Below, one piece after another: positions 1 to 64,000 of a DNA stretch of 64,000 nt (its first letter is position 1; each line of letters opens with the position of its first letter). The notes below the pieces were generated by a model. The model saw only the letters and a list, made by a program, of their open reading frames with translations, was not told where the DNA came from and searched no databases. This DNA is from a virus. The stretch is from positions 32,001 to 96,000 of IMG/VR virus record IMGVR_UViG_3300042549_004948; one strand, 5' to 3'. Made by a program: the position numbers and the translations under genes.

Positions 1-151
1 ATATAAACATAGTCTAAAGTGAAAGTTTAAAAGAATATCGGTACATCCGACGGTTCAATCCGCTAGGGCTTTTAAATATAAACTAAGATAAAAAACAAAG
101 TCAATTATCCACTCTAAATATAGGCGAATACCCTATAAAAAATACTATTAA

Positions 152-310
152 ATGGAATTTGAAATAAGTGATAATAAAATAACAGAAGAACAGCTACAAG
201 CATTGTATATCTATCTATCATTAAATTATGATAGTATGAAAGAAGATGAAAAGGTTGTTTGGTATGAACTAATGAAAAAAATAGATAAAGAATTTAATGA
301 CTATGACTAA
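152..310 (+). CDS. hypothetical protein (52 aa, not in ORF track)
   Basis: ATG at 152, MEFEISDNKITEEQLQALY..., TAA at 308-310, overlapping next gene. Confidence 0.6.
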   Translation: MEFEISDNKITEEQLQALYIYLSLNYDSMKEDEKVVWYELMKKIDKEFNDYD

Positions 311-614
311 ATTATTGGTATTAGAAGGATGCAAGAAATGCAAAAAATTAAAAGAAGAACTTGATAGTAAAGGAATAGAGTATTCATTAGTAGTTTGTAA
401 TGATAGTACAACTATTTGTGATGAAGTAGAAGATTTAACCGGAGTTTATCAATATCCTATGATTATACACACCGATAACTTCGGGTCTATTACCGACATC
501 TTTTATGTTACCGATAAGTACGATCATGTAGGTAAATTACGAAAGTTATCTAATGCCGTAACAGGATTAGGATTTCACTCTATAGATCAATTAATAAGTT
601 ACATAATAAAGTAG
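297..614 (+). CDS. glutaredoxin/thioredoxin-like protein
   Basis: N-terminal CKKC motif, later QYP cis-Pro-like motif, about 100 aa. Confidence 0.75.
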   Translation: MTMTKLLVLEGCKKCKKLKEELDSKGIEYSLVVCNDSTTICDEVEDLTGVYQYPMIIHTDNFGSITDIFYVTDKYDHVGKLRKLSNAVTGLGFHSIDQLISYIIK

Positions 615-626
615 TAGATTTATAAT

Positions 627-806
627 ATGAAATACAAACAAATAATATTAAAGAAGATGTCCGAATTAAACAACTTCTTAAATGCTCAAGATGCGCTTCT
701 ATCGACAAGCAGGAGTGTAGACGAAATAAGATCTCAAATAGAAAAAATTAGATCTAAAGTACATGAGATAGAAGTTCTAATAAATGGAGAGCAAGAATCA
801 TTTTAA
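627..806 (+). CDS. hypothetical protein (59 aa, not in ORF track)
   Basis: MKYKQIILKKMSELNN...GEQESF*; fills the gap between neighbours. Confidence 0.65.
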   Translation: MKYKQIILKKMSELNNFLNAQDALLSTSRSVDEIRSQIEKIRSKVHEIEVLINGEQESF

Positions 807-818
807 AATAAAATAGTT

Positions 819-1460
819 ATGATCAAATTATCTGCCGAACAGATTATGGAGAATCTAGATAAGTTTTATTCCATAATAAATAAATACCTTACTGGAGAAA
901 GGAAAGATGCGCTTATTGAGTTTTATAAATCTATTGAAGAAACTTTAGCTACTTCGCCTGCTTCAACTAAGTTAGATCATCACAATGCTTTTGCTGGAGG
1001 TTATGTTGATCATGTTATTAGGGTGGTTGAAGGATCTTTAGTATTTGAGAAAGTATGGGATAAGTTTGGCCAGAAAAAGAATTATACTACAGAAGAATTA
1101 GTATTCTCGGCAATCAACCACGATCTTGGTAAGTTAGGCACTAATGAAGAACCTATGTATCTCCCTAACGATTCTCAGTGGCATATTGAAAAACAAGGGG
1201 CTGTTTATAAGTATAACCCTAATATAACTTACATGAGAGTTGCAGATAGGAGTTTATTCTATCTTCAACAAGCAGGTATTCCAATATCAGAGAATGAATA
1301 TCTAGCTATAAAACTTCATGATGGTCTTTATGAAGAATCAAATAAAGCATATTATATTACGTATAATAAAGATAACGAATTAAGATCTAATATAGCATAT
1401 ATCTTACATCAAGCAGACATGATGGCAAGTAAAGTAGAATTACAAATAAATAAAATATGA
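819..1460 (+). CDS. HD-domain phosphohydrolase
   Basis: HHNAFAGGYVDH, HDLGK, HDG and HQADMMA motifs. Confidence 0.85.
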   Translation: MIKLSAEQIMENLDKFYSIINKYLTGERKDALIEFYKSIEETLATSPASTKLDHHNAFAGGYVDHVIRVVEGSLVFEKVWDKFGQKKNYTTEELVFSAINHDLGKLGTNEEPMYLPNDSQWHIEKQGAVYKYNPNITYMRVADRSLFYLQQAGIPISENEYLAIKLHDGLYEESNKAYYITYNKDNELRSNIAYILHQADMMASKVELQINKI

Positions 1461-1729
1461 TAACAGCAATAGTATCCGCATCCATATGGGTTTTAACGGT
1501 AATTATATATATAATTTGGAACCTATACAATAAAAATAGAAAATTAGAAAAAATGGTTGTTAATCAACAGGTCTTTATAGGAGGCATTAAAGAAGCTATG
1601 AGAGAAGTTAATATGTGTGCAAATCTTATTGATTCTAAATTATGGGTACAATCAGATCCAGAATTTCTTTCTCTAATGGAGAATGTTAAAGAAATGCAAT
1701 CTAAAATGAGTAATTTTGTAGAAGAATAA
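1457..1729 (+). CDS. small membrane-anchored hypothetical protein
   Basis: N-terminal hydrophobic helix followed by coiled-coil-like region. Confidence 0.7.
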   Translation: MITAIVSASIWVLTVIIYIIWNLYNKNRKLEKMVVNQQVFIGGIKEAMREVNMCANLIDSKLWVQSDPEFLSLMENVKEMQSKMSNFVEE

Positions 1730-1731
1730 AT

Positions 1732-2484
1732 ATGGACGAATTAATAACTGGTGAGGTTGAGGTATTACTTACAAAGAAAGGTGATCCAAGAAAAAGAAAG
1801 CCAAAGGTAAAAAATAACTACTTTACAATAGATACAGAAGAGGCTATCTTAAGATATAGGAATAATAAAAATCAAGCAGAAAGAAATTCTATTTACAACA
1901 AAGATATCCATTACGGATTTTATAAACTAGTAGAAAATATTATCCACACATTTAAATTCTACTATACTGAAGTTGATAATATAGAAGATCTAAAGTACGA
2001 AGTGATCTCATTTCTTTTGCAAAAATTAGATCTTTACGATCAATCTAAAGGTAAGGCATACTCTTATTTTGGCACAATTGCCAAGAGGTATTTGATTATT
2101 TACAATCAAAAGAATTATAAGAAACTAGTATCTAAGGCAGAGATTGGAGAACAGCATGATGACAATGCACTAGTTAACTCCATCATCGTCAAGGAACCAG
2201 AGCCAGAGCTAGATAGACTAGATGTGGTCGAGCTTTTTGTAAAATATGTAGATGACAATCTCTTAGATCTTTTCGACAAGACAGATGAGGCTAAAGTGGC
2301 CGATGCCATCCTTGAGATATTTAAAAAGAGGGAAAACATAGACATTTTTAACAAAAAGGCTGTTTTTATCTATGTTAAAGAGATGACAGACACGCAGTCT
2401 AATACAATAACTAAAGTAATTAAAAAGCTTAAAGTAATTTATAAGAAGATCCTTGATAACTATCTTGAAAACAATGACTATTAA
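1732..2484 (+). CDS. phage RNA polymerase sigma factor (likely late sigma)
   Basis: sigma region 2-like EDLKYEVISFLLQKLDLYDQSKGKAYSYFGTIAKRYL; directly upstream of structural module. Confidence 0.7.
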   Translation: MDELITGEVEVLLTKKGDPRKRKPKVKNNYFTIDTEEAILRYRNNKNQAERNSIYNKDIHYGFYKLVENIIHTFKFYYTEVDNIEDLKYEVISFLLQKLDLYDQSKGKAYSYFGTIAKRYLIIYNQKNYKKLVSKAEIGEQHDDNALVNSIIVKEPEPELDRLDVVELFVKYVDDNLLDLFDKTDEAKVADAILEIFKKRENIDIFNKKAVFIYVKEMTDTQSNTITKVIKKLKVIYKKILDNYLENNDY

Positions 2485-2491
2485 TATTTAT
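2484..2491 (+). promoter_or_regulatory. putative late promoter ATATTTAT
   Basis: motif recurring just upstream of 11 starts in the sense orientation. Confidence 0.65.
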
Positions 2492-2502
2492 TCTAAAAAG
2501 TC

Positions 2503-2865
2503 ATGGAACTTGATAAGGAAATATTCAAAGGAAAAACAGTCGCAGACCTCGTAGAAGAGGTATATAATAAGCATAAAAATCAAGACGGTACTATAAAACA
2601 GGAGATCATGAGGCTAGCTGATATGATCGAAACACCTGGTGATGCTATAGTAATTGTGCCTCTTCTCAAAGGCTTTATGGATTCCAGTCTTAAAAATGAC
2701 GAGGTTCTCATGAAGTTATTAGCCTTATTCCAAAAGGCTGCAGCGGATGCTAAAAAGGGAGATTCTGAAGATTCTAGCATTTTGACAGAAAAGGACATAG
2801 AGCAACTATTTGCCGATGTTACTAATTCTAAGATTAAAGAACTAAAACAACTCCCTAGCGCCTAA
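2503..2865 (+). CDS. hypothetical protein
   Basis: ORF with late motif upstream, coupled to next gene. Confidence 0.75.
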   Translation: MELDKEIFKGKTVADLVEEVYNKHKNQDGTIKQEIMRLADMIETPGDAIVIVPLLKGFMDSSLKNDEVLMKLLALFQKAAADAKKGDSEDSSILTEKDIEQLFADVTNSKIKELKQLPSA

Positions 2866-3761
2866 TGTCGTATTCATTAGTACAACCCCAGGTAGCCAAT
2901 AGAGGACAAACAGGAGGCCAATATTTTCAAATTGGTCGAGTTAAATCTGTAGTGCTTGGACCTTTTAAAGGAAACAGCAGAGAAGTAGACCCAGATTATG
3001 GGAGTCCTTCTGACATAGGTAAAATTAGATATGAACTTATTTATTCAGCTTTAGCAACTTCTAAATCTGATCAGGTTTCAGAACCAGCATTTCCTTTATT
3101 TAGCTTTCTAAAGCAGTATCCTATAGTAAATGAAATAGTTTTTATTATAGCAGGACCTACTGAAAGGCAGAATGACAGGATATCTAATCAACAATTTTTC
3201 TATCTTCCTCCTTACGATGTTTGGAATAGTGCTAACCACGGCGCATTTCCTAATATGTCAGAGTATGCCCAGTATTTAAACCAGTTTGCCAATCAACCAG
3301 GATATTCAGGAAATGCCACCTCCGGATCTCTTCCTCTAGGATATACATTTCAAGAGAAAAAAGATGTAAAAAACCTAAGACCTTTTGAAGGTGATGTTAT
3401 TATGCAGGCTAGATTTGGACAGTCTATAAGATTTGGTAGCACAGTTCCTGTAATGAAAGACTTTAATACCTGGTCTAATTCTGGAACTAATGGAAGTCCT
3501 ATAACTATAATATCCAATAGCCAAGGAAGGAGACCTGGACTAACTAAATTTGATCCATTAGTTGAGGATATCAATCAAGATGGATCTGCTATATGGATGA
3601 CTTCAGATCAACAAATTAATTTAGTAGATATTAATTCATTTCCTTTATCTTCATTTGGAGTCGGAATAAATCAGATCTCGCAAAATGTTATAACATCTCA
3701 AATTAATAATCCGACATCATCATTATCTGCACAAGCACAAGATCAGAATAATATAAGCTAA
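2865..3761 (+). CDS. baseplate hub/spike-associated protein (gp5 N-terminal OB-like)
   Basis: QYPIVNEIVFI and FEGDVIMQARFGQSIRFGS motifs; baseplate context. Confidence 0.6.
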   Translation: MSYSLVQPQVANRGQTGGQYFQIGRVKSVVLGPFKGNSREVDPDYGSPSDIGKIRYELIYSALATSKSDQVSEPAFPLFSFLKQYPIVNEIVFIIAGPTERQNDRISNQQFFYLPPYDVWNSANHGAFPNMSEYAQYLNQFANQPGYSGNATSGSLPLGYTFQEKKDVKNLRPFEGDVIMQARFGQSIRFGSTVPVMKDFNTWSNSGTNGSPITIISNSQGRRPGLTKFDPLVEDINQDGSAIWMTSDQQINLVDINSFPLSSFGVGINQISQNVITSQINNPTSSLSAQAQDQNNIS

Positions 3762-3762
3762 A

Positions 3763-4194
3763 ATGTTTAAACCTGTATTTCCATATAAAGGCAATCAATT
3801 AATACTAACTTCTGATAGAGTTACTATATATTCTAAGAATGATGCTGTATTTATATTTGGTAAAGAAGCGGTATCTATATCTTCTGTGAAAACAATTAAT
3901 TTAGATGCAAATGAAAAAATTTTAATAAACTGTACAAAAATAGAATTAGGAAGTAAAGCAGAAATAGAAGGAGAACCTGTTATTTTAGGAGATAAATTAA
4001 ATAGCCAATTAAAAGGTCTTATTGATGGATTAACAACTTCTGCTATTCTTATGAAACAAGTATCGGCAGGAAATTTAGGGGTTAGTATGGAAGTAATAAG
4101 ACAGGCGGCTGATATTTTATATGATGCTTGTGAGGAAGCTAATGCATATATAACTTCTAAAACTACTTTATCAAAAAATACATTTACTAGATAG
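3763..4194 (+). CDS. baseplate spike-like protein
   Basis: beta-helix-like segment followed by ELGSKA..EPVILGD; context. Confidence 0.55.
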   Translation: MFKPVFPYKGNQLILTSDRVTIYSKNDAVFIFGKEAVSISSVKTINLDANEKILINCTKIELGSKAEIEGEPVILGDKLNSQLKGLIDGLTTSAILMKQVSAGNLGVSMEVIRQAADILYDACEEANAYITSKTTLSKNTFTR

Positions 4195-5498
4195 TGGCTA
4201 ATACAAACACCATAATACCAAAAGATAACCAGTCTATAAATATGAATACTGGTAGCGGTAAAGGATTAGAAAAGGCGATTTCTACCATATCTACATTTGT
4301 AATTAAAGCTCAAAGCAAAATTAATAAAATAATATATGGATCTGCTAGAGCTGATATAAAAAATAAAAGTACTAATAAAGGTGACGTTCAAGCTACTATG
4401 GAAAGGGGTATTATTCCTATATTAGATCAAATATCCACTGTAAATTTATGTGCATTAAATGATCCAACACAAGATATATCAAATGTTACAAAAATAATAA
4501 ATAAAACAAGAGTAGTCGATCTCATAAGAGCTATATTAGTACAATCAAATAATATAAATTCTATAGCTAGAAAAATATTAGGATTTATAAACTCAGGAAG
4601 ATCTATCGTTCAAATAATAGTTTTATTACTAAAAGTGTTTAAACTAATTGCTAATTTTTTAAAAACACTTCCTATTCCTTCAATATTTACTACAGTTGGA
4701 GTTTCAGTAACCATATCTGATACACTACAAACAAAAATAAATAAGTTTGTTGATACTAGTATTGATAGATTAAATCAAATAAATACAGTATTAAATTTAA
4801 TTGTAATAGTTGCAACTAGTCTAATAATCGGAATAGATCAAATCATTCTTAGATTAAAAATGATTTTGATGAATATAGAAAGCTGCTCTACTCCTGAACT
4901 TTTAGCAGATTTAAATTCAACTATTTCTAATCTGCAAGATTCTAGAGACGGACTTCAGAAATTCATAAATGATTACAATAACAACAAGACTCAAAAAGAT
5001 ACTAATTTTGGTGGCTATAAAATAGAAATAGTTACAGAACAAGTAGTAGACGAAGGTATTAATTTAAAAAGAAGATTTGGTATAGCTATAGATCAAAAAG
5101 GATATATAGTAGTTCAATCTACTCCAACATTTGCTTCTCTAGACTTAATAATAATAAACGAAGTAAAAGTATTATTAATATCCAAAGGATTAGTAGATTC
5201 TAGTTTACAATCTTTATCTACAGATCAAGTTTTAGTAGTTACAGAAGCATTAAACTATCTAGAAGACAATTCTTTAAATATACAAGACCTAGATATATCC
5301 CCAGATCTTACCTTAGAATCTGAAAATATACAAGCAAATGATTCTCTTGGATTAAATAACTTTATTAATAATTTGAAAGGTGGTTCTGCTCTTCGCAAAC
5401 AAATGAGAAGGGTATTAGCTATTTCTATTGCTAAATTAGGAACCGGGATTAAAAATACAGATCCAAACAATAAATTTTCTATAACTCAAAAAGTATAA
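4194..5498 (+). CDS. hypothetical protein, probably structural
   Basis: 434-aa ORF in baseplate operon, GTG start overlapping TAG. Confidence 0.65.
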   Translation: MANTNTIIPKDNQSINMNTGSGKGLEKAISTISTFVIKAQSKINKIIYGSARADIKNKSTNKGDVQATMERGIIPILDQISTVNLCALNDPTQDISNVTKIINKTRVVDLIRAILVQSNNINSIARKILGFINSGRSIVQIIVLLLKVFKLIANFLKTLPIPSIFTTVGVSVTISDTLQTKINKFVDTSIDRLNQINTVLNLIVIVATSLIIGIDQIILRLKMILMNIESCSTPELLADLNSTISNLQDSRDGLQKFINDYNNNKTQKDTNFGGYKIEIVTEQVVDEGINLKRRFGIAIDQKGYIVVQSTPTFASLDLIIINEVKVLLISKGLVDSSLQSLSTDQVLVVTEALNYLEDNSLNIQDLDISPDLTLESENIQANDSLGLNNFINNLKGGSALRKQMRRVLAISIAKLGTGIKNTDPNNKFSITQKV

Positions 5499-5517
5499 CA
5501 GTAAACTTATAAAAATA

Positions 5518-5525
5518 ATATTTAT
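5518..5525 (+). promoter_or_regulatory. putative late promoter ATATTTAT
   Basis: 5 nt upstream of ATG 5531. Confidence 0.65.
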
Positions 5526-5530
5526 AACAT

Positions 5531-5974
5531 ATGGGACAATTAGACCAATTAAGAAAGCTTATAAGAGAAGAACTCAGGTCCGTTATCAAGGAGGAGCTTC
5601 CTAAAATATTAAAGGAAAGCTATAAGCCTGTCATGTCTGATCCTAAAAAGAACCTTCAGGAGCAGGTTAAATCAAAAATACCAGGCACATTAAATACTCA
5701 TGCATCTAGACCTCAAATCAAATTTGCAGGTAATAATCCTATGGCAGCCTTATTAAATGATACTGCTAATAGTATGTTAAATGAAGACTTTTCTATGACA
5801 TCTGCCGATGTACACCCAGGGATGGGTTTCCAGCCTAAAGAGGTTTCTGTAGGATCTGTTGAAGGAATGCTTGGATCAGCTAGACCTAGCTCAAATATAG
5901 ACGCTGTTCAAATAAATGAAGTTCCTGATTTTTCTGGCCTAATGGCTAAGTTTAAAGAGAGAGGCGAAATATAA
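5531..5974 (+). CDS. hypothetical late protein
   Basis: LRKLIREE/VIKEE/ILKE leader; late motif upstream. Confidence 0.7.
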   Translation: MGQLDQLRKLIREELRSVIKEELPKILKESYKPVMSDPKKNLQEQVKSKIPGTLNTHASRPQIKFAGNNPMAALLNDTANSMLNEDFSMTSADVHPGMGFQPKEVSVGSVEGMLGSARPSSNIDAVQINEVPDFSGLMAKFKERGEI

Positions 5975-6387
5975 TGGCATACGGATTAAAGAAAATAGCT
6001 GTAATAGATTTAAAACCATCAACCGGAGTTGGGGTGGCTATTCCATTTTCTGCCGATAATGTATTCACTACAACATATACCACCAAAGATCAGACTAAAT
6101 ATAATTTAATTAACTTCTTATTGACTGATCCTAGAGAGAGGCCGTTTAATCCTAATTTTGGAGCCGGTTTAAGGGCAAGACTTTTTGAACAGATAGATCA
6201 GACTACTTTTGAAGATATGAAGCAGTCTATAAGAACTCAAATAGAAAATAATTTTCCAAACGTTGAAATAGTTACTCTAGAAATAACAGGAAATCCTGAT
6301 TATAATTCAATAAACATTAAATTTAGTTATAGACTATTAAGATCAAATGAAAATGATTCAGTTATATTGACCATTCAAAATATGTAA
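5974..6387 (+). CDS. baseplate wedge subunit, gp25-like (GPW_gp25)
   Basis: NLINFLLTDPRERPFNPNFGAGLRARLFEQ signature. Confidence 0.9.
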   Translation: MAYGLKKIAVIDLKPSTGVGVAIPFSADNVFTTTYTTKDQTKYNLINFLLTDPRERPFNPNFGAGLRARLFEQIDQTTFEDMKQSIRTQIENNFPNVEIVTLEITGNPDYNSINIKFSYRLLRSNENDSVILTIQNM

Positions 6388-6389
6388 AA

Positions 6390-8246
6390 ATGCCAGATCA
6401 AATAGATATAAAATATCTGAATAAAGACTTTTCTACTTTCAAAGCAGATTTGATTGAGTATGCCAAGTCTTACTATCCTACAGTCTATAATGACTTTACT
6501 CAGGCTTCTCCTGGAAGTATGTTTATTGAAATGGCTTCTTATGTAGGAGACGTTCTTTCATTTTACTTAGACAATCAACTTCAAGAGACTTTCTTACAAT
6601 ACGCTAAGCAAAAAAATAATTTATATACTCTAGCTTATATGCTAGGATATAGACCAAAGGTTACTTCTGCTGCTATAGTAAATTTAGATGTATTTCAACA
6701 AATTCCTGCTATTACTGTAGGAATAGATACACTTCCTGATTTTAGCTACGCTATGACTATTGAGCAAGGTATGCAAGTTAAATCAAATGTAAATAGCTCT
6801 GTTTTGTTCTTTGCTTCTCAAAAAGTTGATTTTACTACTTCATCTTCATATGATCCTACTACAATAGAAGTTTACACAGTAGATGGAACTAATACGCCGA
6901 CATCTTATTTGATGAAGAAAACAGTTCAAGCACTTTCTGGTGAAGTAAAAACACAATCATTTACTTTTGGCGCAGCTCAAAGATTTGTTAATGTTACAAT
7001 ACAAGATAATTCTATTATCACAATACTAAATGCAAAAGATTCAAATGGTAATACGTGGTATGAGGTACCCTATTTAGCGCAAGATTATATACTTCAGCCT
7101 GTAGAAAATACCGCCGCAAATTATCCTAGCTTATATCAGTATCAAAATCAGGTGCCATATGTAATTCAAAAAGTTTCTGTTCCTAGACGTTTTGTTTCTA
7201 GGTTTAAAACAGATGGATCTTTAGATATTGAATTTGGTTCTGGCATCAATTCTGTAGCAGACTCTGTAGTTGTACCTAATCCTAATTCTGTAAGCGTAGG
7301 TTTAACTGGTGGCGGGCTTAGCACCCTATCGAGTTCTTTCGATCCTACTAATTTTGTAACTACACAGACTTATGGTCTAGCTCCAAAAAATACTACTATA
7401 ACTTTTCAATATTTAGTAGGCGGTGGCGCATCGGCGAATGTTTTATCAAATCAATTAACACAAATTGTTTCTTCTACAGTATCAGGAAATACAACATACC
7501 AAAATACTATAGTAGTTAATAATACAGATCCTGCCTCAGGAGGCGGTGATGGAGAATCTGTAGAAGAATTAAGATTTAATATAGCAAATGAATTTCCAAC
7601 TCAGCTTAGAGCAGTTACTCAACAAGATTACTTAGCTAGAACAATGAGTATGCCTTCTCAGTATGGTAAAGTTGCAAAAGCATATATTACTAAAGATGAT
7701 GCAACATTTGCAAATTACATGCTAGCTGATCAAAGTCAATTTGATCCAATGCTAGTAAGCTTATATGCACTAGGTTTAGATGCTAATAGTAACTTAGCAG
7801 ATCCATCTCCTGCTCTTCTTAAAAATATTCAAGAATACTTGAAAGAATATAGAATGCTGACAGACTCTGTTAATATTAAGCCAGCTTATATTATAAACAT
7901 AGGATGTAATTTTGATATAATTATAAGACCAAACTATACTAGTCAAGATGTTATAGCAAGGTGTATTCTATCTTTACAAGATTATTTTAATATAGATAAT
8001 TGGCAAATAAATGAACCTATAGTATTAGGAGATACATACTCACTATTAGATTCAATAGATGGAGTTCAAACTGTTAAAACAGTTAATATAGTTAATAAAA
8101 CAGGAGAGGCTAATGGATATTCAAAATACTCGTATGATATTTCAGCAGGTACTTTAGATGGCGTTATATATCCTTCATTAGATCCATCTATTTTTGAATT
8201 AAAATATCCAAATTCAGATATTCAAGGTAGAGTAGTAACATTATAA
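6390..8246 (+). CDS. baseplate wedge protein, gp6/J-like
   Basis: KDFSTFKADL, SYVGDVLSFYLD, GGGDGESVEELR and QLRAVTQQDY motifs. Confidence 0.9.
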   Translation: MPDQIDIKYLNKDFSTFKADLIEYAKSYYPTVYNDFTQASPGSMFIEMASYVGDVLSFYLDNQLQETFLQYAKQKNNLYTLAYMLGYRPKVTSAAIVNLDVFQQIPAITVGIDTLPDFSYAMTIEQGMQVKSNVNSSVLFFASQKVDFTTSSSYDPTTIEVYTVDGTNTPTSYLMKKTVQALSGEVKTQSFTFGAAQRFVNVTIQDNSIITILNAKDSNGNTWYEVPYLAQDYILQPVENTAANYPSLYQYQNQVPYVIQKVSVPRRFVSRFKTDGSLDIEFGSGINSVADSVVVPNPNSVSVGLTGGGLSTLSSSFDPTNFVTTQTYGLAPKNTTITFQYLVGGGASANVLSNQLTQIVSSTVSGNTTYQNTIVVNNTDPASGGGDGESVEELRFNIANEFPTQLRAVTQQDYLARTMSMPSQYGKVAKAYITKDDATFANYMLADQSQFDPMLVSLYALGLDANSNLADPSPALLKNIQEYLKEYRMLTDSVNIKPAYIINIGCNFDIIIRPNYTSQDVIARCILSLQDYFNIDNWQINEPIVLGDTYSLLDSIDGVQTVKTVNIVNKTGEANGYSKYSYDISAGTLDGVIYPSLDPSIFELKYPNSDIQGRVVTL

Positions 8247-8256
8247 AAGATAAAAA

Positions 8257-9366
8257 ATGGCCATATATAAAATATTTCCTTCTGCTGATGCCTCGATATA
8301 TTCATCCGCTCCTGCACAAAACACAGGGTTAGATGAAATTCTTGAAGTTGGAGTTAAGAATAATTTAACCCCTCTAAACTATTTTGTTGATCCAGTTACA
8401 AGCCAGCCATTACTTGCTGATGATTTAAGAAGATCATTAATACTATTCTCTAATGAAGATATTAGTACACTAAAAACATATGCAACTGGTTCTTGGAAAA
8501 CAAGTCTTAAATTGTATTTAGCAAATGCTGAGAATCTTAGTACAACATATAGTGTAGAAATTAGACAGGTTTCTCAATCTTGGGAAATGGGAACTGGTAA
8601 AAGAGCCGATGTACCTGAAACAAGAAATGGTGTTTGTTGGTATAATACAGGATCTTTTACTACTGCTGGTAATAACTGGTCGCTAAATAGATCTGCATAT
8701 TTAACACCAGGAGGAGGATCTTGGACAAATTTATATGCTACAGAATCATTTACATATACGGCAAATAAAGATATTGATAGTGACGTAACTTCTATAGTAG
8801 ACACATGGTTTAGCGGTAGCGCAAATAACGCAGGATTTATTTTAAAGTTTCCTGATTCTGTGGAACAAAATGATAAGTCTTATATTAATTTAAGCTTCTT
8901 TTCAGTGGATACACATACAATCTATCCACCAGTACTTGAAATTAAATGGGATGATAGTTCTTATTCTACAGGAAGCTTAGCTATTATCAATAACTCAAAT
9001 ACGATAATAACTTTAAACAATAATCAAGGAACATATAAGTACGGAACTAACAAATATAGATTTAGAATAAACTCAAGAGATAAATATCCTGCTAGAGTGT
9101 TTACTACGTCTTCTCTGTATACATCAAATAAAGCGCTACCGCAGACAGCTTATTGGGCTTTACAAGATTTAAAAACAGAAGATATAGTTATAGACTACGA
9201 TACAGATTATACTAAAATAAGCTGCGATAATACTAGTAGTTACTTTGATCTTTATATGAAAGGTTTAGAACCAGAAAGATATTATAAAATATTAGTTAGA
9301 ACAGTTTTATCAGACGGAGAATCTTATGACACCGATAATAATCTAATATTTAAAATAATTAGGTAA
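8257..9366 (+). CDS. virion structural protein (DNRLRE-like beta-sandwich)
   Basis: DASIY..NTGLDEILE, NNAGFILK and PVLEIKWDD motifs; context. Confidence 0.6.
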   Translation: MAIYKIFPSADASIYSSAPAQNTGLDEILEVGVKNNLTPLNYFVDPVTSQPLLADDLRRSLILFSNEDISTLKTYATGSWKTSLKLYLANAENLSTTYSVEIRQVSQSWEMGTGKRADVPETRNGVCWYNTGSFTTAGNNWSLNRSAYLTPGGGSWTNLYATESFTYTANKDIDSDVTSIVDTWFSGSANNAGFILKFPDSVEQNDKSYINLSFFSVDTHTIYPPVLEIKWDDSSYSTGSLAIINNSNTIITLNNNQGTYKYGTNKYRFRINSRDKYPARVFTTSSLYTSNKALPQTAYWALQDLKTEDIVIDYDTDYTKISCDNTSSYFDLYMKGLEPERYYKILVRTVLSDGESYDTDNNLIFKIIR

Positions 9367-9704
9367 TGGCAAATATAGATTTAGTAAAAGAAATTTATGG
9401 TGTCAATACTTATTCAAAAGCAGTAGATACTAGCTTTACTGAATTAGTAGCACCTGTTCAAGAACTGACAGCCAGCTTAATTACAGTAGATCAGTTTTTT
9501 ACTTATTATGATGAATTATTCTTTAATATACCAGTATCAGGATCTATAAATTCACACACATACTTGGTTGAAAGAAGCCAACAATATATTGGAGGTTCTG
9601 TAATTGATGCTGAAAAGCAAGCACTTATAGAAGAAATTAACTCACTTCGTCAACAATTATTAGATTTAAACCAATCGTTTAGTAATATTAACGATCTACT
9701 ATAA
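9366..9704 (+). CDS. hypothetical structural protein
   Basis: coupled ORF in baseplate operon. Confidence 0.7.
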   Translation: MANIDLVKEIYGVNTYSKAVDTSFTELVAPVQELTASLITVDQFFTYYDELFFNIPVSGSINSHTYLVERSQQYIGGSVIDAEKQALIEEINSLRQQLLDLNQSFSNINDLL

Positions 9705-12700
9705 TGGAATTAATAAACATAACATATTCAGGAGAGGGTAAACAACCAATAGAGCTTACGCCCAGTGATAGTCAATTAGTTACTTCTAACTTTATTAATT
9801 CTAATTTTGGTGCCACAGATGACTATATGGAGTTATTCATATCTGATCAATCAGGGCAGTTATTAGATCAAGATTATGACGCATTTGATTATTATCCTTT
9901 TTTATTAAACAATCCTCAAAATAATACATTCTCTGCTTTAACTTTAGATCCAGAAAGAGATCTTAAAAACAGAGGTTTTAATAGAGGGAGTCTTAATGCC
10001 CAATATAATTTTTATAAGAAGTTATTTAATTCAGAATTTGGAGTTTACTATTGGATTAAAGAAATTTCAACTTCTAGAACAGAATTAAAATTAGCTTCTC
10101 AAGTAATACCTAATCAGCAAATTTTAGATGGGTTTAATGCGTATCAAGCTTATATATCTACTAAAAACTACTATCCTATATTTTATTTGAATTTTGGTGA
10201 TAATGTTTTAGTAACAGCAAATAATGTAGCATACACAGAAGATGAACAGGGGGGTTATTTATTAGTTAAGCTTTATGAACCGCTACCTACAGAATTTGAT
10301 ATAAAAAATCAATTGTGGATAATAGATAAGGTAGCAGAGTCTGTAAGTTTTGATGTTGATATTCAAGTTCAAGTAGAAGATACAGTAAATGTAAATAGAC
10401 TAAGAGGTCCTAATTTTAATGTTAGATTAAATACAAAAAACGGACAAACAACTCCATATTATAATTATAACAATTTATTAGCGAGTCCAGTAACTTCATC
10501 ATATCAAAAGTTATTAAGTTATTATCAAGATAAATCTGTAGACATTAATGTAAATTATTCTAGTTTTGATAATTTTATTCACTGGTCTAGTGCTGTTGAG
10601 AGAGTTAGTAACTTTGTTTATAAACTCCAACTTATTGAATCTAGTTCCGCTGATTTATCTGCTCAACAATCAATTATAGGAGGCTCTGGGGCATTATCTA
10701 TTGCGTCTTCAAGTATAGGAGCAATAGAATCTTATATAGATAATATTATACAAAATTTTGATCCATACGAATATTTTTTATATTTTGAATCTTCAAGTTT
10801 TGCTTGGCCAAAATCTACTTCTACTCAACCTTATAGCATATATTCTGTATCATCTTCTATAGCTAAAAACTTTTTAGGTGGAGTAAACACAATCCCAACT
10901 CCGACTACTCAATCTTTATTATTTTCTGCATCTTATTACGACACTACTAACAAAGACCTACTTCATAATTCTATACCTCAGTACTTATTAGACGATTCAA
11001 GTAACGAGCCGTATATGACTTTTATTGATATGGTAGGTCAGCACTTTGATAATATTTGGATCTACTATAAAGATATTTCTAATAGGTATGATGCTACAAA
11101 TAATCCTGAGACTGGTATATCATTAGACGTGGTTTCAGACGCACTGAGGAACTTTGGTATTCAATTATATACAAACACTAACGTATCAGATAACCTCTAT
11201 TATACGTTGTTTGGAATCAACCCAGATGGATCCCTACTGCCTCCTACAGGTTCTGAAATTATAACTAACTATGTTACTTCAAGTTTAACCACACTTCCTG
11301 CCCAGACTATACAGGACGAAATATATAAGAGACTCTATCACAACTTACCGTATTTACTTAAAACAAAAGGTACAGAAAGAGGAGTAAAAGCTTTAATCGC
11401 TACTTATGGTATTCCCGATAGTATTTTAACTGTTCGCGAATTTGGTGGAAACTTTGTAGATGATGTAGATGGAGTATTTGATTTAGATACATCAGAATAT
11501 AAAATTGCCATTGCTACAGGATCCAATGGAAATGTGACAGGTAGTTTAACTTTATCATCTTCACTACTCTCTCCATATACTACTATACAATACTATGAAA
11601 AAAATCATAGAGTTAATAGTACAAATATAGAGGTTGGATTTTCTCCGGCCGATGTAATTAATAATAATATATCTTCTCAAGGGTTTTTTAGCATAAATCA
11701 ATTAATAGGAAAACCATCAGACCAGTATTCTTCATCCTATCAACCTTTAGTAAGTGCAAGTAATGCGTACTTTAGCACATATACTCAACCAAATAGTGTT
11801 TGGGAATACATTAGACTGCTGAAGTTTTATAACAATAGTATATTCAAATTAGTAAAAGATTTTATTCCTGCTAGAGCAAATGTTTCTACCGGCATTATTG
11901 TTAAATCACACATGCTAGAAAGAAACAAATATGCTCGCCATGAACCTGATGTAAATATAGAAAATAACTTCTCCCAGTCTATAGATATGGTTTCAATAAC
12001 TGGCTCAGAAGCTGGTGCAATTTCTGGGTCTACTTATTGGGATGGATTTATACAATCTCCAAATGGGCTTTCTTCATATACTAGTTCTCAAAATATAGAA
12101 CTATATAATGGTGAATTTAGTGGATCAACAATAGTAGTTACAGATGGAAATACTTTTAATAATCAATCTGAAATTTCTTCTATTAGTATTAGTGGATCTT
12201 CATTTGTAACATACTCACTTGGAGCACTGTATCAAAATATCACAGAATCAGTAAACTCTTTATATTTCTTCGATTTAGATTATAATTCAGATCAATTAAA
12301 GCCTGTTAATTATAATGCTGTTACTTATTCATTGAGTCAATCTCAAATAGATAATTATACAACATACAACAATCCTAATAACCCTTACGCTCAACTTCAA
12401 GATTATAATTACTTTTTGAAAAGATCAATTATACCAAGATACGAAGGATCTAAAATTCAAAGTGCTACATATAATGTTTATACAGACGGAGATAATTCAT
12501 ACGGTAAAACAGCCGTAATAGATAAAGGAAAATATCAATACGCATATTTAATTGACATCTATACATCGTCAGCTTATTTCCCAGGTAGATCTAATGCGCA
12601 GATCAAATATTTAATTGATAATAATGAAAACATACTTGATCTAACTAAAGCTAACACTAATATATTTGAAATACAAAATGTATTTCAATCTCAACAAACT

Positions 12701-13927
12701 TGTGATATTGGATTGTTTAAATATGATGAAGAGAATCCATATTCTCAACTATTAGCAAATAATCCAACTCAGGTAATATATGAAGGAGGATTTAGATATC
12801 TTCCAATGTTACATAATATTACTGGAGGGGTAAGTGTAACTCAATCATATACTTTAGATTCTCCTATACAAATAACTGTTCAAGGAAGTACCACCACAGC
12901 TCCAACATCAAGTGAAACTAATCCTGATAATTATATTCTAGATCATTGGTCTAAAGAAATTGTTTATGGAGGAGGGTATAGTGCGTATTTTATAAGTATA
13001 AGAGCATATTTTAATGGGCCCAATCTTTCTGAAGATGTTACTCTACAAGTACGTACGTTTTTAAATAATGATGGAGTATGTGGAACTGCAAGAACATTTA
13101 GTGTAACAATTTTACAGGGTGACACTATTGGATTTAGTAGTCAAGACGTGCTTGTTATTCCACCACCCGCACCAGGTCAACCACTAAATAGCACTGGAAA
13201 TGGCGCGCCATTTGAAAGTACAGCATTCGCGTCTCCGACTACTACTCACTGGCCTCCTACAGGAGTTACAAAAACATGCGGATTAGATGTATTAAGCATT
13301 GCAGGCGGTAGTACGGGCGGTGGCGGTAGCACAACAACTTTTGAATCAACATTTTTGGTTTCTCAGGTAACAGGAAGTCCTTGTTTATACTATCTATCAG
13401 AATCTCAAGAAGTAGTATTCAATTCAACATTAGGATATCACTTTACCAATCCTGTAACTTTTAATTCTACTAGTGATCCATCTTGGCCAGCAGAAACTTT
13501 AGAAAGGGTAGTAATTCCATTTAGTTTAAACTCAGGAGATAAAATATCATTTTTTGATACTGGTTCATTGGGTTGGAGTGAAAATTCTGAGTATACTATA
13601 AAAAATGCCTATGTCACTGGTTCAGGTATTACAGGATCTAGGCTTATTGCCCAACTAGATAGATCACTTAATGCTGCGGTATTATCCTCAGGATCTGGTG
13701 TACCTGTTGATCCTTTTACAGGGTCTCCTTTTAGAGTTTGTAGATATATAGTATGGAAACACGTCCCAGATGAAACTAATGTAATTTTAAGATTTAATCC
13801 AGTAAGCCCTACATTAACAGAAGAAGGATTATTATTTCCTCAATATATATCAGAAATAGTTAAGCAAAACTCAGGTAATGTAATTAAAGCATTAAGATCT
13901 CAGAATCTTTTGCCACCATCACCTTAA
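9704..13927 (+). CDS. large baseplate/tail structural protein (gp7/tail-I-like segment)
   Basis: YHNLPYLLKTKGTERGVKALIATYG...VREFGG motif; 1407 aa. Confidence 0.7.
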   Translation: MELINITYSGEGKQPIELTPSDSQLVTSNFINSNFGATDDYMELFISDQSGQLLDQDYDAFDYYPFLLNNPQNNTFSALTLDPERDLKNRGFNRGSLNAQYNFYKKLFNSEFGVYYWIKEISTSRTELKLASQVIPNQQILDGFNAYQAYISTKNYYPIFYLNFGDNVLVTANNVAYTEDEQGGYLLVKLYEPLPTEFDIKNQLWIIDKVAESVSFDVDIQVQVEDTVNVNRLRGPNFNVRLNTKNGQTTPYYNYNNLLASPVTSSYQKLLSYYQDKSVDINVNYSSFDNFIHWSSAVERVSNFVYKLQLIESSSADLSAQQSIIGGSGALSIASSSIGAIESYIDNIIQNFDPYEYFLYFESSSFAWPKSTSTQPYSIYSVSSSIAKNFLGGVNTIPTPTTQSLLFSASYYDTTNKDLLHNSIPQYLLDDSSNEPYMTFIDMVGQHFDNIWIYYKDISNRYDATNNPETGISLDVVSDALRNFGIQLYTNTNVSDNLYYTLFGINPDGSLLPPTGSEIITNYVTSSLTTLPAQTIQDEIYKRLYHNLPYLLKTKGTERGVKALIATYGIPDSILTVREFGGNFVDDVDGVFDLDTSEYKIAIATGSNGNVTGSLTLSSSLLSPYTTIQYYEKNHRVNSTNIEVGFSPADVINNNISSQGFFSINQLIGKPSDQYSSSYQPLVSASNAYFSTYTQPNSVWEYIRLLKFYNNSIFKLVKDFIPARANVSTGIIVKSHMLERNKYARHEPDVNIENNFSQSIDMVSITGSEAGAISGSTYWDGFIQSPNGLSSYTSSQNIELYNGEFSGSTIVVTDGNTFNNQSEISSISISGSSFVTYSLGALYQNITESVNSLYFFDLDYNSDQLKPVNYNAVTYSLSQSQIDNYTTYNNPNNPYAQLQDYNYFLKRSIIPRYEGSKIQSATYNVYTDGDNSYGKTAVIDKGKYQYAYLIDIYTSSAYFPGRSNAQIKYLIDNNENILDLTKANTNIFEIQNVFQSQQTCDIGLFKYDEENPYSQLLANNPTQVIYEGGFRYLPMLHNITGGVSVTQSYTLDSPIQITVQGSTTTAPTSSETNPDNYILDHWSKEIVYGGGYSAYFISIRAYFNGPNLSEDVTLQVRTFLNNDGVCGTARTFSVTILQGDTIGFSSQDVLVIPPPAPGQPLNSTGNGAPFESTAFASPTTTHWPPTGVTKTCGLDVLSIAGGSTGGGGSTTTFESTFLVSQVTGSPCLYYLSESQEVVFNSTLGYHFTNPVTFNSTSDPSWPAETLERVVIPFSLNSGDKISFFDTGSLGWSENSEYTIKNAYVTGSGITGSRLIAQLDRSLNAAVLSSGSGVPVDPFTGSPFRVCRYIVWKHVPDETNVILRFNPVSPTLTEEGLLFPQYISEIVKQNSGNVIKALRSQNLLPPSP

Positions 13928-13955
13928 ACTTAAATTTTAAAAAGTCAAAAGAAAG

Positions 13956-13963
13956 ATATTTAT
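13956..13963 (+). promoter_or_regulatory. putative late promoter ATATTTAT
   Basis: upstream of ATG 13985. Confidence 0.6.
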
Positions 13964-13984
13964 TTATAAAACAAAAGATTATAT

Positions 13985-14644
13985 ATGTCATATTTAAGTA
14001 GCACATCAGTAGTAGTTGACGCCATCCTTACTAAAAAAGGCAGGGAACTTCTAGCCAAGAATGACGGATCATTCAGGATCACTCAATTTTCTCTAGCAGA
14101 TGATGAGATCGACTATACCCTCTACAATCCTAATCACCCATCAGGATCTGCATTCTATGGTGAAGCTATTGAAGCTATGCCAATTATTCAGGCATATCCT
14201 AATGATCAAGAGATTATGAGGTACAAGTTAATCACGCTCCCTAGAGGAACTGCTAAAATCCCAGTACTTGATCTTGGATATACTAATATAACTCTTAAAC
14301 AAGGAGCTTCACTTTCAATAACTCCTCAGACGCTTAACTATCTTGGAGCAACATCAACATTTGAACAATCAGGATACACTGCCACGATTGGTGATGTTAG
14401 AACAGTGAGTAGTTTTAATGGAGTCGGCATTAACACACCAGAAGCTACCAGCTTAAACTCAACGACCACAATTGGTACTAATGTAAGTAAAACCGTAATT
14501 GGAACTACAATTAATATATCTGCTACTACGGTTAATACATTGTTTGGTGCTAATACATCTTTACAAACAACATTAATTGTGGTTGGTCGTGATTCTGGAG
14601 CTAGAATTTCTGTACCTGTAACAATAGTAAAAGTAAATCAATAA
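13985..14644 (+). CDS. virion structural protein
   Basis: VDAILTKKGRELLA...ITQFSLADDEIDY motif typical of baseplate/fibre-attachment proteins. Confidence 0.7.
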   Translation: MSYLSSTSVVVDAILTKKGRELLAKNDGSFRITQFSLADDEIDYTLYNPNHPSGSAFYGEAIEAMPIIQAYPNDQEIMRYKLITLPRGTAKIPVLDLGYTNITLKQGASLSITPQTLNYLGATSTFEQSGYTATIGDVRTVSSFNGVGINTPEATSLNSTTTIGTNVSKTVIGTTINISATTVNTLFGANTSLQTTLIVVGRDSGARISVPVTIVKVNQ

Positions 14645-14655
14645 TAGATTAAAAT

Positions 14656-15702
14656 ATGTCATTCACTAGATTAGACCCATCAGATTTTGTAGTATCAGCT
14701 GATTCAGTTACAGCGCCGGCATGGAGCAATAATGTACCTACTCTAACTGCTTTTTTTACAGCCTCTTCTACAGCAACAGGTAGTTATTATGTAGATGTTT
14801 ATAATGGAATTTTTACTAATATTAGTTCATCAGTACAATTCTCAGTAGCATACGGAAATATTTACGGTTCTGGATCTGCGCCTCTAAATTCATTAGTACC
14901 GGGAAACAGCCCTACTAGAATTACATTTGGGCAATTTAGAAATATTATTTATGGAGATGCAGAAAGCCCAGTAAATTTTGGGTCTGGTAATACTGGTTCT
15001 GTAGATTTAATTGCTATTCAAGTTGATAGAAATAGATATAAAGAGTCTTTGTTCCCAGGAACATTTAACCTTAAACTATCTTATAAAACAAATACAGCTC
15101 CAATTCAATTAACAGATAATTCAAATGATATATCTACTATAACATATTTAGATTGTGGTAGGGCTTTTAATATTATCTCTGGATCTAATGGAAGTGCTGC
15201 AGCCTCTCCTCTATTGAGTGGAGCTCCTGATAAAGGATACACTGCTTCTGGGTCATATGGACTATATCTTCCGGATGTTGGATTGATCTTATTAAATCCA
15301 AAGGCTTTATATTTAAATGCTGCCGGCGGAGGAATAGACTTAGCCTTTCTTACAGGATCAGCTAATAGTACAGTTCAAGCTTCTTCGTATAATAACAATG
15401 CTATTTTTGAAGCCATTAATTCAGGAAGTTTCTTTCAATTAAATTCTCAAGAAACAATATCTTCAGATTATATCTTTGTAAGGATTAAAAACCAAGATTA
15501 TAATTATACAACTAACCCATCATTTATATCTGGATCTGGTACTTTGATATACTCAAATTTTATCAACAGTCCTCAGACATTCCCTACAAGTGTTGGATTG
15601 TATAATGATAATAATGAACTACTTGCTGTAGCTAAAATGTCAAAACCTCTTACGAAAGATTTTACTAAAGAGGCTTTAATTAGAGTAAAACTAGACTTTT
15701 AA
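14656..15702 (+). CDS. virion structural protein (baseplate/fibre attachment)
   Basis: C-terminal VGLYNDNNELLAVAKMSKP...IRVKLDF motif. Confidence 0.7.
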   Translation: MSFTRLDPSDFVVSADSVTAPAWSNNVPTLTAFFTASSTATGSYYVDVYNGIFTNISSSVQFSVAYGNIYGSGSAPLNSLVPGNSPTRITFGQFRNIIYGDAESPVNFGSGNTGSVDLIAIQVDRNRYKESLFPGTFNLKLSYKTNTAPIQLTDNSNDISTITYLDCGRAFNIISGSNGSAAASPLLSGAPDKGYTASGSYGLYLPDVGLILLNPKALYLNAAGGGIDLAFLTGSANSTVQASSYNNNAIFEAINSGSFFQLNSQETISSDYIFVRIKNQDYNYTTNPSFISGSGTLIYSNFINSPQTFPTSVGLYNDNNELLAVAKMSKPLTKDFTKEALIRVKLDF

Positions 15703-15708
15703 AAATAA

Positions 15709-16938
15709 ATGTCAAGAGCGAAGAATACGATAAAGTTATCTGATATATCTTCGACTCCTATTAAAGTATTTTATTCTTCCTCTTATGCTAGTCAGTCTTT
15801 AATAGACTCAGGAATAACTACTAATAGGGGTACGAATATACCTCTGTCAGCTTCTATGTCTACAACTAATCAGACTAGAATGGTGAATTATAGAGTCATG
15901 AAACAACTCTATTATCAACCCTATTTAACAGGATCATTACTTAATTCAGCTTCTTATTGGGCACAGTCTTGGCAATCTACTGCCGCCTCTGGTACTTTTG
16001 ATGATACCAATCTAACATTTCCAGGTGAAATAGGAAAGAACATTAGCTTTTTAGCAATTCCTCCAATCACATTTGGTGAACAAATAAGTAGAAAGAGTTT
16101 TAATATAGCTTCAACAGATTCTGTTAGTTATAATATAATTGATGATGGAAATGGAAATATAGTTGACTCGCTTTCCAATTCTATTCACGTAGGAAACATA
16201 TTTTATGCACAAGGTATAGTTACGATCACAAATAACGATTATGTTGGCATAGCTTTAAATAATAACTTTACTATTAGTAGTAGTGTTATTCCTTCACCGT
16301 CAACTACTCCTAGCGTTTCTGTTACACCTAGTATATCAGCAACTCCTAGTGTAACTCCTAGTATATCTGTAACTCCTAGTATATCTGTAACTCCTAGTAT
16401 ATCTGTAACTCCTAGTGTAACTCCTAGTATATCTGTAACTCCTAGTATTTCTATGACTCCTACTTTGAGTCCTGGTATTTCATTAACACCTAGTATAACA
16501 GTAACTCCTAGTATTTCTCCTACTCGTACAGTGTCTGTCACCCCTAGTGTTACTAGAACGCCTAGTCCGACCCCGGCTTTTTATACTGTAACTGTAGATA
16601 GGGCATTTCAATCTGCTGTAACTGTTCCACCTCCTGCAAGATTCTGGTATAAATTAGGAGCTGGCGGTACTAAAACAGAAATAGGAACATCAACAAAAAC
16701 CCCTGTTTGTAATACAACAGCAACTCAAGGAACTATAACAAATATACCGGCCGGAACCGTATTATATCTAGGTGTAGAAGCTGATAGCGTAGGTGTTAGA
16801 TTTGGTCCAGGCGGTTGTGCAGGATCAGCTCTTTCAAATTGTGGTTTTGATTTCTCACCTTATTCATTTACGGTAACCTCTAGTACTACTGTGACATTAA
16901 AAGTTGCTATAAATACTGGAGATTATATGACATGTTAA
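15709..16938 (+). CDS. structural N-terminal domain + mucin-like TPS(I/V)SV repeats + Cys-containing C-terminal domain
   Basis: N-terminal part paralogous to 14656 protein (IIDDGNGN, VGNIFYAQGIVTIT); repeats at about aa 195-290. Confidence 0.8.
   Translation: MSRAKNTIKLSDISSTPIKVFYSSSYASQSLIDSGITTNRGTNIPLSASMSTTNQTRMVNYRVMKQLYYQPYLTGSLLNSASYWAQSWQSTAASGTFDDTNLTFPGEIGKNISFLAIPPITFGEQISRKSFNIASTDSVSYNIIDDGNGNIVDSLSNSIHVGNIFYAQGIVTITNNDYVGIALNNNFTISSSVIPSPSTTPSVSVTPSISATPSVTPSISVTPSISVTPSISVTPSVTPSISVTPSISMTPTLSPGISLTPSITVTPSISPTRTVSVTPSVTRTPSPTPAFYTVTVDRAFQSAVTVPPPARFWYKLGAGGTKTEIGTSTKTPVCNTTATQGTITNIPAGTVLYLGVEADSVGVRFGPGGCAGSALSNCGFDFSPYSFTVTSSTTVTLKVAINTGDYMTC
16291..16575 (+). repeat. coding tandem repeat, 18-nt/12-nt units (TPSISV/TPSV)
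   Basis: actcctagtatatctgta repeated. Confidence 0.9.
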
Positions 16939-16983
16939 ATAGTTTTATAATATTAGATAATAGCAAATAAATATATATATTAA

Positions 16984-19134
16984 GTGCAGGTATTAATAAC
17001 ATTATCATCATACGGAGACGCGGTAGGTCCTTTCGACATCTACTATGGCTACTATGCACCTGCATCAGAAACTCTGGTTATAGGTAATATAGATATAGAT
17101 ACATTAGCTTTAGGATATATAGTTAATTCTCCTGATGATATTAGTTATATTAGAGTAGAAAATTTAGACGAGTACGGTGGAAATGATCAGTATGTTTATT
17201 TTACACCTCCATCTCCTACGCCATCAGTATCTATTACTCCTAGCGTATCTGTAACTCCTAGTATATCTATTACTCCTAGTGTAACTCCTAGCGTATCTAG
17301 AACTCCTAGTGTATCCAAAACACCTAGCGTGTCTGTAACACCTAGCATATCCAAAACACCTAGTGTATCTGTAACTCCTAGCGTATCTGTAACACCTAGC
17401 ATATCCAAAACACCTAGTATATCTGTAACACCTAGCGTATCTGTGACACCTAGCGTATCTGTGACACCTAGCGTATCTGTGACACCTAGTGTATCTGTGA
17501 CTTCTAGTGTAACACCTAGCTTGTCAGCAACTCCATCAATATCTGTAACGCCTAGCATATCTAAAACTCCTAGTATATCTGTGACTCCTAGTGTAACACC
17601 TAGTGTGTCTATCACGCCTAGTATATCTATTACTCCATCTATATCAGTAACACCTAGTATTTCAATCACACCTACTATTTCAGTAACACCAGGCATATCA
17701 CCAACGCCTAGTGTATCAATAACACCAAGTATTAGTATAACACCTAGTATTTCTATAACTCCTAGTATTTCAGTTACTCCTAGTATTTCAGTAACTAGAA
17801 GTGTTACTCCTAGCATATCAATAACTCCTAGTATTTCAGTTACTCCTAGTATTTCAGTTACTCCTAGTATTTCAGTAACTAGAAGTGTTACTCCTAGCAT
17901 TTCAGTTACACCTAGTATATCTAGAACTCCTAGCGTATCTGTTACTTCTAGTGTAACTCCTAGTATTTCTGTAACGCCTAGTGTATCTGTAACTCCAAGC
18001 ATATCCGTAACTCCAAGTGTAACTCCTAGCGTATCGGTTACACCTTCTATATCTAGAACTCCTAGTATATCTGTAACTCCAAGTGTAACTCCTAGCGTAT
18101 CGGTTACGCCTTCTATATCTAGAACTCCTAGTATATCTGTAACTCCAAGTGTAACTCCTAGTATTTCTGTAACGCCTAGTATATCTAGAACTCCTAGCGT
18201 GTCTAGAACTCCTAGCGTAACACCTAGTATATCAAAAACTCCTAGTGTAACTCCAACTGTAACTCCTAGTACATCAGTACCTGCTATAGCATTTACTACA
18301 TCTACTAGCGATTTCGTAGGATTCTTTGAAGCTTGCGCATCTGGAACTCCAACTGGAGCTACTATATATCAAAGCCCGGTATATTCTGTTCCTACAGTTG
18401 GTCAGCAATTATATTCAAATCCTAATTTGATTTTTGCTAATCATTGGGCTCCAACTATAAGTTCAGAAGGATGGTTTAAATTTAATAGATCTAGTAGTAA
18501 TTGGGCAGTTCAAGTTAACTCTAATGGATTAATAATAGATGTTCTAGATTGTACAGTTGTTCCTTCAGTAACTCCTAGTATTTCAGTAACTCCTAGCGTC
18601 TCTGTTACTCCTAGTGTATCTGTAACTCCATCGATATCAGTTACACCTAGCATATCTGTAACACCAAGTATTTCTGTAACTCCTAGTATTAGTATAACAC
18701 CTAGTATTAGTATAACTCCAAGTATTTCTGTTACACCTAGTGTAACTATAACTCCAAGTAATACTGCTAAATACACAGTAACAGTTAGACATGGAAACTC
18801 TGCTACAAGAAGTGTTGGGGGTGTTACATCTGTAGTTTATAGGTTAGGTAGCGGCCCCCATACTAAGACTACATTAGCGTCAGGTATAACAGGACCAGAT
18901 TGTGGTACAACTGCTTTAACAGGAACTATTACTAATGTAACAGCAGGAACTGTACTTACTATAGGAGCTCAAATTGGAGGTACTTCAGATCAAACATTTG
19001 GTGTAGCTGGATGTGCCGGTGGATCAACTACCAATTGTGGATATGATACAACTCCTTATCAAGTAACAGTAAACTCTAATATTACTATAGAATTAAAACT
19101 AAACGTATCAGCAGGTGCTTATACTACTTGTTAA
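16984..19134 (+). CDS. mucin-like Ser/Thr/Pro-rich protein (putative virion fibre/appendage)
   Basis: two long TPS(I/V)S(V/I/K/R) tracts separating three globular domains; GTG start. Confidence 0.85.
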   Translation: MQVLITLSSYGDAVGPFDIYYGYYAPASETLVIGNIDIDTLALGYIVNSPDDISYIRVENLDEYGGNDQYVYFTPPSPTPSVSITPSVSVTPSISITPSVTPSVSRTPSVSKTPSVSVTPSISKTPSVSVTPSVSVTPSISKTPSISVTPSVSVTPSVSVTPSVSVTPSVSVTSSVTPSLSATPSISVTPSISKTPSISVTPSVTPSVSITPSISITPSISVTPSISITPTISVTPGISPTPSVSITPSISITPSISITPSISVTPSISVTRSVTPSISITPSISVTPSISVTPSISVTRSVTPSISVTPSISRTPSVSVTSSVTPSISVTPSVSVTPSISVTPSVTPSVSVTPSISRTPSISVTPSVTPSVSVTPSISRTPSISVTPSVTPSISVTPSISRTPSVSRTPSVTPSISKTPSVTPTVTPSTSVPAIAFTTSTSDFVGFFEACASGTPTGATIYQSPVYSVPTVGQQLYSNPNLIFANHWAPTISSEGWFKFNRSSSNWAVQVNSNGLIIDVLDCTVVPSVTPSISVTPSVSVTPSVSVTPSISVTPSISVTPSISVTPSISITPSISITPSISVTPSVTITPSNTAKYTVTVRHGNSATRSVGGVTSVVYRLGSGPHTKTTLASGITGPDCGTTALTGTITNVTAGTVLTIGAQIGGTSDQTFGVAGCAGGSTTNCGYDTTPYQVTVNSNITIELKLNVSAGAYTTC
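17203..18282 (+). repeat. coding tandem repeat, about 60 hexa/tetrapeptide units
   Basis: degenerate 18-nt units with synonymous variation. Confidence 0.9.
18562..18759 (+). repeat. second coding tandem repeat, about 11 hexapeptide units
   Basis: TPSISV units. Confidence 0.9.
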
Positions 19135-19148
19135 TAATTAAAAATAAA

Positions 19149-19180
19149 TTTTTTTATTTGAAATAAATTTTGTATATTAA
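19149..19180 (+). promoter_or_regulatory. putative early/middle-type promoter of glycosylation cassette
   Basis: T7-N17-TATATTAA, same architecture as T7-N17-TAGATTTA promoters at 47.6 and 51.3 kb. Confidence 0.45.
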
Positions 19181-19183
19181 GTT

Positions 19184-20443
19184 ATGGCTAAAATATTCGT
19201 TTCGATCGCAGCATACAGAGATCCCGAACTTCTTCCTACTTTAAAAGATCTCTTAAATAATTGTTCTGAACCTGATAATCTACACGTTTGTATCGGTTGG
19301 CAGCACTCTGAAGAAGATACTTGGGATAATTTAGATGAATATAAAAATGATTCTAGATTTACTATCTTAGACTATAACTATAAAGATGCTAAAGGTGTTT
19401 GTTGGATTAGAAAAAGAATTCAAGAACAATATAAAGGAGAGGATTATTACTTTCAGTTAGATTCTCACCATAGATTTAGTAAAGGTTGGGATACTACACT
19501 AAAAGATTATATTCACTATTTTCAGTCTAAAGGAAACAAAAAGCCTTTGCTATCAGCATATATACCAGGATACTTTCCAAAGAACGATCCAGAAGGTAGA
19601 AATGAAGAAGTGTGGAGTTTAAACATACAAAGGTTTATGCCTTCAGGAGTTATATTCTTAGAGCCTCATGGAGTAACTGAATGGAAAGAATTAACAGAGC
19701 CTTTTCCTACTAGATTTATATCGGCACACTTTATATTTACTTTAGGTAAGTTTGTTGAAGAAGTACCTTACGATGAGCATTTATATTTTCATGGCGAAGA
19801 ATCTTCTTTAGCTGCTAGAGCATTTACATTTGGTTATGATTTATTCTCTCCTCATAGAGCTATAGTTTGGCATGAATATACTAGAGATGGCAAGAAAAAA
19901 CATTGGGACGATAGTCAAGACTGGGCACAAAGAGATCAAGCATCTTATGCAAGATATAGAAAGTTAATGGGAGTAGAAGGTACTTGCAGTCCTTGTACAA
20001 GAAAATCATTGGGAGTAGAAAATTATTTTGGTGAAGAGAGAACATTCGAAGAATATGAAAAGTACGCAGGTTTAAAATTCTCTACACAACAAATACATAT
20101 AGAGGCAAAGAATGGTGAGTTTCCTCCAATCAAAAGTGACTATGAATCTGGTTTAGCTCACATAAGAAAATATTGCATCGATATTTATAAAGGATCACTT
20201 ACTGAGCAAGACTACGACTTTTTTGCTATAGCATTTCTAGATGATAAAGGAAATGATATTCATAGAAGAGATGCAGAAAAGAGTGAAGTATTAGCACTAT
20301 TTACAGAAAATAAAGATGATCAATTTATCCATATTTGGAGAACATTTGAACATCCAGATAAGCCTTACTCATGGAGAGTTTGGCCTCACACCGAATCTAA
20401 AGGGTGGATGGAAAGAATAGAACAAGTTATATCATATGAATAA
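19184..20443 (+). CDS. GT60-family (Gnt1/GlcNAc) protein N-acetylglucosaminyltransferase
   Basis: IFVSIAAYRDPEL, AKGVCWIR, QLDSHHRF, SAHFIF, EVPYD..LYFHGEE..LAARAFTFGYD motifs. Confidence 0.85.
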   Translation: MAKIFVSIAAYRDPELLPTLKDLLNNCSEPDNLHVCIGWQHSEEDTWDNLDEYKNDSRFTILDYNYKDAKGVCWIRKRIQEQYKGEDYYFQLDSHHRFSKGWDTTLKDYIHYFQSKGNKKPLLSAYIPGYFPKNDPEGRNEEVWSLNIQRFMPSGVIFLEPHGVTEWKELTEPFPTRFISAHFIFTLGKFVEEVPYDEHLYFHGEESSLAARAFTFGYDLFSPHRAIVWHEYTRDGKKKHWDDSQDWAQRDQASYARYRKLMGVEGTCSPCTRKSLGVENYFGEERTFEEYEKYAGLKFSTQQIHIEAKNGEFPPIKSDYESGLAHIRKYCIDIYKGSLTEQDYDFFAIAFLDDKGNDIHRRDAEKSEVLALFTENKDDQFIHIWRTFEHPDKPYSWRVWPHTESKGWMERIEQVISYE

Positions 20444-21707
20444 GAAACCTACAATATTAGTTCACTTACCGGCATACCGCGATCCTGAATTAATTCCAAC
20501 AATTAAAGACGCATTAGACAAAGCAAAGTATCCTAATCGTATACACTTCGGTATATGTAGGCAGTACCATCCAGAAGACGGATTTGATGATCTAACAGAA
20601 TATAAAACAGATAAAAGATTTAAAATCTATGAGTGCTTATATAGTGAAGCTCAAGGTCTTCCTTGGGCAAGAGCTATAATTAATGAGCAGTTATTAACTG
20701 ATGAAGACTATGTATGCCAACTAGATTCACATCATAGATTTGCTCAGGATTGGGATGAGACATTAATACAAATGCATCTTGATTTAGAAGCTAAAGGATA
20801 TAAGCCAATCATAGCAGGATACTCTCCTCTATATGATCCATTTAATGAACCTGCTGGTAGATCAATGGAACCATGGCAATCTCAATTTGTTTGTTTCTAT
20901 CCTCATGGAACTATATTCATTAGACCTGGTTTATTACACGGTTATGAGAATATGACTGAACTTCCGATGTCTAGATTCTTATGCGGACATTTTGACTTCG
21001 CAAGATCAGAATGGGCAAGAGATGTAAGACACGATCCTAATATATATTTCTCAGGTGAAGAGATTAATCTAACAGTCAGATCATACACTCATGGCTATGA
21101 TATGTTTCACCCGAATAAAATAGTAGTGTGGCATTCAACTATGCGTGAAGAAAGAGCTGGAAAATTAAAGTGGGATGATGATGTTAAACTAGGCAATGAT
21201 TGGTATAACAAGCAAGAGACCGCTAGGAAAAGAATAAGAGTCTTACTAGGGTCTGAACAGGATAGCTCGGTGGATTTGACTGGATACGGCCTGGGAACAG
21301 TCAGAACAGTTAGGGACTACGAGAAGTACGCAGGCGTTAATTTTAAAACAAGATCTGTTCAAAAGTATACTCTAGATAATCAATATCCTCCTAATCCACA
21401 TATTCAAGATGATCAACTTTGGGAAAAATCATTCATGGAATCATTTTATCACTTAGTAACAATATATAGACACGATTTCCCTAGGAATAATTATAAGCAC
21501 ATATTAGTAGCCTTTGATGATGATCAAGGTAATTCACTAAATAGTAAGTTTATAACAGATTATGAATTGCAGAATTTCATGACTAATGGAAACCACATTC
21601 ATTATGAAGAGTATTTCTTAACAGACAAAACGCCTGCTAGAGTAGTATTCTGGGGATACACAGAAGAAGACGGCTGGGTAGAAAGAATAGAACACAAAAT
21701 AGACTAG
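20436..21707 (+). CDS. second GT60-family protein GlcNAc transferase (paralog)
   Basis: LPAYRDPEL, AQGLPWAR, QLDSHHRF, YFSGEEINLTVRSYTHGYD motifs. Confidence 0.85.
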   Translation: MNKKPTILVHLPAYRDPELIPTIKDALDKAKYPNRIHFGICRQYHPEDGFDDLTEYKTDKRFKIYECLYSEAQGLPWARAIINEQLLTDEDYVCQLDSHHRFAQDWDETLIQMHLDLEAKGYKPIIAGYSPLYDPFNEPAGRSMEPWQSQFVCFYPHGTIFIRPGLLHGYENMTELPMSRFLCGHFDFARSEWARDVRHDPNIYFSGEEINLTVRSYTHGYDMFHPNKIVVWHSTMREERAGKLKWDDDVKLGNDWYNKQETARKRIRVLLGSEQDSSVDLTGYGLGTVRTVRDYEKYAGVNFKTRSVQKYTLDNQYPPNPHIQDDQLWEKSFMESFYHLVTIYRHDFPRNNYKHILVAFDDDQGNSLNSKFITDYELQNFMTNGNHIHYEEYFLTDKTPARVVFWGYTEEDGWVERIEHKID

Positions 21708-22993
21708 TGATAAATAAAAACGATATACAAAGTTTAGTAGGAAATCATGTAGCGCCCTACATTTATAATTCAAAAGTATTTGAACCAGGAAAAACTCCTA
21801 TTTACTATTCCGGACCTTATTGGGATAATAAAGAAGTAGAAGCCGCAATAGATACGTTTCTAAATGGGAAGTGGATAACTGCAGGAGAAAAGGTTTACAA
21901 GTTTGAAAATGCTTTTAGTAAAAAGTTTAACGTTAAGCATTCTCACATGGTTAATTCTGGAAGTTCTGCTAATCTAGTTTTAATAGCTGCTCTAAAGAAA
22001 AGATTTAACTGGGCAGATGATGATGAGATTATAGTGTCTCCGGTAGGGTTTGCTACAACTGTTTCTGTTCTATATCAAAATAAACTAAAAGCTGTTTTTG
22101 TTGATATTGAATGGCAAACGCTTAACTTTGATGTAAGTAGAATAGAAGAGAAAATAACTTCTAGAACAAAAGGTATTTTCGTATCGCCGGTATTGGGAAA
22201 TCCTCCTGATATGGATAAGCTTAAAGCTTTAGCAGACAAATATGATCTTAAACTTATAGGAGATAATTGTGATAGTTTAGGGAGTGCATGGAATGGTAAT
22301 TATATAACAGACTACTATGTAGCTTTTTCTAATTCATTTTATCCAGCCCATCATATTTCTACTGGTGAAGGTGGAATGATATGCACTAATGACGATGAGC
22401 TAAAGTCTTTATTCGTAAGCCTTTCATGGTGGGGAAGAGATTGTTATTGTATAGGATCTGCTAATTTACTTTCATGTGGAACATGCGGAAATAGATTTGA
22501 TAAATGGTTAGAAAACTATGATGGCATTATTGATCATAAGTATGTGTTTAGTGAAATGGGATATAATTTAAAACCATTAGATTTACAAGGTGCGATTGGT
22601 TTAGTACAACTTGATAAATTAGATGAAATTGAAACTAATAGAAAAGTTTCTAGAAATACTTTATCTAAAATATTCACTGATAATATACCTGGTTTAAGAA
22701 TACCAGACGTATTATCTAAAGCGGATCCATGTTGGTTTGGTACTCCATTTATATGTGACGAACCAGGATTAAAACATAGACTAGTAGAATATCTAGAGGC
22801 AAATAAAATACAAACTAGAAATTATTTTGCAGGCAATATCTTATTACACCCAGGTTATTCTAAACTTGATGACTATACTTTATATCCGGAAGCAAATAAA
22901 GTACTTGATAAGGTATTTTTTATAGGAGCGGCTCCACATTATACAGAACCGGTATTTGATTATATAAATGATGTTATAACTAAATTTAAATGA
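21707..22993 (+). CDS. rfbH: CDP-4-keto-6-deoxyglucose 3-dehydratase (E1; DegT/DnrJ fold)
   Basis: VNSGSSANL, DNCDSLG, SFYPAHHISTGEGG (His in place of Schiff-base Lys), Fe-S motif WGRDCYC...CG. Confidence 0.85.
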   Translation: MINKNDIQSLVGNHVAPYIYNSKVFEPGKTPIYYSGPYWDNKEVEAAIDTFLNGKWITAGEKVYKFENAFSKKFNVKHSHMVNSGSSANLVLIAALKKRFNWADDDEIIVSPVGFATTVSVLYQNKLKAVFVDIEWQTLNFDVSRIEEKITSRTKGIFVSPVLGNPPDMDKLKALADKYDLKLIGDNCDSLGSAWNGNYITDYYVAFSNSFYPAHHISTGEGGMICTNDDELKSLFVSLSWWGRDCYCIGSANLLSCGTCGNRFDKWLENYDGIIDHKYVFSEMGYNLKPLDLQGAIGLVQLDKLDEIETNRKVSRNTLSKIFTDNIPGLRIPDVLSKADPCWFGTPFICDEPGLKHRLVEYLEANKIQTRNYFAGNILLHPGYSKLDDYTLYPEANKVLDKVFFIGAAPHYTEPVFDYINDVITKFK

Positions 22994-23667
22994 AAATATT
23001 AGTACTAGGAGATGGTTTATTAGGAAGTGAGATTGTAAGGCAAACAGGGTGGAATTATATTTCTAGAAAAAAAGACAATATTGATTTTATTAATGACTCA
23101 CTATCTTTTTATTTAGGACATTATGATATTATACTAAATTGTTTAGCTAATACAGATACGTACTCAACAGATAGAGAGCGTGTATATTCTATCAATTATC
23201 ATTTTATTATTAAGTTATCAAATCTTTGTAAAATATTAAATAAAAAATTAATTCACATATCTACAGATCATGTTTATGCTGATTCAGATTCTGATATTGA
23301 TGAAAATGGTTTAGCTATACCGGCTCCAAATTTTTATTCATATTCAAAATTATTAGCAGATGAATATGTTATGTTTAATAATAATGATCATTTAATATGT
23401 AGATGTTCATTTAAACCAAAACCATTTCCGTATAATAAAGGTTGGGTTGATCAATATGGAAATTTTGATTATGTTGATGTTATAGCTAATTTAATTATAC
23501 AATTAATAAATAAAAATGCTAATGGAGTTTATAATGTAGGAACAGAGAAAAAAACAATATATCAATTAGCTAAACAAACAAATCCAGATATCATGCCAGG
23601 TTATAGACCAAATAATGTACCTAGTGATATAACAATGAACTTAGATAAACTAAATTCTATTTTATGA
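22990..23667 (+). CDS. RmlD-like NDP-4-keto-sugar reductase
   Basis: GDGLLG, HISTDHVY and YSYSK SDR motifs. Confidence 0.75.
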   Translation: MKILVLGDGLLGSEIVRQTGWNYISRKKDNIDFINDSLSFYLGHYDIILNCLANTDTYSTDRERVYSINYHFIIKLSNLCKILNKKLIHISTDHVYADSDSDIDENGLAIPAPNFYSYSKLLADEYVMFNNNDHLICRCSFKPKPFPYNKGWVDQYGNFDYVDVIANLIIQLINKNANGVYNVGTEKKTIYQLAKQTNPDIMPGYRPNNVPSDITMNLDKLNSIL

Positions 23668-24596
23668 ATTTAACTTTTTTCTTTGATAAAGAAGGAGCCG
23701 GGAATCCTTATTTTAAATATATCTACAATACTATATTTGATTTATTTAATTTAAAATTTCCTGAGCACTCTATAAAGCACCGACAACCAGAAGGGTCATA
23801 TCAAAGTTCTCCTGGTGGGATGTCTAATTTTCAAATTATAAATGATGAAAATAATAAAACTATTTTAATGTCTTTTTGGGACAGAGGAATGAATACATTT
23901 TTACCTGGTTTAGGATGGGAAAAATATAAAATAGTTCAATATATAGGAGGTCTAGGAATGAACTTAAATTCTAACCAGATAAAAGAAACTTATGGAATAG
24001 ACCATTCTAATTTCCAATATCCATTAGGAGTTCCTAATAGTTATGATTATCTAGATCAAGTAAGAGTAGAATATAATCCAGAACAAAAGATAAGAAAAGC
24101 TATTTTTATAGGCGCTATATATGGAACAAGAACTCCACTGTCAGAGCTACTATCAAAACATGAATTATTTGAAGTACTAGATAACTCAACAGGGTATCAC
24201 GGTTTGGAATATTATAAAAAGATAAATGAATATAGAGTATCGTTATCTTTTAATGGAAATGGTGAATTTTGTTTACGAGATTTAGAATCTATGGGGTTAG
24301 GAATACCATGCCTAAGATCTGAGTTAAAGACGCAGTTTTATAATCCACTTATACAAGACTACCATTATATTAATGGAGGGAGAGTTTGTTCAAATGCTTG
24401 GTTTACATATTCTGATTCTAAAATAGAAGATATCGCAGATGAATACATAAATGCATTAGAACTTATTATAGATGATTATGATAAATTAAAAAAAATCTCT
24501 TCTAATGGGCAACAGTATTTTAATTCTTATTCTAAACCTGATTATATTATTGACTTATTTTTTAAACTAGTTAAAATACATGAACTCAATAATTAA
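23664..24596 (+). CDS. putative GT-B-fold glycosyltransferase
   Basis: C-terminal SLSFNGNGEFCLRDLESMGLG..., KISSNGQQYF pattern; cassette context. Confidence 0.5.
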   Translation: MNLTFFFDKEGAGNPYFKYIYNTIFDLFNLKFPEHSIKHRQPEGSYQSSPGGMSNFQIINDENNKTILMSFWDRGMNTFLPGLGWEKYKIVQYIGGLGMNLNSNQIKETYGIDHSNFQYPLGVPNSYDYLDQVRVEYNPEQKIRKAIFIGAIYGTRTPLSELLSKHELFEVLDNSTGYHGLEYYKKINEYRVSLSFNGNGEFCLRDLESMGLGIPCLRSELKTQFYNPLIQDYHYINGGRVCSNAWFTYSDSKIEDIADEYINALELIIDDYDKLKKISSNGQQYFNSYSKPDYIIDLFFKLVKIHELNN

Positions 24597-25458
24597 AGAA
24601 AAGATTGCCATTTGTTACTCGTGCGCAGGAGAAAGTTATCGAGAGAGTGCGGTCCGTCAATTAACAGAACACTACTTCGATGATGACAATTTATTTTACT
24701 TTATAATAACAGATGATAAAAAGTATTTTGATAATATAAAAAGGAAAAACCTAATTGTCAATGAATTAAAAGACTTTTATGAAGAGTTTCCTCACGTAGA
24801 AAAATATGAGGCTTTATTAGAATCAGTAGATAAAAATGATTATGCTAAACAATTTGTAGAATCGGGGTATTTATATTCTTTTTCATTGATGAGATTTCAT
24901 TTATTACAAGCTTATAAACATGGAATAACTAATGTATCTATAATGTGTACAGATACTAATATAAATTTTGAATTATTTAATAATAATTTATTTGATATTA
25001 AAAATACAATTTATAATGCGGTATCAGAATGGGATACAAATATCGATAAAAAAGATATGGATATTATTAAAAACTATTTAAAAGAAAACCATAATCTAGT
25101 ACCTTCAGAAGTCGTACGTGTTTTAGACGCAGCTGCAAGATTTTTTATTTTTAGTGATTTAGATAATATGTATAATTTTTTTAATATATGGAATCAAACT
25201 ATTATATATCTCTATGAAAATAACTTAATGAGAAGATTCGCAGGCTCATATGTATATCATGATGAATATATATTAGCTCCTATCTATAATGTATTTAAAC
25301 TCACCGAAAGAGATTATCATTCAACAAGTAGAATATTCACTGTTATACATAACCAAATTCATGAAAGATTTTGGAAAGCAGGAGGATCTATTGATGGTAT
25401 CATGGATCACATTAATTATAATGAATTTTTAAAAATAAACAATTTATCTAATGGCTAA
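24580..25458 (+). CDS. orphan putative glycosyltransferase (GT-A-like)
   Basis: YFIITD motif; paralog of 27126-28142. Confidence 0.45.
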   Translation: MNSIIKEKIAICYSCAGESYRESAVRQLTEHYFDDDNLFYFIITDDKKYFDNIKRKNLIVNELKDFYEEFPHVEKYEALLESVDKNDYAKQFVESGYLYSFSLMRFHLLQAYKHGITNVSIMCTDTNINFELFNNNLFDIKNTIYNAVSEWDTNIDKKDMDIIKNYLKENHNLVPSEVVRVLDAAARFFIFSDLDNMYNFFNIWNQTIIYLYENNLMRRFAGSYVYHDEYILAPIYNVFKLTERDYHSTSRIFTVIHNQIHERFWKAGGSIDGIMDHINYNEFLKINNLSNG

Positions 25459-27136
25459 TATAAGTTATCACGGATCTCATAATGGAGGTTTAGTTATAGA
25501 AAACAATGGTGAAATCCTATGTGTTGTAGAATTTGAAAGATTCATCAATAGTAAAAATGTTGGGATGTCTCAATATAAAATGCCTAGACATATTATAATT
25601 TGTCTTGAGCAAATATTAGATTGGGTTTATAAAGAGTATGGAATAGAAGAATTTGAAAATTGTTATTTTTCATCTACAGATTTTATAGGAGAATCTTTTA
25701 CAGGCCCCTATCAGCTTTTTCAAACTTACAACATGATAAAAGCTAAAAACTATATTCATGGAACGCATCACGAATCTCATGCGGCTGGTTGTTTTTATCA
25801 ATCGCCATTTAAAGAAGCTATAGTATTCTCTTTCGATGGAGGCGGAGACGATGGAGAGTTTAATGTATACCATGCCGTAAGAGGTCAAGAGCTTAATAGA
25901 TTAGCTCAACTTTTAAATCCAACATATAATAGACCTCACCTATATTATAACTTAGGATTTGCGTATATGATATTCGGGCAATATCTAAAAGACATAACCA
26001 TAGATAATGTTTCAGATGGTAACTTAGTATGGCCAGGAAAAATAATGGGATTAGTTTCCTACGGTAAATGGAAAGAAGAGTGGTTAGATGCATTCATAAC
26101 ATTTTTTAAAGATGATCCAGACGGGCATGAAAATGATTATGTTGGTAAATTAAATACTCTAGGTGAAAAAATAGGAATCTCATTTGATATAAATAATAGA
26201 TTTGAAGGACAGTTAGCTTATGATGTTGCGGCTACCGCACAAAGAGCTTTTGAAGAGTGCTTTATAGAAGTAGCAAAACCATATTTCGAAGAGTATCCAG
26301 ATCTTCCTATTTGTATAACTGGAGGCTGTGCTTTAAACATTATATTGAATACTAGAATAAAACAAGAGTTTAATAAAGAAGTTTTTGTAGGACCTAATCC
26401 AAATGATTGCGGAATAGCTTTAGGATTAATGTTAAAACATTTAAAGCCTGAAAATGCTATTGATATAACTTATAAAGGGCTTCCTATATTAGATAAAAAT
26501 TTACTAGTCCAAAGAGTTTGTGAGCATAATAATGTTAGGAGATTAATGGAAAGAGACGAGGCATATCATCCGGTTGAACAATATGATCCTTCGATAGTAG
26601 TTCAAGATTTATTAAGTGGTAAAATAATTGGTGTAGTTAAAGGACAATCAGAGCACGGTCCTAGAGCATTAGGACATAGAAGTATATTATGTAACCCATC
26701 CATACCAGAAATGAAAGATGTATTAAATGCTAAAGTTAAAAATAGAGAGTGGTATAGACCATTTGCACCGGTTGTTAGATTAGAAGACGTAAGTAAATAT
26801 TTTGAATGGGAAGGAGAATCTAGGTGGATGAGTTTCTGCCCGACAGTTAGAGAAGAGTGGAGAGAAAAGTTAGCCGCTATTACTCATGTTGATGGAACTG
26901 CTAGAGTACAAACAGTAACAAAAGATCAAAATGAATTTTTATATAACCTACTTACTGAATTTGAAAAATTAACAGGCGTAGGAGTTTTACTAAATACGTC
27001 TTTTAATGTTAATGGAAAACCTATACTATCTACATATGCAGACGCATTTGAAATTTATACCAAGACACAGTTAGATTGTTTATTATTAGAAGATTATTAT
27101 ATAAGAAAAGAAGATTATAAAAGATATGAAAAATAA
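25451..27136 (+). CDS. O-carbamoyltransferase (NodU/CmcH family)
   Basis: HHESHAA, DGGGD, GGCALN, EHGPRALGHRSIL, REWYRPFAP, HVDGTARVQ, LLNTSFN motifs. Confidence 0.92.
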   Translation: MANISYHGSHNGGLVIENNGEILCVVEFERFINSKNVGMSQYKMPRHIIICLEQILDWVYKEYGIEEFENCYFSSTDFIGESFTGPYQLFQTYNMIKAKNYIHGTHHESHAAGCFYQSPFKEAIVFSFDGGGDDGEFNVYHAVRGQELNRLAQLLNPTYNRPHLYYNLGFAYMIFGQYLKDITIDNVSDGNLVWPGKIMGLVSYGKWKEEWLDAFITFFKDDPDGHENDYVGKLNTLGEKIGISFDINNRFEGQLAYDVAATAQRAFEECFIEVAKPYFEEYPDLPICITGGCALNIILNTRIKQEFNKEVFVGPNPNDCGIALGLMLKHLKPENAIDITYKGLPILDKNLLVQRVCEHNNVRRLMERDEAYHPVEQYDPSIVVQDLLSGKIIGVVKGQSEHGPRALGHRSILCNPSIPEMKDVLNAKVKNREWYRPFAPVVRLEDVSKYFEWEGESRWMSFCPTVREEWREKLAAITHVDGTARVQTVTKDQNEFLYNLLTEFEKLTGVGVLLNTSFNVNGKPILSTYADAFEIYTKTQLDCLLLEDYYIRKEDYKRYEK

Positions 27137-28142
27137 ACCTGTAGTTGTTACTTGGGGATTAGGACCTAGTTATAGAGATAGAGTCAAACAAAATTTTTTA
27201 GAAAGTATTTCTATGGGATATAGTGATACCATGGATTATATTATTTTAACTGACTTACCGTCTGATTTTGATGAATTAAGAAGTAGCACAAATAAAATAA
27301 TAGATGTCATTAATATTCATGAAGTAAGAAAAGATTATCTATGGTCTATAGATATAGAATATATACCTACTAATCAAGAAACTTATGGAAAAGATTATAG
27401 AGATAATTTATATAATAAAAACTTTTTTTCTTATTCTTTAAATAGATTCTCTTTACCAAGAATAGCAGAACTAGGATACACTAAGTTTATAATGCATGAT
27501 CCAGATGCAAATTTAAAATATGATAAAATAGTTTCTGGAGAAATATCTGAAGAAGAATTCTGGAGTGAATTTGATACTCCAATAAATTCAATGAAGGCAT
27601 GTCATAAAGAAGAATTAAAAATAGAGTTAGGAAAATTTCATGATACCGCAGCAATGGGATCTGCAAGTTACTCTGGTTTACAATTAGCATCTATTATAAT
27701 GGATAGGCTAAATAATAAATATGATACGCATAATACAGATCCTATAATACGTAATCTACCAATAACAGAAGGTCCTTTTAGATATTATAATTTTGATTCT
27801 GTAGACACTGTTAAAAAATATTTTGATGTTTGGAATAAATGTTGTAAAATTAGTTATTCAAATAACATTTTTAGAGGGTGTTCTGAATGTGGTGGGTATA
27901 TGCTTTGTGATTATATTCCTGTAGGAGTAGCTAACAAGTACTGTGACATTAAAGTTTTAGACTTTAGTAAAAAATATTATGACATAAAAATATATTTTAC
28001 AGATAGATACTTTATTCCAAAGTCTATGAACTTCGCAGATGGGAGTGGGTTCATACCAGCAGATACTATAGAACAGTTTTATGAAATAAATAAAGAAAAA
28101 ATACAAATTTTAAAGTCAGAAAATAGATGGCCGATATTTTAA
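27126..28142 (+). CDS. orphan putative glycosyltransferase (GT-A-like)
   Basis: YIILTD and DPD motifs; paralog of 24580-25458. Confidence 0.45.
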   Translation: MKNKPVVVTWGLGPSYRDRVKQNFLESISMGYSDTMDYIILTDLPSDFDELRSSTNKIIDVINIHEVRKDYLWSIDIEYIPTNQETYGKDYRDNLYNKNFFSYSLNRFSLPRIAELGYTKFIMHDPDANLKYDKIVSGEISEEEFWSEFDTPINSMKACHKEELKIELGKFHDTAAMGSASYSGLQLASIIMDRLNNKYDTHNTDPIIRNLPITEGPFRYYNFDSVDTVKKYFDVWNKCCKISYSNNIFRGCSECGGYMLCDYIPVGVANKYCDIKVLDFSKKYYDIKIYFTDRYFIPKSMNFADGSGFIPADTIEQFYEINKEKIQILKSENRWPIF

Positions 28143-28151
28143 AATATTAAT

Positions 28152-31100
28152 ATGAAAAAAAAGCTATTCAAAAAAGTAAGGGGTTTTGAGAATATAAAAT
28201 TAGAACCTACTATAATAAATGATGATCAATTAGATTATCTTGTTCTTTATTTATTAGATTGTATAGATAATAATATAGACGGCGATGTTGTAGAACTAGG
28301 TTGCTTTGTAGGAGAGTCTAGTAAGTATTTAAGAAAATCAATTGAACAATCAGAATCTAGTAAGAAGCTATATGTGTATGATTCATTTGAAGGACTTCCA
28401 GAGTTAACAAAATATGAAGAGGGCACTGGTTGGAGAGAGGGTACTTTAAATACTACGGAAGATATATTAACAAAGAATTTTGTACAGAATGGCTTAGAGC
28501 TTCCAATTATTACTAAATCTTGGTTTAAAGATATACCAAATGAAAGACTCCCAGAAAAAATATCATTTGCTTTTCTTGATGGAGATTTTTATAATTCAAT
28601 ATATGACAGTCTAACTAAAATATATGATAGAGTAGAAAACGGCGGATACATTTGTTTTCATGATTATGATAGAAACGATTTACCAGGAGTGAAAGCTGCT
28701 ATAGTAGACTTCTTCTCAGAAAGGTCTATTAACTATGAAATACTAAAAGTATGTGATCAATTAGCTATAATCAAAAAAAATGAAAAAATAGTATCTTTAA
28801 GTATAGAAAAATATGATAGAGCAAATATAGAATCAGAAGAATCTTTGGACTATTATATAAAAAAATATGGCACAGATAAATCTATAAGTGGATATACTCC
28901 AATGTATGAATGTATATTTGATGATCTTAGATCTGAAAGATTAGCTTTATTAGAAATAGGAATAGGTAGTTTAGATAATCATGTAATAGGAAATTTTATA
29001 CAAACAAAATCAATTTACTATGATCACTATGTACAAGGCGGATCTTTAAGAGTCTGGAGAGATTATTTTCCAAAAGCAGAAATACACGGCATCGATATCG
29101 CAGACGATTGTAAATTTTCAGAAGATAGAATTTCAACATTTATTTGTGATTCTAGAGATAAAAGTGAATGCGATTCGTATCTAAAAGAAAACACTTATGA
29201 TATTATAATTGATGACGGACTCCACAAAGCAAGTGCACAACTTCAAACGTTAAAAAACTTTTTTGATAGAGTTAAAAAAAATGGGTATTATATTATAGAA
29301 GACTTAGGTGGTGGCGGAGATGGAACTAATTTATATGCAGATAGAAAACAAGACGTTATTGATATTATAAAAGATCATGAATGGTTTTTTAAAAATAATT
29401 TTTTAGCTATTAAAAAAACAAATTCAAAAAGAGGAGAGTTATCTTCATTAACAGAATTTAAAAAGGAAAATAATCGTCCTAAATCTGACTTAACAATAGT
29501 TTCTGGATTATGGGATATAGGAAAACAAAATAGATCATTTGATCATTACTTAATGTGCTTTGAAAAATTCCTAGAAATAGATCAAAATCTGTTTTTATTT
29601 ATACCTAAAGAATTAGAAGACTTAGTATGGACCAAAAGAAGTAAACATAACACAAGAATAAAAATAGTTGAATTAGAAGATGTTAAAAATCTATATGGTC
29701 CTTTTTGGGATAGGACACAAGAAATAAGAAAGTCTGAAGACTGGATTAATCAAGCAAATTGGTTAGCTAACTCTCCACAAGGATCTCTTGAGTGGTATAA
29801 TCCTATTGTGATGTCTAAACTTGCAATACTTCATGATGCTAGCATTTATAATCCATTTAGAACAGAGAATTTTATTTGGTTAGATGCTGGAATTAGTAAT
29901 ACTATAAACTATAATTTATTAATAGAATCTGATTTCTTTGATAAGCTACCATCATATCTAGATCCATTCTTATTTATTCAATATCCATATCCATATTATA
30001 ATAAAGGTATCGGAGAAGTACATGGTTTTAATTGGGAAAAACTAAATGAATATGCCGGTGGAGTTGTTGAGTGGATTAGTAGAGGTGGATTATTTGGAGG
30101 AAAAAAAGAAGTTATCTCTGATGTTAATAGTTACTATTGGCACTTGCTAGATAATAGTCTGAATGAAAACTTAATGGGAACAGAGGAAAGTCTGTTTTCT
30201 ATTCTAGCAAAGAAATACCCTGAGATATTTAGAACTTCAAAAATAAATATAAATGGGCATATTCAAGAATTTGTAGAAGCAGTTATAAATAATACGGCAG
30301 TACTAGATCCTATTCCTGAAGATAGGATAAAAAGCAAACACAAATTTGTAAATGTAGATAATTTAAAGGTCAGTCTTTATATGCTTACGTTTAACTTCCC
30401 GCATCAAGTTGAACACACTATTCAAAAATGGTTGAAGCATGAGAAGTGGATAACTAATACCAGAAATATACTTATAGATAATTCTACAAACGATGAAGCT
30501 AGAATAGCTAATGCAGAAATTTGTAAGAAGTATAATTTTGAGCATATAATAACAAATGAAAATACTGGGATCAATGGCGGTAGATTTAGAGCGGCTCAAC
30601 ACTTTCAAGAATCGGATAGCGATTACTATATATTCTTAGAAGACGATATGGGAATAAACTCTCCTAGTGATACTACATTTTGTAGAAATGGATTTAGAAG
30701 GCACATTCCGAACTTATATGATAGGGTTTTAAAAATAATTCATGATACAGATATAGACTTCTTAAAACTATCTTACACAGAAGTTTACATGGACAATAAT
30801 ATCCAAGTATCTTGGTATAATGTTCCTCAAAATATAAGGTCAGAATTTTGGCCTGACTATGATAAACTGCCAGTGCAAGGTTTAGATCCAAATTGTCCTA
30901 GAACTAAGTTCAATGAAATAGAAGTATTAGACGGATTAAGTTATGCTACAGGAGAGATCTACTATTGTAACTGGCCAACTATATGTGGTAAGAAGGGAAA
31001 CCAGAAAATGTTCTTAGATGTTACGTGGCAAAGTCCTTTTGAACAAACTTGGATGAGTTATATGTATCAAGAAACTAAAAAGGGAAATTTGAAACCTGCG

Positions 31101-31172
31101 GTATTATTGGCCAGCCCAATAGATCATGATAGAATAGCTCACTATAAGCCTGAAGAAAGAAGGGAAAACTAA
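28152..31172 (+). CDS. multidomain TylF-type O-methyltransferase / class I methyltransferase / HtrL(YibB) / GT2-like fusion
   Basis: GDVVELGC..DSFEGLP..LDGDFYNS..HDY; YGTDK..LLEIGIG..DIIIDDGLH; TIVSGLWDIG..IWLDAG..GGLFGG..GTEE; LIDNS..FLEDD. Confidence 0.8.
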   Translation: MKKKLFKKVRGFENIKLEPTIINDDQLDYLVLYLLDCIDNNIDGDVVELGCFVGESSKYLRKSIEQSESSKKLYVYDSFEGLPELTKYEEGTGWREGTLNTTEDILTKNFVQNGLELPIITKSWFKDIPNERLPEKISFAFLDGDFYNSIYDSLTKIYDRVENGGYICFHDYDRNDLPGVKAAIVDFFSERSINYEILKVCDQLAIIKKNEKIVSLSIEKYDRANIESEESLDYYIKKYGTDKSISGYTPMYECIFDDLRSERLALLEIGIGSLDNHVIGNFIQTKSIYYDHYVQGGSLRVWRDYFPKAEIHGIDIADDCKFSEDRISTFICDSRDKSECDSYLKENTYDIIIDDGLHKASAQLQTLKNFFDRVKKNGYYIIEDLGGGGDGTNLYADRKQDVIDIIKDHEWFFKNNFLAIKKTNSKRGELSSLTEFKKENNRPKSDLTIVSGLWDIGKQNRSFDHYLMCFEKFLEIDQNLFLFIPKELEDLVWTKRSKHNTRIKIVELEDVKNLYGPFWDRTQEIRKSEDWINQANWLANSPQGSLEWYNPIVMSKLAILHDASIYNPFRTENFIWLDAGISNTINYNLLIESDFFDKLPSYLDPFLFIQYPYPYYNKGIGEVHGFNWEKLNEYAGGVVEWISRGGLFGGKKEVISDVNSYYWHLLDNSLNENLMGTEESLFSILAKKYPEIFRTSKININGHIQEFVEAVINNTAVLDPIPEDRIKSKHKFVNVDNLKVSLYMLTFNFPHQVEHTIQKWLKHEKWITNTRNILIDNSTNDEARIANAEICKKYNFEHIITNENTGINGGRFRAAQHFQESDSDYYIFLEDDMGINSPSDTTFCRNGFRRHIPNLYDRVLKIIHDTDIDFLKLSYTEVYMDNNIQVSWYNVPQNIRSEFWPDYDKLPVQGLDPNCPRTKFNEIEVLDGLSYATGEIYYCNWPTICGKKGNQKMFLDVTWQSPFEQTWMSYMYQETKKGNLKPAVLLASPIDHDRIAHYKPEERREN

Positions 31173-31179
31173 TATTTAT
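31172..31179 (+). promoter_or_regulatory. putative late promoter ATATTTAT
   Basis: 7 nt upstream of ATG 31187. Confidence 0.65.
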
Positions 31180-31186
31180 TCTTGAT

Positions 31187-31492
31187 ATGCCAATAATTAC
31201 ACCAAGACCATACACAGTTTCTTTTGTAGCAGAAAGTACTATATACCAAAATGAGGTTAGATGCTTAGTTAATGAGAATGACTTTAACTATACTCAGAAC
31301 CCATCTGCCGTACAATTAGGAACCTCAGGATCATATATAAATGCCGTAACCGGATCTGATTTTCATCCGTACTCTTCAATGGTAGGATTATATAATGACA
31401 AGGATGAACTTCTAGTCGTAGGTAAATTAGCTAGGCCATATCCAGTACCACAGAACACAGACGTTACCTTTATTATAAGATGGGATTCATAG
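31187..31492 (+). CDS. C-terminal part of split structural protein
   Basis: DFNYTQNPS..VGLYNDKDELLVVGKLARP..FIIRWD matches C-terminus of 14656 protein. Confidence 0.75.
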   Translation: MPIITPRPYTVSFVAESTIYQNEVRCLVNENDFNYTQNPSAVQLGTSGSYINAVTGSDFHPYSSMVGLYNDKDELLVVGKLARPYPVPQNTDVTFIIRWDS

Positions 31493-31512
31493 TATTCTCA
31501 TATTTATAATAA

Positions 31513-31974
31513 ATGGGTTTTATGAAAAAGTGGTTATATAAAGAATTAGACTCTACTAAGGAGTTTTACACCCTAGAAGATTTTCCTCAAGACACTATTG
31601 GATTCGTATATAAAGTTACTAATATATGTGACGGCCGCATATACGTGGGAAAGAAGGTTCTTTTCAATAATCTAACAAAGACATTAACCAAGAAAGAGAT
31701 CGCGGCATGGTCATCGCCTGGGCGCGTCCCACGCAAGAAGAAGGTGATAAAGGAGTCTGACTGGGAGTCTTATTGGGGAAGCAACAAGCACATAAAAGAG
31801 GATTTAAAGAATCTGGGTGAAAAGTGCTTCACTAGAGAGATCCTGACATTCTGTAAGACTAAGAAACAACTAACCTACTATGAAGTTTATTGGCAAATGA
31901 AATTAGAAGTGCTTGCCATAAACTCTTACAATGATAATATTCAAGGTAGGTTTTATAGAAAGGATCTAGAATAA
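31513..31974 (+). CDS. GIY-YIG-like protein
   Basis: GFVYKVTN..GRIYVGKK, YWGS, FTREIL and YNDNI motifs; late motif at 31500-31507. Confidence 0.65.
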   Translation: MGFMKKWLYKELDSTKEFYTLEDFPQDTIGFVYKVTNICDGRIYVGKKVLFNNLTKTLTKKEIAAWSSPGRVPRKKKVIKESDWESYWGSNKHIKEDLKNLGEKCFTREILTFCKTKKQLTYYEVYWQMKLEVLAINSYNDNIQGRFYRKDLE

Positions 31975-31998
31975 AAAACCCGACCTTACGGGGCCGGG
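31973..31998 (-). terminator. intrinsic terminator at convergent junction
   Basis: minus strand CCCGGCC-CCGTAA-GGTCGGG followed by T6. Confidence 0.75.
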
Positions 31999-32026
31999 AA
32001 TTTTCTAGCATGGGATTTTATGTGTA

Positions 32027-32332
32027 TTAGTTTGTAGGTAGAACTCCAAGTTTAGAGCTTGCATCAGCTACAGCTCCTTCAAGAGCGTCTAATTTAAGAA
32101 CAATTATATTTAGGGCACGCATCCAATCTTTATCATTGTTTTGGCTTGCAATTGCATAAGCGCTGGCAAGTTCATTACGAAAGTCTTCTAAATGATCTTC
32201 AGCAGCTCTCCAAATGTCTATTTCTTCAGATACTTGCCCCATCTCAACTCCTGATGAACTCACCGTAACTTCTTCCTCAATTTCTTGTAAAAGTGGATTG
32301 TTTGTTTTATATTTCTCAAAATTAAATGCCAT
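32027..32332 (-). CDS. acidic hypothetical protein (putative internal head protein)
   Basis: MAFNFEKY...LLQE leader. Confidence 0.65.
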   Translation of the reverse strand: MAFNFEKYKTNNPLLQEIEEEVTVSSSGVEMGQVSEEIDIWRAAEDHLEDFRNELASAYAIASQNNDKDWMRALNIIVLKLDALEGAVADASSKLGVLPTN

Positions 32333-32345
32333 AGTTTGTTTTTTA

Positions 32346-33377
32346 TTACGCTCCTACATCTTCTGTATCTAAATCTGCTAAGTTGATGTCATCTTCTTGC
32401 ATACTAAAATCAGTAGCAAAGAAGTCAACTATGTCTTGTGGATCAAATCCGTCATCAATTAGATATTTAATTGTATCTCTAGTTAGAGAGTTGGTAGCAA
32501 GCATTTTTAATACAGACATATCTGAGAATCCTTTTAGTCTAGCTAAATCAACTGCTTTTTTAATTTTAGGCAATTGAGGTATAAGTATAGTGTCTATAAG
32601 TCCCATCATACGATTCTGATCCTCACTCTCAAATCCTGAGGCAGCATCTCTTTGTGCCTGGATAAAAGAATCATCTTCCATACCCTCGTTCATTCCTAGT
32701 GTATCTTTTACAACTCTAAGAATATTTTGAGGTGTTTCTCCTTGGCTCAAAAGATTTTCAATCGCTCCAAGAAGTCGATCATATTCGTTCATATCTATAT
32801 CTTCTGCTTCTTCAACATTTGCTTCATCATCAGTAGGGGCTAAAACTCCCCAATTAGATTCTAAATCTTCTATTCTATTAAGATACGGCTTCATAGCTGC
32901 AGCATATTCATTAAAATCTGCAAATATACCTTGGTTTAAAGCCATCATATCTTCATTCTCTCCATTAACATCAATTTGAATAGGAGTAGTATCATCACCA
33001 TCATAATTAGGAGTGGCATATATAGCTATCTTATCGAAAGGCATGTCTTTGTAAGACCAAACTAAAACACCGGGATAATCATAATAACATTTCCAATTTC
33101 CAACTGTATAGGCTTCTGTACCATCTACATCTTTCATCCATGAATTTTCCATATCACCATCCATTTCATTCATACTAACATCCATGTGACGATTAAGTTT
33201 ACCACCAAGACCGTCAATAGGATCTTCAGGACCTTCATAAGGTTCTTTCATAGCTTTTTGTTGACCTAGATTAGTCTCCTCTTCTTTAAGAGGATGGAGA
33301 TCTACGTATTTACCTAAGATACCATGAGATCCTAGGCTATGTTCTTTCAAATACTTTGCAATGTTAAAATCTTTCAT
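32346..33377 (-). CDS. acidic late protein (putative internal head polyprotein)
   Basis: MKDFNIAKYLKE leader, repeated LKE/MNE/VEE/MQE motifs, late motif at 33399-33406. Confidence 0.65.
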   Translation of the reverse strand: MKDFNIAKYLKEHSLGSHGILGKYVDLHPLKEEETNLGQQKAMKEPYEGPEDPIDGLGGKLNRHMDVSMNEMDGDMENSWMKDVDGTEAYTVGNWKCYYDYPGVLVWSYKDMPFDKIAIYATPNYDGDDTTPIQIDVNGENEDMMALNQGIFADFNEYAAAMKPYLNRIEDLESNWGVLAPTDDEANVEEAEDIDMNEYDRLLGAIENLLSQGETPQNILRVVKDTLGMNEGMEDDSFIQAQRDAASGFESEDQNRMMGLIDTILIPQLPKIKKAVDLARLKGFSDMSVLKMLATNSLTRDTIKYLIDDGFDPQDIVDFFATDFSMQEDDINLADLDTEDVGA

Positions 33378-33410
33378 TTATTTTAAATTTATCTAGTAAT
33401 AAATATCTAC

Positions 33411-33695
33411 TTATTTAATAAATAAGGATTTAAGGCTAGCCCACAAAACCACGAGAGGGGCGACGACGAAAGCCGAAACCACGCTAGACACAGCAAAGAT
33501 TATAAAGCCTACGATCATATAAACTATACTATACATAGTCATCTTTATACCTAGGTCTAGATTAATAGGCATTACAACAATACCTAGAACTGCGATAGCT
33601 ACAAGTATTCCAAATAGAGCAGTTAATACCTTACTAAACTTGACTACTAAAAAACTAACTATGATACAGGAAATTGAAAACATGATCCATGCCAT
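33411..33695 (-). CDS. small membrane protein
   Basis: almost entirely hydrophobic, about 3 TM segments. Confidence 0.7.
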   Translation of the reverse strand: MAWIMFSISCIIVSFLVVKFSKVLTALFGILVAIAVLGIVVMPINLDLGIKMTMYSIVYMIVGFIIFAVSSVVSAFVVAPLVVLWASLKSLFIK

Positions 33696-33748
33696 AAAAA
33701 TCGTTTTTTCGTGAAGGGGCCTAAAAATATTGTATTTACAAATTTATA

Positions 33749-34012
33749 TTAAAGATAGTTTTTTACCTTAGTATTCATAAACTCAGGAGTAAATTCACCA
33801 TCCGCAAACACGACTTCGTCAGAAGCAGTAATAACCCTAGATACACTAAGTCCTTCTAGGGCGGCAGTAGCGATAATAGTTTTTACATAGTGAAACGGAG
33901 ACTTGATATTATGCGCATTTTGAAGCGCCCCATTACTAAGCTTAATGAATAAATGATAACCTCCAGGAATCTTACTTAGTGGATTTAATTCGTACGTGTT
34001 TTTTGTTTTCAT
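33749..34012 (-). CDS. hypothetical protein
   Basis: ORF with AAGTTATG start context. Confidence 0.7.
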   Translation of the reverse strand: MKTKNTYELNPLSKIPGGYHLFIKLSNGALQNAHNIKSPFHYVKTIIATAALEGLSVSRVITASDEVVFADGEFTPEFMNTKVKNYL

Positions 34013-34023
34013 AACTTGTTTTT

Positions 34024-34524
34024 TTATTGATTAAAATCTTTAGGTACTACGGTTAATTTTTCTCCTAGCTCTTTAATAACGTCAATCGCATCTTTCGAGG
34101 AGATCTCGAATCCTTCACGCCTATCGTTTACTCTATAGCCACGGCTCGCCAGGTACTCGTGGACCGCTTTCTCTAACACATGGCTATTGATACATTGGTA
34201 TTTAAAAACCTCGAACCACGGCGTTATTACACCAGTTGCAGAATTGATCTCCTTGATCCTTTGATGAACCGAAGTGGTAGTCATTCCTATTTTACATATA
34301 CCTGGCATAGACTTATTCACTAAAACGTATACCCACTCTGGTTTTCTTACACTCATAGTAGGATCTAGGATACCTTCACCATAGTAGGTGACATCTTCCC
34401 AGCCCTCAAACCCTGTATCGGTAGACGGAGTCAAGGTGAAGGCAACAGCCTTTCTGGATAGATTATCTACTCCGTGTTCTAACTTAATGTAAAAGGGAGT
34501 TTCGTTTTCAGTTATCTTTTTCAT
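34024..34524 (-). CDS. T5orf172-domain (GIY-YIG-like) protein
   Basis: WVYVLVNKSMPGICKIGMTT..RIKEIN.ATGV.TP..LEKAVH..REGF. Confidence 0.85.
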   Translation of the reverse strand: MKKITENETPFYIKLEHGVDNLSRKAVAFTLTPSTDTGFEGWEDVTYYGEGILDPTMSVRKPEWVYVLVNKSMPGICKIGMTTTSVHQRIKEINSATGVITPWFEVFKYQCINSHVLEKAVHEYLASRGYRVNDRREGFEISSKDAIDVIKELGEKLTVVPKDFNQ

Positions 34525-34635
34525 ATTTACGTAAATTTGTTTTGCGTATATGATGTAGGATTATTTTTCCTATACAAAAACCAATTAGGTAGTGGATTAT
34601 AAAGTTTAATATCATAATTTATGTATTTACTTTTT

Positions 34636-34893
34636 TTAGAAAATCCTACTTTCCCCGGACTTTTGGAGAGTGTTTTCCACTTCTTGCTTGAATTTCCCTG
34701 TATCGGAATCGATCAACAAATCATACCAACTATAGTATATACAAGAGGACATGTCTGATTTGAGATTCTTCATCAATTCAACAGACTCTATAAATTCCAT
34801 TATATAGCCGGCATCATTAATTTCTTTAATTTGATCAAGAGCTTCTTTAAATTGCTGTTTGTCTAACTGTTTAGATAAGCTTAGTATATCCAT
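34636..34893 (-). CDS. hypothetical protein
   Basis: ORF in gene array. Confidence 0.6.
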   Translation of the reverse strand: MDILSLSKQLDKQQFKEALDQIKEINDAGYIMEFIESVELMKNLKSDMSSCIYYSWYDLLIDSDTGKFKQEVENTLQKSGESRIF

Positions 34894-34904
34894 AGTATTT
34901 GTTT

Positions 34905-35081
34905 TTAATAAGAATCGTAGGGATTTTCATCAACGATGTTTCTTCTCCACCATTTTTTAAGCCTGGTGTTTTTACATTTAGGAATGATTAGAAATTCTAT
35001 TACTATTCCAAATGTTATCAATACTCCACCTGAAAGGCACATCCAAAAGATAATGTCTATAAAAATTTTTATGGCTGTCAT
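34905..35081 (-). CDS. small membrane protein (start revised to MTAIKIF)
   Basis: revised start removes overlap with neighbour; TM segment then basic KKWWRR. Confidence 0.6.
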   Translation of the reverse strand: MTAIKIFIDIIFWMCLSGGVLITFGIVIEFLIIPKCKNTRLKKWWRRNIVDENPYDSY

Positions 35082-35082
35082 A

Positions 35083-35355
35083 TTATTTACTTTTATTGTT
35101 TTTGTAATATCTTGCACTCCATAATCCACTTGGGTTTTTAAATACTCCACAACTACCTCTACCATTTACCATATATCCACTCCACCTAAGATTGAAGTTA
35201 GTAGCATAGAAGCCACGATCTGCTGAATTATAATTGTATTCATAATTTGGACCTTTAACTATTTGTAAGATCTTCTTGATCATGTCGGTATAAGTAAAGT
35301 CATTTCCGTTCTCTAACATATAATCTACAAGCTTTTCTTTTATAGTCTTCTTCAT
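35083..35355 (-). CDS. hypothetical protein (start revised to MKKTIKEKL)
   Basis: A-rich start context; upstream extension lies in GC-rich non-coding-looking DNA. Confidence 0.65.
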   Translation of the reverse strand: MKKTIKEKLVDYMLENGNDFTYTDMIKKILQIVKGPNYEYNYNSADRGFYATNFNLRWSGYMVNGRGSCGVFKNPSGLWSARYYKNNKSK

Positions 35356-35543
35356 TTTATTTATGTATTTACTTTTTATAGGAATTTGGAAATTTTCCCG
35401 GTGTGCACCACCAGTCAACGCGAGGCTCCCTGCTAGGGCCCCCCTATCTACCACAATTAGCCCTTTACCAGGATGCTAGTTGGCTGCTAATGACTAGGAG
35501 CAAGGCACCAGCATGATGCTAGTACCTCGACTCTCTAACCAAT

Positions 35544-36356
35544 TTATTTTACGTAAGAGTCAGCCAATTCCCAAAGGTCTCCGTTTAGATTGAAGTCCTC
35601 TATAGGGTTTTTGATAGCCCTAGCTTGACGGTTGTTCAATTGGAAGCCGCCTTTGATTAGGTTCTCTTGTAAGATGTTATAGGTATTCCACAAGGTCTTT
35701 CCTTCATCAGCAGAACGCTTAGGGCTTAGGATGTCCATGATCTCGTATTGTTCGGGTTGTCTGTCTGTTCCCATTCTTAGGGCCAAGGCTTCTACAGCAA
35801 AACCAAATCTCTCCTTATCATTCATCTCAACCATATTCCACTGGCTGATCTTACCTACAATACTCTGGAGTCCTTCTACCTTACTATCTATAAGGTTCTT
35901 TACTTCTTGGAAGTTCATCTTAGTATGTCTTTCTCTAAAGCTTCCCATGTCTTGGGACTTAACGATCAGGCCATTCTCACACACTAGGCGGAACAGTCCC
36001 ATCTCAAATTGGATAGGTCTAGTGCCATCATGTGAGTTGATCAGTACAACCTCAGGCCTTGCTTCGATCCCACCCTCAGGGTTCTTGATATAGAGGTCCG
36101 GGTGTTGGAAGCGGGTGATGTGGATACCCCAATTCTTACGTAGGTCGACGTTTGACTTTGACTGCTTGACGCCAGTCAATAGATAGCCCATGTCTTGCAT
36201 GTGTTCGATAACCTCAAAGGTCGGGGTGAATTGATACTTGGGACTCTTAATGGTAGGAGCGGGTGAAGTTGCAAAGATAGCCGGAGCCAGAGTCTTTGCA
36301 GAGTCCATTGAAATTGAAGTGATAATGTTGTTCTTAAAATCTGTTGCTTTTGTCAT
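35544..36356 (-). CDS. DUF932/DUF945 family protein
   Basis: LINSHDGT..FEMGLFRLVCENGL and LWNTYNILQENLIKGG motifs. Confidence 0.85.
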   Translation of the reverse strand: MTKATDFKNNIITSISMDSAKTLAPAIFATSPAPTIKSPKYQFTPTFEVIEHMQDMGYLLTGVKQSKSNVDLRKNWGIHITRFQHPDLYIKNPEGGIEARPEVVLINSHDGTRPIQFEMGLFRLVCENGLIVKSQDMGSFRERHTKMNFQEVKNLIDSKVEGLQSIVGKISQWNMVEMNDKERFGFAVEALALRMGTDRQPEQYEIMDILSPKRSADEGKTLWNTYNILQENLIKGGFQLNNRQARAIKNPIEDFNLNGDLWELADSYVK

Positions 36357-36422
36357 AACCTTTATTGTTTTTGTTTGTATAAGTAAATATAAGACTTTTA
36401 ATTGATAGTAGAAAAATTATCT

Positions 36423-36617
36423 TTAGAGTGTCATGAAGCACTTGATAAGATCTATCTGAAGGTTCTTGGCATCATTTAGCTCTTGTTGATATGCTTCCTT
36501 CGCTGTCCGATCTTCTTCTCTACTAAAGATCTCTATCAGCTGTTCTATCCTTTCTATCCTGTTCACAAGTGCGGCTGAGAGGATCGGGTAATTTTTGGCT
36601 GTAATTTCTAGTTTCAT
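36423..36617 (-). CDS. hypothetical protein
   Basis: ORF with AAAAGTTATG start. Confidence 0.65.
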   Translation of the reverse strand: MKLEITAKNYPILSAALVNRIERIEQLIEIFSREEDRTAKEAYQQELNDAKNLQIDLIKCFMTL

Positions 36618-36655
36618 AACTTTTTATTTTTAATTTTAATTTTATTGATTAGTAA

Positions 36656-36889
36656 TTAGTAAGGCGTCCATGTAATAACCTCGCACTCAAGATCTTTGAG
36701 GAGCTGTCCGTATCCTATATGCCTCTTAACAAAAGACTTATCTATCCATACTGTATCGACGGTATAGTTTTCATCTCCAGCATAGCCTGAGAAATAACTG
36801 GCTGTCTGATTGAGATTTCTCTTTTTAAGGGCTCTTAGTAGCTGGCTGAGGTTCATCCTGTCGATAGTCGTGGTAGATACTGTAGTCAT
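36656..36889 (-). CDS. hypothetical early protein
   Basis: first gene downstream of composite promoter A. Confidence 0.65.
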   Translation of the reverse strand: MTTVSTTTIDRMNLSQLLRALKKRNLNQTASYFSGYAGDENYTVDTVWIDKSFVKRHIGYGQLLKDLECEVITWTPY

Positions 36890-36894
36890 TCTGT

Positions 36895-37050
36895 TATTGA
36901 TTTGTTATATAGTAAAATTAAGCCATTCCAGCGACATAAAAAAATCTTTTTAGTCTTTTCCCAAAAGTTTTTATTGGCAACCAATCAGTTATAAGTGGTT
37001 CAGAATCAATCAGTTAGCCAGATCCTAAGTAGTTGATTATCAATCAGTTA
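36895..37050 (-). promoter_or_regulatory. composite early promoter + IHF-consensus array (copy A)
   Basis: homologous to copies at 38.0, 47.6 and 51.3 kb; WATCAANNNNTTR at 37004 and 37038. Confidence 0.65.
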
Positions 37051-37051
37051 T

Positions 37052-37082
37052 AAAAAGAAAGGCCCGGGCAAAAGCCCAGGCC
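37052..37082 (-). terminator. intrinsic terminator
   Basis: minus strand GGCCTGGGC-TTTT-GCCCGGGCC then TTTCTTTTT. Confidence 0.8.
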
Positions 37083-37121
37083 GGAAATAAATAACAAATG
37101 TAACCAATCTGTCAATAGGTC

Positions 37122-37367
37122 TTATGCATCAAGGTTAGAAAGCTTGAACACGTTTGACAACCTACCACGAGTCATATCATAGGCCTCGTTAACGATACGA
37201 CCGTTGAAATACTTACCTGACAGGACGTCAGATACATGTGTAGTAGAAAAACCTGTTGTTTCGGCAACTTTAGTAATGTCACCAAGGCGAAGCTTACGAT
37301 TAACACGGCTTACCTTCTGAATGTAGCTAAGTTTGTTGTAGCTAGTAGGACGATTTGAATTTTGCAT
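37122..37367 (-). CDS. helix-turn-helix DNA-binding protein
   Basis: ITKVAETTGFSTTHVSDVLSG HTH pattern. Confidence 0.7.
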   Translation of the reverse strand: MQNSNRPTSYNKLSYIQKVSRVNRKLRLGDITKVAETTGFSTTHVSDVLSGKYFNGRIVNEAYDMTRGRLSNVFKLSNLDA

Positions 37368-37462
37368 AACTGCTTGTTTTTGTTTTATAATTGTTTATAT
37401 ATTAAATATAAGACTTATTTTTGATACTGATATGGTAGATCTTTCTAGTTAACCACTTTTTT

Positions 37463-37669
37463 TTAAAAGCTATTGTCACTAAAGAGATCGTCCTCACTCC
37501 AATCATCTATGATCGGCTGGTTCATTTCCGAATTAATCATATCCAATAACTGGACAGCATAGTCTTTATCTACCCAACCTGAGTCATCTACGCTTACAAT
37601 GTCACCGATGTAATAGAGACCGGCTTGTTTTTTTAGATCTTTCAATTTAACTGTGTATATCATAACCAT
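37463..37669 (-). CDS. hypothetical protein
   Basis: ORF with TAAATTTAC promoter element upstream. Confidence 0.6.
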   Translation of the reverse strand: MVMIYTVKLKDLKKQAGLYYIGDIVSVDDSGWVDKDYAVQLLDMINSEMNQPIIDDWSEDDLFSDNSF

Positions 37670-37701
37670 TTATATATTTATGTAAATTTAACTTTTGTTT
37701 A

Positions 37702-37772
37702 AAACGACCGTGGGTTTATACCATATATCTATTTCTAGTAAATATATATTTTGGTAGAAACGACCGTGGGTT
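37702..37772. repeat. 15-bp direct repeat AAACGACCGTGGGTT (two copies)
   Basis: exact copies at 37702-37716 and 37758-37772. Confidence 0.85.
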
Positions 37773-37785
37773 CTGATTATAGTGT

Positions 37786-38022
37786 TTAAAGATAATCCTG
37801 AAGATCATAACTATGCACAGTAGGGTAAGTCTTAACCAATCTCTCACCATAGGCTTCTACTGTTTTCATATAAGATTCTCTACTCTTGACAGGGAAATCT
37901 ATGATCCCACCTTCTGGATGTCTAACCTCTACTCTCACACAGTCATATGATTCTATATATCCGGTTCTTTCTGATTCATAAAGGTCTTCGCAAGTCTGGT
38001 AGGTGAAATTGAATTCTGTCAT
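37786..38022 (-). CDS. hypothetical early protein
   Basis: first gene downstream of composite promoter B. Confidence 0.65.
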   Translation of the reverse strand: MTEFNFTYQTCEDLYESERTGYIESYDCVRVEVRHPEGGIIDFPVKSRESYMKTVEAYGERLVKTYPTVHSYDLQDYL

Positions 38023-38025
38023 ACT

Positions 38026-38172
38026 GATTGATTTGTTATATAGTAAAAGTAAGACAATCCAGTGATATAAAAAAATTTGGAGCTAACTATTTTCAAAAGT
38101 TTTTAGTGGTAATCAATCACTTATGTATATTCTTATTTATAATTCCTAACTTATTGGGAATCAAGTACTTAG
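38026..38172 (-). promoter_or_regulatory. composite early promoter + IHF-consensus sites (copy B)
   Basis: shared CAATCCAGTGA.ATAAAAAAA core; WATCAANNNNTTR at 38111 and 38159. Confidence 0.65.
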
Positions 38173-38595
38173 GTGCCGCGGGCATGATATGGCACCTGGC
38201 CTATTATTATGTTTCTTTATATACTATTGACACAAACTAACACAAATAAACACATTCTAACACTTTATATTTTATACACCCATAGGTTTTTTCTAGTATA
38301 TCTTTATATTCCTATATCCATATACAGTTTTAGGTGGCCTGTGGGTTGTATGGGCTTGTATGGGTTGGTCTTTCTTTTATTATCCTTATATCTCTATTCT
38401 TATTAATAGATGTAGATGTAGGTGTATCTGTACCATTCCTATTACTGGTATTATTATCTATTTCTTATACTGGATTTATTATATTATGTATTTCTTGGGC
38501 TGCTCGTCCTTTCTTTTTAAATAGGAAAAGGCCAGATCTTTCCAGCCTTTCTTATATTCTCTATTTTACTTTGGGTGATGATTATTTTGCCGGTA

Positions 38596-38985
38596 CTATT
38601 TACCACTCTTTGACACCCACGCCCTTATCGTCCGCTCTCCTCTGTTGTAAAGCGTTGCAATCCTCGAATAACCGTCTATCACTTTGTCCCTAAACACAAC
38701 TATCGGCGCGTACTCCTCTCCCTCTATAGGCGTTAGGTCAGACTCCCCTCCCTGTCCGTATCGCACTTCCCCACTCTCTACATAGTTCCTCAGATTTTCA
38801 TCAGCCTTCAATAGGTCAGATACTTTTACCGTCATCATTTCAAATTCTTCTCCGCTCTTAAGAACTGCCGAGATGAACAGGTCCGGATGATCTGAATCGC
38901 TCGGTGTCTTGCTCTTTATATACTCTACGGTTTCCTCTGCTGACATTGTTTCCTCTAATAATAATATATCTATTAGCTTTATCAT
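38596..38985 (-). CDS. ParB/Srx-like domain protein with MIKLIDIL leader
   Basis: PIVV..VIDGYSRIATL..G..TIRAW resembles ParB-N DG-x-x-R motif. Confidence 0.6.
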   Translation of the reverse strand: MIKLIDILLLEETMSAEETVEYIKSKTPSDSDHPDLFISAVLKSGEEFEMMTVKVSDLLKADENLRNYVESGEVRYGQGGESDLTPIEGEEYAPIVVFRDKVIDGYSRIATLYNRGERTIRAWVSKSGK

Positions 38986-39033
38986 CTCTTGTTTGTTTTT
39001 ACTTTGGTATAAAGATCTTTATTAGTTTCACTA

Positions 39034-40074
39034 TTATTTATTTGGAAGTATAATTTCTATATCTCCAGTTCTGTCTACATATACCTCAGATCCTTTAGGA
39101 GCATTTTTCTTTACGTAGGCTTGATAGAGTTTAGATCTTCTATTATCAGAGTAATCTACTTCGCCTTCATCATCAGACCTTTTGGTTGGGCTTATGAATA
39201 TAGTATTTATGATCTTTCCTTCAGCTTGATCAGTAGCAAGTTCTTTTTTGGTTGCATCTAATACAGTTGACATTACTCTGTACATCTCTCCTTTATTAAC
39301 TTCTTTATTGAAGCTAATAGTAGTTTTGTCAGGTCCTATTTTAAATTCTACTCCAAAACTAATATCATAATCAAATTCATTAGATCCTGCTTGATATGGA
39401 TCATCATCTTTATGTATAGCTATAAGATATTTGGTTCCTGATTCTGATTGGAATTCGTATTCTGCTTTATATTCGGTAGAAGCTTTGATCTTTCTATACT
39501 CATAAGGTTGTGCTGTACCTTCTCCTACCTCTTGTATTTTATTTTTTTGCTTGAAATTCTTGTTGATAAACTTAATGAAGCTACTACTAGATTGTCTTAG
39601 ATCCTTTTTAAAATTAGGAAATAGAGTGTTTATGTAGTGATCATACACATTCTTTCTTTTCTTGTCTGACGGAGAAAATAATATGGAATATATATTTTCA
39701 TCTCCACCTTCTTTCTTCATAGTGTTCTTTGTAGCTTGTACCACTGTTGCTAACACTTTAATAAAGTCTTGAGCTCCAGTCTTTTCAGAGTATTTCTTTT
39801 CCTGTTCCTCATCATTATCATACTCCTCCTCATCAGGCTCAGTAGGATCGTACTTCTTGAAAGCAATATAGATTGATTTACCAGGATCATTTGGATGTTT
39901 TGTAACCATATTAGAGATTTCCATCGGATCTCCATTTTGATTGGTATAAACATACGTGTGCATGGTACCGTAGCCTAGGTCTTTTTTTGTAATGGCATCA
40001 AACTTATAAGCATCCTCAGGTCTTGGGACGTTTAGTTCACTTAATACTTCTTTAAGTATCTTGGATAATTTCAT
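39034..40074 (-). CDS. late protein with tandem duplicated domain
   Basis: KVLATVVQATK..SPS..KRKNVY vs RVMSTVLDATK..SPT..RRSKLY; late motif at 40090-40097. Confidence 0.7.
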   Translation of the reverse strand: MKLSKILKEVLSELNVPRPEDAYKFDAITKKDLGYGTMHTYVYTNQNGDPMEISNMVTKHPNDPGKSIYIAFKKYDPTEPDEEEYDNDEEQEKKYSEKTGAQDFIKVLATVVQATKNTMKKEGGDENIYSILFSPSDKKRKNVYDHYINTLFPNFKKDLRQSSSSFIKFINKNFKQKNKIQEVGEGTAQPYEYRKIKASTEYKAEYEFQSESGTKYLIAIHKDDDPYQAGSNEFDYDISFGVEFKIGPDKTTISFNKEVNKGEMYRVMSTVLDATKKELATDQAEGKIINTIFISPTKRSDDEGEVDYSDNRRSKLYQAYVKKNAPKGSEVYVDRTGDIEIILPNK

Positions 40075-40099
40075 TTAGGTTACTTCTATATAAATATCT

Positions 40100-40258
40100 T
40101 CACGGCCATTCTGGTGTATGGTCTATTTGTATCTTCTTTGTTTGTTGATCTATATTTAGGATCTCTAATATCTGATTTAAACGTTTATCTATATCGTACA
40201 TCTTGTCTTCAATAGAATCAAGTTTACTATTAAGATCATCTATTTCTTCTGGGTTCAT
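40100..40258 (-). CDS. small coiled-coil hypothetical protein (52 aa, not in track)
   Basis: MNPEEIDDLNSKLDSIEDK...PEWP*. Confidence 0.55.
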   Translation of the reverse strand: MNPEEIDDLNSKLDSIEDKMYDIDKRLNQILEILNIDQQTKKIQIDHTPEWP

Positions 40259-40292
40259 ACTATTACTTTAAAGGTTTTTGAGTAAATATCTC

Positions 40293-40619
40293 TTAATGCA
40301 TTGGTGTCTTTAGTCCGAATTGATCGCTGTCATCGAACTCTTGATTAGTTAAGTATTCTTGTTCATTGCCATAATTCTCACAATCGTTTATGTGGTTGCA
40401 CTGTGCATCCGTATATCCTGCGTTGTAATCTTTATTTCTTTGCTCTTTCTCCATTGCTTTGGCTTGTTTAAAAACATTTACATTATGGGAAAAATCTTTT
40501 TCACTAAAAGGATTTCCGATTAAATTATCTTCCAACCATTCTACTGCTGTTAAGTTTTTAGGTATCCCTATATTCATATCTGCATTACTCGTGTGTGTTA
40601 TCTTTATTTCTTGTTTCAT
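40293..40619 (-). CDS. hypothetical protein
   Basis: TAVEWL..QAKAMEKEQ motif in small-gene array. Confidence 0.65.
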   Translation of the reverse strand: MKQEIKITHTSNADMNIGIPKNLTAVEWLEDNLIGNPFSEKDFSHNVNVFKQAKAMEKEQRNKDYNAGYTDAQCNHINDCENYGNEQEYLTNQEFDDSDQFGLKTPMH

Positions 40620-40625
40620 AGTTTA

Positions 40626-40859
40626 TTATTTTACCATATCAAAATTGACATTATTTTCAGACATCAATTCCCGTAACTTATCTCTGACCTCCTCATAAGC
40701 ATAGTACTTGTCTTGAGGCAAATCATCAGCAGCGTACTTAGTTTTTGCTCTTAGGTCTTGGTCAAGTTCCCAAAGAACACTCCAAAAGTTTAGTGCATTA
40801 TTCGCCAAATCGTATTCTTGCTGGTCATCGGGTAGGTTGAATTCTAATATTGCTTTCAT
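40626..40859 (-). CDS. hypothetical protein
   Basis: MKAILEFNLPDDQ.. ORF in small-gene array. Confidence 0.7.
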   Translation of the reverse strand: MKAILEFNLPDDQQEYDLANNALNFWSVLWELDQDLRAKTKYAADDLPQDKYYAYEEVRDKLRELMSENNVNFDMVK

Positions 40860-40862
40860 AGT

Positions 40863-41055
40863 TTATTTATTATTAATTACTATATCTGTTATCTTATCAC
40901 GACTTCCTTTAATCTGATTATCTATATTATCTACTTGGGCATTTAGATAACCAATTATAAATCCAGTCATCCAAAATTGTTTATCATTCTCATCACAACC
41001 ATGACATCCTTCCCCAAGCAGATTCTGCTAACTGTTCTAGTTCTTTTCTTGTCAT
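40863..41055 (-). pseudogene. small ORF with apparent +1 frameshift in a G4 run
   Basis: removing one G from TGGGGAAGG gives MTRKELEQLAESAWEGCHGCDENDKQFW...NNK*, which fills the gap exactly. Confidence 0.5.
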
Positions 41056-41058
41056 AGT

Positions 41059-41235
41059 TTATAGTTTTCCTATTTCTTGTTTTACTTCTGTCCAAAACTC
41101 GAATCCTCCATCTGAGCCCATAAATCTTAATACTTCATCAGCAGCTATTAATGCGGATTGTTTAGCCCATCCATCACCCATTCCTACATTGAGGTATGCT
41201 GTAAATAATTCCAATGCTTTTTCTTTTGGTGTCAT
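41059..41235 (-). CDS. hypothetical protein (58 aa, not in track)
   Basis: MTPKEKALEL...AKQSALIAADE...EVKQEIGKL*. Confidence 0.7.
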   Translation of the reverse strand: MTPKEKALELFTAYLNVGMGDGWAKQSALIAADEVLRFMGSDGGFEFWTEVKQEIGKL

Positions 41236-41251
41236 AACTTATTTAATTTAG

Positions 41252-41369
41252 TAGTCAGGGCCGGAATCGAACCGGGGGAAGTAACCTTACGACTCCATGA
41301 TTTTGCACCTTGATCGGTGTCCATTGGTCTCTAGGACTCGGGACCATCCCTCATTACACCCACCTGACT
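41252..41369 (-). ncRNA. tRNA-like RNA (acceptor stem + T arm, atypical D/anticodon region)
   Basis: AGTCAGG/CCTGACT acceptor stem and CCGG-TTCGATT-CCGG T arm; 118 nt; no canonical anticodon arm. Confidence 0.65.
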
Positions 41370-41556
41370 AAAGGAGTGGGCCTTTCCCCACGGTCAGAAG
41401 AACTTACAACTTACCTACGCACAGTGAGGTATTCTTCATGTTTGTTCACAGAGCCTGTTCAGAGTGCACCATTCCAGGTTGTCGTGCGTGTCATTATAAA
41501 ATTAATCAATCTATTTGAATCTTAGGCTGTTGATCTCCGAAGTAGGGCCAAAATTC

Positions 41557-41772
41557 TTAGAACACTACAATGATTAGGCCAGGATTATAGTGCCACTCTA
41601 TACTTTTTAGTTCAAGTCTTTCTACTTCTTTTAAAACCAAGGCTTTCAATGTCTTGTCTCGGCCACAATCTAAAAGGACTTGCGCACCATCTTTTGATTC
41701 AAGTAACCATTTAGGTAGCTCTAACTCTATTTCTTTATATGGCAGATCTTTTAAATTAAATTTCTTTTGCAT
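41557..41772 (-). CDS. hypothetical protein
   Basis: ORF in array. Confidence 0.6.
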   Translation of the reverse strand: MQKKFNLKDLPYKEIELELPKWLLESKDGAQVLLDCGRDKTLKALVLKEVERLELKSIEWHYNPGLIIVVF

Positions 41773-41786
41773 ACCTATTTGTATTT

Positions 41787-42128
41787 TTATAGATCTATCG
41801 CTACTGCTGGCAGTTGAGAGTTTAAATACCCACTTTCAAGTAATTTCCAAAGTCCACGTAAATCCTGAGCAACCAACTCTTTTTTATCGTTATAGGCGTC
41901 GTATTCTTTTTTTTGCTGCCAGTCAGTTTCGAATATATACCAATCAATCCAGTCCACTCCATTAGAATTATATTCGATTCCCATGGTTTCATTAAACAAG
42001 ACATAGAAGTGGCTCATGATATCGTATTTGCCCTCGGATAAGTTTAAGCCTATCTCGTGAAGTGCGTGCATGTCTTGCAAGGCTTGTTTATAGGTAAGCA
42101 TTATTTTTTCGAATGATTCCCATTTCAT
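41787..42128 (-). CDS. hypothetical protein
   Basis: GVDWIDWYIFE motif; ORF in array. Confidence 0.7.
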   Translation of the reverse strand: MKWESFEKIMLTYKQALQDMHALHEIGLNLSEGKYDIMSHFYVLFNETMGIEYNSNGVDWIDWYIFETDWQQKKEYDAYNDKKELVAQDLRGLWKLLESGYLNSQLPAVAIDL

Positions 42129-42203
42129 AGTCTGTATATTGTATATTTGTATTTATATAGATTTTTAGGCCCTCTCGGATCGCCCCCTACCCCCCTGGCC
42201 TTT

Positions 42204-42833
42204 CTAAGGTCTTTCTCCTACAATTCTTTCTAATTCTTCTTCGAGCATGCTTGTACTATATCCGTTATGATATTTGGTATTTGGATCTAAGTCTTTGATT
42301 TGTTGGACTAAGTCCTCTCTTCTTCCTTGGTTATAGAATTGTTGTTCTATCGAGTTTGTTAAATTGTGCATTTGATCTGTACCAGCAACGCTGATCCTTA
42401 GATCGTAGTCATGCCACTTAGTTTTATAATCCCATATCAGGAAGTTTTTAGTTAACCTTCTTTTAAGATCGCTAAGTGTACGATTCCTTACTCGAACAAT
42501 GGAATTATCATCTCCAAATAGATGTAAAAACCTGAGAACCCACCTAGGACACCATTTTGGTTTTGCCTTGTAGTCCATGAATATAACTAAAGGCTCCATA
42601 GCTTTAAAGATTGGGCCTTCCTCTTTCCAAGGTACACTTCCTAAATAATGGTATTTCTCATAGAAGTTTTTAGGAAAGAACACAGATCTAAGATCTTCGA
42701 ACGTGATGTTCCTTGTATGGATCATGCCTTTGCTTCTGCCTTTCCAGAATAGTAGACTCTGTAAAAAATCTACAGCCTTTTCTTTCAATGGTCTTCTGTC
42801 CTTGAACGGACCGAACTTACTTTTATTTTTCAT
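42204..42833 (-). CDS. hypothetical protein
   Basis: 209-aa ORF with TATATTTAC promoter element upstream. Confidence 0.75.
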   Translation of the reverse strand: MKNKSKFGPFKDRRPLKEKAVDFLQSLLFWKGRSKGMIHTRNITFEDLRSVFFPKNFYEKYHYLGSVPWKEEGPIFKAMEPLVIFMDYKAKPKWCPRWVLRFLHLFGDDNSIVRVRNRTLSDLKRRLTKNFLIWDYKTKWHDYDLRISVAGTDQMHNLTNSIEQQFYNQGRREDLVQQIKDLDPNTKYHNGYSTSMLEEELERIVGERP

Positions 42834-42890
42834 AACTTTTTGTTGTATATGTAAATATAATTAAATTCAGTCAATCGTGTATACTTATCT

Positions 42891-43001
42891 TTAGAGTGAA
42901 TTTAATATGGCTAGATTAGCCTTTATCCTCTTTTGATGTTTCTTGTGGTTTTTTGTACTTTTAAGATTAGCGGGTTTTTGATGCTTTTTGCTTTTTGCCA
43001 T
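42891..43001 (-). CDS. very basic 36-aa protein (not in track)
   Basis: MAKSKKHQKPANLKSTKNHKKHQKRIKANLAILNSL*; late motif at 43012-43019. Confidence 0.55.
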   Translation of the reverse strand: MAKSKKHQKPANLKSTKNHKKHQKRIKANLAILNSL

Positions 43002-43263
43002 GATTTTTACTATAAATATAAGTACGAACTTTATAATAAACCATTGTTCCAACCATTATTAAGTTCAAAGTATAATTCAATATCAATGGATAATCCCAAG
43101 GTCTGAATAGAATATAGGTGAGCATAAACACTTCACCAAAAAACCAAAGTAGTAGAAATGGCCAACCTAGATGACACGCTCCGTCCTTTATGGTTCTAAC
43201 GAGTTCTGGGAACCCACAGACCGCTAAAAATATCCCGCCTAAGTATCCTATCATTTCTATCAT
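42967..43263 (-). CDS. PQ-loop/SemiSWEET-like 3-TM protein
   Basis: IGYLGGIFLAVCGFPELVRTIK..GWPFLLLWFFGE..Y..PLILNY. Confidence 0.75.
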   Translation of the reverse strand: MIEMIGYLGGIFLAVCGFPELVRTIKDGACHLGWPFLLLWFFGEVFMLTYILFRPWDYPLILNYTLNLIMVGTMVYYKVRTYIYSKNHGKKQKASKTR

Positions 43264-43264
43264 G

Positions 43265-43507
43265 TCAGCTTATTTTTAGCTTTGCGTAGTTCTGATAGAT
43301 GTTAACATAATTCCTATCTTCTGGATTTCCTACTGTTTTAAAACTTAAGTATTCTTTATTTACTTCAAATTCTACTTCTTTATTCTTTAGTCTCCAAAGT
43401 CCTTTAGTCTTTAGTTGACCAGGGTGTAATGGCATCAGAAATTTATCGGATCCTTCTAAATATTCTATGAACCACTGATCTTCTTTCTTAATTAGTTTTC
43501 CTTTCAT
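43265..43507 (-). CDS. hypothetical protein
   Basis: ORF in array. Confidence 0.65.
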   Translation of the reverse strand: MKGKLIKKEDQWFIEYLEGSDKFLMPLHPGQLKTKGLWRLKNKEVEFEVNKEYLSFKTVGNPEDRNYVNIYQNYAKLKIS

Positions 43508-43640
43508 AGTGAGTTTATGATTTCTTCTTAGATTTTTTGTCCGTACTCTCTAATTTTTTGAAGATCTTTTGCTAACTGGTGATCATAAACCATTTTAAAT
43601 ATCAAAGAACATAGTACTATTACAAACATAATTGCTCCTA

Positions 43641-43907
43641 TCATAACATTCTTTTTTTCTGTAAATTAATAAATTTTTCGTATTCTATCCAATGTCCAAC
43701 TTCTTCTATTCCTGTATCTTCCCAATCAGGAACATATAGAATTATAATTCCTTCCATATCCTTTCCTATTGATATAAAACCAAAGCCTTCGCATATACAC
43801 GGCATATGATATCCTGGTACAAGATCCTTTGCCACTTCTTCTATATCAAAGTCCCAAGGAAATTCAGGATCATTTATATCTGCCCATTGTTTTGAAAAAT
43901 CAGCCAT
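43641..43907 (-). CDS. hypothetical protein
   Basis: MADFSKQW..ICEGFG motif. Confidence 0.7.
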   Translation of the reverse strand: MADFSKQWADINDPEFPWDFDIEEVAKDLVPGYHMPCICEGFGFISIGKDMEGIIILYVPDWEDTGIEEVGHWIEYEKFINLQKKRML

Positions 43908-44177
43908 TTAATTAATTTTTTGAGAGGTATCCGACAAATATCTTTTTAATACTTGATAATTAGGTGCGTCTTCTGAGCATCCTAGTCCCATGTTACTTAA
44001 GATAAATTTAACATCTCCAACTGTACTAACTTTATTCCAATCTATCGAATACCATTTAGGTATGGGGTCTTCTGTTATTTGCATAACTTCAGCATTAAGA
44101 TATTCTACAGGAGGAGTAGGTGCTGGCATTGCAACTACAGGCGATTTTTTCTTTCTAGGTTTTTCACTTACTGCCAT
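43908..44177 (-). CDS. hypothetical protein
   Basis: ORF in array. Confidence 0.65.
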   Translation of the reverse strand: MAVSEKPRKKKSPVVAMPAPTPPVEYLNAEVMQITEDPIPKWYSIDWNKVSTVGDVKFILSNMGLGCSEDAPNYQVLKRYLSDTSQKIN

Positions 44178-44350
44178 ATTATTTAATTTTGTTGTACATT
44201 TTAAATTTACACAATTTATTTAATTCGTCGATAATTAAGTTTATAGTGGTTTCCCACTCTTTGTATTCTTTCTTCTTTCTCCTATCTGGTTTCTCAGAAA
44301 ACAGATCTTCTACTCTTTCAACTAATGATGTAACATTTGACATTAGATTT

Positions 44351-45118
44351 CTATTTTACTGAATTAGTTTTTAATATTCCATCTTCAATAATAAGATAGT
44401 CTCCTGATGTTTCCATAGTATCTATAAAGTAGTATCTACCTCCTGTATGTTTATCTGATCCTATTATATCTATTTCTCTCATTCGAGTATGCCCGACAAT
44501 TTGAATGTAGTCTTTCTTTAATCCCTTGCCGTGTTTCTTATTTATAGACATTAATGATCCAGGTCTAATCCAAATTGGCGTTTGCTCTTGACTATCTCCA
44601 TGAGGATCAAAGCCATTAAATTCAAATGCTTTAGGTTTATATCTAAATAATTCATTCAAATCAACTACAACACTCTCCTTACTCCAATCATCAGAACCAA
44701 ATACTTGATCCATAAATCTTGGACTTACACCTGCATGAGTGAATAGATATTCACCAAATCCATAAGCCATTTGCAAATGATATCTATTCTCATCTACAAC
44801 CTGAGTAATTGAATGTCCTACACCTGATTGATATCCACTAGTGCCTGTGTAACCTATCTCAGGAAAATAATGATGATCGTGGTTACCTATAAGTAATACT
44901 ACTTCAGTTTTATGTTGATTATCTTTACCATCATTTGTAAATGAGGTTTCTTTATATTCTATGATTTCTTTAAAATTGTGTATCTGCTCCACTCCACTTA
45001 TTTCAAATGAGTCAAAATAATCGCCCATAAAAATAACCCTATCTGGATTTTCTTTATATACAGCGAGTTTCCAATCTGATCTCCCATGCAAATCTCCTAT
45101 AACAATAGTTTTTGACAT
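44351..45118 (-). CDS. calcineurin-like metallophosphoesterase
   Basis: GDLHG, GDYFD, GNHD, THAG and VGHT motifs. Confidence 0.9.
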   Translation of the reverse strand: MSKTIVIGDLHGRSDWKLAVYKENPDRVIFMGDYFDSFEISGVEQIHNFKEIIEYKETSFTNDGKDNQHKTEVVLLIGNHDHHYFPEIGYTGTSGYQSGVGHSITQVVDENRYHLQMAYGFGEYLFTHAGVSPRFMDQVFGSDDWSKESVVVDLNELFRYKPKAFEFNGFDPHGDSQEQTPIWIRPGSLMSINKKHGKGLKKDYIQIVGHTRMREIDIIGSDKHTGGRYYFIDTMETSGDYLIIEDGILKTNSVK

Positions 45119-45155
45119 AATATAAATTTAAGACTATTTAATGAAATAAATTAGA

Positions 45156-45503
45156 CTATCTCCAAAGTACTTGAATTGCCACTATAATTACTCCTAATAT
45201 TAAAGACACTATGGTTTTAGGTGTTAACTGTTCTCCAAATAATAGCCAGCTCATTAAAGAGAATACTATGATCCCGAGGCCGAAACCTATCAATCTTTGT
45301 GGCCAGAGTTCACCATCGAATGCGGCTATTAAATTCTCTATTGATCTTAGAAAGATCCAACTAATCGGGATAGATAAAAGAAGTAAGGCCCATTGATGTT
45401 TTGTATTCCATCCATATCTTATGCCTACTTGTAATTGGGTGAAAGACAAGATCTGTCCTACGAGCCCATATAATATTCCGAAAACTAAATTCTGCATAAC
45501 CAT
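45156..45503 (-). CDS. 4-TM membrane protein (DMT/SMR-like)
   Basis: four hydrophobic helices, LFGEQLTPKTIVSLIL. Confidence 0.6.
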   Translation of the reverse strand: MVMQNLVFGILYGLVGQILSFTQLQVGIRYGWNTKHQWALLLLSIPISWIFLRSIENLIAAFDGELWPQRLIGFGLGIIVFSLMSWLLFGEQLTPKTIVSLILGVIIVAIQVLWR

Positions 45504-45519
45504 TTTACTTTATTTTTTA

Positions 45520-45795
45520 TTATTCTTCTGGTTGTAACACTAGTCCTGATGACATGTTACCTCCGGTCTCTTCTAATGCTTCTTCATTTAGAAGTTCGTG
45601 GATCTCTTTCTTGATTTCTTTTATAGCATCAATATATTGCGTTAACTTCTCTTTTTTATCTGGAGATAAATTGGAGATTCTTTCTTTCATACTCATTTCG
45701 CCTTTAACTTGCACTACTTCGTCTGTAGATTCTGATTCTATTTCCATTAAGGCTTTGAGTTTCTTGCTATATTCTACTGGATTCAAATAATTCAT
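45520..45795 (-). CDS. acidic late protein
   Basis: late motif at 45810-45817; LME/MKE/LNE motifs. Confidence 0.65.
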   Translation of the reverse strand: MNYLNPVEYSKKLKALMEIESESTDEVVQVKGEMSMKERISNLSPDKKEKLTQYIDAIKEIKKEIHELLNEEALEETGGNMSSGLVLQPEE

Positions 45796-45797
45796 TT

Positions 45798-46010
45798 CTA
45801 TGCTTTATTATAAATATTTGACATCTGAACTAATTTCTTACCCAATTCAGGATCCTTGATGATATGAACTTCAAAGTCACTCTTAGATCCAGCGGCAATG
45901 ATTCCAGTATACCTCTCTGAAGTAGAGTGCTTTACACATGTCGTACCATACCCTAGTTGTACTCTTTTAGGATGAATTTCCTCATTACATACTTTACAAT
46001 ACTTTGTCAT
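45798..46010 (-). CDS. zinc-finger protein (TraR/DksA C4-like)
   Basis: CKVCNEEIHPKR..G..TCVKH. Confidence 0.6.
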   Translation of the reverse strand: MTKYCKVCNEEIHPKRVQLGYGTTCVKHSTSERYTGIIAAGSKSDFEVHIIKDPELGKKLVQMSNIYNKA

Positions 46011-46029
46011 AGTTTATTTGTTTTTATTA

Positions 46030-46488
46030 TTACCAACTTGAATGATACTCAAAACTTTCTGCATCTTTATCTCCTAGGCATTCTTCTAGAATGTCTATAG
46101 TTTCTATAATACTTCCATAATAATATGGATCATATTCTGTTGAGCCAAAGAAAAATCCTGACTCGCTTGAAAGTAATTTAGGACCTTTACTATTGTCTTC
46201 CATAACCTCTTGACATATTTCGAATAGATCTTTCAATTCTGACTTAGTAACTCGATAATAGCCACAATCGTCCACGCCGTTTTGAACATTATCCACGAAC
46301 CATTTGTGAATGTGGTTGGCCTTTCTCCAATATCCTACTTCCTCTATCACATACTTAATGCGGTTGCTCTTTATTGTAGGATGGGAATTTCCACCTCTAG
46401 TAATTGTAATGCCTTCTCTAAATTCTTCCTTAACCCAATCTCCCGAGGTAATATACACCTTCTTGTACAAATACATGTCAAGTCCCAT
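46030..46488 (-). CDS. conserved phage hypothetical protein
   Basis: MGLDMYL..YWRKANHIHKWF..GFFFGS..YHSSW. Confidence 0.75.
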   Translation of the reverse strand: MGLDMYLYKKVYITSGDWVKEEFREGITITRGGNSHPTIKSNRIKYVIEEVGYWRKANHIHKWFVDNVQNGVDDCGYYRVTKSELKDLFEICQEVMEDNSKGPKLLSSESGFFFGSTEYDPYYYGSIIETIDILEECLGDKDAESFEYHSSW

Positions 46489-46512
46489 AACTTTTATTTT
46501 AATTGTTTTTGA

Positions 46513-47400
46513 TTATGCTTCTACTTTAGAATATGTTTCGTAACGTTTTGCTGCAGAGTTCTTGGCACTTTGACTTCCGCCATTTTGCCAATCGTATACT
46601 TCTTGAATAAAGTCATTAAATTTCTTAGCCGATACTTCATAGACCGTAGTTTTTTCTATAGATTCGCCTTTGTCTTGCGTAACTTCGACGCTAACTTTAT
46701 ACTTATTTATTTTTAGAATTTTAAATGAAGTAGCCCATACGTAATTGTGGTTAAATCTACCTGTAGAAAGTTTGATGACGTGATTATATTGTTTGATTTT
46801 GTATTCGGGATCCTCAGGGGTCCAATTTCTTTCACAAATAGTCTTTTCGTCTAAAGTAAGCGCAAAACCTTCCTTCTTGTAACTATCTAGACCTTGTACT
46901 CTAAGATCCGATTCTACTTGATGTATACTTCTATTGATATCATGTATCTCATATTCTAACTCTTCTAGTTTAGCACTGATATTTTTAAAAGCTGGATACC
47001 AATTATTAATAAACTCATGAGAGATTATTCCTAACTTAGAAGCCACGGCTCCGAAGATTTCTACATCTATAAGAGTATTTTCGTCCTCTAGTCTAGCACT
47101 AGAACCATACCAATTCATTTTAACTGATATCGGATTTCTTGTTTTATAGTCTATGTCTAAAGATAGCGTGCATCCACCCCACGATGAATTTGGACTTTCA
47201 CTCCTTGATATTTCTATAGAGTGTTGCGATGCATTAATGTTAGGGACTTTTGAACTAACATTTTTTTTGAACCACTCTAGAATATTTAGTCTTAGCTCAT
47301 TATTCTTAGGAGAATAAGATTGTTCCTTATGTTCTAATGCTATCTTTTGCTTTTCTAGTAACTGCGCATTCAATGCGCTTAATATAATTTTGTTGCTCAT
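46513..47400 (-). CDS. hypothetical protein (start revised to MSNKIIL)
   Basis: AAAAGTTATG start context. Confidence 0.7.
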   Translation of the reverse strand: MSNKIILSALNAQLLEKQKIALEHKEQSYSPKNNELRLNILEWFKKNVSSKVPNINASQHSIEISRSESPNSSWGGCTLSLDIDYKTRNPISVKMNWYGSSARLEDENTLIDVEIFGAVASKLGIISHEFINNWYPAFKNISAKLEELEYEIHDINRSIHQVESDLRVQGLDSYKKEGFALTLDEKTICERNWTPEDPEYKIKQYNHVIKLSTGRFNHNYVWATSFKILKINKYKVSVEVTQDKGESIEKTTVYEVSAKKFNDFIQEVYDWQNGGSQSAKNSAAKRYETYSKVEA

Positions 47401-47419
47401 AACTTTTATTTTATTTTGA

Positions 47420-47614
47420 TTATTGAAAAAAACAATTCTTTTGCTTCCACATACCGTTGCGATTTGTTTCGATAACATAGTCGCCATTGTAGGCTCTATT
47501 TTCACGAAGTACTAACCACACTTTTACTTTTTCTGTTTCGATTTTGAGTTCATCGCCGTCCCAGGCTTGTTCGATTGTCTCTAGGCTTTCTAACTGTCTT
47601 TTTGTGTATTCCAT
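47420..47614 (-). CDS. hypothetical early protein (start revised to MEYTKRQ)
   Basis: upstream extension is the repeated promoter element. Confidence 0.65.
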   Translation of the reverse strand: MEYTKRQLESLETIEQAWDGDELKIETEKVKVWLVLRENRAYNGDYVIETNRNGMWKQKNCFFQ

Positions 47615-47619
47615 AACCT

Positions 47620-47769
47620 TTATTTGATTGATATATGTAAATCTACAACAATCCAGTGACATAAAAAAATATTTTTAGTACTTTTTCAAAAGTTGTCGAT
47701 TGGAAATCAATCAGTTATAAGTGATTGATTATCAATAAGTTATAAGTAGTTGGAAATCAATAGGTTATG
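47620..47769 (-). promoter_or_regulatory. composite early promoter + IHF-consensus array (copy C)
   Basis: T7-N17-TAGATTTAC; WATCAANNNNTTR at 47705, 47730 and 47755 (25-bp period). Confidence 0.7.
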
Positions 47770-47771
47770 TA

Positions 47772-48086
47772 TTAATAACCATATTTGTTTATAAGCCTAT
47801 CAATTATCTCTTGATCTGACTTATCTATTGAGCCTCTACTATGTAGTTTTTTTATGTATTCAATATGCTTTTCTACTACAGGCTTATTTGAACTATTTCT
47901 AACTATTGCTAGTTTATATTCTTGAGTGAGGACTTCTTTTAATATCTGAACTTTCTTAATGTAGTCTGGAGTTATTAACTTGATTTCTTTGTCTTTAGCT
48001 TTCTTATCAAAATGTTCTTTATGTTCCATTGCTTTTACTAACATATCAGCCATTTTGTTTAAAGAAAGTTTGTTGATACTCATCAC
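47772..48086 (-). CDS. hypothetical protein
   Basis: coupled to holin-like gene. Confidence 0.65.
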   Translation of the reverse strand: MMSINKLSLNKMADMLVKAMEHKEHFDKKAKDKEIKLITPDYIKKVQILKEVLTQEYKLAIVRNSSNKPVVEKHIEYIKKLHSRGSIDKSDQEIIDRLINKYGY

Positions 48087-48373
48087 TCCTTGTTTTTAAT
48101 CATGTAAGTAAAGATAGTCTTTTGTAATGAATTTAAAACCTCTGTATTTTCTTTTATAAGATCTGCAAGTCTATCTCTTTCTTCTATCAACAGTTGCATC
48201 ATTTCTTCTTGCATTCTATCTACCTTTTGCTCTAATGCATCATTCTTTGCTACTAATCTTTGATATTGTATCCAAGCAAAATATCCTAGTAAAAAAGCTA
48301 GCAATCCTAATATTCCATATTCCATGGCATGAGACTCTAATATATCCATTTTTATGTCTTGTAGTAATACCAT
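48083..48373 (-). CDS. holin-like single-TM coiled-coil protein
   Basis: YGILGLLAFLLGYFAW TM segment then coiled coil (BhlA/UviB-like layout); in late-motif operon. Confidence 0.45.
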   Translation of the reverse strand: MVLLQDIKMDILESHAMEYGILGLLAFLLGYFAWIQYQRLVAKNDALEQKVDRMQEEMMQLLIEERDRLADLIKENTEVLNSLQKTIFTYMIKNKE

Positions 48374-48374
48374 C

Positions 48375-48587
48375 TTAGTTTACCGCTGAAAATCTTTTAT
48401 ATAATAATTCTTCCCATGATTCTGCATAAATTAATAGATTCTCATATTTAGAGTCTATTACTTTATACTCTAATAACTCAGTCATAATCTGAACCCAGGT
48501 TTCTCTTGAATTTACATATAAAAGAGGGTGAATGCCACTAGGTATTTTTATGTCGGCTACTTCGTCTAATACGTCATAGTATAACAT
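48375..48587 (-). CDS. hypothetical late protein
   Basis: late motif at 48592-48599. Confidence 0.6.
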   Translation of the reverse strand: MLYYDVLDEVADIKIPSGIHPLLYVNSRETWVQIMTELLEYKVIDSKYENLLIYAESWEELLYKRFSAVN

Positions 48588-48605
48588 GTTAATAAATATT
48601 TTAGT

Positions 48606-48995
48606 TTACTTAAAAGATTCTATATTGAAGACTTCTTTAAGACATTTTTTAGTGTCTTTTTTTGCCACTCTATGAGCTTCTATTTCCATTGGATTTTTAT
48701 CATCTGATAAATATAAAGCTAAGATCTGGTAATGCCGCATGTTCTGTTTATAGTGAGTATACTCATGTATGATGCTATTGGCTAATTCGTACAACGTTTG
48801 ATGCTGGTTTTTATCTATAAATATAATAGAGTCAATCTCATCATAGTATGCCATGCAACCTTCTGTATAATAGTCAGACTTTCTGAACTCTAGATACGGG
48901 AATTCTCTATTGAACTTTGATTTACCATAAGTTTTTAAGCACCATTCTAACATCTTAGTGGCGTGACCTCTTGTAATCTTTAATGGTTCATTCAT
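48606..48995 (-). CDS. zincin-like metallopeptidase
   Basis: SIIHEYTHYKQ..NPMEIEA. Confidence 0.7.
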   Translation of the reverse strand: MNEPLKITRGHATKMLEWCLKTYGKSKFNREFPYLEFRKSDYYTEGCMAYYDEIDSIIFIDKNQHQTLYELANSIIHEYTHYKQNMRHYQILALYLSDDKNPMEIEAHRVAKKDTKKCLKEVFNIESFK

Positions 48996-48997
48996 AA

Positions 48998-49591
48998 CTA
49001 TAATCCTTCTTGTTCAAATACTTTTTCTATTCTTTTTGGCATTGTAGAGTAATCTTTCATGAAATACCTAGGCATCTTTTCTATGATCTTTATATTACTA
49101 TATGGACTATTTTTTGGAGTGCACCATTTTCTAGTGGCTAATAATCTACTATAAAAAAAGACATAGGCATTGGCTTTCTTTATATAGTTGTCTATATCTA
49201 TGTTCAGATCAAACTTCTTTATAATCTTAACCGCTCTCTTCTCATTGTCTAATTCTAGGCTTCTGCATACATCTAAATGTTTTTTAATATTAGGAACTTC
49301 TTCTCCACCCAACCAAGCATCTACCAAAGGCATAGATACACCTACAGATTGCCATAGATCTGTATTCTCTTTCCACTGGGTAAAGTGTCCAAATTCATGT
49401 GCTAATATCTCTAGTGAGTCAGGTCTGTTCATAGAACATACTAAAGTCGGTATTTCCTCATCAAAATATCCGGAACACTTTATATTTCCTGAAAGCTTAA
49501 CATACTTTGTATTTCGTAGATCACATTTAACTCCGTATTCTTTACATTCAGACTTAACATATTTTATGAAGTCTTTAGATTTTTTATTCAT
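48998..49591 (-). CDS. zincin-like metallopeptidase
   Basis: ILAHEFGHFTQW..LELDNE. Confidence 0.65.
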   Translation of the reverse strand: MNKKSKDFIKYVKSECKEYGVKCDLRNTKYVKLSGNIKCSGYFDEEIPTLVCSMNRPDSLEILAHEFGHFTQWKENTDLWQSVGVSMPLVDAWLGGEEVPNIKKHLDVCRSLELDNEKRAVKIIKKFDLNIDIDNYIKKANAYVFFYSRLLATRKWCTPKNSPYSNIKIIEKMPRYFMKDYSTMPKRIEKVFEQEGL

Positions 49592-49619
49592 AGTATACGG
49601 TTTATTGGTTAATGTATCT

Positions 49620-49943
49620 CTATGATAAATATGAAGACTTGATATCCTCTACATGTTTACAAGATCTTTTGTTGCCAGAGAATTTAAAAGAGTGGCAATT
49701 GCAAGACCAATTACCGTTATACAATTCTACTTCATACTTTCTTCCGCCTGACCCATCTATATCCCAAGTCACGTCAATTTTAAACACTTCGTTCTTTCCA
49801 CCAGGATACGGCCTTCTGAACCACTTGAGATCGTTTCTAGTAGTTCCACTTGGAAGATCTGTCCGGCCTCTATCGTCGATCACATACGGGCCCGACTTAT
49901 CTATCCAGAAAAAAGGTGCCTTGAAGCTGTGTATAATTACCAT
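49620..49943 (-). CDS. SWIM zinc-finger protein
   Basis: YEV..WSCNCHSF..CKH. Confidence 0.8.
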   Translation of the reverse strand: MVIIHSFKAPFFWIDKSGPYVIDDRGRTDLPSGTTRNDLKWFRRPYPGGKNEVFKIDVTWDIDGSGGRKYEVELYNGNWSCNCHSFKFSGNKRSCKHVEDIKSSYLS

Positions 49944-50164
49944 AGGTCTGCTAATATAAGGTTTTTTATTCTGTCTACAAAATTTACCTTCTTAGTAGGT
50001 CGAAAGACTTTTTGAAAGTCATATTGTAAATTCATAAAGTATGCCCTATTGTCATTACTATATTTTTCTATTCTACTACCTACTTTGTAGATCTCGAACC
50101 ACTCGTTAGTTTCGATTAGTTTTTCTGGTATATATGTACTTTTGATTTTAAGCTTTTTACTCAT
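49937..50164 (-). CDS. hypothetical protein
   Basis: ORF in array. Confidence 0.6.
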   Translation of the reverse strand: MSKKLKIKSTYIPEKLIETNEWFEIYKVGSRIEKYSNDNRAYFMNLQYDFQKVFRPTKKVNFVDRIKNLILADLW

Positions 50165-50166
50165 AA

Positions 50167-50424
50167 TTAATTTATTTTCATGAATTCATTTAGATAGTGA
50201 ACTGTTGAAGAATTGTTTAAATGCCATTCTCTGAAGTACGAATCTCCTTCTTGATCATATAATATTTCTGAAGTATGTACTTCTGTATTAGATCCACCCT
50301 CGCTGTAAATAGTATAAGTCTTATAAGATACCTCGTCTCCAGAATTATTGATCATGATTTCCATACCGTGAGAATTACTAAGAGTCTTGTAAGCTTGTGG
50401 CTCGAACCATTGAATTGTTGTCAT
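50167..50424 (-). CDS. hypothetical protein
   Basis: AAAAGTTATG start. Confidence 0.65.
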   Translation of the reverse strand: MTTIQWFEPQAYKTLSNSHGMEIMINNSGDEVSYKTYTIYSEGGSNTEVHTSEILYDQEGDSYFREWHLNNSSTVHYLNEFMKIN

Positions 50425-50555
50425 AACTTTTATTTTTTATGTTGCAATAGCGGCTACTGCAAAAATTATTACTAATAAGATTAATAATACTACAGAATCT
50501 GAATCTTCTGACTCTGTTTGATCTTTTTTCCATTCTTTAAACGTCTTCATAACTT

Positions 50556-50921
50556 TTATTTTTTGTAACCAAATAATTTAGCATCGCTGTGTTCTGTTAG
50601 TATGTAGTCCACTTTAATGATCTTCTCTAAAGACTTTTCTGTTATTGTTCCTGTTAAACGATCTTCGATCATAACAGAGCCGACTCCATCATATATGTCT
50701 AAGTCTACGTCATTGTAATAAGCTTCCGCTTCTTCATAGGTATCAAAAACTAGAGTCTCTGAGCTACTATCGTTATCGAACCCATCTAACAATTGTGACT
50801 CTCGATCTCCGAACTCATCCACTTCATTGTAATAAGGACTAGAGGTTACAAAAAACATGTTTGGCGTTTTACCGTCGCCTACGATCTCTGTTGCTAATGC
50901 TTTTGCTTCTTGATTTGTCAT
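50556..50921 (-). CDS. hypothetical early protein
   Basis: AAAAGTTATG start. Confidence 0.7.
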   Translation of the reverse strand: MTNQEAKALATEIVGDGKTPNMFFVTSSPYYNEVDEFGDRESQLLDGFDNDSSSETLVFDTYEEAEAYYNDVDLDIYDGVGSVMIEDRLTGTITEKSLEKIIKVDYILTEHSDAKLFGYKK

Positions 50922-50947
50922 AACTTTTATTTTATATGAGGGGGTTT

Positions 50948-51286
50948 TTACAGATTTTGTGAAAGTAGATTATATGAGTGGGCCATATCTTCGTAGTTTG
51001 ACATATCGCTATCGCTTTCCATAGCGCCTTTATACCACTTACTCATGTACTCGTCCCATGTCATGCGACCCTCGTCGTAAGCGATCTCGTCCTGTGTCAT
51101 GTTGTACGGACGAGCAAAGATGAAATTCTCTTTATCGATAGCGAAGTTGACTTGACAGTCGGGGTACATTTCGCTGAAGGCTTTGTGGTTGGCCTCTGCG
51201 ATGGCATAATCGCCATTGACTTCGATTGTGCTGTCAATGATTGTCTCGTGGGTAAGGTAGTCGAAAACGAAGATCTTGATATTCAT
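50948..51286 (-). CDS. hypothetical early protein
   Basis: first gene downstream of composite promoter D. Confidence 0.7.
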   Translation of the reverse strand: MNIKIFVFDYLTHETIIDSTIEVNGDYAIAEANHKAFSEMYPDCQVNFAIDKENFIFARPYNMTQDEIAYDEGRMTWDEYMSKWYKGAMESDSDMSNYEDMAHSYNLLSQNL

Positions 51287-51292
51287 ACTGTT

Positions 51293-51440
51293 GTTTGATT
51301 GATATATGTAAATCTACAACAATCCAGTGACATAAAAAAATATTTTTTAGTGTTTTATGAAAATTGTTGATTGAAAATCAATCAGTTATGCAATCTATTG
51401 AAAATCAATTAGTTATAAATGGTTGAAAATCAATCACTTA
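51293..51440 (-). promoter_or_regulatory. composite early promoter + IHF-consensus array (copy D)
   Basis: 54 nt identical to copy C; WATCAANNNNTTR at 51376, 51403 and 51428. Confidence 0.7.
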
Positions 51441-52196
51441 TTTACGGATGTCAATAAATTCATCTCCGTCATCAGGTTCTTTATCATCTAAAGGATTGTG
51501 ATTTTTAAATAAAACATCTCCAGATCCTTCGAGACCTAAGTTTTTTAGATGATTATAATAAAAATCATCAAGTTGATAGAATTCTTGTACATCCTCTTTT
51601 ATTTCTGGAGTTTCTATAGGATTAGATTCTACTCTCTGTATCATCCTGTTAGCAAAAGGATCTTCTACAAATAAAAAATAGCAATTATAGCAAAGCCATT
51701 GTAAGTTCTCTATTCTCCAATCGCTTTTCTTTGAGTTCTTAAAATTAAGAAGTAGTGGAACTTTTAAATCGGTTAATCTTTTCTCAGCAAATTTACAAGC
51801 AGAGCACTGATATCCAAGTCTTCCATCTTTCATTAAAGCTTCTTTAAGCCTTACTATTTTTTTAGAATTGATAGGTTGATTCTCGACTAGCATTTCATCT
51901 AAATCTTTTTTCCAAATACCGCCTGCCCAGTTTTTAGGCATTCCTTTTCCAGACTGATTTTTGTGAAGTTCGAATAGACTTTTTCCTGACGCTTCGTCAA
52001 AAGTATTTTTAGAATACTTTTTGTATGTGATATCTGTAATACCTAACCATCTCGCAGCTTCTTTATTACTACGAGTATTAGCCATTGCCTCTCTTAATTG
52101 AGCTTCTGTTAATTGTAGTCCTCTATGCCACCAACTTTCAGGCCTTTTATCTTTGGCCATGTTATCTTTTGTAAAAAACGGAATCTTCTTAGTCAT
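51438..52196 (-). CDS. HTH + degenerate HNH zinc-finger protein
   Basis: SNKEAARWLGI HTH; CSAC...ENLQWLCYNC. Confidence 0.6.
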   Translation of the reverse strand: MTKKIPFFTKDNMAKDKRPESWWHRGLQLTEAQLREAMANTRSNKEAARWLGITDITYKKYSKNTFDEASGKSLFELHKNQSGKGMPKNWAGGIWKKDLDEMLVENQPINSKKIVRLKEALMKDGRLGYQCSACKFAEKRLTDLKVPLLLNFKNSKKSDWRIENLQWLCYNCYFLFVEDPFANRMIQRVESNPIETPEIKEDVQEFYQLDDFYYNHLKNLGLEGSGDVLFKNHNPLDDKEPDDGDEFIDIRK

Positions 52197-52596
52197 TTAA
52201 CTTAGGATTTATTTGGCACAATAAATTCCACAAATCGTATGGACTATTTAAGAAGATCTCTTTATCATCATCAGTCATGATAGCATTTAATGTACCATCA
52301 GAATTCATTCTTTCATATAGATAAAATGAAATAACTTCCATACACTGTTTACCAAAATGCATATATAGTAGAGCGTCTATTACTGTAAAGAACTTTTCAT
52401 CATAATTAGCAAAGTCTAAATTCAAATCTGCGTACAATATATTTTGTCTAACAGTAAGTTCGTCTACATTGTTAATCAAACTAAAAAATAGCTCTCTCTT
52501 CTTATCTGAATTGGATTTCTTTTTTCTTCTTATTAGAGTTTTAGTTCCTAACATAGAGTCTACTCCCAACTGTATCTGCTTGAAATCTTTATCCAT
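52189..52596 (-). CDS. hypothetical protein
   Basis: coupled ORF. Confidence 0.7.
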   Translation of the reverse strand: MDKDFKQIQLGVDSMLGTKTLIRRKKKSNSDKKRELFFSLINNVDELTVRQNILYADLNLDFANYDEKFFTVIDALLYMHFGKQCMEVISFYLYERMNSDGTLNAIMTDDDKEIFLNSPYDLWNLLCQINPKLND

Positions 52597-52936
52597 TTGT
52601 TTTCTTTTTGTTTAATGATAATTTAGATTTTAATTTATCATGAATGGAATGGATTAGATTCTTTATGTGATTACACATTTCATAGTCTTCGTCATCTACA
52701 TACCAAACAAGGCAAGTCTCTAGTGCTTGTATCCAATTATTTTTATGGATCTCAATGTAATTGTTTGAATCATTGATCTCAAACAAAGCTGCATAAATCT
52801 TGCTTTGAACTAAAGCATCTTCAATAGCAGTCGGAAGATGTTTTTTTAAAAGATCTTTTAGTATCTCTGATTTTGATACCTCACTAGCTGTAAGTAATTC
52901 TGGACTATTGAATATTGCCCTTGCCGTCTTTCTCAT
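52589..52936 (-). CDS. hypothetical protein (UvrB/UvrC-like EDYEMC tail)
   Basis: EDYEMCNHIK motif. Confidence 0.6.
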   Translation of the reverse strand: MRKTARAIFNSPELLTASEVSKSEILKDLLKKHLPTAIEDALVQSKIYAALFEINDSNNYIEIHKNNWIQALETCLVWYVDDEDYEMCNHIKNLIHSIHDKLKSKLSLNKKKTNG

Positions 52937-52957
52937 AACCCTCTATTTTAAATTTTA

Positions 52958-53272
52958 TTATGCGCTTCCCTTAAGGATCTTCACGAGCATATTTGATATT
53001 GATGCAAGTGGAACAATAAATCCTATAACATTTTTGTATGGATTTCTATCGTCGTAGTCAACCATGATACCAGCATCTCCGAATCTTTTTTGTAGTGCTA
53101 CACTTATTTTAGTAGCTAATGCTTGTTTGTCTCTAGGATCTTCGAACTCTTGATCAAGAATGAACTGCATTTTAACTCCCTTCTTTGTAGGGTTTTCGTT
53201 TACATCGAATTGAAGTTGATACTTCTTTCCTTCTATTGTAATAGTATATAGTGGATTAATAGCTTGAGCCAT
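52958..53272 (-). CDS. hypothetical late protein
   Basis: late motif at 53283-53290. Confidence 0.7.
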   Translation of the reverse strand: MAQAINPLYTITIEGKKYQLQFDVNENPTKKGVKMQFILDQEFEDPRDKQALATKISVALQKRFGDAGIMVDYDDRNPYKNVIGFIVPLASISNMLVKILKGSA

Positions 53273-53303
53273 GGTTTTTAATATAAATATTAGTAAAAGT
53301 ATG

Positions 53304-54590
53304 TTACTCTATAGTGAGTAGATTCATATCGAATGGTGGGTTTTGAACTACAACTTGATCCTGAGCTAGGCTGACTACATTCAGGACATTAATTCTTGCT
53401 GCACCTAGTTCATATATTCCTGGTTCAGAAGGCTCTATAATGTCGCCCAAGCGCGTCAGGTTAGATAGGAATAAATCTTTACCTGGATCTACTATAGAAC
53501 TAAAGTTCAGATCTATTTTTATATTATAATTCTGCGGTTCTCCTATTTGATAGACTTGATTATAGTCTGTTATACTAAAGAATTTTTTAGACACTTCCCA
53601 GTCTTCCTTAGAGAATTTTAGAAGCTCATTGGCAACATCATGCTCTGTAGAATATAGATCTACAACAAGCTTTTTATCTTCTTTTGTTTGAAGCCAGACT
53701 CTGGAAAAGAACGGTTCTATTTGCACTAGAAACATTGGACTAATCTTCATGTCGCTCTTTATAACAAGATCAATATCTAACTTGTTGAGCTTAACTTGTC
53801 CATGATTAAAGTTGCCCCACTTCTTAATGAACCTTCTGAGTTCAATACCATCTGCTATCTTCTGAAGTTCCACTCTCTTTTTAGCTTCCTGACTATTAGG
53901 ATCAAACCAATTCTTTCCTCTAGAACTTACACAAGTAAAATGGTAAACATTTGCTTCCCATGTTTGTAATAACTTAATGCCAGCATGTATGCATCTTTGA
54001 ACTAAATCAGAGTCTTCTCTAGATCTTCTGAACCTAGTGTCATAGCCTCCAATACTTTGCCATACTTTTTTATAAAATGTTATTGGAGCAAAGAAGTATT
54101 CTGCAGATCTATTTGATTTTATAGACTCTGAATACTTGTTCCATCTTTCCATATCAAATACAGTTGGATCTGTTCCAAAGTCTTGTGTTATAGTGTAATC
54201 TGAATATCCATGTAGTGGTGGTTCTACTCTAGTTGCTGATAAGATGCAATTCTCTTCTAAATAAGATAATACGTTAGTATCATAATGAGGTCCAATTACC
54301 ATGTCTGATTGTAGATAGCTTACGATATCGTGTTTAGCTAATTCAACTAGTAGATTATTATTTCTAGCATAACCTACACAAGGATTAAGTTTATGAGTTA
54401 TTATTTTAAGATCAAAGAAGTCTTTCTTAAGATTCTTTAAATACCCATAAACATCTTCATTGTCTGAATCTATAAAGACAAGTATCTCATGCTCCTTTTC
54501 ATCTAGGTTATCACGAAGAGACTTCATTAAGAGTTCTATATGATCTCTAGTATTTACAGATGTATTAATTATAAAGCTTATATTTTTCAT
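53304..54590 (-). CDS. glycosyltransferase family 2
   Basis: ISFII..EILVFID, QSDM, IGGYD..REDSD, YHF motifs. Confidence 0.85.
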   Translation of the reverse strand: MKNISFIINTSVNTRDHIELLMKSLRDNLDEKEHEILVFIDSDNEDVYGYLKNLKKDFFDLKIITHKLNPCVGYARNNNLLVELAKHDIVSYLQSDMVIGPHYDTNVLSYLEENCILSATRVEPPLHGYSDYTITQDFGTDPTVFDMERWNKYSESIKSNRSAEYFFAPITFYKKVWQSIGGYDTRFRRSREDSDLVQRCIHAGIKLLQTWEANVYHFTCVSSRGKNWFDPNSQEAKKRVELQKIADGIELRRFIKKWGNFNHGQVKLNKLDIDLVIKSDMKISPMFLVQIEPFFSRVWLQTKEDKKLVVDLYSTEHDVANELLKFSKEDWEVSKKFFSITDYNQVYQIGEPQNYNIKIDLNFSSIVDPGKDLFLSNLTRLGDIIEPSEPGIYELGAARINVLNVVSLAQDQVVVQNPPFDMNLLTIE

Positions 54591-55359
54591 ATTCTAATTT
54601 TAATGCTTGTTCAAATCCTATTAATTTTAATTCCAAGTTTTCTAAGATTGTTGAATCACCGAAATATTCTTTTGTTGGCATAAATATATGAGGAGGAGCC
54701 ACTACTTCAACTTCATAATCTCCTAAACTGTTAATTGTATTAGCTATTCCTCTAAGAGTTTTTTTATATTCACCGTAACAACAATCTATTTCTTTGGGTG
54801 GATTAGGATTATTAATGTAGTACTTAACCAAAGTCCATAGGTCTTCCATATAGAAGAAGTCCATGATTTTGTTTTCATTAATTTGTATTGGTTGCTTATT
54901 AATATAATTTTGAAGACTTGCTCTTATGAATCTAGTTTCTAGTTCTCCGTCTCCAAACAAACCATATATCCTAATGTTATAAAAGTTGTCTTTATCAGAC
55001 ATGGATTTTGTTATGGCTTTTTTACTAAGTCCATAAGGTTCATTTGACATATAAATTTCAGCACCAGATCCGAAGGTTATAAATCTACCATACTTATCTC
55101 TATGATCAAGTAGATTAAGATACATTTTAATATTAGTATCCATAGCACCCCAGCCATCTTTTGCAAGTCTGCTGCCTCCCTTTACTGCACAATGAATTAT
55201 TAAATCAAAATTATTATTGTGTTTAAAAAAGTAATCTACTTGCTCCTTGTTACTAAAATCAACGGCAGAACTTTTAGGAGTAAACACATCATGATCTTTA
55301 AGTTTCTTTGTTAAGAACTTTCCGATCACTCCATTAGATCCTGTAATTAATATCTTCAT
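54565..55359 (-). CDS. NAD-dependent epimerase/dehydratase
   Basis: ITGSNGVIG and YGLSK motifs. Confidence 0.85.
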   Translation of the reverse strand: MKILITGSNGVIGKFLTKKLKDHDVFTPKSSAVDFSNKEQVDYFFKHNNNFDLIIHCAVKGGSRLAKDGWGAMDTNIKMYLNLLDHRDKYGRFITFGSGAEIYMSNEPYGLSKKAITKSMSDKDNFYNIRIYGLFGDGELETRFIRASLQNYINKQPIQINENKIMDFFYMEDLWTLVKYYINNPNPPKEIDCCYGEYKKTLRGIANTINSLGDYEVEVVAPPHIFMPTKEYFGDSTILENLELKLIGFEQALKLEYEKYKLYN

Positions 55360-55832
55360 CTCTTTAAATTAATGTAAGCTGCAGATTGTTTTGTTAAACT
55401 ATAGTTGATTGCATTCACTAATTCATCTTGATCAACAGGCTTAAACGTCTTGATATTATCAAAGTTTGACATGATTTTAACATCATCTTCTGACCAGTGG
55501 GAAAATCCTAAATATCCGTAGTCGCGATCTCTTCCTCCACCAATAACATTAACACAGATATTCTCATGATCTAAATAGTTACGAATCATTTCAAATGGTC
55601 TATATATAGCAAACGGAGTTATAGAATATACAAAAGGTATCTTATCTTCCATAGCAAGACCTATTCCCATTCCTAACATCGCCATCTCAGAAGATCCCAC
55701 GTTATAGAATCTATCTGGATATGTATCTCTAACTTGATCCCATAGACCATAACCAAGGTCTCCTGTTATAAGGTAGATGTCTTTATTATTTGCCATTTCA
55801 TTGAATAGCAATTGTGCAAAGTCTCTTCTCAT
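55356..55832 (-). CDS. transketolase-like pyrimidine-binding subunit
   Basis: TGDLG, NVGSSE, GLA, RPFEMIR, GFSH motifs. Confidence 0.85.
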   Translation of the reverse strand: MRRDFAQLLFNEMANNKDIYLITGDLGYGLWDQVRDTYPDRFYNVGSSEMAMLGMGIGLAMEDKIPFVYSITPFAIYRPFEMIRNYLDHENICVNVIGGGRDRDYGYLGFSHWSEDDVKIMSNFDNIKTFKPVDQDELVNAINYSLTKQSAAYINLKR

Positions 55833-56452
55833 TTAAGTATATTTAAAGCTTCATTATAGTTTTCTTCTGTCATTACATGGTAGTGAGCATTTAATCCTTT
55901 CAAGAATGGAAAATGTTCAACGGTTGTATGTACAATGTTTATAGTAGGAAGGAATGCTTTTAATCTTTGTTCTAGGTATATCGAATCAACTTCCATATAA
56001 GCAGCGTATCCATTTACATTAACATGCACTTCTATATTTGTTATATTCTGCTCTACTATAGTTTTCAAAGATTCCCATATACTTCCTTCAGCAGATTCAC
56101 CATCACTTATTAATACCCATACTTTTCTATTTGGTTTCGCTACTGCTCTTCCTAATGCAATACATATGCCCAAACCTAAACTACCAGTAGAACAATAGAT
56201 ATGATTCTCTTCATCACGGTGAGGATGGCCACCATGTTTAGCAAATAACATTTCAGCATCGACTCCTTTGTATTTTTCCAATACAACATATAGTGCTAAT
56301 GCAGCATGTCCTGATGATAGGATAAAAATATCGTCTTTATCCATCTTAGAATATATGTTATCAATAATCTGTAAACTGGAGAAGTAACTCCCTAAATGCC
56401 CTAACTTATTCTTGTAAGCTATTTCAACTAATCTTTTTTTAAGCTCTTTCAT
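55829..56452 (-). CDS. transketolase-like TPP-binding N-terminal subunit
   Basis: GHLGS, LSSGHA, STGSLG, SDGESAEGSIWE..N motifs. Confidence 0.88.
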   Translation of the reverse strand: MKELKKRLVEIAYKNKLGHLGSYFSSLQIIDNIYSKMDKDDIFILSSGHAALALYVVLEKYKGVDAEMLFAKHGGHPHRDEENHIYCSTGSLGLGICIALGRAVAKPNRKVWVLISDGESAEGSIWESLKTIVEQNITNIEVHVNVNGYAAYMEVDSIYLEQRLKAFLPTINIVHTTVEHFPFLKGLNAHYHVMTEENYNEALNILK

Positions 56453-57153
56453 TATCTATGTTTAAATATCATATAGTGATTCCAATCTGTTAAGTTCTCA
56501 TCTGGTAGTAAACTCTCACTACTAATTCTTGGATAAGCAGGGGTCTTTAATTGTGATCCATAAAATCCTTCTAATTGAAATGCGTGTGTGTATAGGAAAT
56601 ATACGAAATTATCAAAGTCAAACAAACCTCTGTAGACATATTGATGAGCCATTCTCCAATTAGGATTACTAATAAAGAATACTGAATCTGGATTTGTTAA
56701 TCTGTGTATGGTGCTAACAATGATGTGAGGATTGAATACGTGCTCAATAAAGTCATTTGCTATTACTAAATCGTACTTAGGTAATAGTTCGTGCGTGTCA
56801 AAGCTACTAGAAAGATCCTTAACGAAAAAAGTTCCTTTAAACTTATTCTCATCAAAGTACTTCTTGGCAAATGGCTTATCTACTAAATGATAGTTTATGT
56901 TTGGATGTGTCTCTAATATCTTCTGAGACAATATTCCTGGACCACTACCGATCTCTAATATGTTTTTAATGTGCGGATTTTCTTGAATCACTGCACTAAC
57001 TAATTTAGCTTCATACTCATACCTTTCTTGCCAAGCAGATTCTTGAAGTCTACCTGCATCTTCCCATTCATTAGTATGCGCTGTATCAAAATGTTCTGTT
57101 GAGAATGTTTCCTCAAAGTTTGTATGTGTGACTCTAAATAATCCCATTACCAA
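56452..57153 (-). CDS. class I SAM-dependent methyltransferase
   Basis: ILEIGSGPG and DLVIANDFIEHV motifs. Confidence 0.85.
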   Translation of the reverse strand: MVMGLFRVTHTNFEETFSTEHFDTAHTNEWEDAGRLQESAWQERYEYEAKLVSAVIQENPHIKNILEIGSGPGILSQKILETHPNINYHLVDKPFAKKYFDENKFKGTFFVKDLSSSFDTHELLPKYDLVIANDFIEHVFNPHIIVSTIHRLTNPDSVFFISNPNWRMAHQYVYRGLFDFDNFVYFLYTHAFQLEGFYGSQLKTPAYPRISSESLLPDENLTDWNHYMIFKHR

Positions 57154-58115
57154 ATAAATTTATGCTTGTAATAATTTACTATGCCTTTTAATTCTTTATC
57201 AAATTCTGCTTGTGGTTCCCAACCTAAAGTTTTTAATTTAGAATCATCTAAAGCATATCTAACATCCTGACCTGCTCTATGATATGATAAATCTAAATAA
57301 TTTTCTAGACTTAAATGACTTTGTTCTTTAGAGTTGTAAGCTTCTATTAACTTTTTTATTGTATCATAATTAGATTGCTCAAAGCCTCCTGCTATATTGT
57401 ATATTTCATTCTCTACTTCAGATTCAATTATTTTTATAATCGCACTTGCAGTATCTGATGCATGTAACCAGTTTCTGATTGGAGTACCATTATTATGTAG
57501 AGGTATATTTTTTCCTAAATTTAAAAACTTACATGCTTTGGGAATTAATTTTTCTACATATTGTCCTATTCCATAATTGTTAGTAGGTCTTACTATAATA
57601 TATGGGAGGTTATATGTTCTAGCCCAAGCTAATATAAGCATGTCTGCAGCAGCTTTAGTTGCAGAATACGGATTAGAAGGTTTTAATAAATCTTTTTCTG
57701 TATGGGCGCCATCTTCTATATCTCCATAGACTTCATCTGTACTAAAGTGTAGAAAGATTGGTTTCTTTGAAGACTCTTGTCTGTAGTTCTTAATTAATTC
57801 TAATAAGTTGTGTACTCCGTTTATGTTTGAATGTACGAACTCGTTACTATTAGCAATAGAATTTCCTACATGAGTTTCTGCGGCTGTGTTAATTACATAG
57901 TCACATTCATACAAAAATTTTAAATCATTAATATCCTCTCTTTCAAAATAGAACTGATCCGGATAATTTTCTGTGAATTCAAAAAGGAGTTCTTGATTCG
58001 AAGCATATGTACACTTATCTATACCTCTCACATACCAGCCTTTTTCTAAACATGCTCTAGTTACATGAGAGCCAATAAAGCCTAAGCATCCTGTTACGTA
58101 AACTACTTTAGTCAT
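57147..58115 (-). CDS. rmlB: dTDP-glucose 4,6-dehydratase
   Basis: TGCLGFIGS, AAETHV, STDEVYG, PSNPYSATKA, NNYG..Q..EKLIP, RAGQDVRY motifs. Confidence 0.88.
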   Translation of the reverse strand: MTKVVYVTGCLGFIGSHVTRACLEKGWYVRGIDKCTYASNQELLFEFTENYPDQFYFEREDINDLKFLYECDYVINTAAETHVGNSIANSNEFVHSNINGVHNLLELIKNYRQESSKKPIFLHFSTDEVYGDIEDGAHTEKDLLKPSNPYSATKAAADMLILAWARTYNLPYIIVRPTNNYGIGQYVEKLIPKACKFLNLGKNIPLHNNGTPIRNWLHASDTASAIIKIIESEVENEIYNIAGGFEQSNYDTIKKLIEAYNSKEQSHLSLENYLDLSYHRAGQDVRYALDDSKLKTLGWEPQAEFDKELKGIVNYYKHKFIW

Positions 58116-58116
58116 A

Positions 58117-59265
58117 TTAATCTATTTTATAATTTTTATATGTTTTTAAATAACTGTTTAGAATCTCTCTCTCTACTTTAGATTCTATATAAGGATTATA
58201 TCGAAAATCTGAATAGATTTGTTCTAATACTGCTTTCAATCTATACTGAATCATCTCCTCTTCTATAATATAAGGACTATTATCTATTTCATCAACTCTA
58301 TTTTGCCACATTAAAGGTAAATCTTCTAAAGTTATTTTATCTTCTACTCCGCTTAAATCTGCGGCTCTATAATTCTCTGCTTTAGGATTTAAATTGACCC
58401 ATCCTTCTTTTCGATCTTCATATCCATATCTAAGTTTAATCTTAGAATCAAAAAAGCCTTCTGGTATAATTAGAGACGGACAAATGTTATTATCTATTCT
58501 CTGATGCATATACCCATCAAAGTGTCTCATTTGTTCTTTAAATGGAATAATTACTATTTGTTCTGGAAGTGGTATGTTTAAACGCTGTCTTATATTAATA
58601 ATGCTAGGATAGACTCCTGAGATTCCATCTACTCTTGGTAGAGGTACTTCCGTCCACTCTCCTGTGAAGAACCAATTGTAATATAAATCCTTTGTTATAA
58701 TATTTAAACTATCAATAGAAGTGCCTTTATAACTTAATCCGTAATCTAAAATAGAATAATCTTTATTTAATTGTCTTGGAGTAGTTTCGTTTAGCTCTAT
58801 GTATCCAGATTTAGCCCATCTAATATTTTCAGGCCAATGACTCATAACAATAGTGGTGTACTTATCATGCTTTTGATTAACTATTTGTTCTAAACACTCT
58901 CTACTTGAATCTAAAAAGATATGATCGTGGTTACATAATAGTAAGATTAAGTCAGCATTTATTTCTTTATATAAGCTCTTCCACTCTTGCTGATAAACTG
59001 CTCTCTTATTATTATAAAGTAATTCTATACCGCTAAACTCTTTCTTTACAAAAGCTTTTAATTCTTCTCTATCTTGTTCGCTGTATAACTTAGTATCTAG
59101 TTCTACATTTATAATAGCTTTAGTCCAAGCATAAGCTACAGCAAGACTTGATAGACTATACTTAGTTATATCTAACTTACTATAAGGGGGTAATATACCT
59201 CTAGTAATTCCAGAGTATGGATTACCTGAAGTGTCAGTTAAGTATACGTTAAAGATTAGTACCAT
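58117..59265 (-). CDS. putative glycosyltransferase/hypothetical protein
   Basis: CNHDHIF and RHFDGY motifs; cluster context. Confidence 0.45.
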   Translation of the reverse strand: MVLIFNVYLTDTSGNPYSGITRGILPPYSKLDITKYSLSSLAVAYAWTKAIINVELDTKLYSEQDREELKAFVKKEFSGIELLYNNKRAVYQQEWKSLYKEINADLILLLCNHDHIFLDSSRECLEQIVNQKHDKYTTIVMSHWPENIRWAKSGYIELNETTPRQLNKDYSILDYGLSYKGTSIDSLNIITKDLYYNWFFTGEWTEVPLPRVDGISGVYPSIINIRQRLNIPLPEQIVIIPFKEQMRHFDGYMHQRIDNNICPSLIIPEGFFDSKIKLRYGYEDRKEGWVNLNPKAENYRAADLSGVEDKITLEDLPLMWQNRVDEIDNSPYIIEEEMIQYRLKAVLEQIYSDFRYNPYIESKVEREILNSYLKTYKNYKID

Positions 59266-60931
59266 CTATAATATTTTTGTAGTAGTTATCGTAAAGCATA
59301 TCGTTATTTAAAGGCCATTCAAAGCACTTCTTATAATTAGCTTCTATGTAAGGAAGCATCTCTTGATACTTCTCTAAGCTTAAACTATTCATTATAGTGT
59401 CTAACTCCTCTTGAGTCTGAAAAGATAGAATACCTCTCTCGTCAAAGAACTCTCCTATATGAATACATCCATGATAGACAGGAATAGTTCCAGTTAAGAA
59501 GCAATCTATAATTTTTTCTGAGAAGTAATTATCATCACAAGAAACATTCTCGATAGCAATATTAAACATATAGTCTCTCAATGCATCAAGCTTACTAGGA
59601 ATCTCTCTAATACCTCTACCGTATAAATCTATTCTATCTTTAATTGTATTTACAAACTCTAATCTCTTTTTATGTCCAGGTAGAAAAGCTTTTGTAGATA
59701 TTACAGCAGATACTAACTTAGACTTTGGAAAAATATGATAAGCTCTATCTTCTGGGATCTCATACTGATCGAAATGATCTGACTTATAAGGAGTATGTCC
59801 GGCTGGATTAGGAAGTCTGTTGAACTGAGTTACTTCTGTTGGAGGTAAGAATTTAGCATTAGGTAAGATCTTTAATAACTCTCTATCAAATGTTAAGATA
59901 GTATGAAACTTATCTTGATGTTGAATAACTAAATTGTAAAGCTCTTTATGAAAGTACTCTCTTTGTTCAAATAATCTAGCTACAATAGGAACTTTTCTAT
60001 CTATTTTAATTCTACCTTCTAAGTAGTCTTTAATAGCTGGATCACAAAGCAATACTATATCAAACTCTCCGTCTACCTGCTCGTAGCAATAAGTAAACTT
60101 CTTTGGTACTGAATTATATTCCATGTAGTAGTCTTTATTAAAGACATTTATTTGAGGAAGCTTTCCGTTTCCTAATCCCTCTCTGTAGGTTTTCTTATTT
60201 CTAATCTCTACCTCATACTTAGAATTATCTGTAGCTTCTCTCTCTTTTGTTCTTTCTTGATTTTTTGGAGTAGCATTATATACGTGAGTTGTAAAATTTA
60301 CAACACCGATCTTATCTTTAGAACACATTTCTAAAGCAGGATACGCCCAAGCAAGATCACTCGCATGCCAATAATACTCTCCATCTATTCTAGACTTCAA
60401 ATCTTCTCTATCTATGTTCTTCCAAAGAGAATACCTATAAGTTCTTAAATGACTAGCTCTCCATTGATCTCTTCTATAGAATTTATGTCTATGGATAAAA
60501 TCATCATAAGGAGTGCCTTGAGGAAAAGATTGAGTACCATTACCGGTTCCATCCCAGCATACAAATTGCCCGTAAGTCATCCAGCATTTTGTCTTGTTAT
60601 AAAAGTCATTTAACTTCTCTAATACACTCTCATCAAAGAGCCAATCATCTCCGTCTAGGTGAACTATAATCTCATCGTCTTCTGGAAATAAATGTCTAAC
60701 CGGTTCGATGTAGTTATACGCAGCTCCTTTATTAATTTCGTTTCTGATGACTTTACATTGAGTATTATTTTTTAGTATTTCAGAAACTTTTTCAAAGGTA
60801 CCGTCTGTAGAACAGTCGTCTATGTAGAGCAGCCTCCAATTAGTATAAGTTTGATTAAGTACACTTGCTAAGTTATACTCAACATAGTCTAGATTATTAT
60901 ACGAAGGAGTTATTATTGTAAACTTATTCAT
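59249..60931 (-). CDS. GT2 + GT10 (fucosyltransferase-like) fusion
   Basis: TPSYN..IDDCSTD..LDGDD; C-terminal FNIAIEN..NYFSEKIIDCF.TGTIPVYHG. Confidence 0.8.
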   Translation of the reverse strand: MNKFTIITPSYNNLDYVEYNLASVLNQTYTNWRLLYIDDCSTDGTFEKVSEILKNNTQCKVIRNEINKGAAYNYIEPVRHLFPEDDEIIVHLDGDDWLFDESVLEKLNDFYNKTKCWMTYGQFVCWDGTGNGTQSFPQGTPYDDFIHRHKFYRRDQWRASHLRTYRYSLWKNIDREDLKSRIDGEYYWHASDLAWAYPALEMCSKDKIGVVNFTTHVYNATPKNQERTKEREATDNSKYEVEIRNKKTYREGLGNGKLPQINVFNKDYYMEYNSVPKKFTYCYEQVDGEFDIVLLCDPAIKDYLEGRIKIDRKVPIVARLFEQREYFHKELYNLVIQHQDKFHTILTFDRELLKILPNAKFLPPTEVTQFNRLPNPAGHTPYKSDHFDQYEIPEDRAYHIFPKSKLVSAVISTKAFLPGHKKRLEFVNTIKDRIDLYGRGIREIPSKLDALRDYMFNIAIENVSCDDNYFSEKIIDCFLTGTIPVYHGCIHIGEFFDERGILSFQTQEELDTIMNSLSLEKYQEMLPYIEANYKKCFEWPLNNDMLYDNYYKNIIDGTNL

Positions 60932-61293
60932 TAGATTTCTATATTTTTTATTCCTTTATCGCGATCAACAACAATAGCAACTGCTGTCTCTTCTGTGCTG
61001 TTTGGTTTATAATCATTGATTAATACTCTTACTCCTCCTCCTATACCCATGATAAGCATATCATAAAAAATACCTGCTTGCTCTAATTGCTTCTCTGTAA
61101 ATTTTCTCATAGACTCTTTTCTACCAGTCGTAAGAATTATTTTATAGCCCTTCTTATCCCACTCAAGTATTTTTTCTGTAACACCAGGTAATGCTTTTGG
61201 ACTAAACTCATGAAAATTACTTCCTGGAGGAAAGTGTTCAATTAAAGTTCCGTCTATGTCACAGAATATTGTCTTAGGTCTAGGATCTATCAT
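60931..61293 (-). CDS. HAD-family phosphatase
   Basis: CDIDGTL, TTGR and LIND motifs. Confidence 0.8.
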   Translation of the reverse strand: MIDPRPKTIFCDIDGTLIEHFPPGSNFHEFSPKALPGVTEKILEWDKKGYKIILTTGRKESMRKFTEKQLEQAGIFYDMLIMGIGGGVRVLINDYKPNSTEETAVAIVVDRDKGIKNIEI

Positions 61294-62426
61294 ATAACTT
61301 TTATATTTGGGTTTATACTTTCTATTTGCTTTTTAATCTCTTCGTTGTAAACTCCCGTCTTTACTATTACAGTTCCGGATTCTACATCTCTTAATGCTTC
61401 TGGAGACTTAACTATTAGATCTGTTCCATATAAACGTTTATTTTGTTTATTAGGGTCATTATCTAAAATGTTTATAATTTTTTTAGCATCTAATCCAAAC
61501 TGTAATAAGGTTTGAGAAAAGATATGTGCTCCAAAAAGATAGACATCTCCTTCTATTTTATTTAGCTCTGAAACTAACTCTTCATGGTACTGTGTGTAAT
61601 TTAAAAATAAGGCTAAATTATGCATATAGAGTTGATCTTGCTGTCCTGAAGTTATATAGATTTCTTCTTTAGATTCTCTTACCTTTTTTGCACAAAAGAA
61701 GATACTATGGTCTTCTTTAAAGTAGCTTTCTTCTAATAACTCATATCCAAAATGACTTAATAAAAGCTCAACATAAGGCTGGCTTGCAAAGTAAGTATGT
61801 TCGAAGTTAAGGCAGTTAGTATAGTTATTACGAAGCATTGCTTCTAAATTAGGAACAGACATTATAAGTAAAGAATCCTTCTTCATAAAGTCTGATATGT
61901 GTTGCATAAACGTTAATGGATCATACACATGCTCTAATACATGAGAATGAATAACTGCATCGTATTTTTCTTCTGAAATAAATTTATCATCAAAAAAGCC
62001 TTTTATTACTTTGACAGGTAAGTTAGCAGGAACTCTAGGGTTAGGTTCTATTATAGTCCAATCTAAGTTTCTTTTTGCTAAAGACTTCTTTGCTAAATGT
62101 CCGTGTAGTCCTCCTATTTCTAGAACAGATTTAATAGAAGAAAACTTAGTAACAAATTCAGCGAAAGCTTCATGATGTTGATTCCAAATATCTCCTACAG
62201 TTCCTGATCCATGTTCTTCTGCATAAACGACCTCTAAAGGCAATAGCGGATTTAACTGTATCATTCCTGAAGAGATACTCATCTGCCAGCTCATATCTGC
62301 TACAATGTCTTTCTCTTTAGGTTGATCAGTACATCCCATAAACACAGGAAAGTTTTTGAAAGTATATAACTCTCTTAAATCTTTTTCTCCTGTTATTACG
62401 TCTCTGTCTCTACGAATATAGTTCAT
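61290..62426 (-). CDS. NDP-sugar C-methyltransferase-like protein
   Basis: VLEIGG, SHVLEH, SVPN, FEHTYF, FGAH and LDNDPNKQ motifs. Confidence 0.7.
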   Translation of the reverse strand: MNYIRRDRDVITGEKDLRELYTFKNFPVFMGCTDQPKEKDIVADMSWQMSISSGMIQLNPLLPLEVVYAEEHGSGTVGDIWNQHHEAFAEFVTKFSSIKSVLEIGGLHGHLAKKSLAKRNLDWTIIEPNPRVPANLPVKVIKGFFDDKFISEEKYDAVIHSHVLEHVYDPLTFMQHISDFMKKDSLLIMSVPNLEAMLRNNYTNCLNFEHTYFASQPYVELLLSHFGYELLEESYFKEDHSIFFCAKKVRESKEEIYITSGQQDQLYMHNLALFLNYTQYHEELVSELNKIEGDVYLFGAHIFSQTLLQFGLDAKKIINILDNDPNKQNKRLYGTDLIVKSPEALRDVESGTVIVKTGVYNEEIKKQIESINPNIKVI

Positions 62427-63372
62427 TTAATTTATTTGTAATGTTCTGTTTTACTTTCTCATCTATACCTGGAAATTGAGATTTAATCTCATTAATAAAT
62501 TCAGGATTAGATAATACATAATGGCCGCAAATCTTAATCAACTCTTTTCTGTTTACTTCAGGATTAAAATCAGAATTTACCCATTTAACCCATCTTTTAG
62601 AATCGTAGCATATTTGCCAGAATCTATTAAATAAAGTAACGTCCTCTATCTCCTTAAGATATGTTAAAGTTTCTATTAATCCAAATTCAGGAGCAATATT
62701 TATAGCATCTAATCCTAAACTAAATTTCTCTTTAATAACTTCTGCAGGAATATAATCTCCGTTATGCTCCTTAGATAACATATCGTAGCTTCTAGCTACT
62801 TCAATCATCTCTTTTAAACGAGTAGAATCGTAATTGCCTGTCTGATCAATTCCTTTAAGGGAAGTTCCTGATTGAATAACCAAATACTTTATTTGCCAAT
62901 ACACTTCTTCAGGTAGAGCTGATCGTAGGCTTGCTACTAATAAGTCTAACTCGTCTGGGTCGAATGGTCTAATTGCTTCTTCTGTACCGACTTCAAATAT
63001 TAACGTAGGATTAATTTTATAAGCAAACTTAATCATCTCGATAGTCTTTTCTAAGCCGTCTGAGAAGTTAGGATATTTCTTCCAAGGATCGATATGAATT
63101 AACTGGAAGTGTTTAGCATCGTGAGCTAAAGATTCCAATCCATCGTCATCGTTGTTACCTTGACCTGGACCTCCGTGATCACGTTGAATAGGTAAAGTAG
63201 TAACATACTTACTAAACTCTTCTGTAGTCCAGTTGTTAACATAACCTCCGTCCCATTCTACTTGTCTACGAGAAGGAATAAAAGCTATTTGATTTCCTGT
63301 AGCATTACAGAAATCTACTATAGCATCTACTACATTCTTAGTCATAGGTCCGATAAAGTACTTTACATCCAT
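62410..63372 (-). CDS. GatZ/KbaZ-like (tagatose-6-phosphate epimerase/class II aldolase family) protein
   Basis: SRRQV..GGY, RDHGGP, IHIDP, EVGTEE, KEHNGDY and AINIAPE motifs. Confidence 0.65.
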   Translation of the reverse strand: MDVKYFIGPMTKNVVDAIVDFCNATGNQIAFIPSRRQVEWDGGYVNNWTTEEFSKYVTTLPIQRDHGGPGQGNNDDDGLESLAHDAKHFQLIHIDPWKKYPNFSDGLEKTIEMIKFAYKINPTLIFEVGTEEAIRPFDPDELDLLVASLRSALPEEVYWQIKYLVIQSGTSLKGIDQTGNYDSTRLKEMIEVARSYDMLSKEHNGDYIPAEVIKEKFSLGLDAINIAPEFGLIETLTYLKEIEDVTLFNRFWQICYDSKRWVKWVNSDFNPEVNRKELIKICGHYVLSNPEFINEIKSQFPGIDEKVKQNITNKLNELYS

Positions 63373-63986
63373 TCTTTATAAATTTTATATTGTTCTTCAG
63401 CTTGTAAATCAGCAATCATTCTACCCTGCCCTTCAACAAAGGGTCTACCGTCGATCAATGTTCCTCTTACTTCTACATCTACAGGTGTCGCATTGAATAC
63501 CATTCCGTCTAAATTAGGCACTTTGTCCCATTCGGCTCTAAGAATAAATCTGCAAGGTATGCTTAATTGAATACAAGCATACTCTACCGCTTTACCAAAA
63601 CCGCCGTTACCTAAAATGTATAACTGCTCAGGTTTAGTTAATAAAGAAAGGTAGTTATAAACCCCCATCCAGTCGGTATTGTATGCTTTTAAAAAGCCGT
63701 CTTTGTTTACTACAGTATTTGCTGCACCGATTATCTTAGCAGCAAAATCAACTTCGTCAACGTGCTTTAATACTTCTGCTTTAAATGGCATACTAATAGC
63801 AAAGCCTTTAAATTTTAATATTTTAGCGGCTATTACCGAACTTAGAATATTATCTGAATAAAATGACTTGTATATAGCATTTATACCTTCTTGTTGAAAG
63901 CGAGTATTAAAAAAGATACAGCCATTGTTTCCTGGATTAGAGGAGAATGAACCGTATAATTTAGTATCTTTATTTACAATATTCAT
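63363..63986 (-). CDS. shikimate dehydrogenase-like protein
   Basis: ISMPFK, IGAANT, YNTDWMG, GNGGFG and NATP motifs. Confidence 0.8.
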   Translation of the reverse strand: MNIVNKDTKLYGSFSSNPGNNGCIFFNTRFQQEGINAIYKSFYSDNILSSVIAAKILKFKGFAISMPFKAEVLKHVDEVDFAAKIIGAANTVVNKDGFLKAYNTDWMGVYNYLSLLTKPEQLYILGNGGFGKAVEYACIQLSIPCRFILRAEWDKVPNLDGMVFNATPVDVEVRGTLIDGRPFVEGQGRMIADLQAEEQYKIYKEWM

Positions 63987-64000
63987 TTAAAATTTCAATT

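Follow-up and report, generated by a model that had tools for sequence, protein, structure and literature searches.

The uncultured phage described here (genome of 162 kb, 95% complete, with a probable Flavobacterium-type host) carries a 15-kb cassette pairing two repeat proteins with two GT60-family enzymes. Because this inserted cassette joins TPS-repeat proteins to a mucin-initiating enzyme family, the phage probably sugar-coats its own fibres, and a likely reading of the locus is a module by which the phage O-glycosylates proteins of its tail appendages. As can be seen below, direct evidence comes from the repeats, the enzyme family and its fold, the solubility of the proteins, the operon setting, the way in which the block was inserted and the shared distribution of repeats and enzyme.

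The cassette and its insertion site

Genes for gp25-like and gp6-like baseplate wedge proteins lie upstream of the cassette. The features of the cassette and of its borders, numbered within the window (the whole stretch of 64 kb that was analysed), are the following:

14656..15702, + strand: conserved gene of the baseplate operon, directly preceding the cassette, 69-74% identity in relatives with and without the cassette
15709..16938, + strand: fibre-position protein 1, 409 aa, with N-terminal domain (aa 1-186), TPSxSV stalk and Cys-containing C-terminal domain (aa 296-409)
16267-16593, + strand: TPSxSV stalk of protein 1 (aa 187-295), 17 TP[STG] starts
16984..19134, + strand: fibre-position protein 2, 716 aa, with two TPSxSV stalks, a small middle domain and a C-terminal domain common to protein 1
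17191-18288 and 18559-18768, + strand: TPSxSV stalks of protein 2 (aa 70-435 and aa 526-595), 71 starts together
19184..20443, + strand: GT60-family transferase a (PF11397 E 1e-67, 229.6 bits), GT-A catalytic domain and C-terminal beta-rich domain of ~100 aa
20436..21707, + strand: GT60-family transferase b, paralogue of a (PF11397 E 8e-51, 174 bits), catalytic motifs intact
21707..22993, + strand: DegT-family PLP/PMP enzyme, most like RfbH, a 3-dehydrase of dideoxy-sugar synthesis (PF01041 E 6e-70)
22990..23667, + strand: short RmlD/epimerase-like NAD(P) sugar reductase, 225 aa (PF04321 E 8e-15; TIGR01214 E 4e-15)
23664..25458, + strand: two family-less genes, 310 and 292 aa, in overlapping reading frames
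25451..27136, + strand: NodU-like O-carbamoyltransferase (PF16861 E 3e-65; PF02543 E 8e-27; NodU E 1e-45)
27126..28142, + strand: 338-aa gene, no match in family profile searches
28152..31172, + strand: 1006-aa fusion of TylF-type O-methyltransferase, HtrL/YibB-like and GT2-like domains (PF05711 E 2e-26; PF09612 E 4e-14; PF00535 weak)
31187..31492, + strand: 101-aa ORF, the split-off C-terminal domain (residues 11-101) of the ancestral gene hit by the cassette insertion
31513..31974, + strand: SegE-like homing endonuclease of the GIY-YIG type, bordering the variable site downstream (PF19835 E 2e-28)

In relatives lacking the cassette, a single 297-aa gene matches both sides of the block: its N-terminal half is orthologous to the N-terminal domain of protein 1, and its C-terminal part shows 74% identity to residues 11-101 of the ORF at 31187. 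Thus, as judged by these comparisons, the 15-kb block is an insertion splitting a conserved baseplate-operon gene that is in one piece in relatives. The earlier note had described the repeat proteins as the end of a tail/baseplate operon; this is refined here, the block being more than a simple operon end. In addition, the C-terminal ~90 aa of the protein encoded at 14656..15702 are paralogous to the 101-aa ORF (36% identity over 70 aa).

The position of the SegE-like endonuclease is constant in relatives with the cassette, without it or with a different one. The last case is illustrated by G009, where the same site encodes a fibre protein whose N-terminal domain is the same and whose stalk is poly-Thr/Ser (mostly Thr, few Pro), together with a GT2 enzyme and a methyltransferase and no GT60.

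Stalk proteins, transferases and sugar genes

The two proteins hold 88 repeat units in total, close to the roughly 90 TPS-type units first estimated, spaced mostly by 6 residues and sometimes by 4, 8 or 10. The composition of the repeat blocks is 49% Ser+Thr, matching the rough half first noted, with 17-18% Pro, 23-31% Val+Ile, one Pro in every unit and neither Asp nor Glu among the 545 repeat residues; by sequence, the stalks are thus tandem Ser/Thr/Pro-rich domains of the kind found in mucin-type systems. Classical mucin domains usually contain less Val+Ile, and a stretch alternating in this way between polar and apolar residues could adopt a beta structure. The 18-nt units match one another at only 67-75% of DNA positions, hence the array has been conserved as protein sequence, and recent slippage is not its origin. 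When the whole 162-kb genome was scanned with the repeat pattern, its 63 occurrences were confined to these two genes, and the reversed-pattern control gave 0.

Among homologues, a common N-terminal domain is followed by a stalk of highly variable length and then by unrelated C-terminal domains. With its conserved N-terminal domain, exchangeable distal domain and gene position at the end of the baseplate operon, this architecture has, on sequence grounds, the layout of exchangeable fibre/receptor-binding proteins. Proteins 1 and 2 form a single fused ORF in L014 and L018, and protein 2 occupies the position of an annotated tail fibre protein in phage immuto. From gene position and N-terminal homology, both proteins would belong to the virion. 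The predicted structure of protein 1 was unusable (pLDDT 38).

Regarding the next two genes, the assignment to GT60 made from their YRDPEL, DSH(H) and GEE motifs is borne out: all motifs occur in both proteins, and a profile search against PF11397, as had been proposed, placed both far above the curated cut-off of 21 bits. By these profile scores, the transferases are true members of the PF11397/GT60 family. They share 36% identity, are kept as a pair in most related loci and are the only PF11397 matches in the whole genome, while none was found in 14 control genomes. Across 21 homologues, R12 and D13, D93, S94, H95 and H96, G204 and E206, and H230 are invariant. The confident predicted model and its fold matches indicate a GT-A fold with a DxH-type motif, and the C-terminal beta-rich domain of ~100 aa falls outside the Pfam model. 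The solved folds nearest to the predicted model are mucin-initiating, Ser/Thr-directed polypeptide GalNAc-transferases (GT27), pointing to structural kinship with that family. A sequence search of the PDB returned no chain of a solved GT60 structure, and no Gnt1 entry stands among the fold matches listed, an absence that does not exclude kinship.

The family name, given after the Skp1 hydroxyproline GlcNAc-transferase (Gnt1), raises the question of the acceptor residue. If the phage enzymes were Skp1-type, the Pro of each TPS unit would be hydroxylated and the sugar placed on Hyp and not on Ser/Thr, in keeping with the single Pro in each repeat unit. This is very unlikely, as no match to a 2OG-Fe(II) oxygenase (PF13640, PF03171) was found in the 95%-complete genome, the closest solved folds are Ser/Thr-directed and the parallel stalk of G009 is mostly Thr with few Pro.

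The sugar synthesis, elongation and tailoring enzymes that had been noted downstream are recovered as profile matches to RfbH-like, RmlD-like, NodU-like and TylF/HtrL/GT2 proteins. The gene read earlier as an aminotransferase does belong to the DegT family (PF01041) but is most like the RfbH 3-dehydrase, with a match to NF011936 RfbH (E 1e-107) below the equivalog cut-off. The two genes at 23664..25458 have no Pfam, PHROG or NCBIfam match, and weak homologues of them occupy the same position in some related cassettes. The 1006-aa fusion accompanies the GT60 pair more constantly than any other gene, having homologues beside GT60 in most loci and in Xanthomonas phage XacN1. No membrane-type hydrophobic segment was found in any cassette protein, and flippases, lipid-carrier transferases and oligosaccharyltransferases are absent from the Pfam matches of the cassette, so that direct cytoplasmic glycosylation fits. 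A second large sugar cassette lies elsewhere in the window.

Co-distribution of repeats and enzyme

The co-occurrence check suggested by the earlier note gave TP-repeat and GT60 genes together across related and unrelated phages, far above control. Repeats predict the enzyme: PF11397 was found in 19 of 45 viral records selected only by TP-type hexapeptide repeats, against 1 of 39 controls selected by collagen-like repeats (odds ratio 28, Fisher p = 1.5e-5), a control set that may differ in habitat and lineage from the test set. Several complete records have TP repeats without GT60, and these are mostly plain (TP)n linkers. The enzyme also predicts repeats, as all five distant GT60 phages tested have repeat genes, often tens of kb from the transferase gene (7-118 pattern hits, compared to 0-1 in the control). 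All tested GT60 records at least 82% complete contain repeats (G000, G001, G002, G015, G016 and XacN1); G017 (100% complete) has both features and, being selected by its repeats, is no independent test in this direction. Of 20 GT60 records that are fragmentary (9-53% complete), only 6 showed repeats under a stricter three-unit pattern.

Within the clade, 11 relatives were picked via the baseplate gp6-like protein, of which three have both features and eight neither, a co-occurrence explained in part by the genes being physically linked in a single cassette. Both features are also absent from two cultured relatives, Flavobacterium phage immuto and Microcystis phage Mel-JY01. Every comparison run upheld the link between enzyme and substrate. 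The transferases being GT60-like and the distributions not independent, nothing that the earlier note had named as speaking against its reading was found.

These distributions bear on the possibility that the stalks are plain, unglycosylated spacers, flexible or beta-structured, and that the sugar cassette acts on other virion proteins or on host envelope glycans, travelling as cargo of a variable site. The insertion site is indeed an exchange hot spot beside a homing endonuclease, TP-rich linkers occur without GT60 in some complete viral records, and the high Val/Ile content and alternating pattern of the stalks would suit such a role; moreover, the second sugar cassette of the window implies that glycans are made for purposes in which these proteins may have no part. 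However, GT60 and TP repeats are found together even when tens of kb apart and in an unrelated jumbo phage lineage, the enrichment over control is 28-fold, the nearest folds are peptide-directed transferases, and the uniformly soluble cassette proteins fit envelope glycan modification poorly. Mere spacers are thus judged unlikely.

A role in DNA modification is likewise very unlikely. Here, the transferases would glycosylate modified phage DNA bases against restriction, as in T-even phages and others with glycan-hypermodified DNA; phage glycosyltransferases decorating DNA are well known, according to the work cited in PMC12619734, and the genome contains a thymidylate-synthase-family gene. Nevertheless, the cluster of that gene is ~63 kb from the cassette, which itself sits inside a baseplate-operon gene, the fold is nearest to peptide-directed GT27 enzymes, and such a role leaves the strong association with TP-repeat proteins unexplained.

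The enzyme is also carried by the cultured phages XacN1, Xoo-sp13, CM1 and RAS14, making the glycosylation of the stalks directly testable. In XacN1 (AP018399), the GT60 homologue is ORF334 (38% identity), adjoining a carbamoyltransferase and an HtrL/GT2 homologue, and TP stalks of up to 270 aa occur in large proteins beside the tail sheath genes; this phage also encodes a second transferase. Differently from our phage, XacN1 belongs to another lineage with another host phylum and genome size, has one GT60 gene instead of two, and its repeat genes are dispersed and not adjacent. XacN1 virions are reported to show at least two Schiff-positive glycoprotein bands, whose proteins its authors left unnamed, drawing no tie to repeats or to the GT60 family (PMC5852040). 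In the light of the present analysis, the bands may be taken as an experimental hint of stalk glycosylation.

The proposed module and its relation to known systems

For the glycosylation module, the following course is proposed. The conserved N-terminal domains would tether both fibre-position proteins to the baseplate periphery, leaving the long uncharged Thr-Pro-Ser-(Ile/Val)-Ser-(Val) stalk between them and the variable distal domain. Late in infection, in the host cytoplasm, the two soluble transferases would attach the first sugar to hydroxyl groups of Ser/Thr residues in the stalk; homology suggests an alpha-linked HexNAc, with a UDP-sugar as donor. Then, the HtrL/GT2/methyltransferase fusion, the carbamoyltransferase and the deoxy-sugar enzymes may lengthen and tailor the glycan, resulting in a stiff, protease-resistant, hydrated stalk keeping the distal domains off the baseplate. 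Spacer, shield and lure, the roles put forward in the earlier note, would be candidate functions of such a stalk. We infer in this the repeats as acceptor, the identity of the sugar, a linkage to Ser/Thr and not a Pro-derived one, the incorporation into virions and the physical role.

The protist GT60 enzymes (the mucin-type initiators of Dictyostelium and Trypanosoma cruzi, and Skp1 Gnt1) share PF11397, the GT-A fold and the DxH-type motif with the phage enzymes, and Gnt1 is likewise soluble, lacking signal or membrane segments. In protists, these enzymes have repeat domains rich in Thr, Ser and Pro as acceptors (PMC8724618). The phage enzymes differ in being phage-encoded, with the bacterial cytoplasm as putative site, in forming a conserved pair and in the extra C-terminal beta-rich domain. 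Animal and apicomplexan GT27 enzymes belong to another CAZy/Pfam family and are Golgi membrane proteins, unlike the soluble phage ones, in which no ricin-type lectin domain was identified by sequence.

Mycobacteriophages also encode glycosyltransferases near structural genes, which put O-linked glycans on virion proteins, the acceptors being C-terminal tails of capsid and tail-tube subunits (Freeman et al. 2023, as cited in PMC12619734). Relative to the system as outlined there, the candidate acceptors here are long internal tandem repeats in fibre-position proteins, with a GT60 initiator and a much larger tailoring set. In the whole-genome scan, the repeats were internal and only in the two fibre-position genes, and not short C-terminal tails of capsid or tail-tube proteins. 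In mimiviruses, capsid and fibril glycosylation is performed by virus-encoded enzymes. These and the chloroviruses (glycosylation cited in PMC5852040) resemble our phage in encoding nucleotide-sugar synthesis, transferases and tailoring independent of host secretory glycosylation. However, giant viruses have eukaryotic hosts and different transferase families and acceptors. We know of no description in them of a tandem mucin-like acceptor paired with a GT60 initiator.

In the literature searched, no paper linking GT60 to phages was found. To our knowledge, few phages have been documented to glycosylate their particles with enzymes of their own, and none of these cases involves mucin-like repeat acceptors or GT60. 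The analysis supports the repeat-plus-GT60 cassette as a real feature and as a candidate new form of phage virion glycosylation. More broadly, we lean towards the view that in large aquatic and plant-pathogen phages GT60 polypeptide HexNAc-transferases build mucin-like brushes on Thr/Pro/Ser stalks of tail appendages, the stalk-enzyme unit being an exchangeable cassette that moves into fibre genes. Eukaryotic mucin-type O-glycosylation would then have a widespread equivalent among prokaryotic viruses, one with more than 3,600 enzyme clusters.

If true, a function would be given to a very large family of unnamed environmental proteins (3,651 PF11397 clusters with E-values of 1e-10 or lower, almost all of them annotated as hypothetical), and many giant 'hypothetical' Thr/Pro-rich phage proteins would be glycosylated fibre stalks. 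Soluble, bacterially active peptide-glycosylating enzymes would become available as tools, and glycan coats would be a variable in phage adsorption, stability and immune recognition. Moreover, the eukaryotic mucin-type initiators would have abundant relatives in bacterial viruses, bearing on the origin of the pathway.

Repeat proteins and transferases of the cassette

The two Ser/Thr/Pro-rich repeat proteins that the earlier note had described are real, with 88 TP(S/T/G)-initiated units counted between them, mostly of 6 residues and also of 4, 8 or 10, and they stand at the head of a cassette of stalk and sugar-enzyme genes whose intergenic gaps are overlaps or at most 49 nt. The repeat blocks consist of 49% Ser plus Thr, 17-18% Pro and 23-31% Val plus Ile, with no acidic residues and few Lys or Arg. 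As their 18-nt DNA units match at only 67-75%, it is the peptide pattern that is conserved, and recent slippage is ruled out. A degenerate DNA pattern (T-P-x-x-x-x-T-P, with Ser/Thr-type codons at positions 3 and 5) was searched with its reversed form as a built-in control, giving 63 matches in the whole genome, all within the two fibre genes, and none for the control.

Genes and domains of the cassette (window positions)
15709-16938, plus strand: fibre protein 1, 409 aa, repeat block at residues 187-295
16984-19134, plus strand: fibre protein 2, 716 aa, repeat blocks at residues 70-435 and 526-595
19184-20443, plus strand: transferase a, GT60 family
20436-21707, plus strand: transferase b, GT60 family
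20141-20440 and the matching part of 20436-21707, plus strand: C-terminal beta-rich domain of the transferases (structure model)
21707-22993, plus strand: DegT-family enzyme, best NCBIfam match RfbH 3-dehydrase (E 1e-107, below the equivalog cut-off)
22990-23667, plus strand: short RmlD-like reductase (profile match)
25451-27136, plus strand: NodU-like carbamoyltransferase (profile match)
28152-31172, plus strand: 1006-aa fusion of TylF-type methyltransferase, HtrL/YibB and GT2 domains (profile matches)

Regarding their globular parts, both fibre proteins end in a common Cys-containing domain of about 120 residues (16594-16938 and 18769-19134), which belongs to no recognisable family, shows no BLASTP similarity to the fibre protein of the relative G009, and in a language-model look-up scored at best 0.87, to unnamed clusters only; in the relatives' proteins, this end is taken by unrelated domains. 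What the homologues of fibre protein 1 have in common with it is the N-terminal domain, after which come a stalk of widely varying length (100-764 residues marked Ser/Thr/Pro-rich) and unrelated C-terminal domains, and in two loci proteins 1 and 2 form a single ORF. A tblastn search of fibre protein 2 against deposited phages matched nothing, a probable cause being that low-complexity filtering hides the repeats, and the structure model of fibre protein 1, built on a 7-sequence alignment, had a mean pLDDT of 38, too low for use.

Both neighbouring enzymes had been called GT60-type from their YRDPEL, DSH and GEE motifs, and this assignment is upheld by the profile search, where they match the Pfam 'GlcNAc' family PF11397, the one containing the GT60 enzymes, at E 1e-67 (transferase a) and 8e-51 (transferase b), as well as by the invariance of R12 and D13 of YRDPEL, D93, S94, H95 and H96, H230, and G204 and E206 of GEE in 21 homologues (36-74% identity). 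One PHROG 'glycosyltransferase' is also matched by both (E 8e-137 and 9e-102), and among PDB chains no sequence match to transferase a was found. At a threshold of E 1e-10 the family counts 3,651 clusters, almost wholly unnamed; homologues of about 41% identity lie on contigs binned as giant-virus genomes (L058 and L059 from IMG/VR, labelled GVMAG). Beyond the Pfam model, both enzymes carry a confidently modelled beta-rich domain of about 100 residues, and since GT27 enzymes have a lectin domain at their C-terminal end, it might be a targeting domain. No membrane-type hydrophobic stretch was found in the transferases or in any other cassette protein. Three more cassette genes had no family match. 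When 63 related loci are compared, the GT60 pair and the 1006-aa fusion form the constant core, the intervening genes being variable.

The phage, its relatives and the insertion site

The source record has 162,469 bases, of which the window covers 32001-96000, and is rated 95% complete. Among the plus-strand genes from about 5.9 kb on in the window are those of gp25-like and gp6-like baseplate wedge proteins, the latter placing Flavobacterium phage vB_FspM_immuto (46% identity, 160 kb) and Microcystis phage Mel-JY01 (45%) as the closest cultured relatives. A Flavobacterium-type Bacteroidota host is plausible, with the G+C content of the window (29-37%) as support. At the positions corresponding to the fibre genes, phage immuto encodes a hypothetical protein of 357 aa, and after it come genes annotated as tail fibre and tail spike. 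Promoter and terminator scans of 13.5-32.5 kb gave counts no different from shuffles, and the sole convincing terminator-like site in the 19 kb scanned is a GC-rich hairpin followed by a T-run at 31979-31998, where the plus-strand block and the minus-strand genes converge. Outside the window, the span of a thymidylate-synthase-family match (G000:C1:126227-126865 of the source genome) is interrupted by four in-frame stops, the open frame being 217 aa long. Another large sugar cassette, which may run past the window end, could provide unusual sugars for the putative stalk glycans, or extend them.

Further regions compared
53304-63986, minus strand: second sugar cassette, with two GT2 genes (one fused to a GT10 fucosyltransferase-like domain), a GDP-mannose-4,6-dehydratase-like enzyme and another epimerase, a split transketolase-like pair, a HAD phosphatase, a shikimate-dehydrogenase-like gene, and several methyltransferases, C-methyltransferase type among them
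15709-31492, plus strand in the window: the inserted block with the 101-aa ORF, compared with L402:10439-11332 and L404 of close relatives

In the relatives G006 and G008, which lack the cassette, the homologue of gene 14656-15702 is followed by one 297-aa gene, which aligns with fibre protein 1 over its first ~174 residues (41-42% identity) and with a 101-aa ORF at 31187-31492 over its last ~90 (74%). It follows from this double match that the 15 kb between the beginning of the first stalk and 31186 are an insertion. It cut an ancestral gene of the baseplate operon in two: the N-terminal domain became fused to a stalk with a new distal domain, and the C-terminal domain persists as a separate, still conserved ORF. 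This 101-aa piece is kept as its own ORF at 62-79% identity and is immediately followed by the gene of a SegE-like homing endonuclease, and a SegE-like GIY-YIG endonuclease gene directly follows the 297-aa gene in G006 and G008.

At the same site, G009 has a different insert of 6.4 kb (in the region L403:4302-12075), encoding a 511-aa protein in which the N-terminal domain of fibre protein 1 is joined to some 100 residues of poly-Thr/Ser stalk. Alongside are genes for a methyltransferase, a GT2, a tail-tip-domain protein and another small Thr-rich protein (weak 'Mucin' Pfam match), with no GT60. As a different stalk chemistry is paired there with a different transferase, this parallel gives independent support for stalk and enzymes as one functional unit.

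Mel-JY01 has at least four consecutive genes paralogous to window gene 14656-15702 (L160, 25017-32150), in all of which the C-terminal domain of the 101-aa ORF recurs; the gene therefore belongs to an expandable family of baseplate-periphery proteins.

Joint occurrence of transferase and repeats

A Ser/Thr/Pro-rich ORF lies directly upstream of the GT60 gene in all 17 loci with a GT60 at least 64% identical, and such ORFs are also found near several much more distant ones (L032, L042, L060, L061 and L064). All five distant GT60 phages with long contigs have repeat genes (7-118 pattern matches, control 0-1), in several of them 50-90 kb from the GT60 gene, and their repeat proteins join globular, adhesin-like domains. 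The earlier note had proposed testing whether TPSxS repeats and GT60 genes occur together, which is what was seen among 11 relatives chosen only by their gp6-like protein, where 3 have PF11397 and 46-60 repeat matches and 8, as well as the cultured immuto and Mel-JY01, have neither, a pattern that may reflect few evolutionary events, since the two features are physically linked within the clade.

For the reverse test, 2.9 million viral contigs were scanned for four consecutive units, and from the arbitrary set of records returned, the 45 that were searchable and at least 27 kb long were counted. PF11397 was present in 19, at E 1e-49 to 1e-64 in 17 of them, compared to 1 of 39 control records chosen for collagen-like repeats, another fibre-type repeat, where scores were weaker (best E 2e-26); the difference is marked (Fisher's exact p 1.5e-5, odds ratio 28), between sets whose habitats may differ. 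In the repeat records lacking GT60, the match is in many cases a plain (TP)n linker, or the record a fragment below 25% completeness. With a stricter three-unit pattern, only 6 of 20 fragmentary GT60 records had repeats. Such a low count is expected of fragments that are 9-53% complete when the genes can be as far as 50-90 kb apart, and it is not read as independence.

Candidate targets of the cassette

The main rival to glycosylated stalks is that they are left bare and the cassette serves another target. A separate reading, glycosylation of the phage DNA, is unlikely, as some 63 kb separate the thymidylate-synthase-family gene from the cassette and DNA glycosylation offers no reason for the association with the repeats. 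Hydroxyproline as the acceptor, as for Skp1, is improbable, since the two usual 2OG-oxygenase families PF13640 and PF03171, searched as prolyl hydroxylases, were both absent from the phage. The general O-glycosylation of Bacteroidota was also considered and set aside for the stalks, because it is periplasmic and its motif, D(S/T)(A/I/L/V/M/T), needs an Asp, which the stalks do not contain.

Virus-encoded virion glycosylation is known in giant viruses. In mycobacteriophages, phage-encoded glycosylation of the capsid and tail-tube C-termini is mentioned in a passage of PMC12619734 citing other work; literature searches turned up no paper tying GT60 or PF11397 to phages or to Thr/Pro stalks. The jumbo phage XacN1 of Xanthomonas, from a different lineage, has both a GT60 homologue and 77 pattern matches (control 0). 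Among these matches are TP stalks of up to 270 residues in ORF369, 370, 372 and 384, which adjoin tail sheath genes. Next after its GT60 homologue, ORF334, comes a carbamoyltransferase gene, and three genes further on a homologue of the HtrL/GT2 fusion. XacN1 virions gave at least two glycoprotein bands by Schiff staining, with the proteins in them unnamed, and the authors proposed that these were made by the phage's two glycosyltransferases, ORF328 and ORF334 (PMC5852040), which is an experimental hint of stalk glycosylation by a phage. Taken across genomes, the pairing of GT60 with Thr/Pro stalks is a real feature of phages, and comparison lends good support to the rather probable reading that these enzymes would glycosylate the TP stalks.
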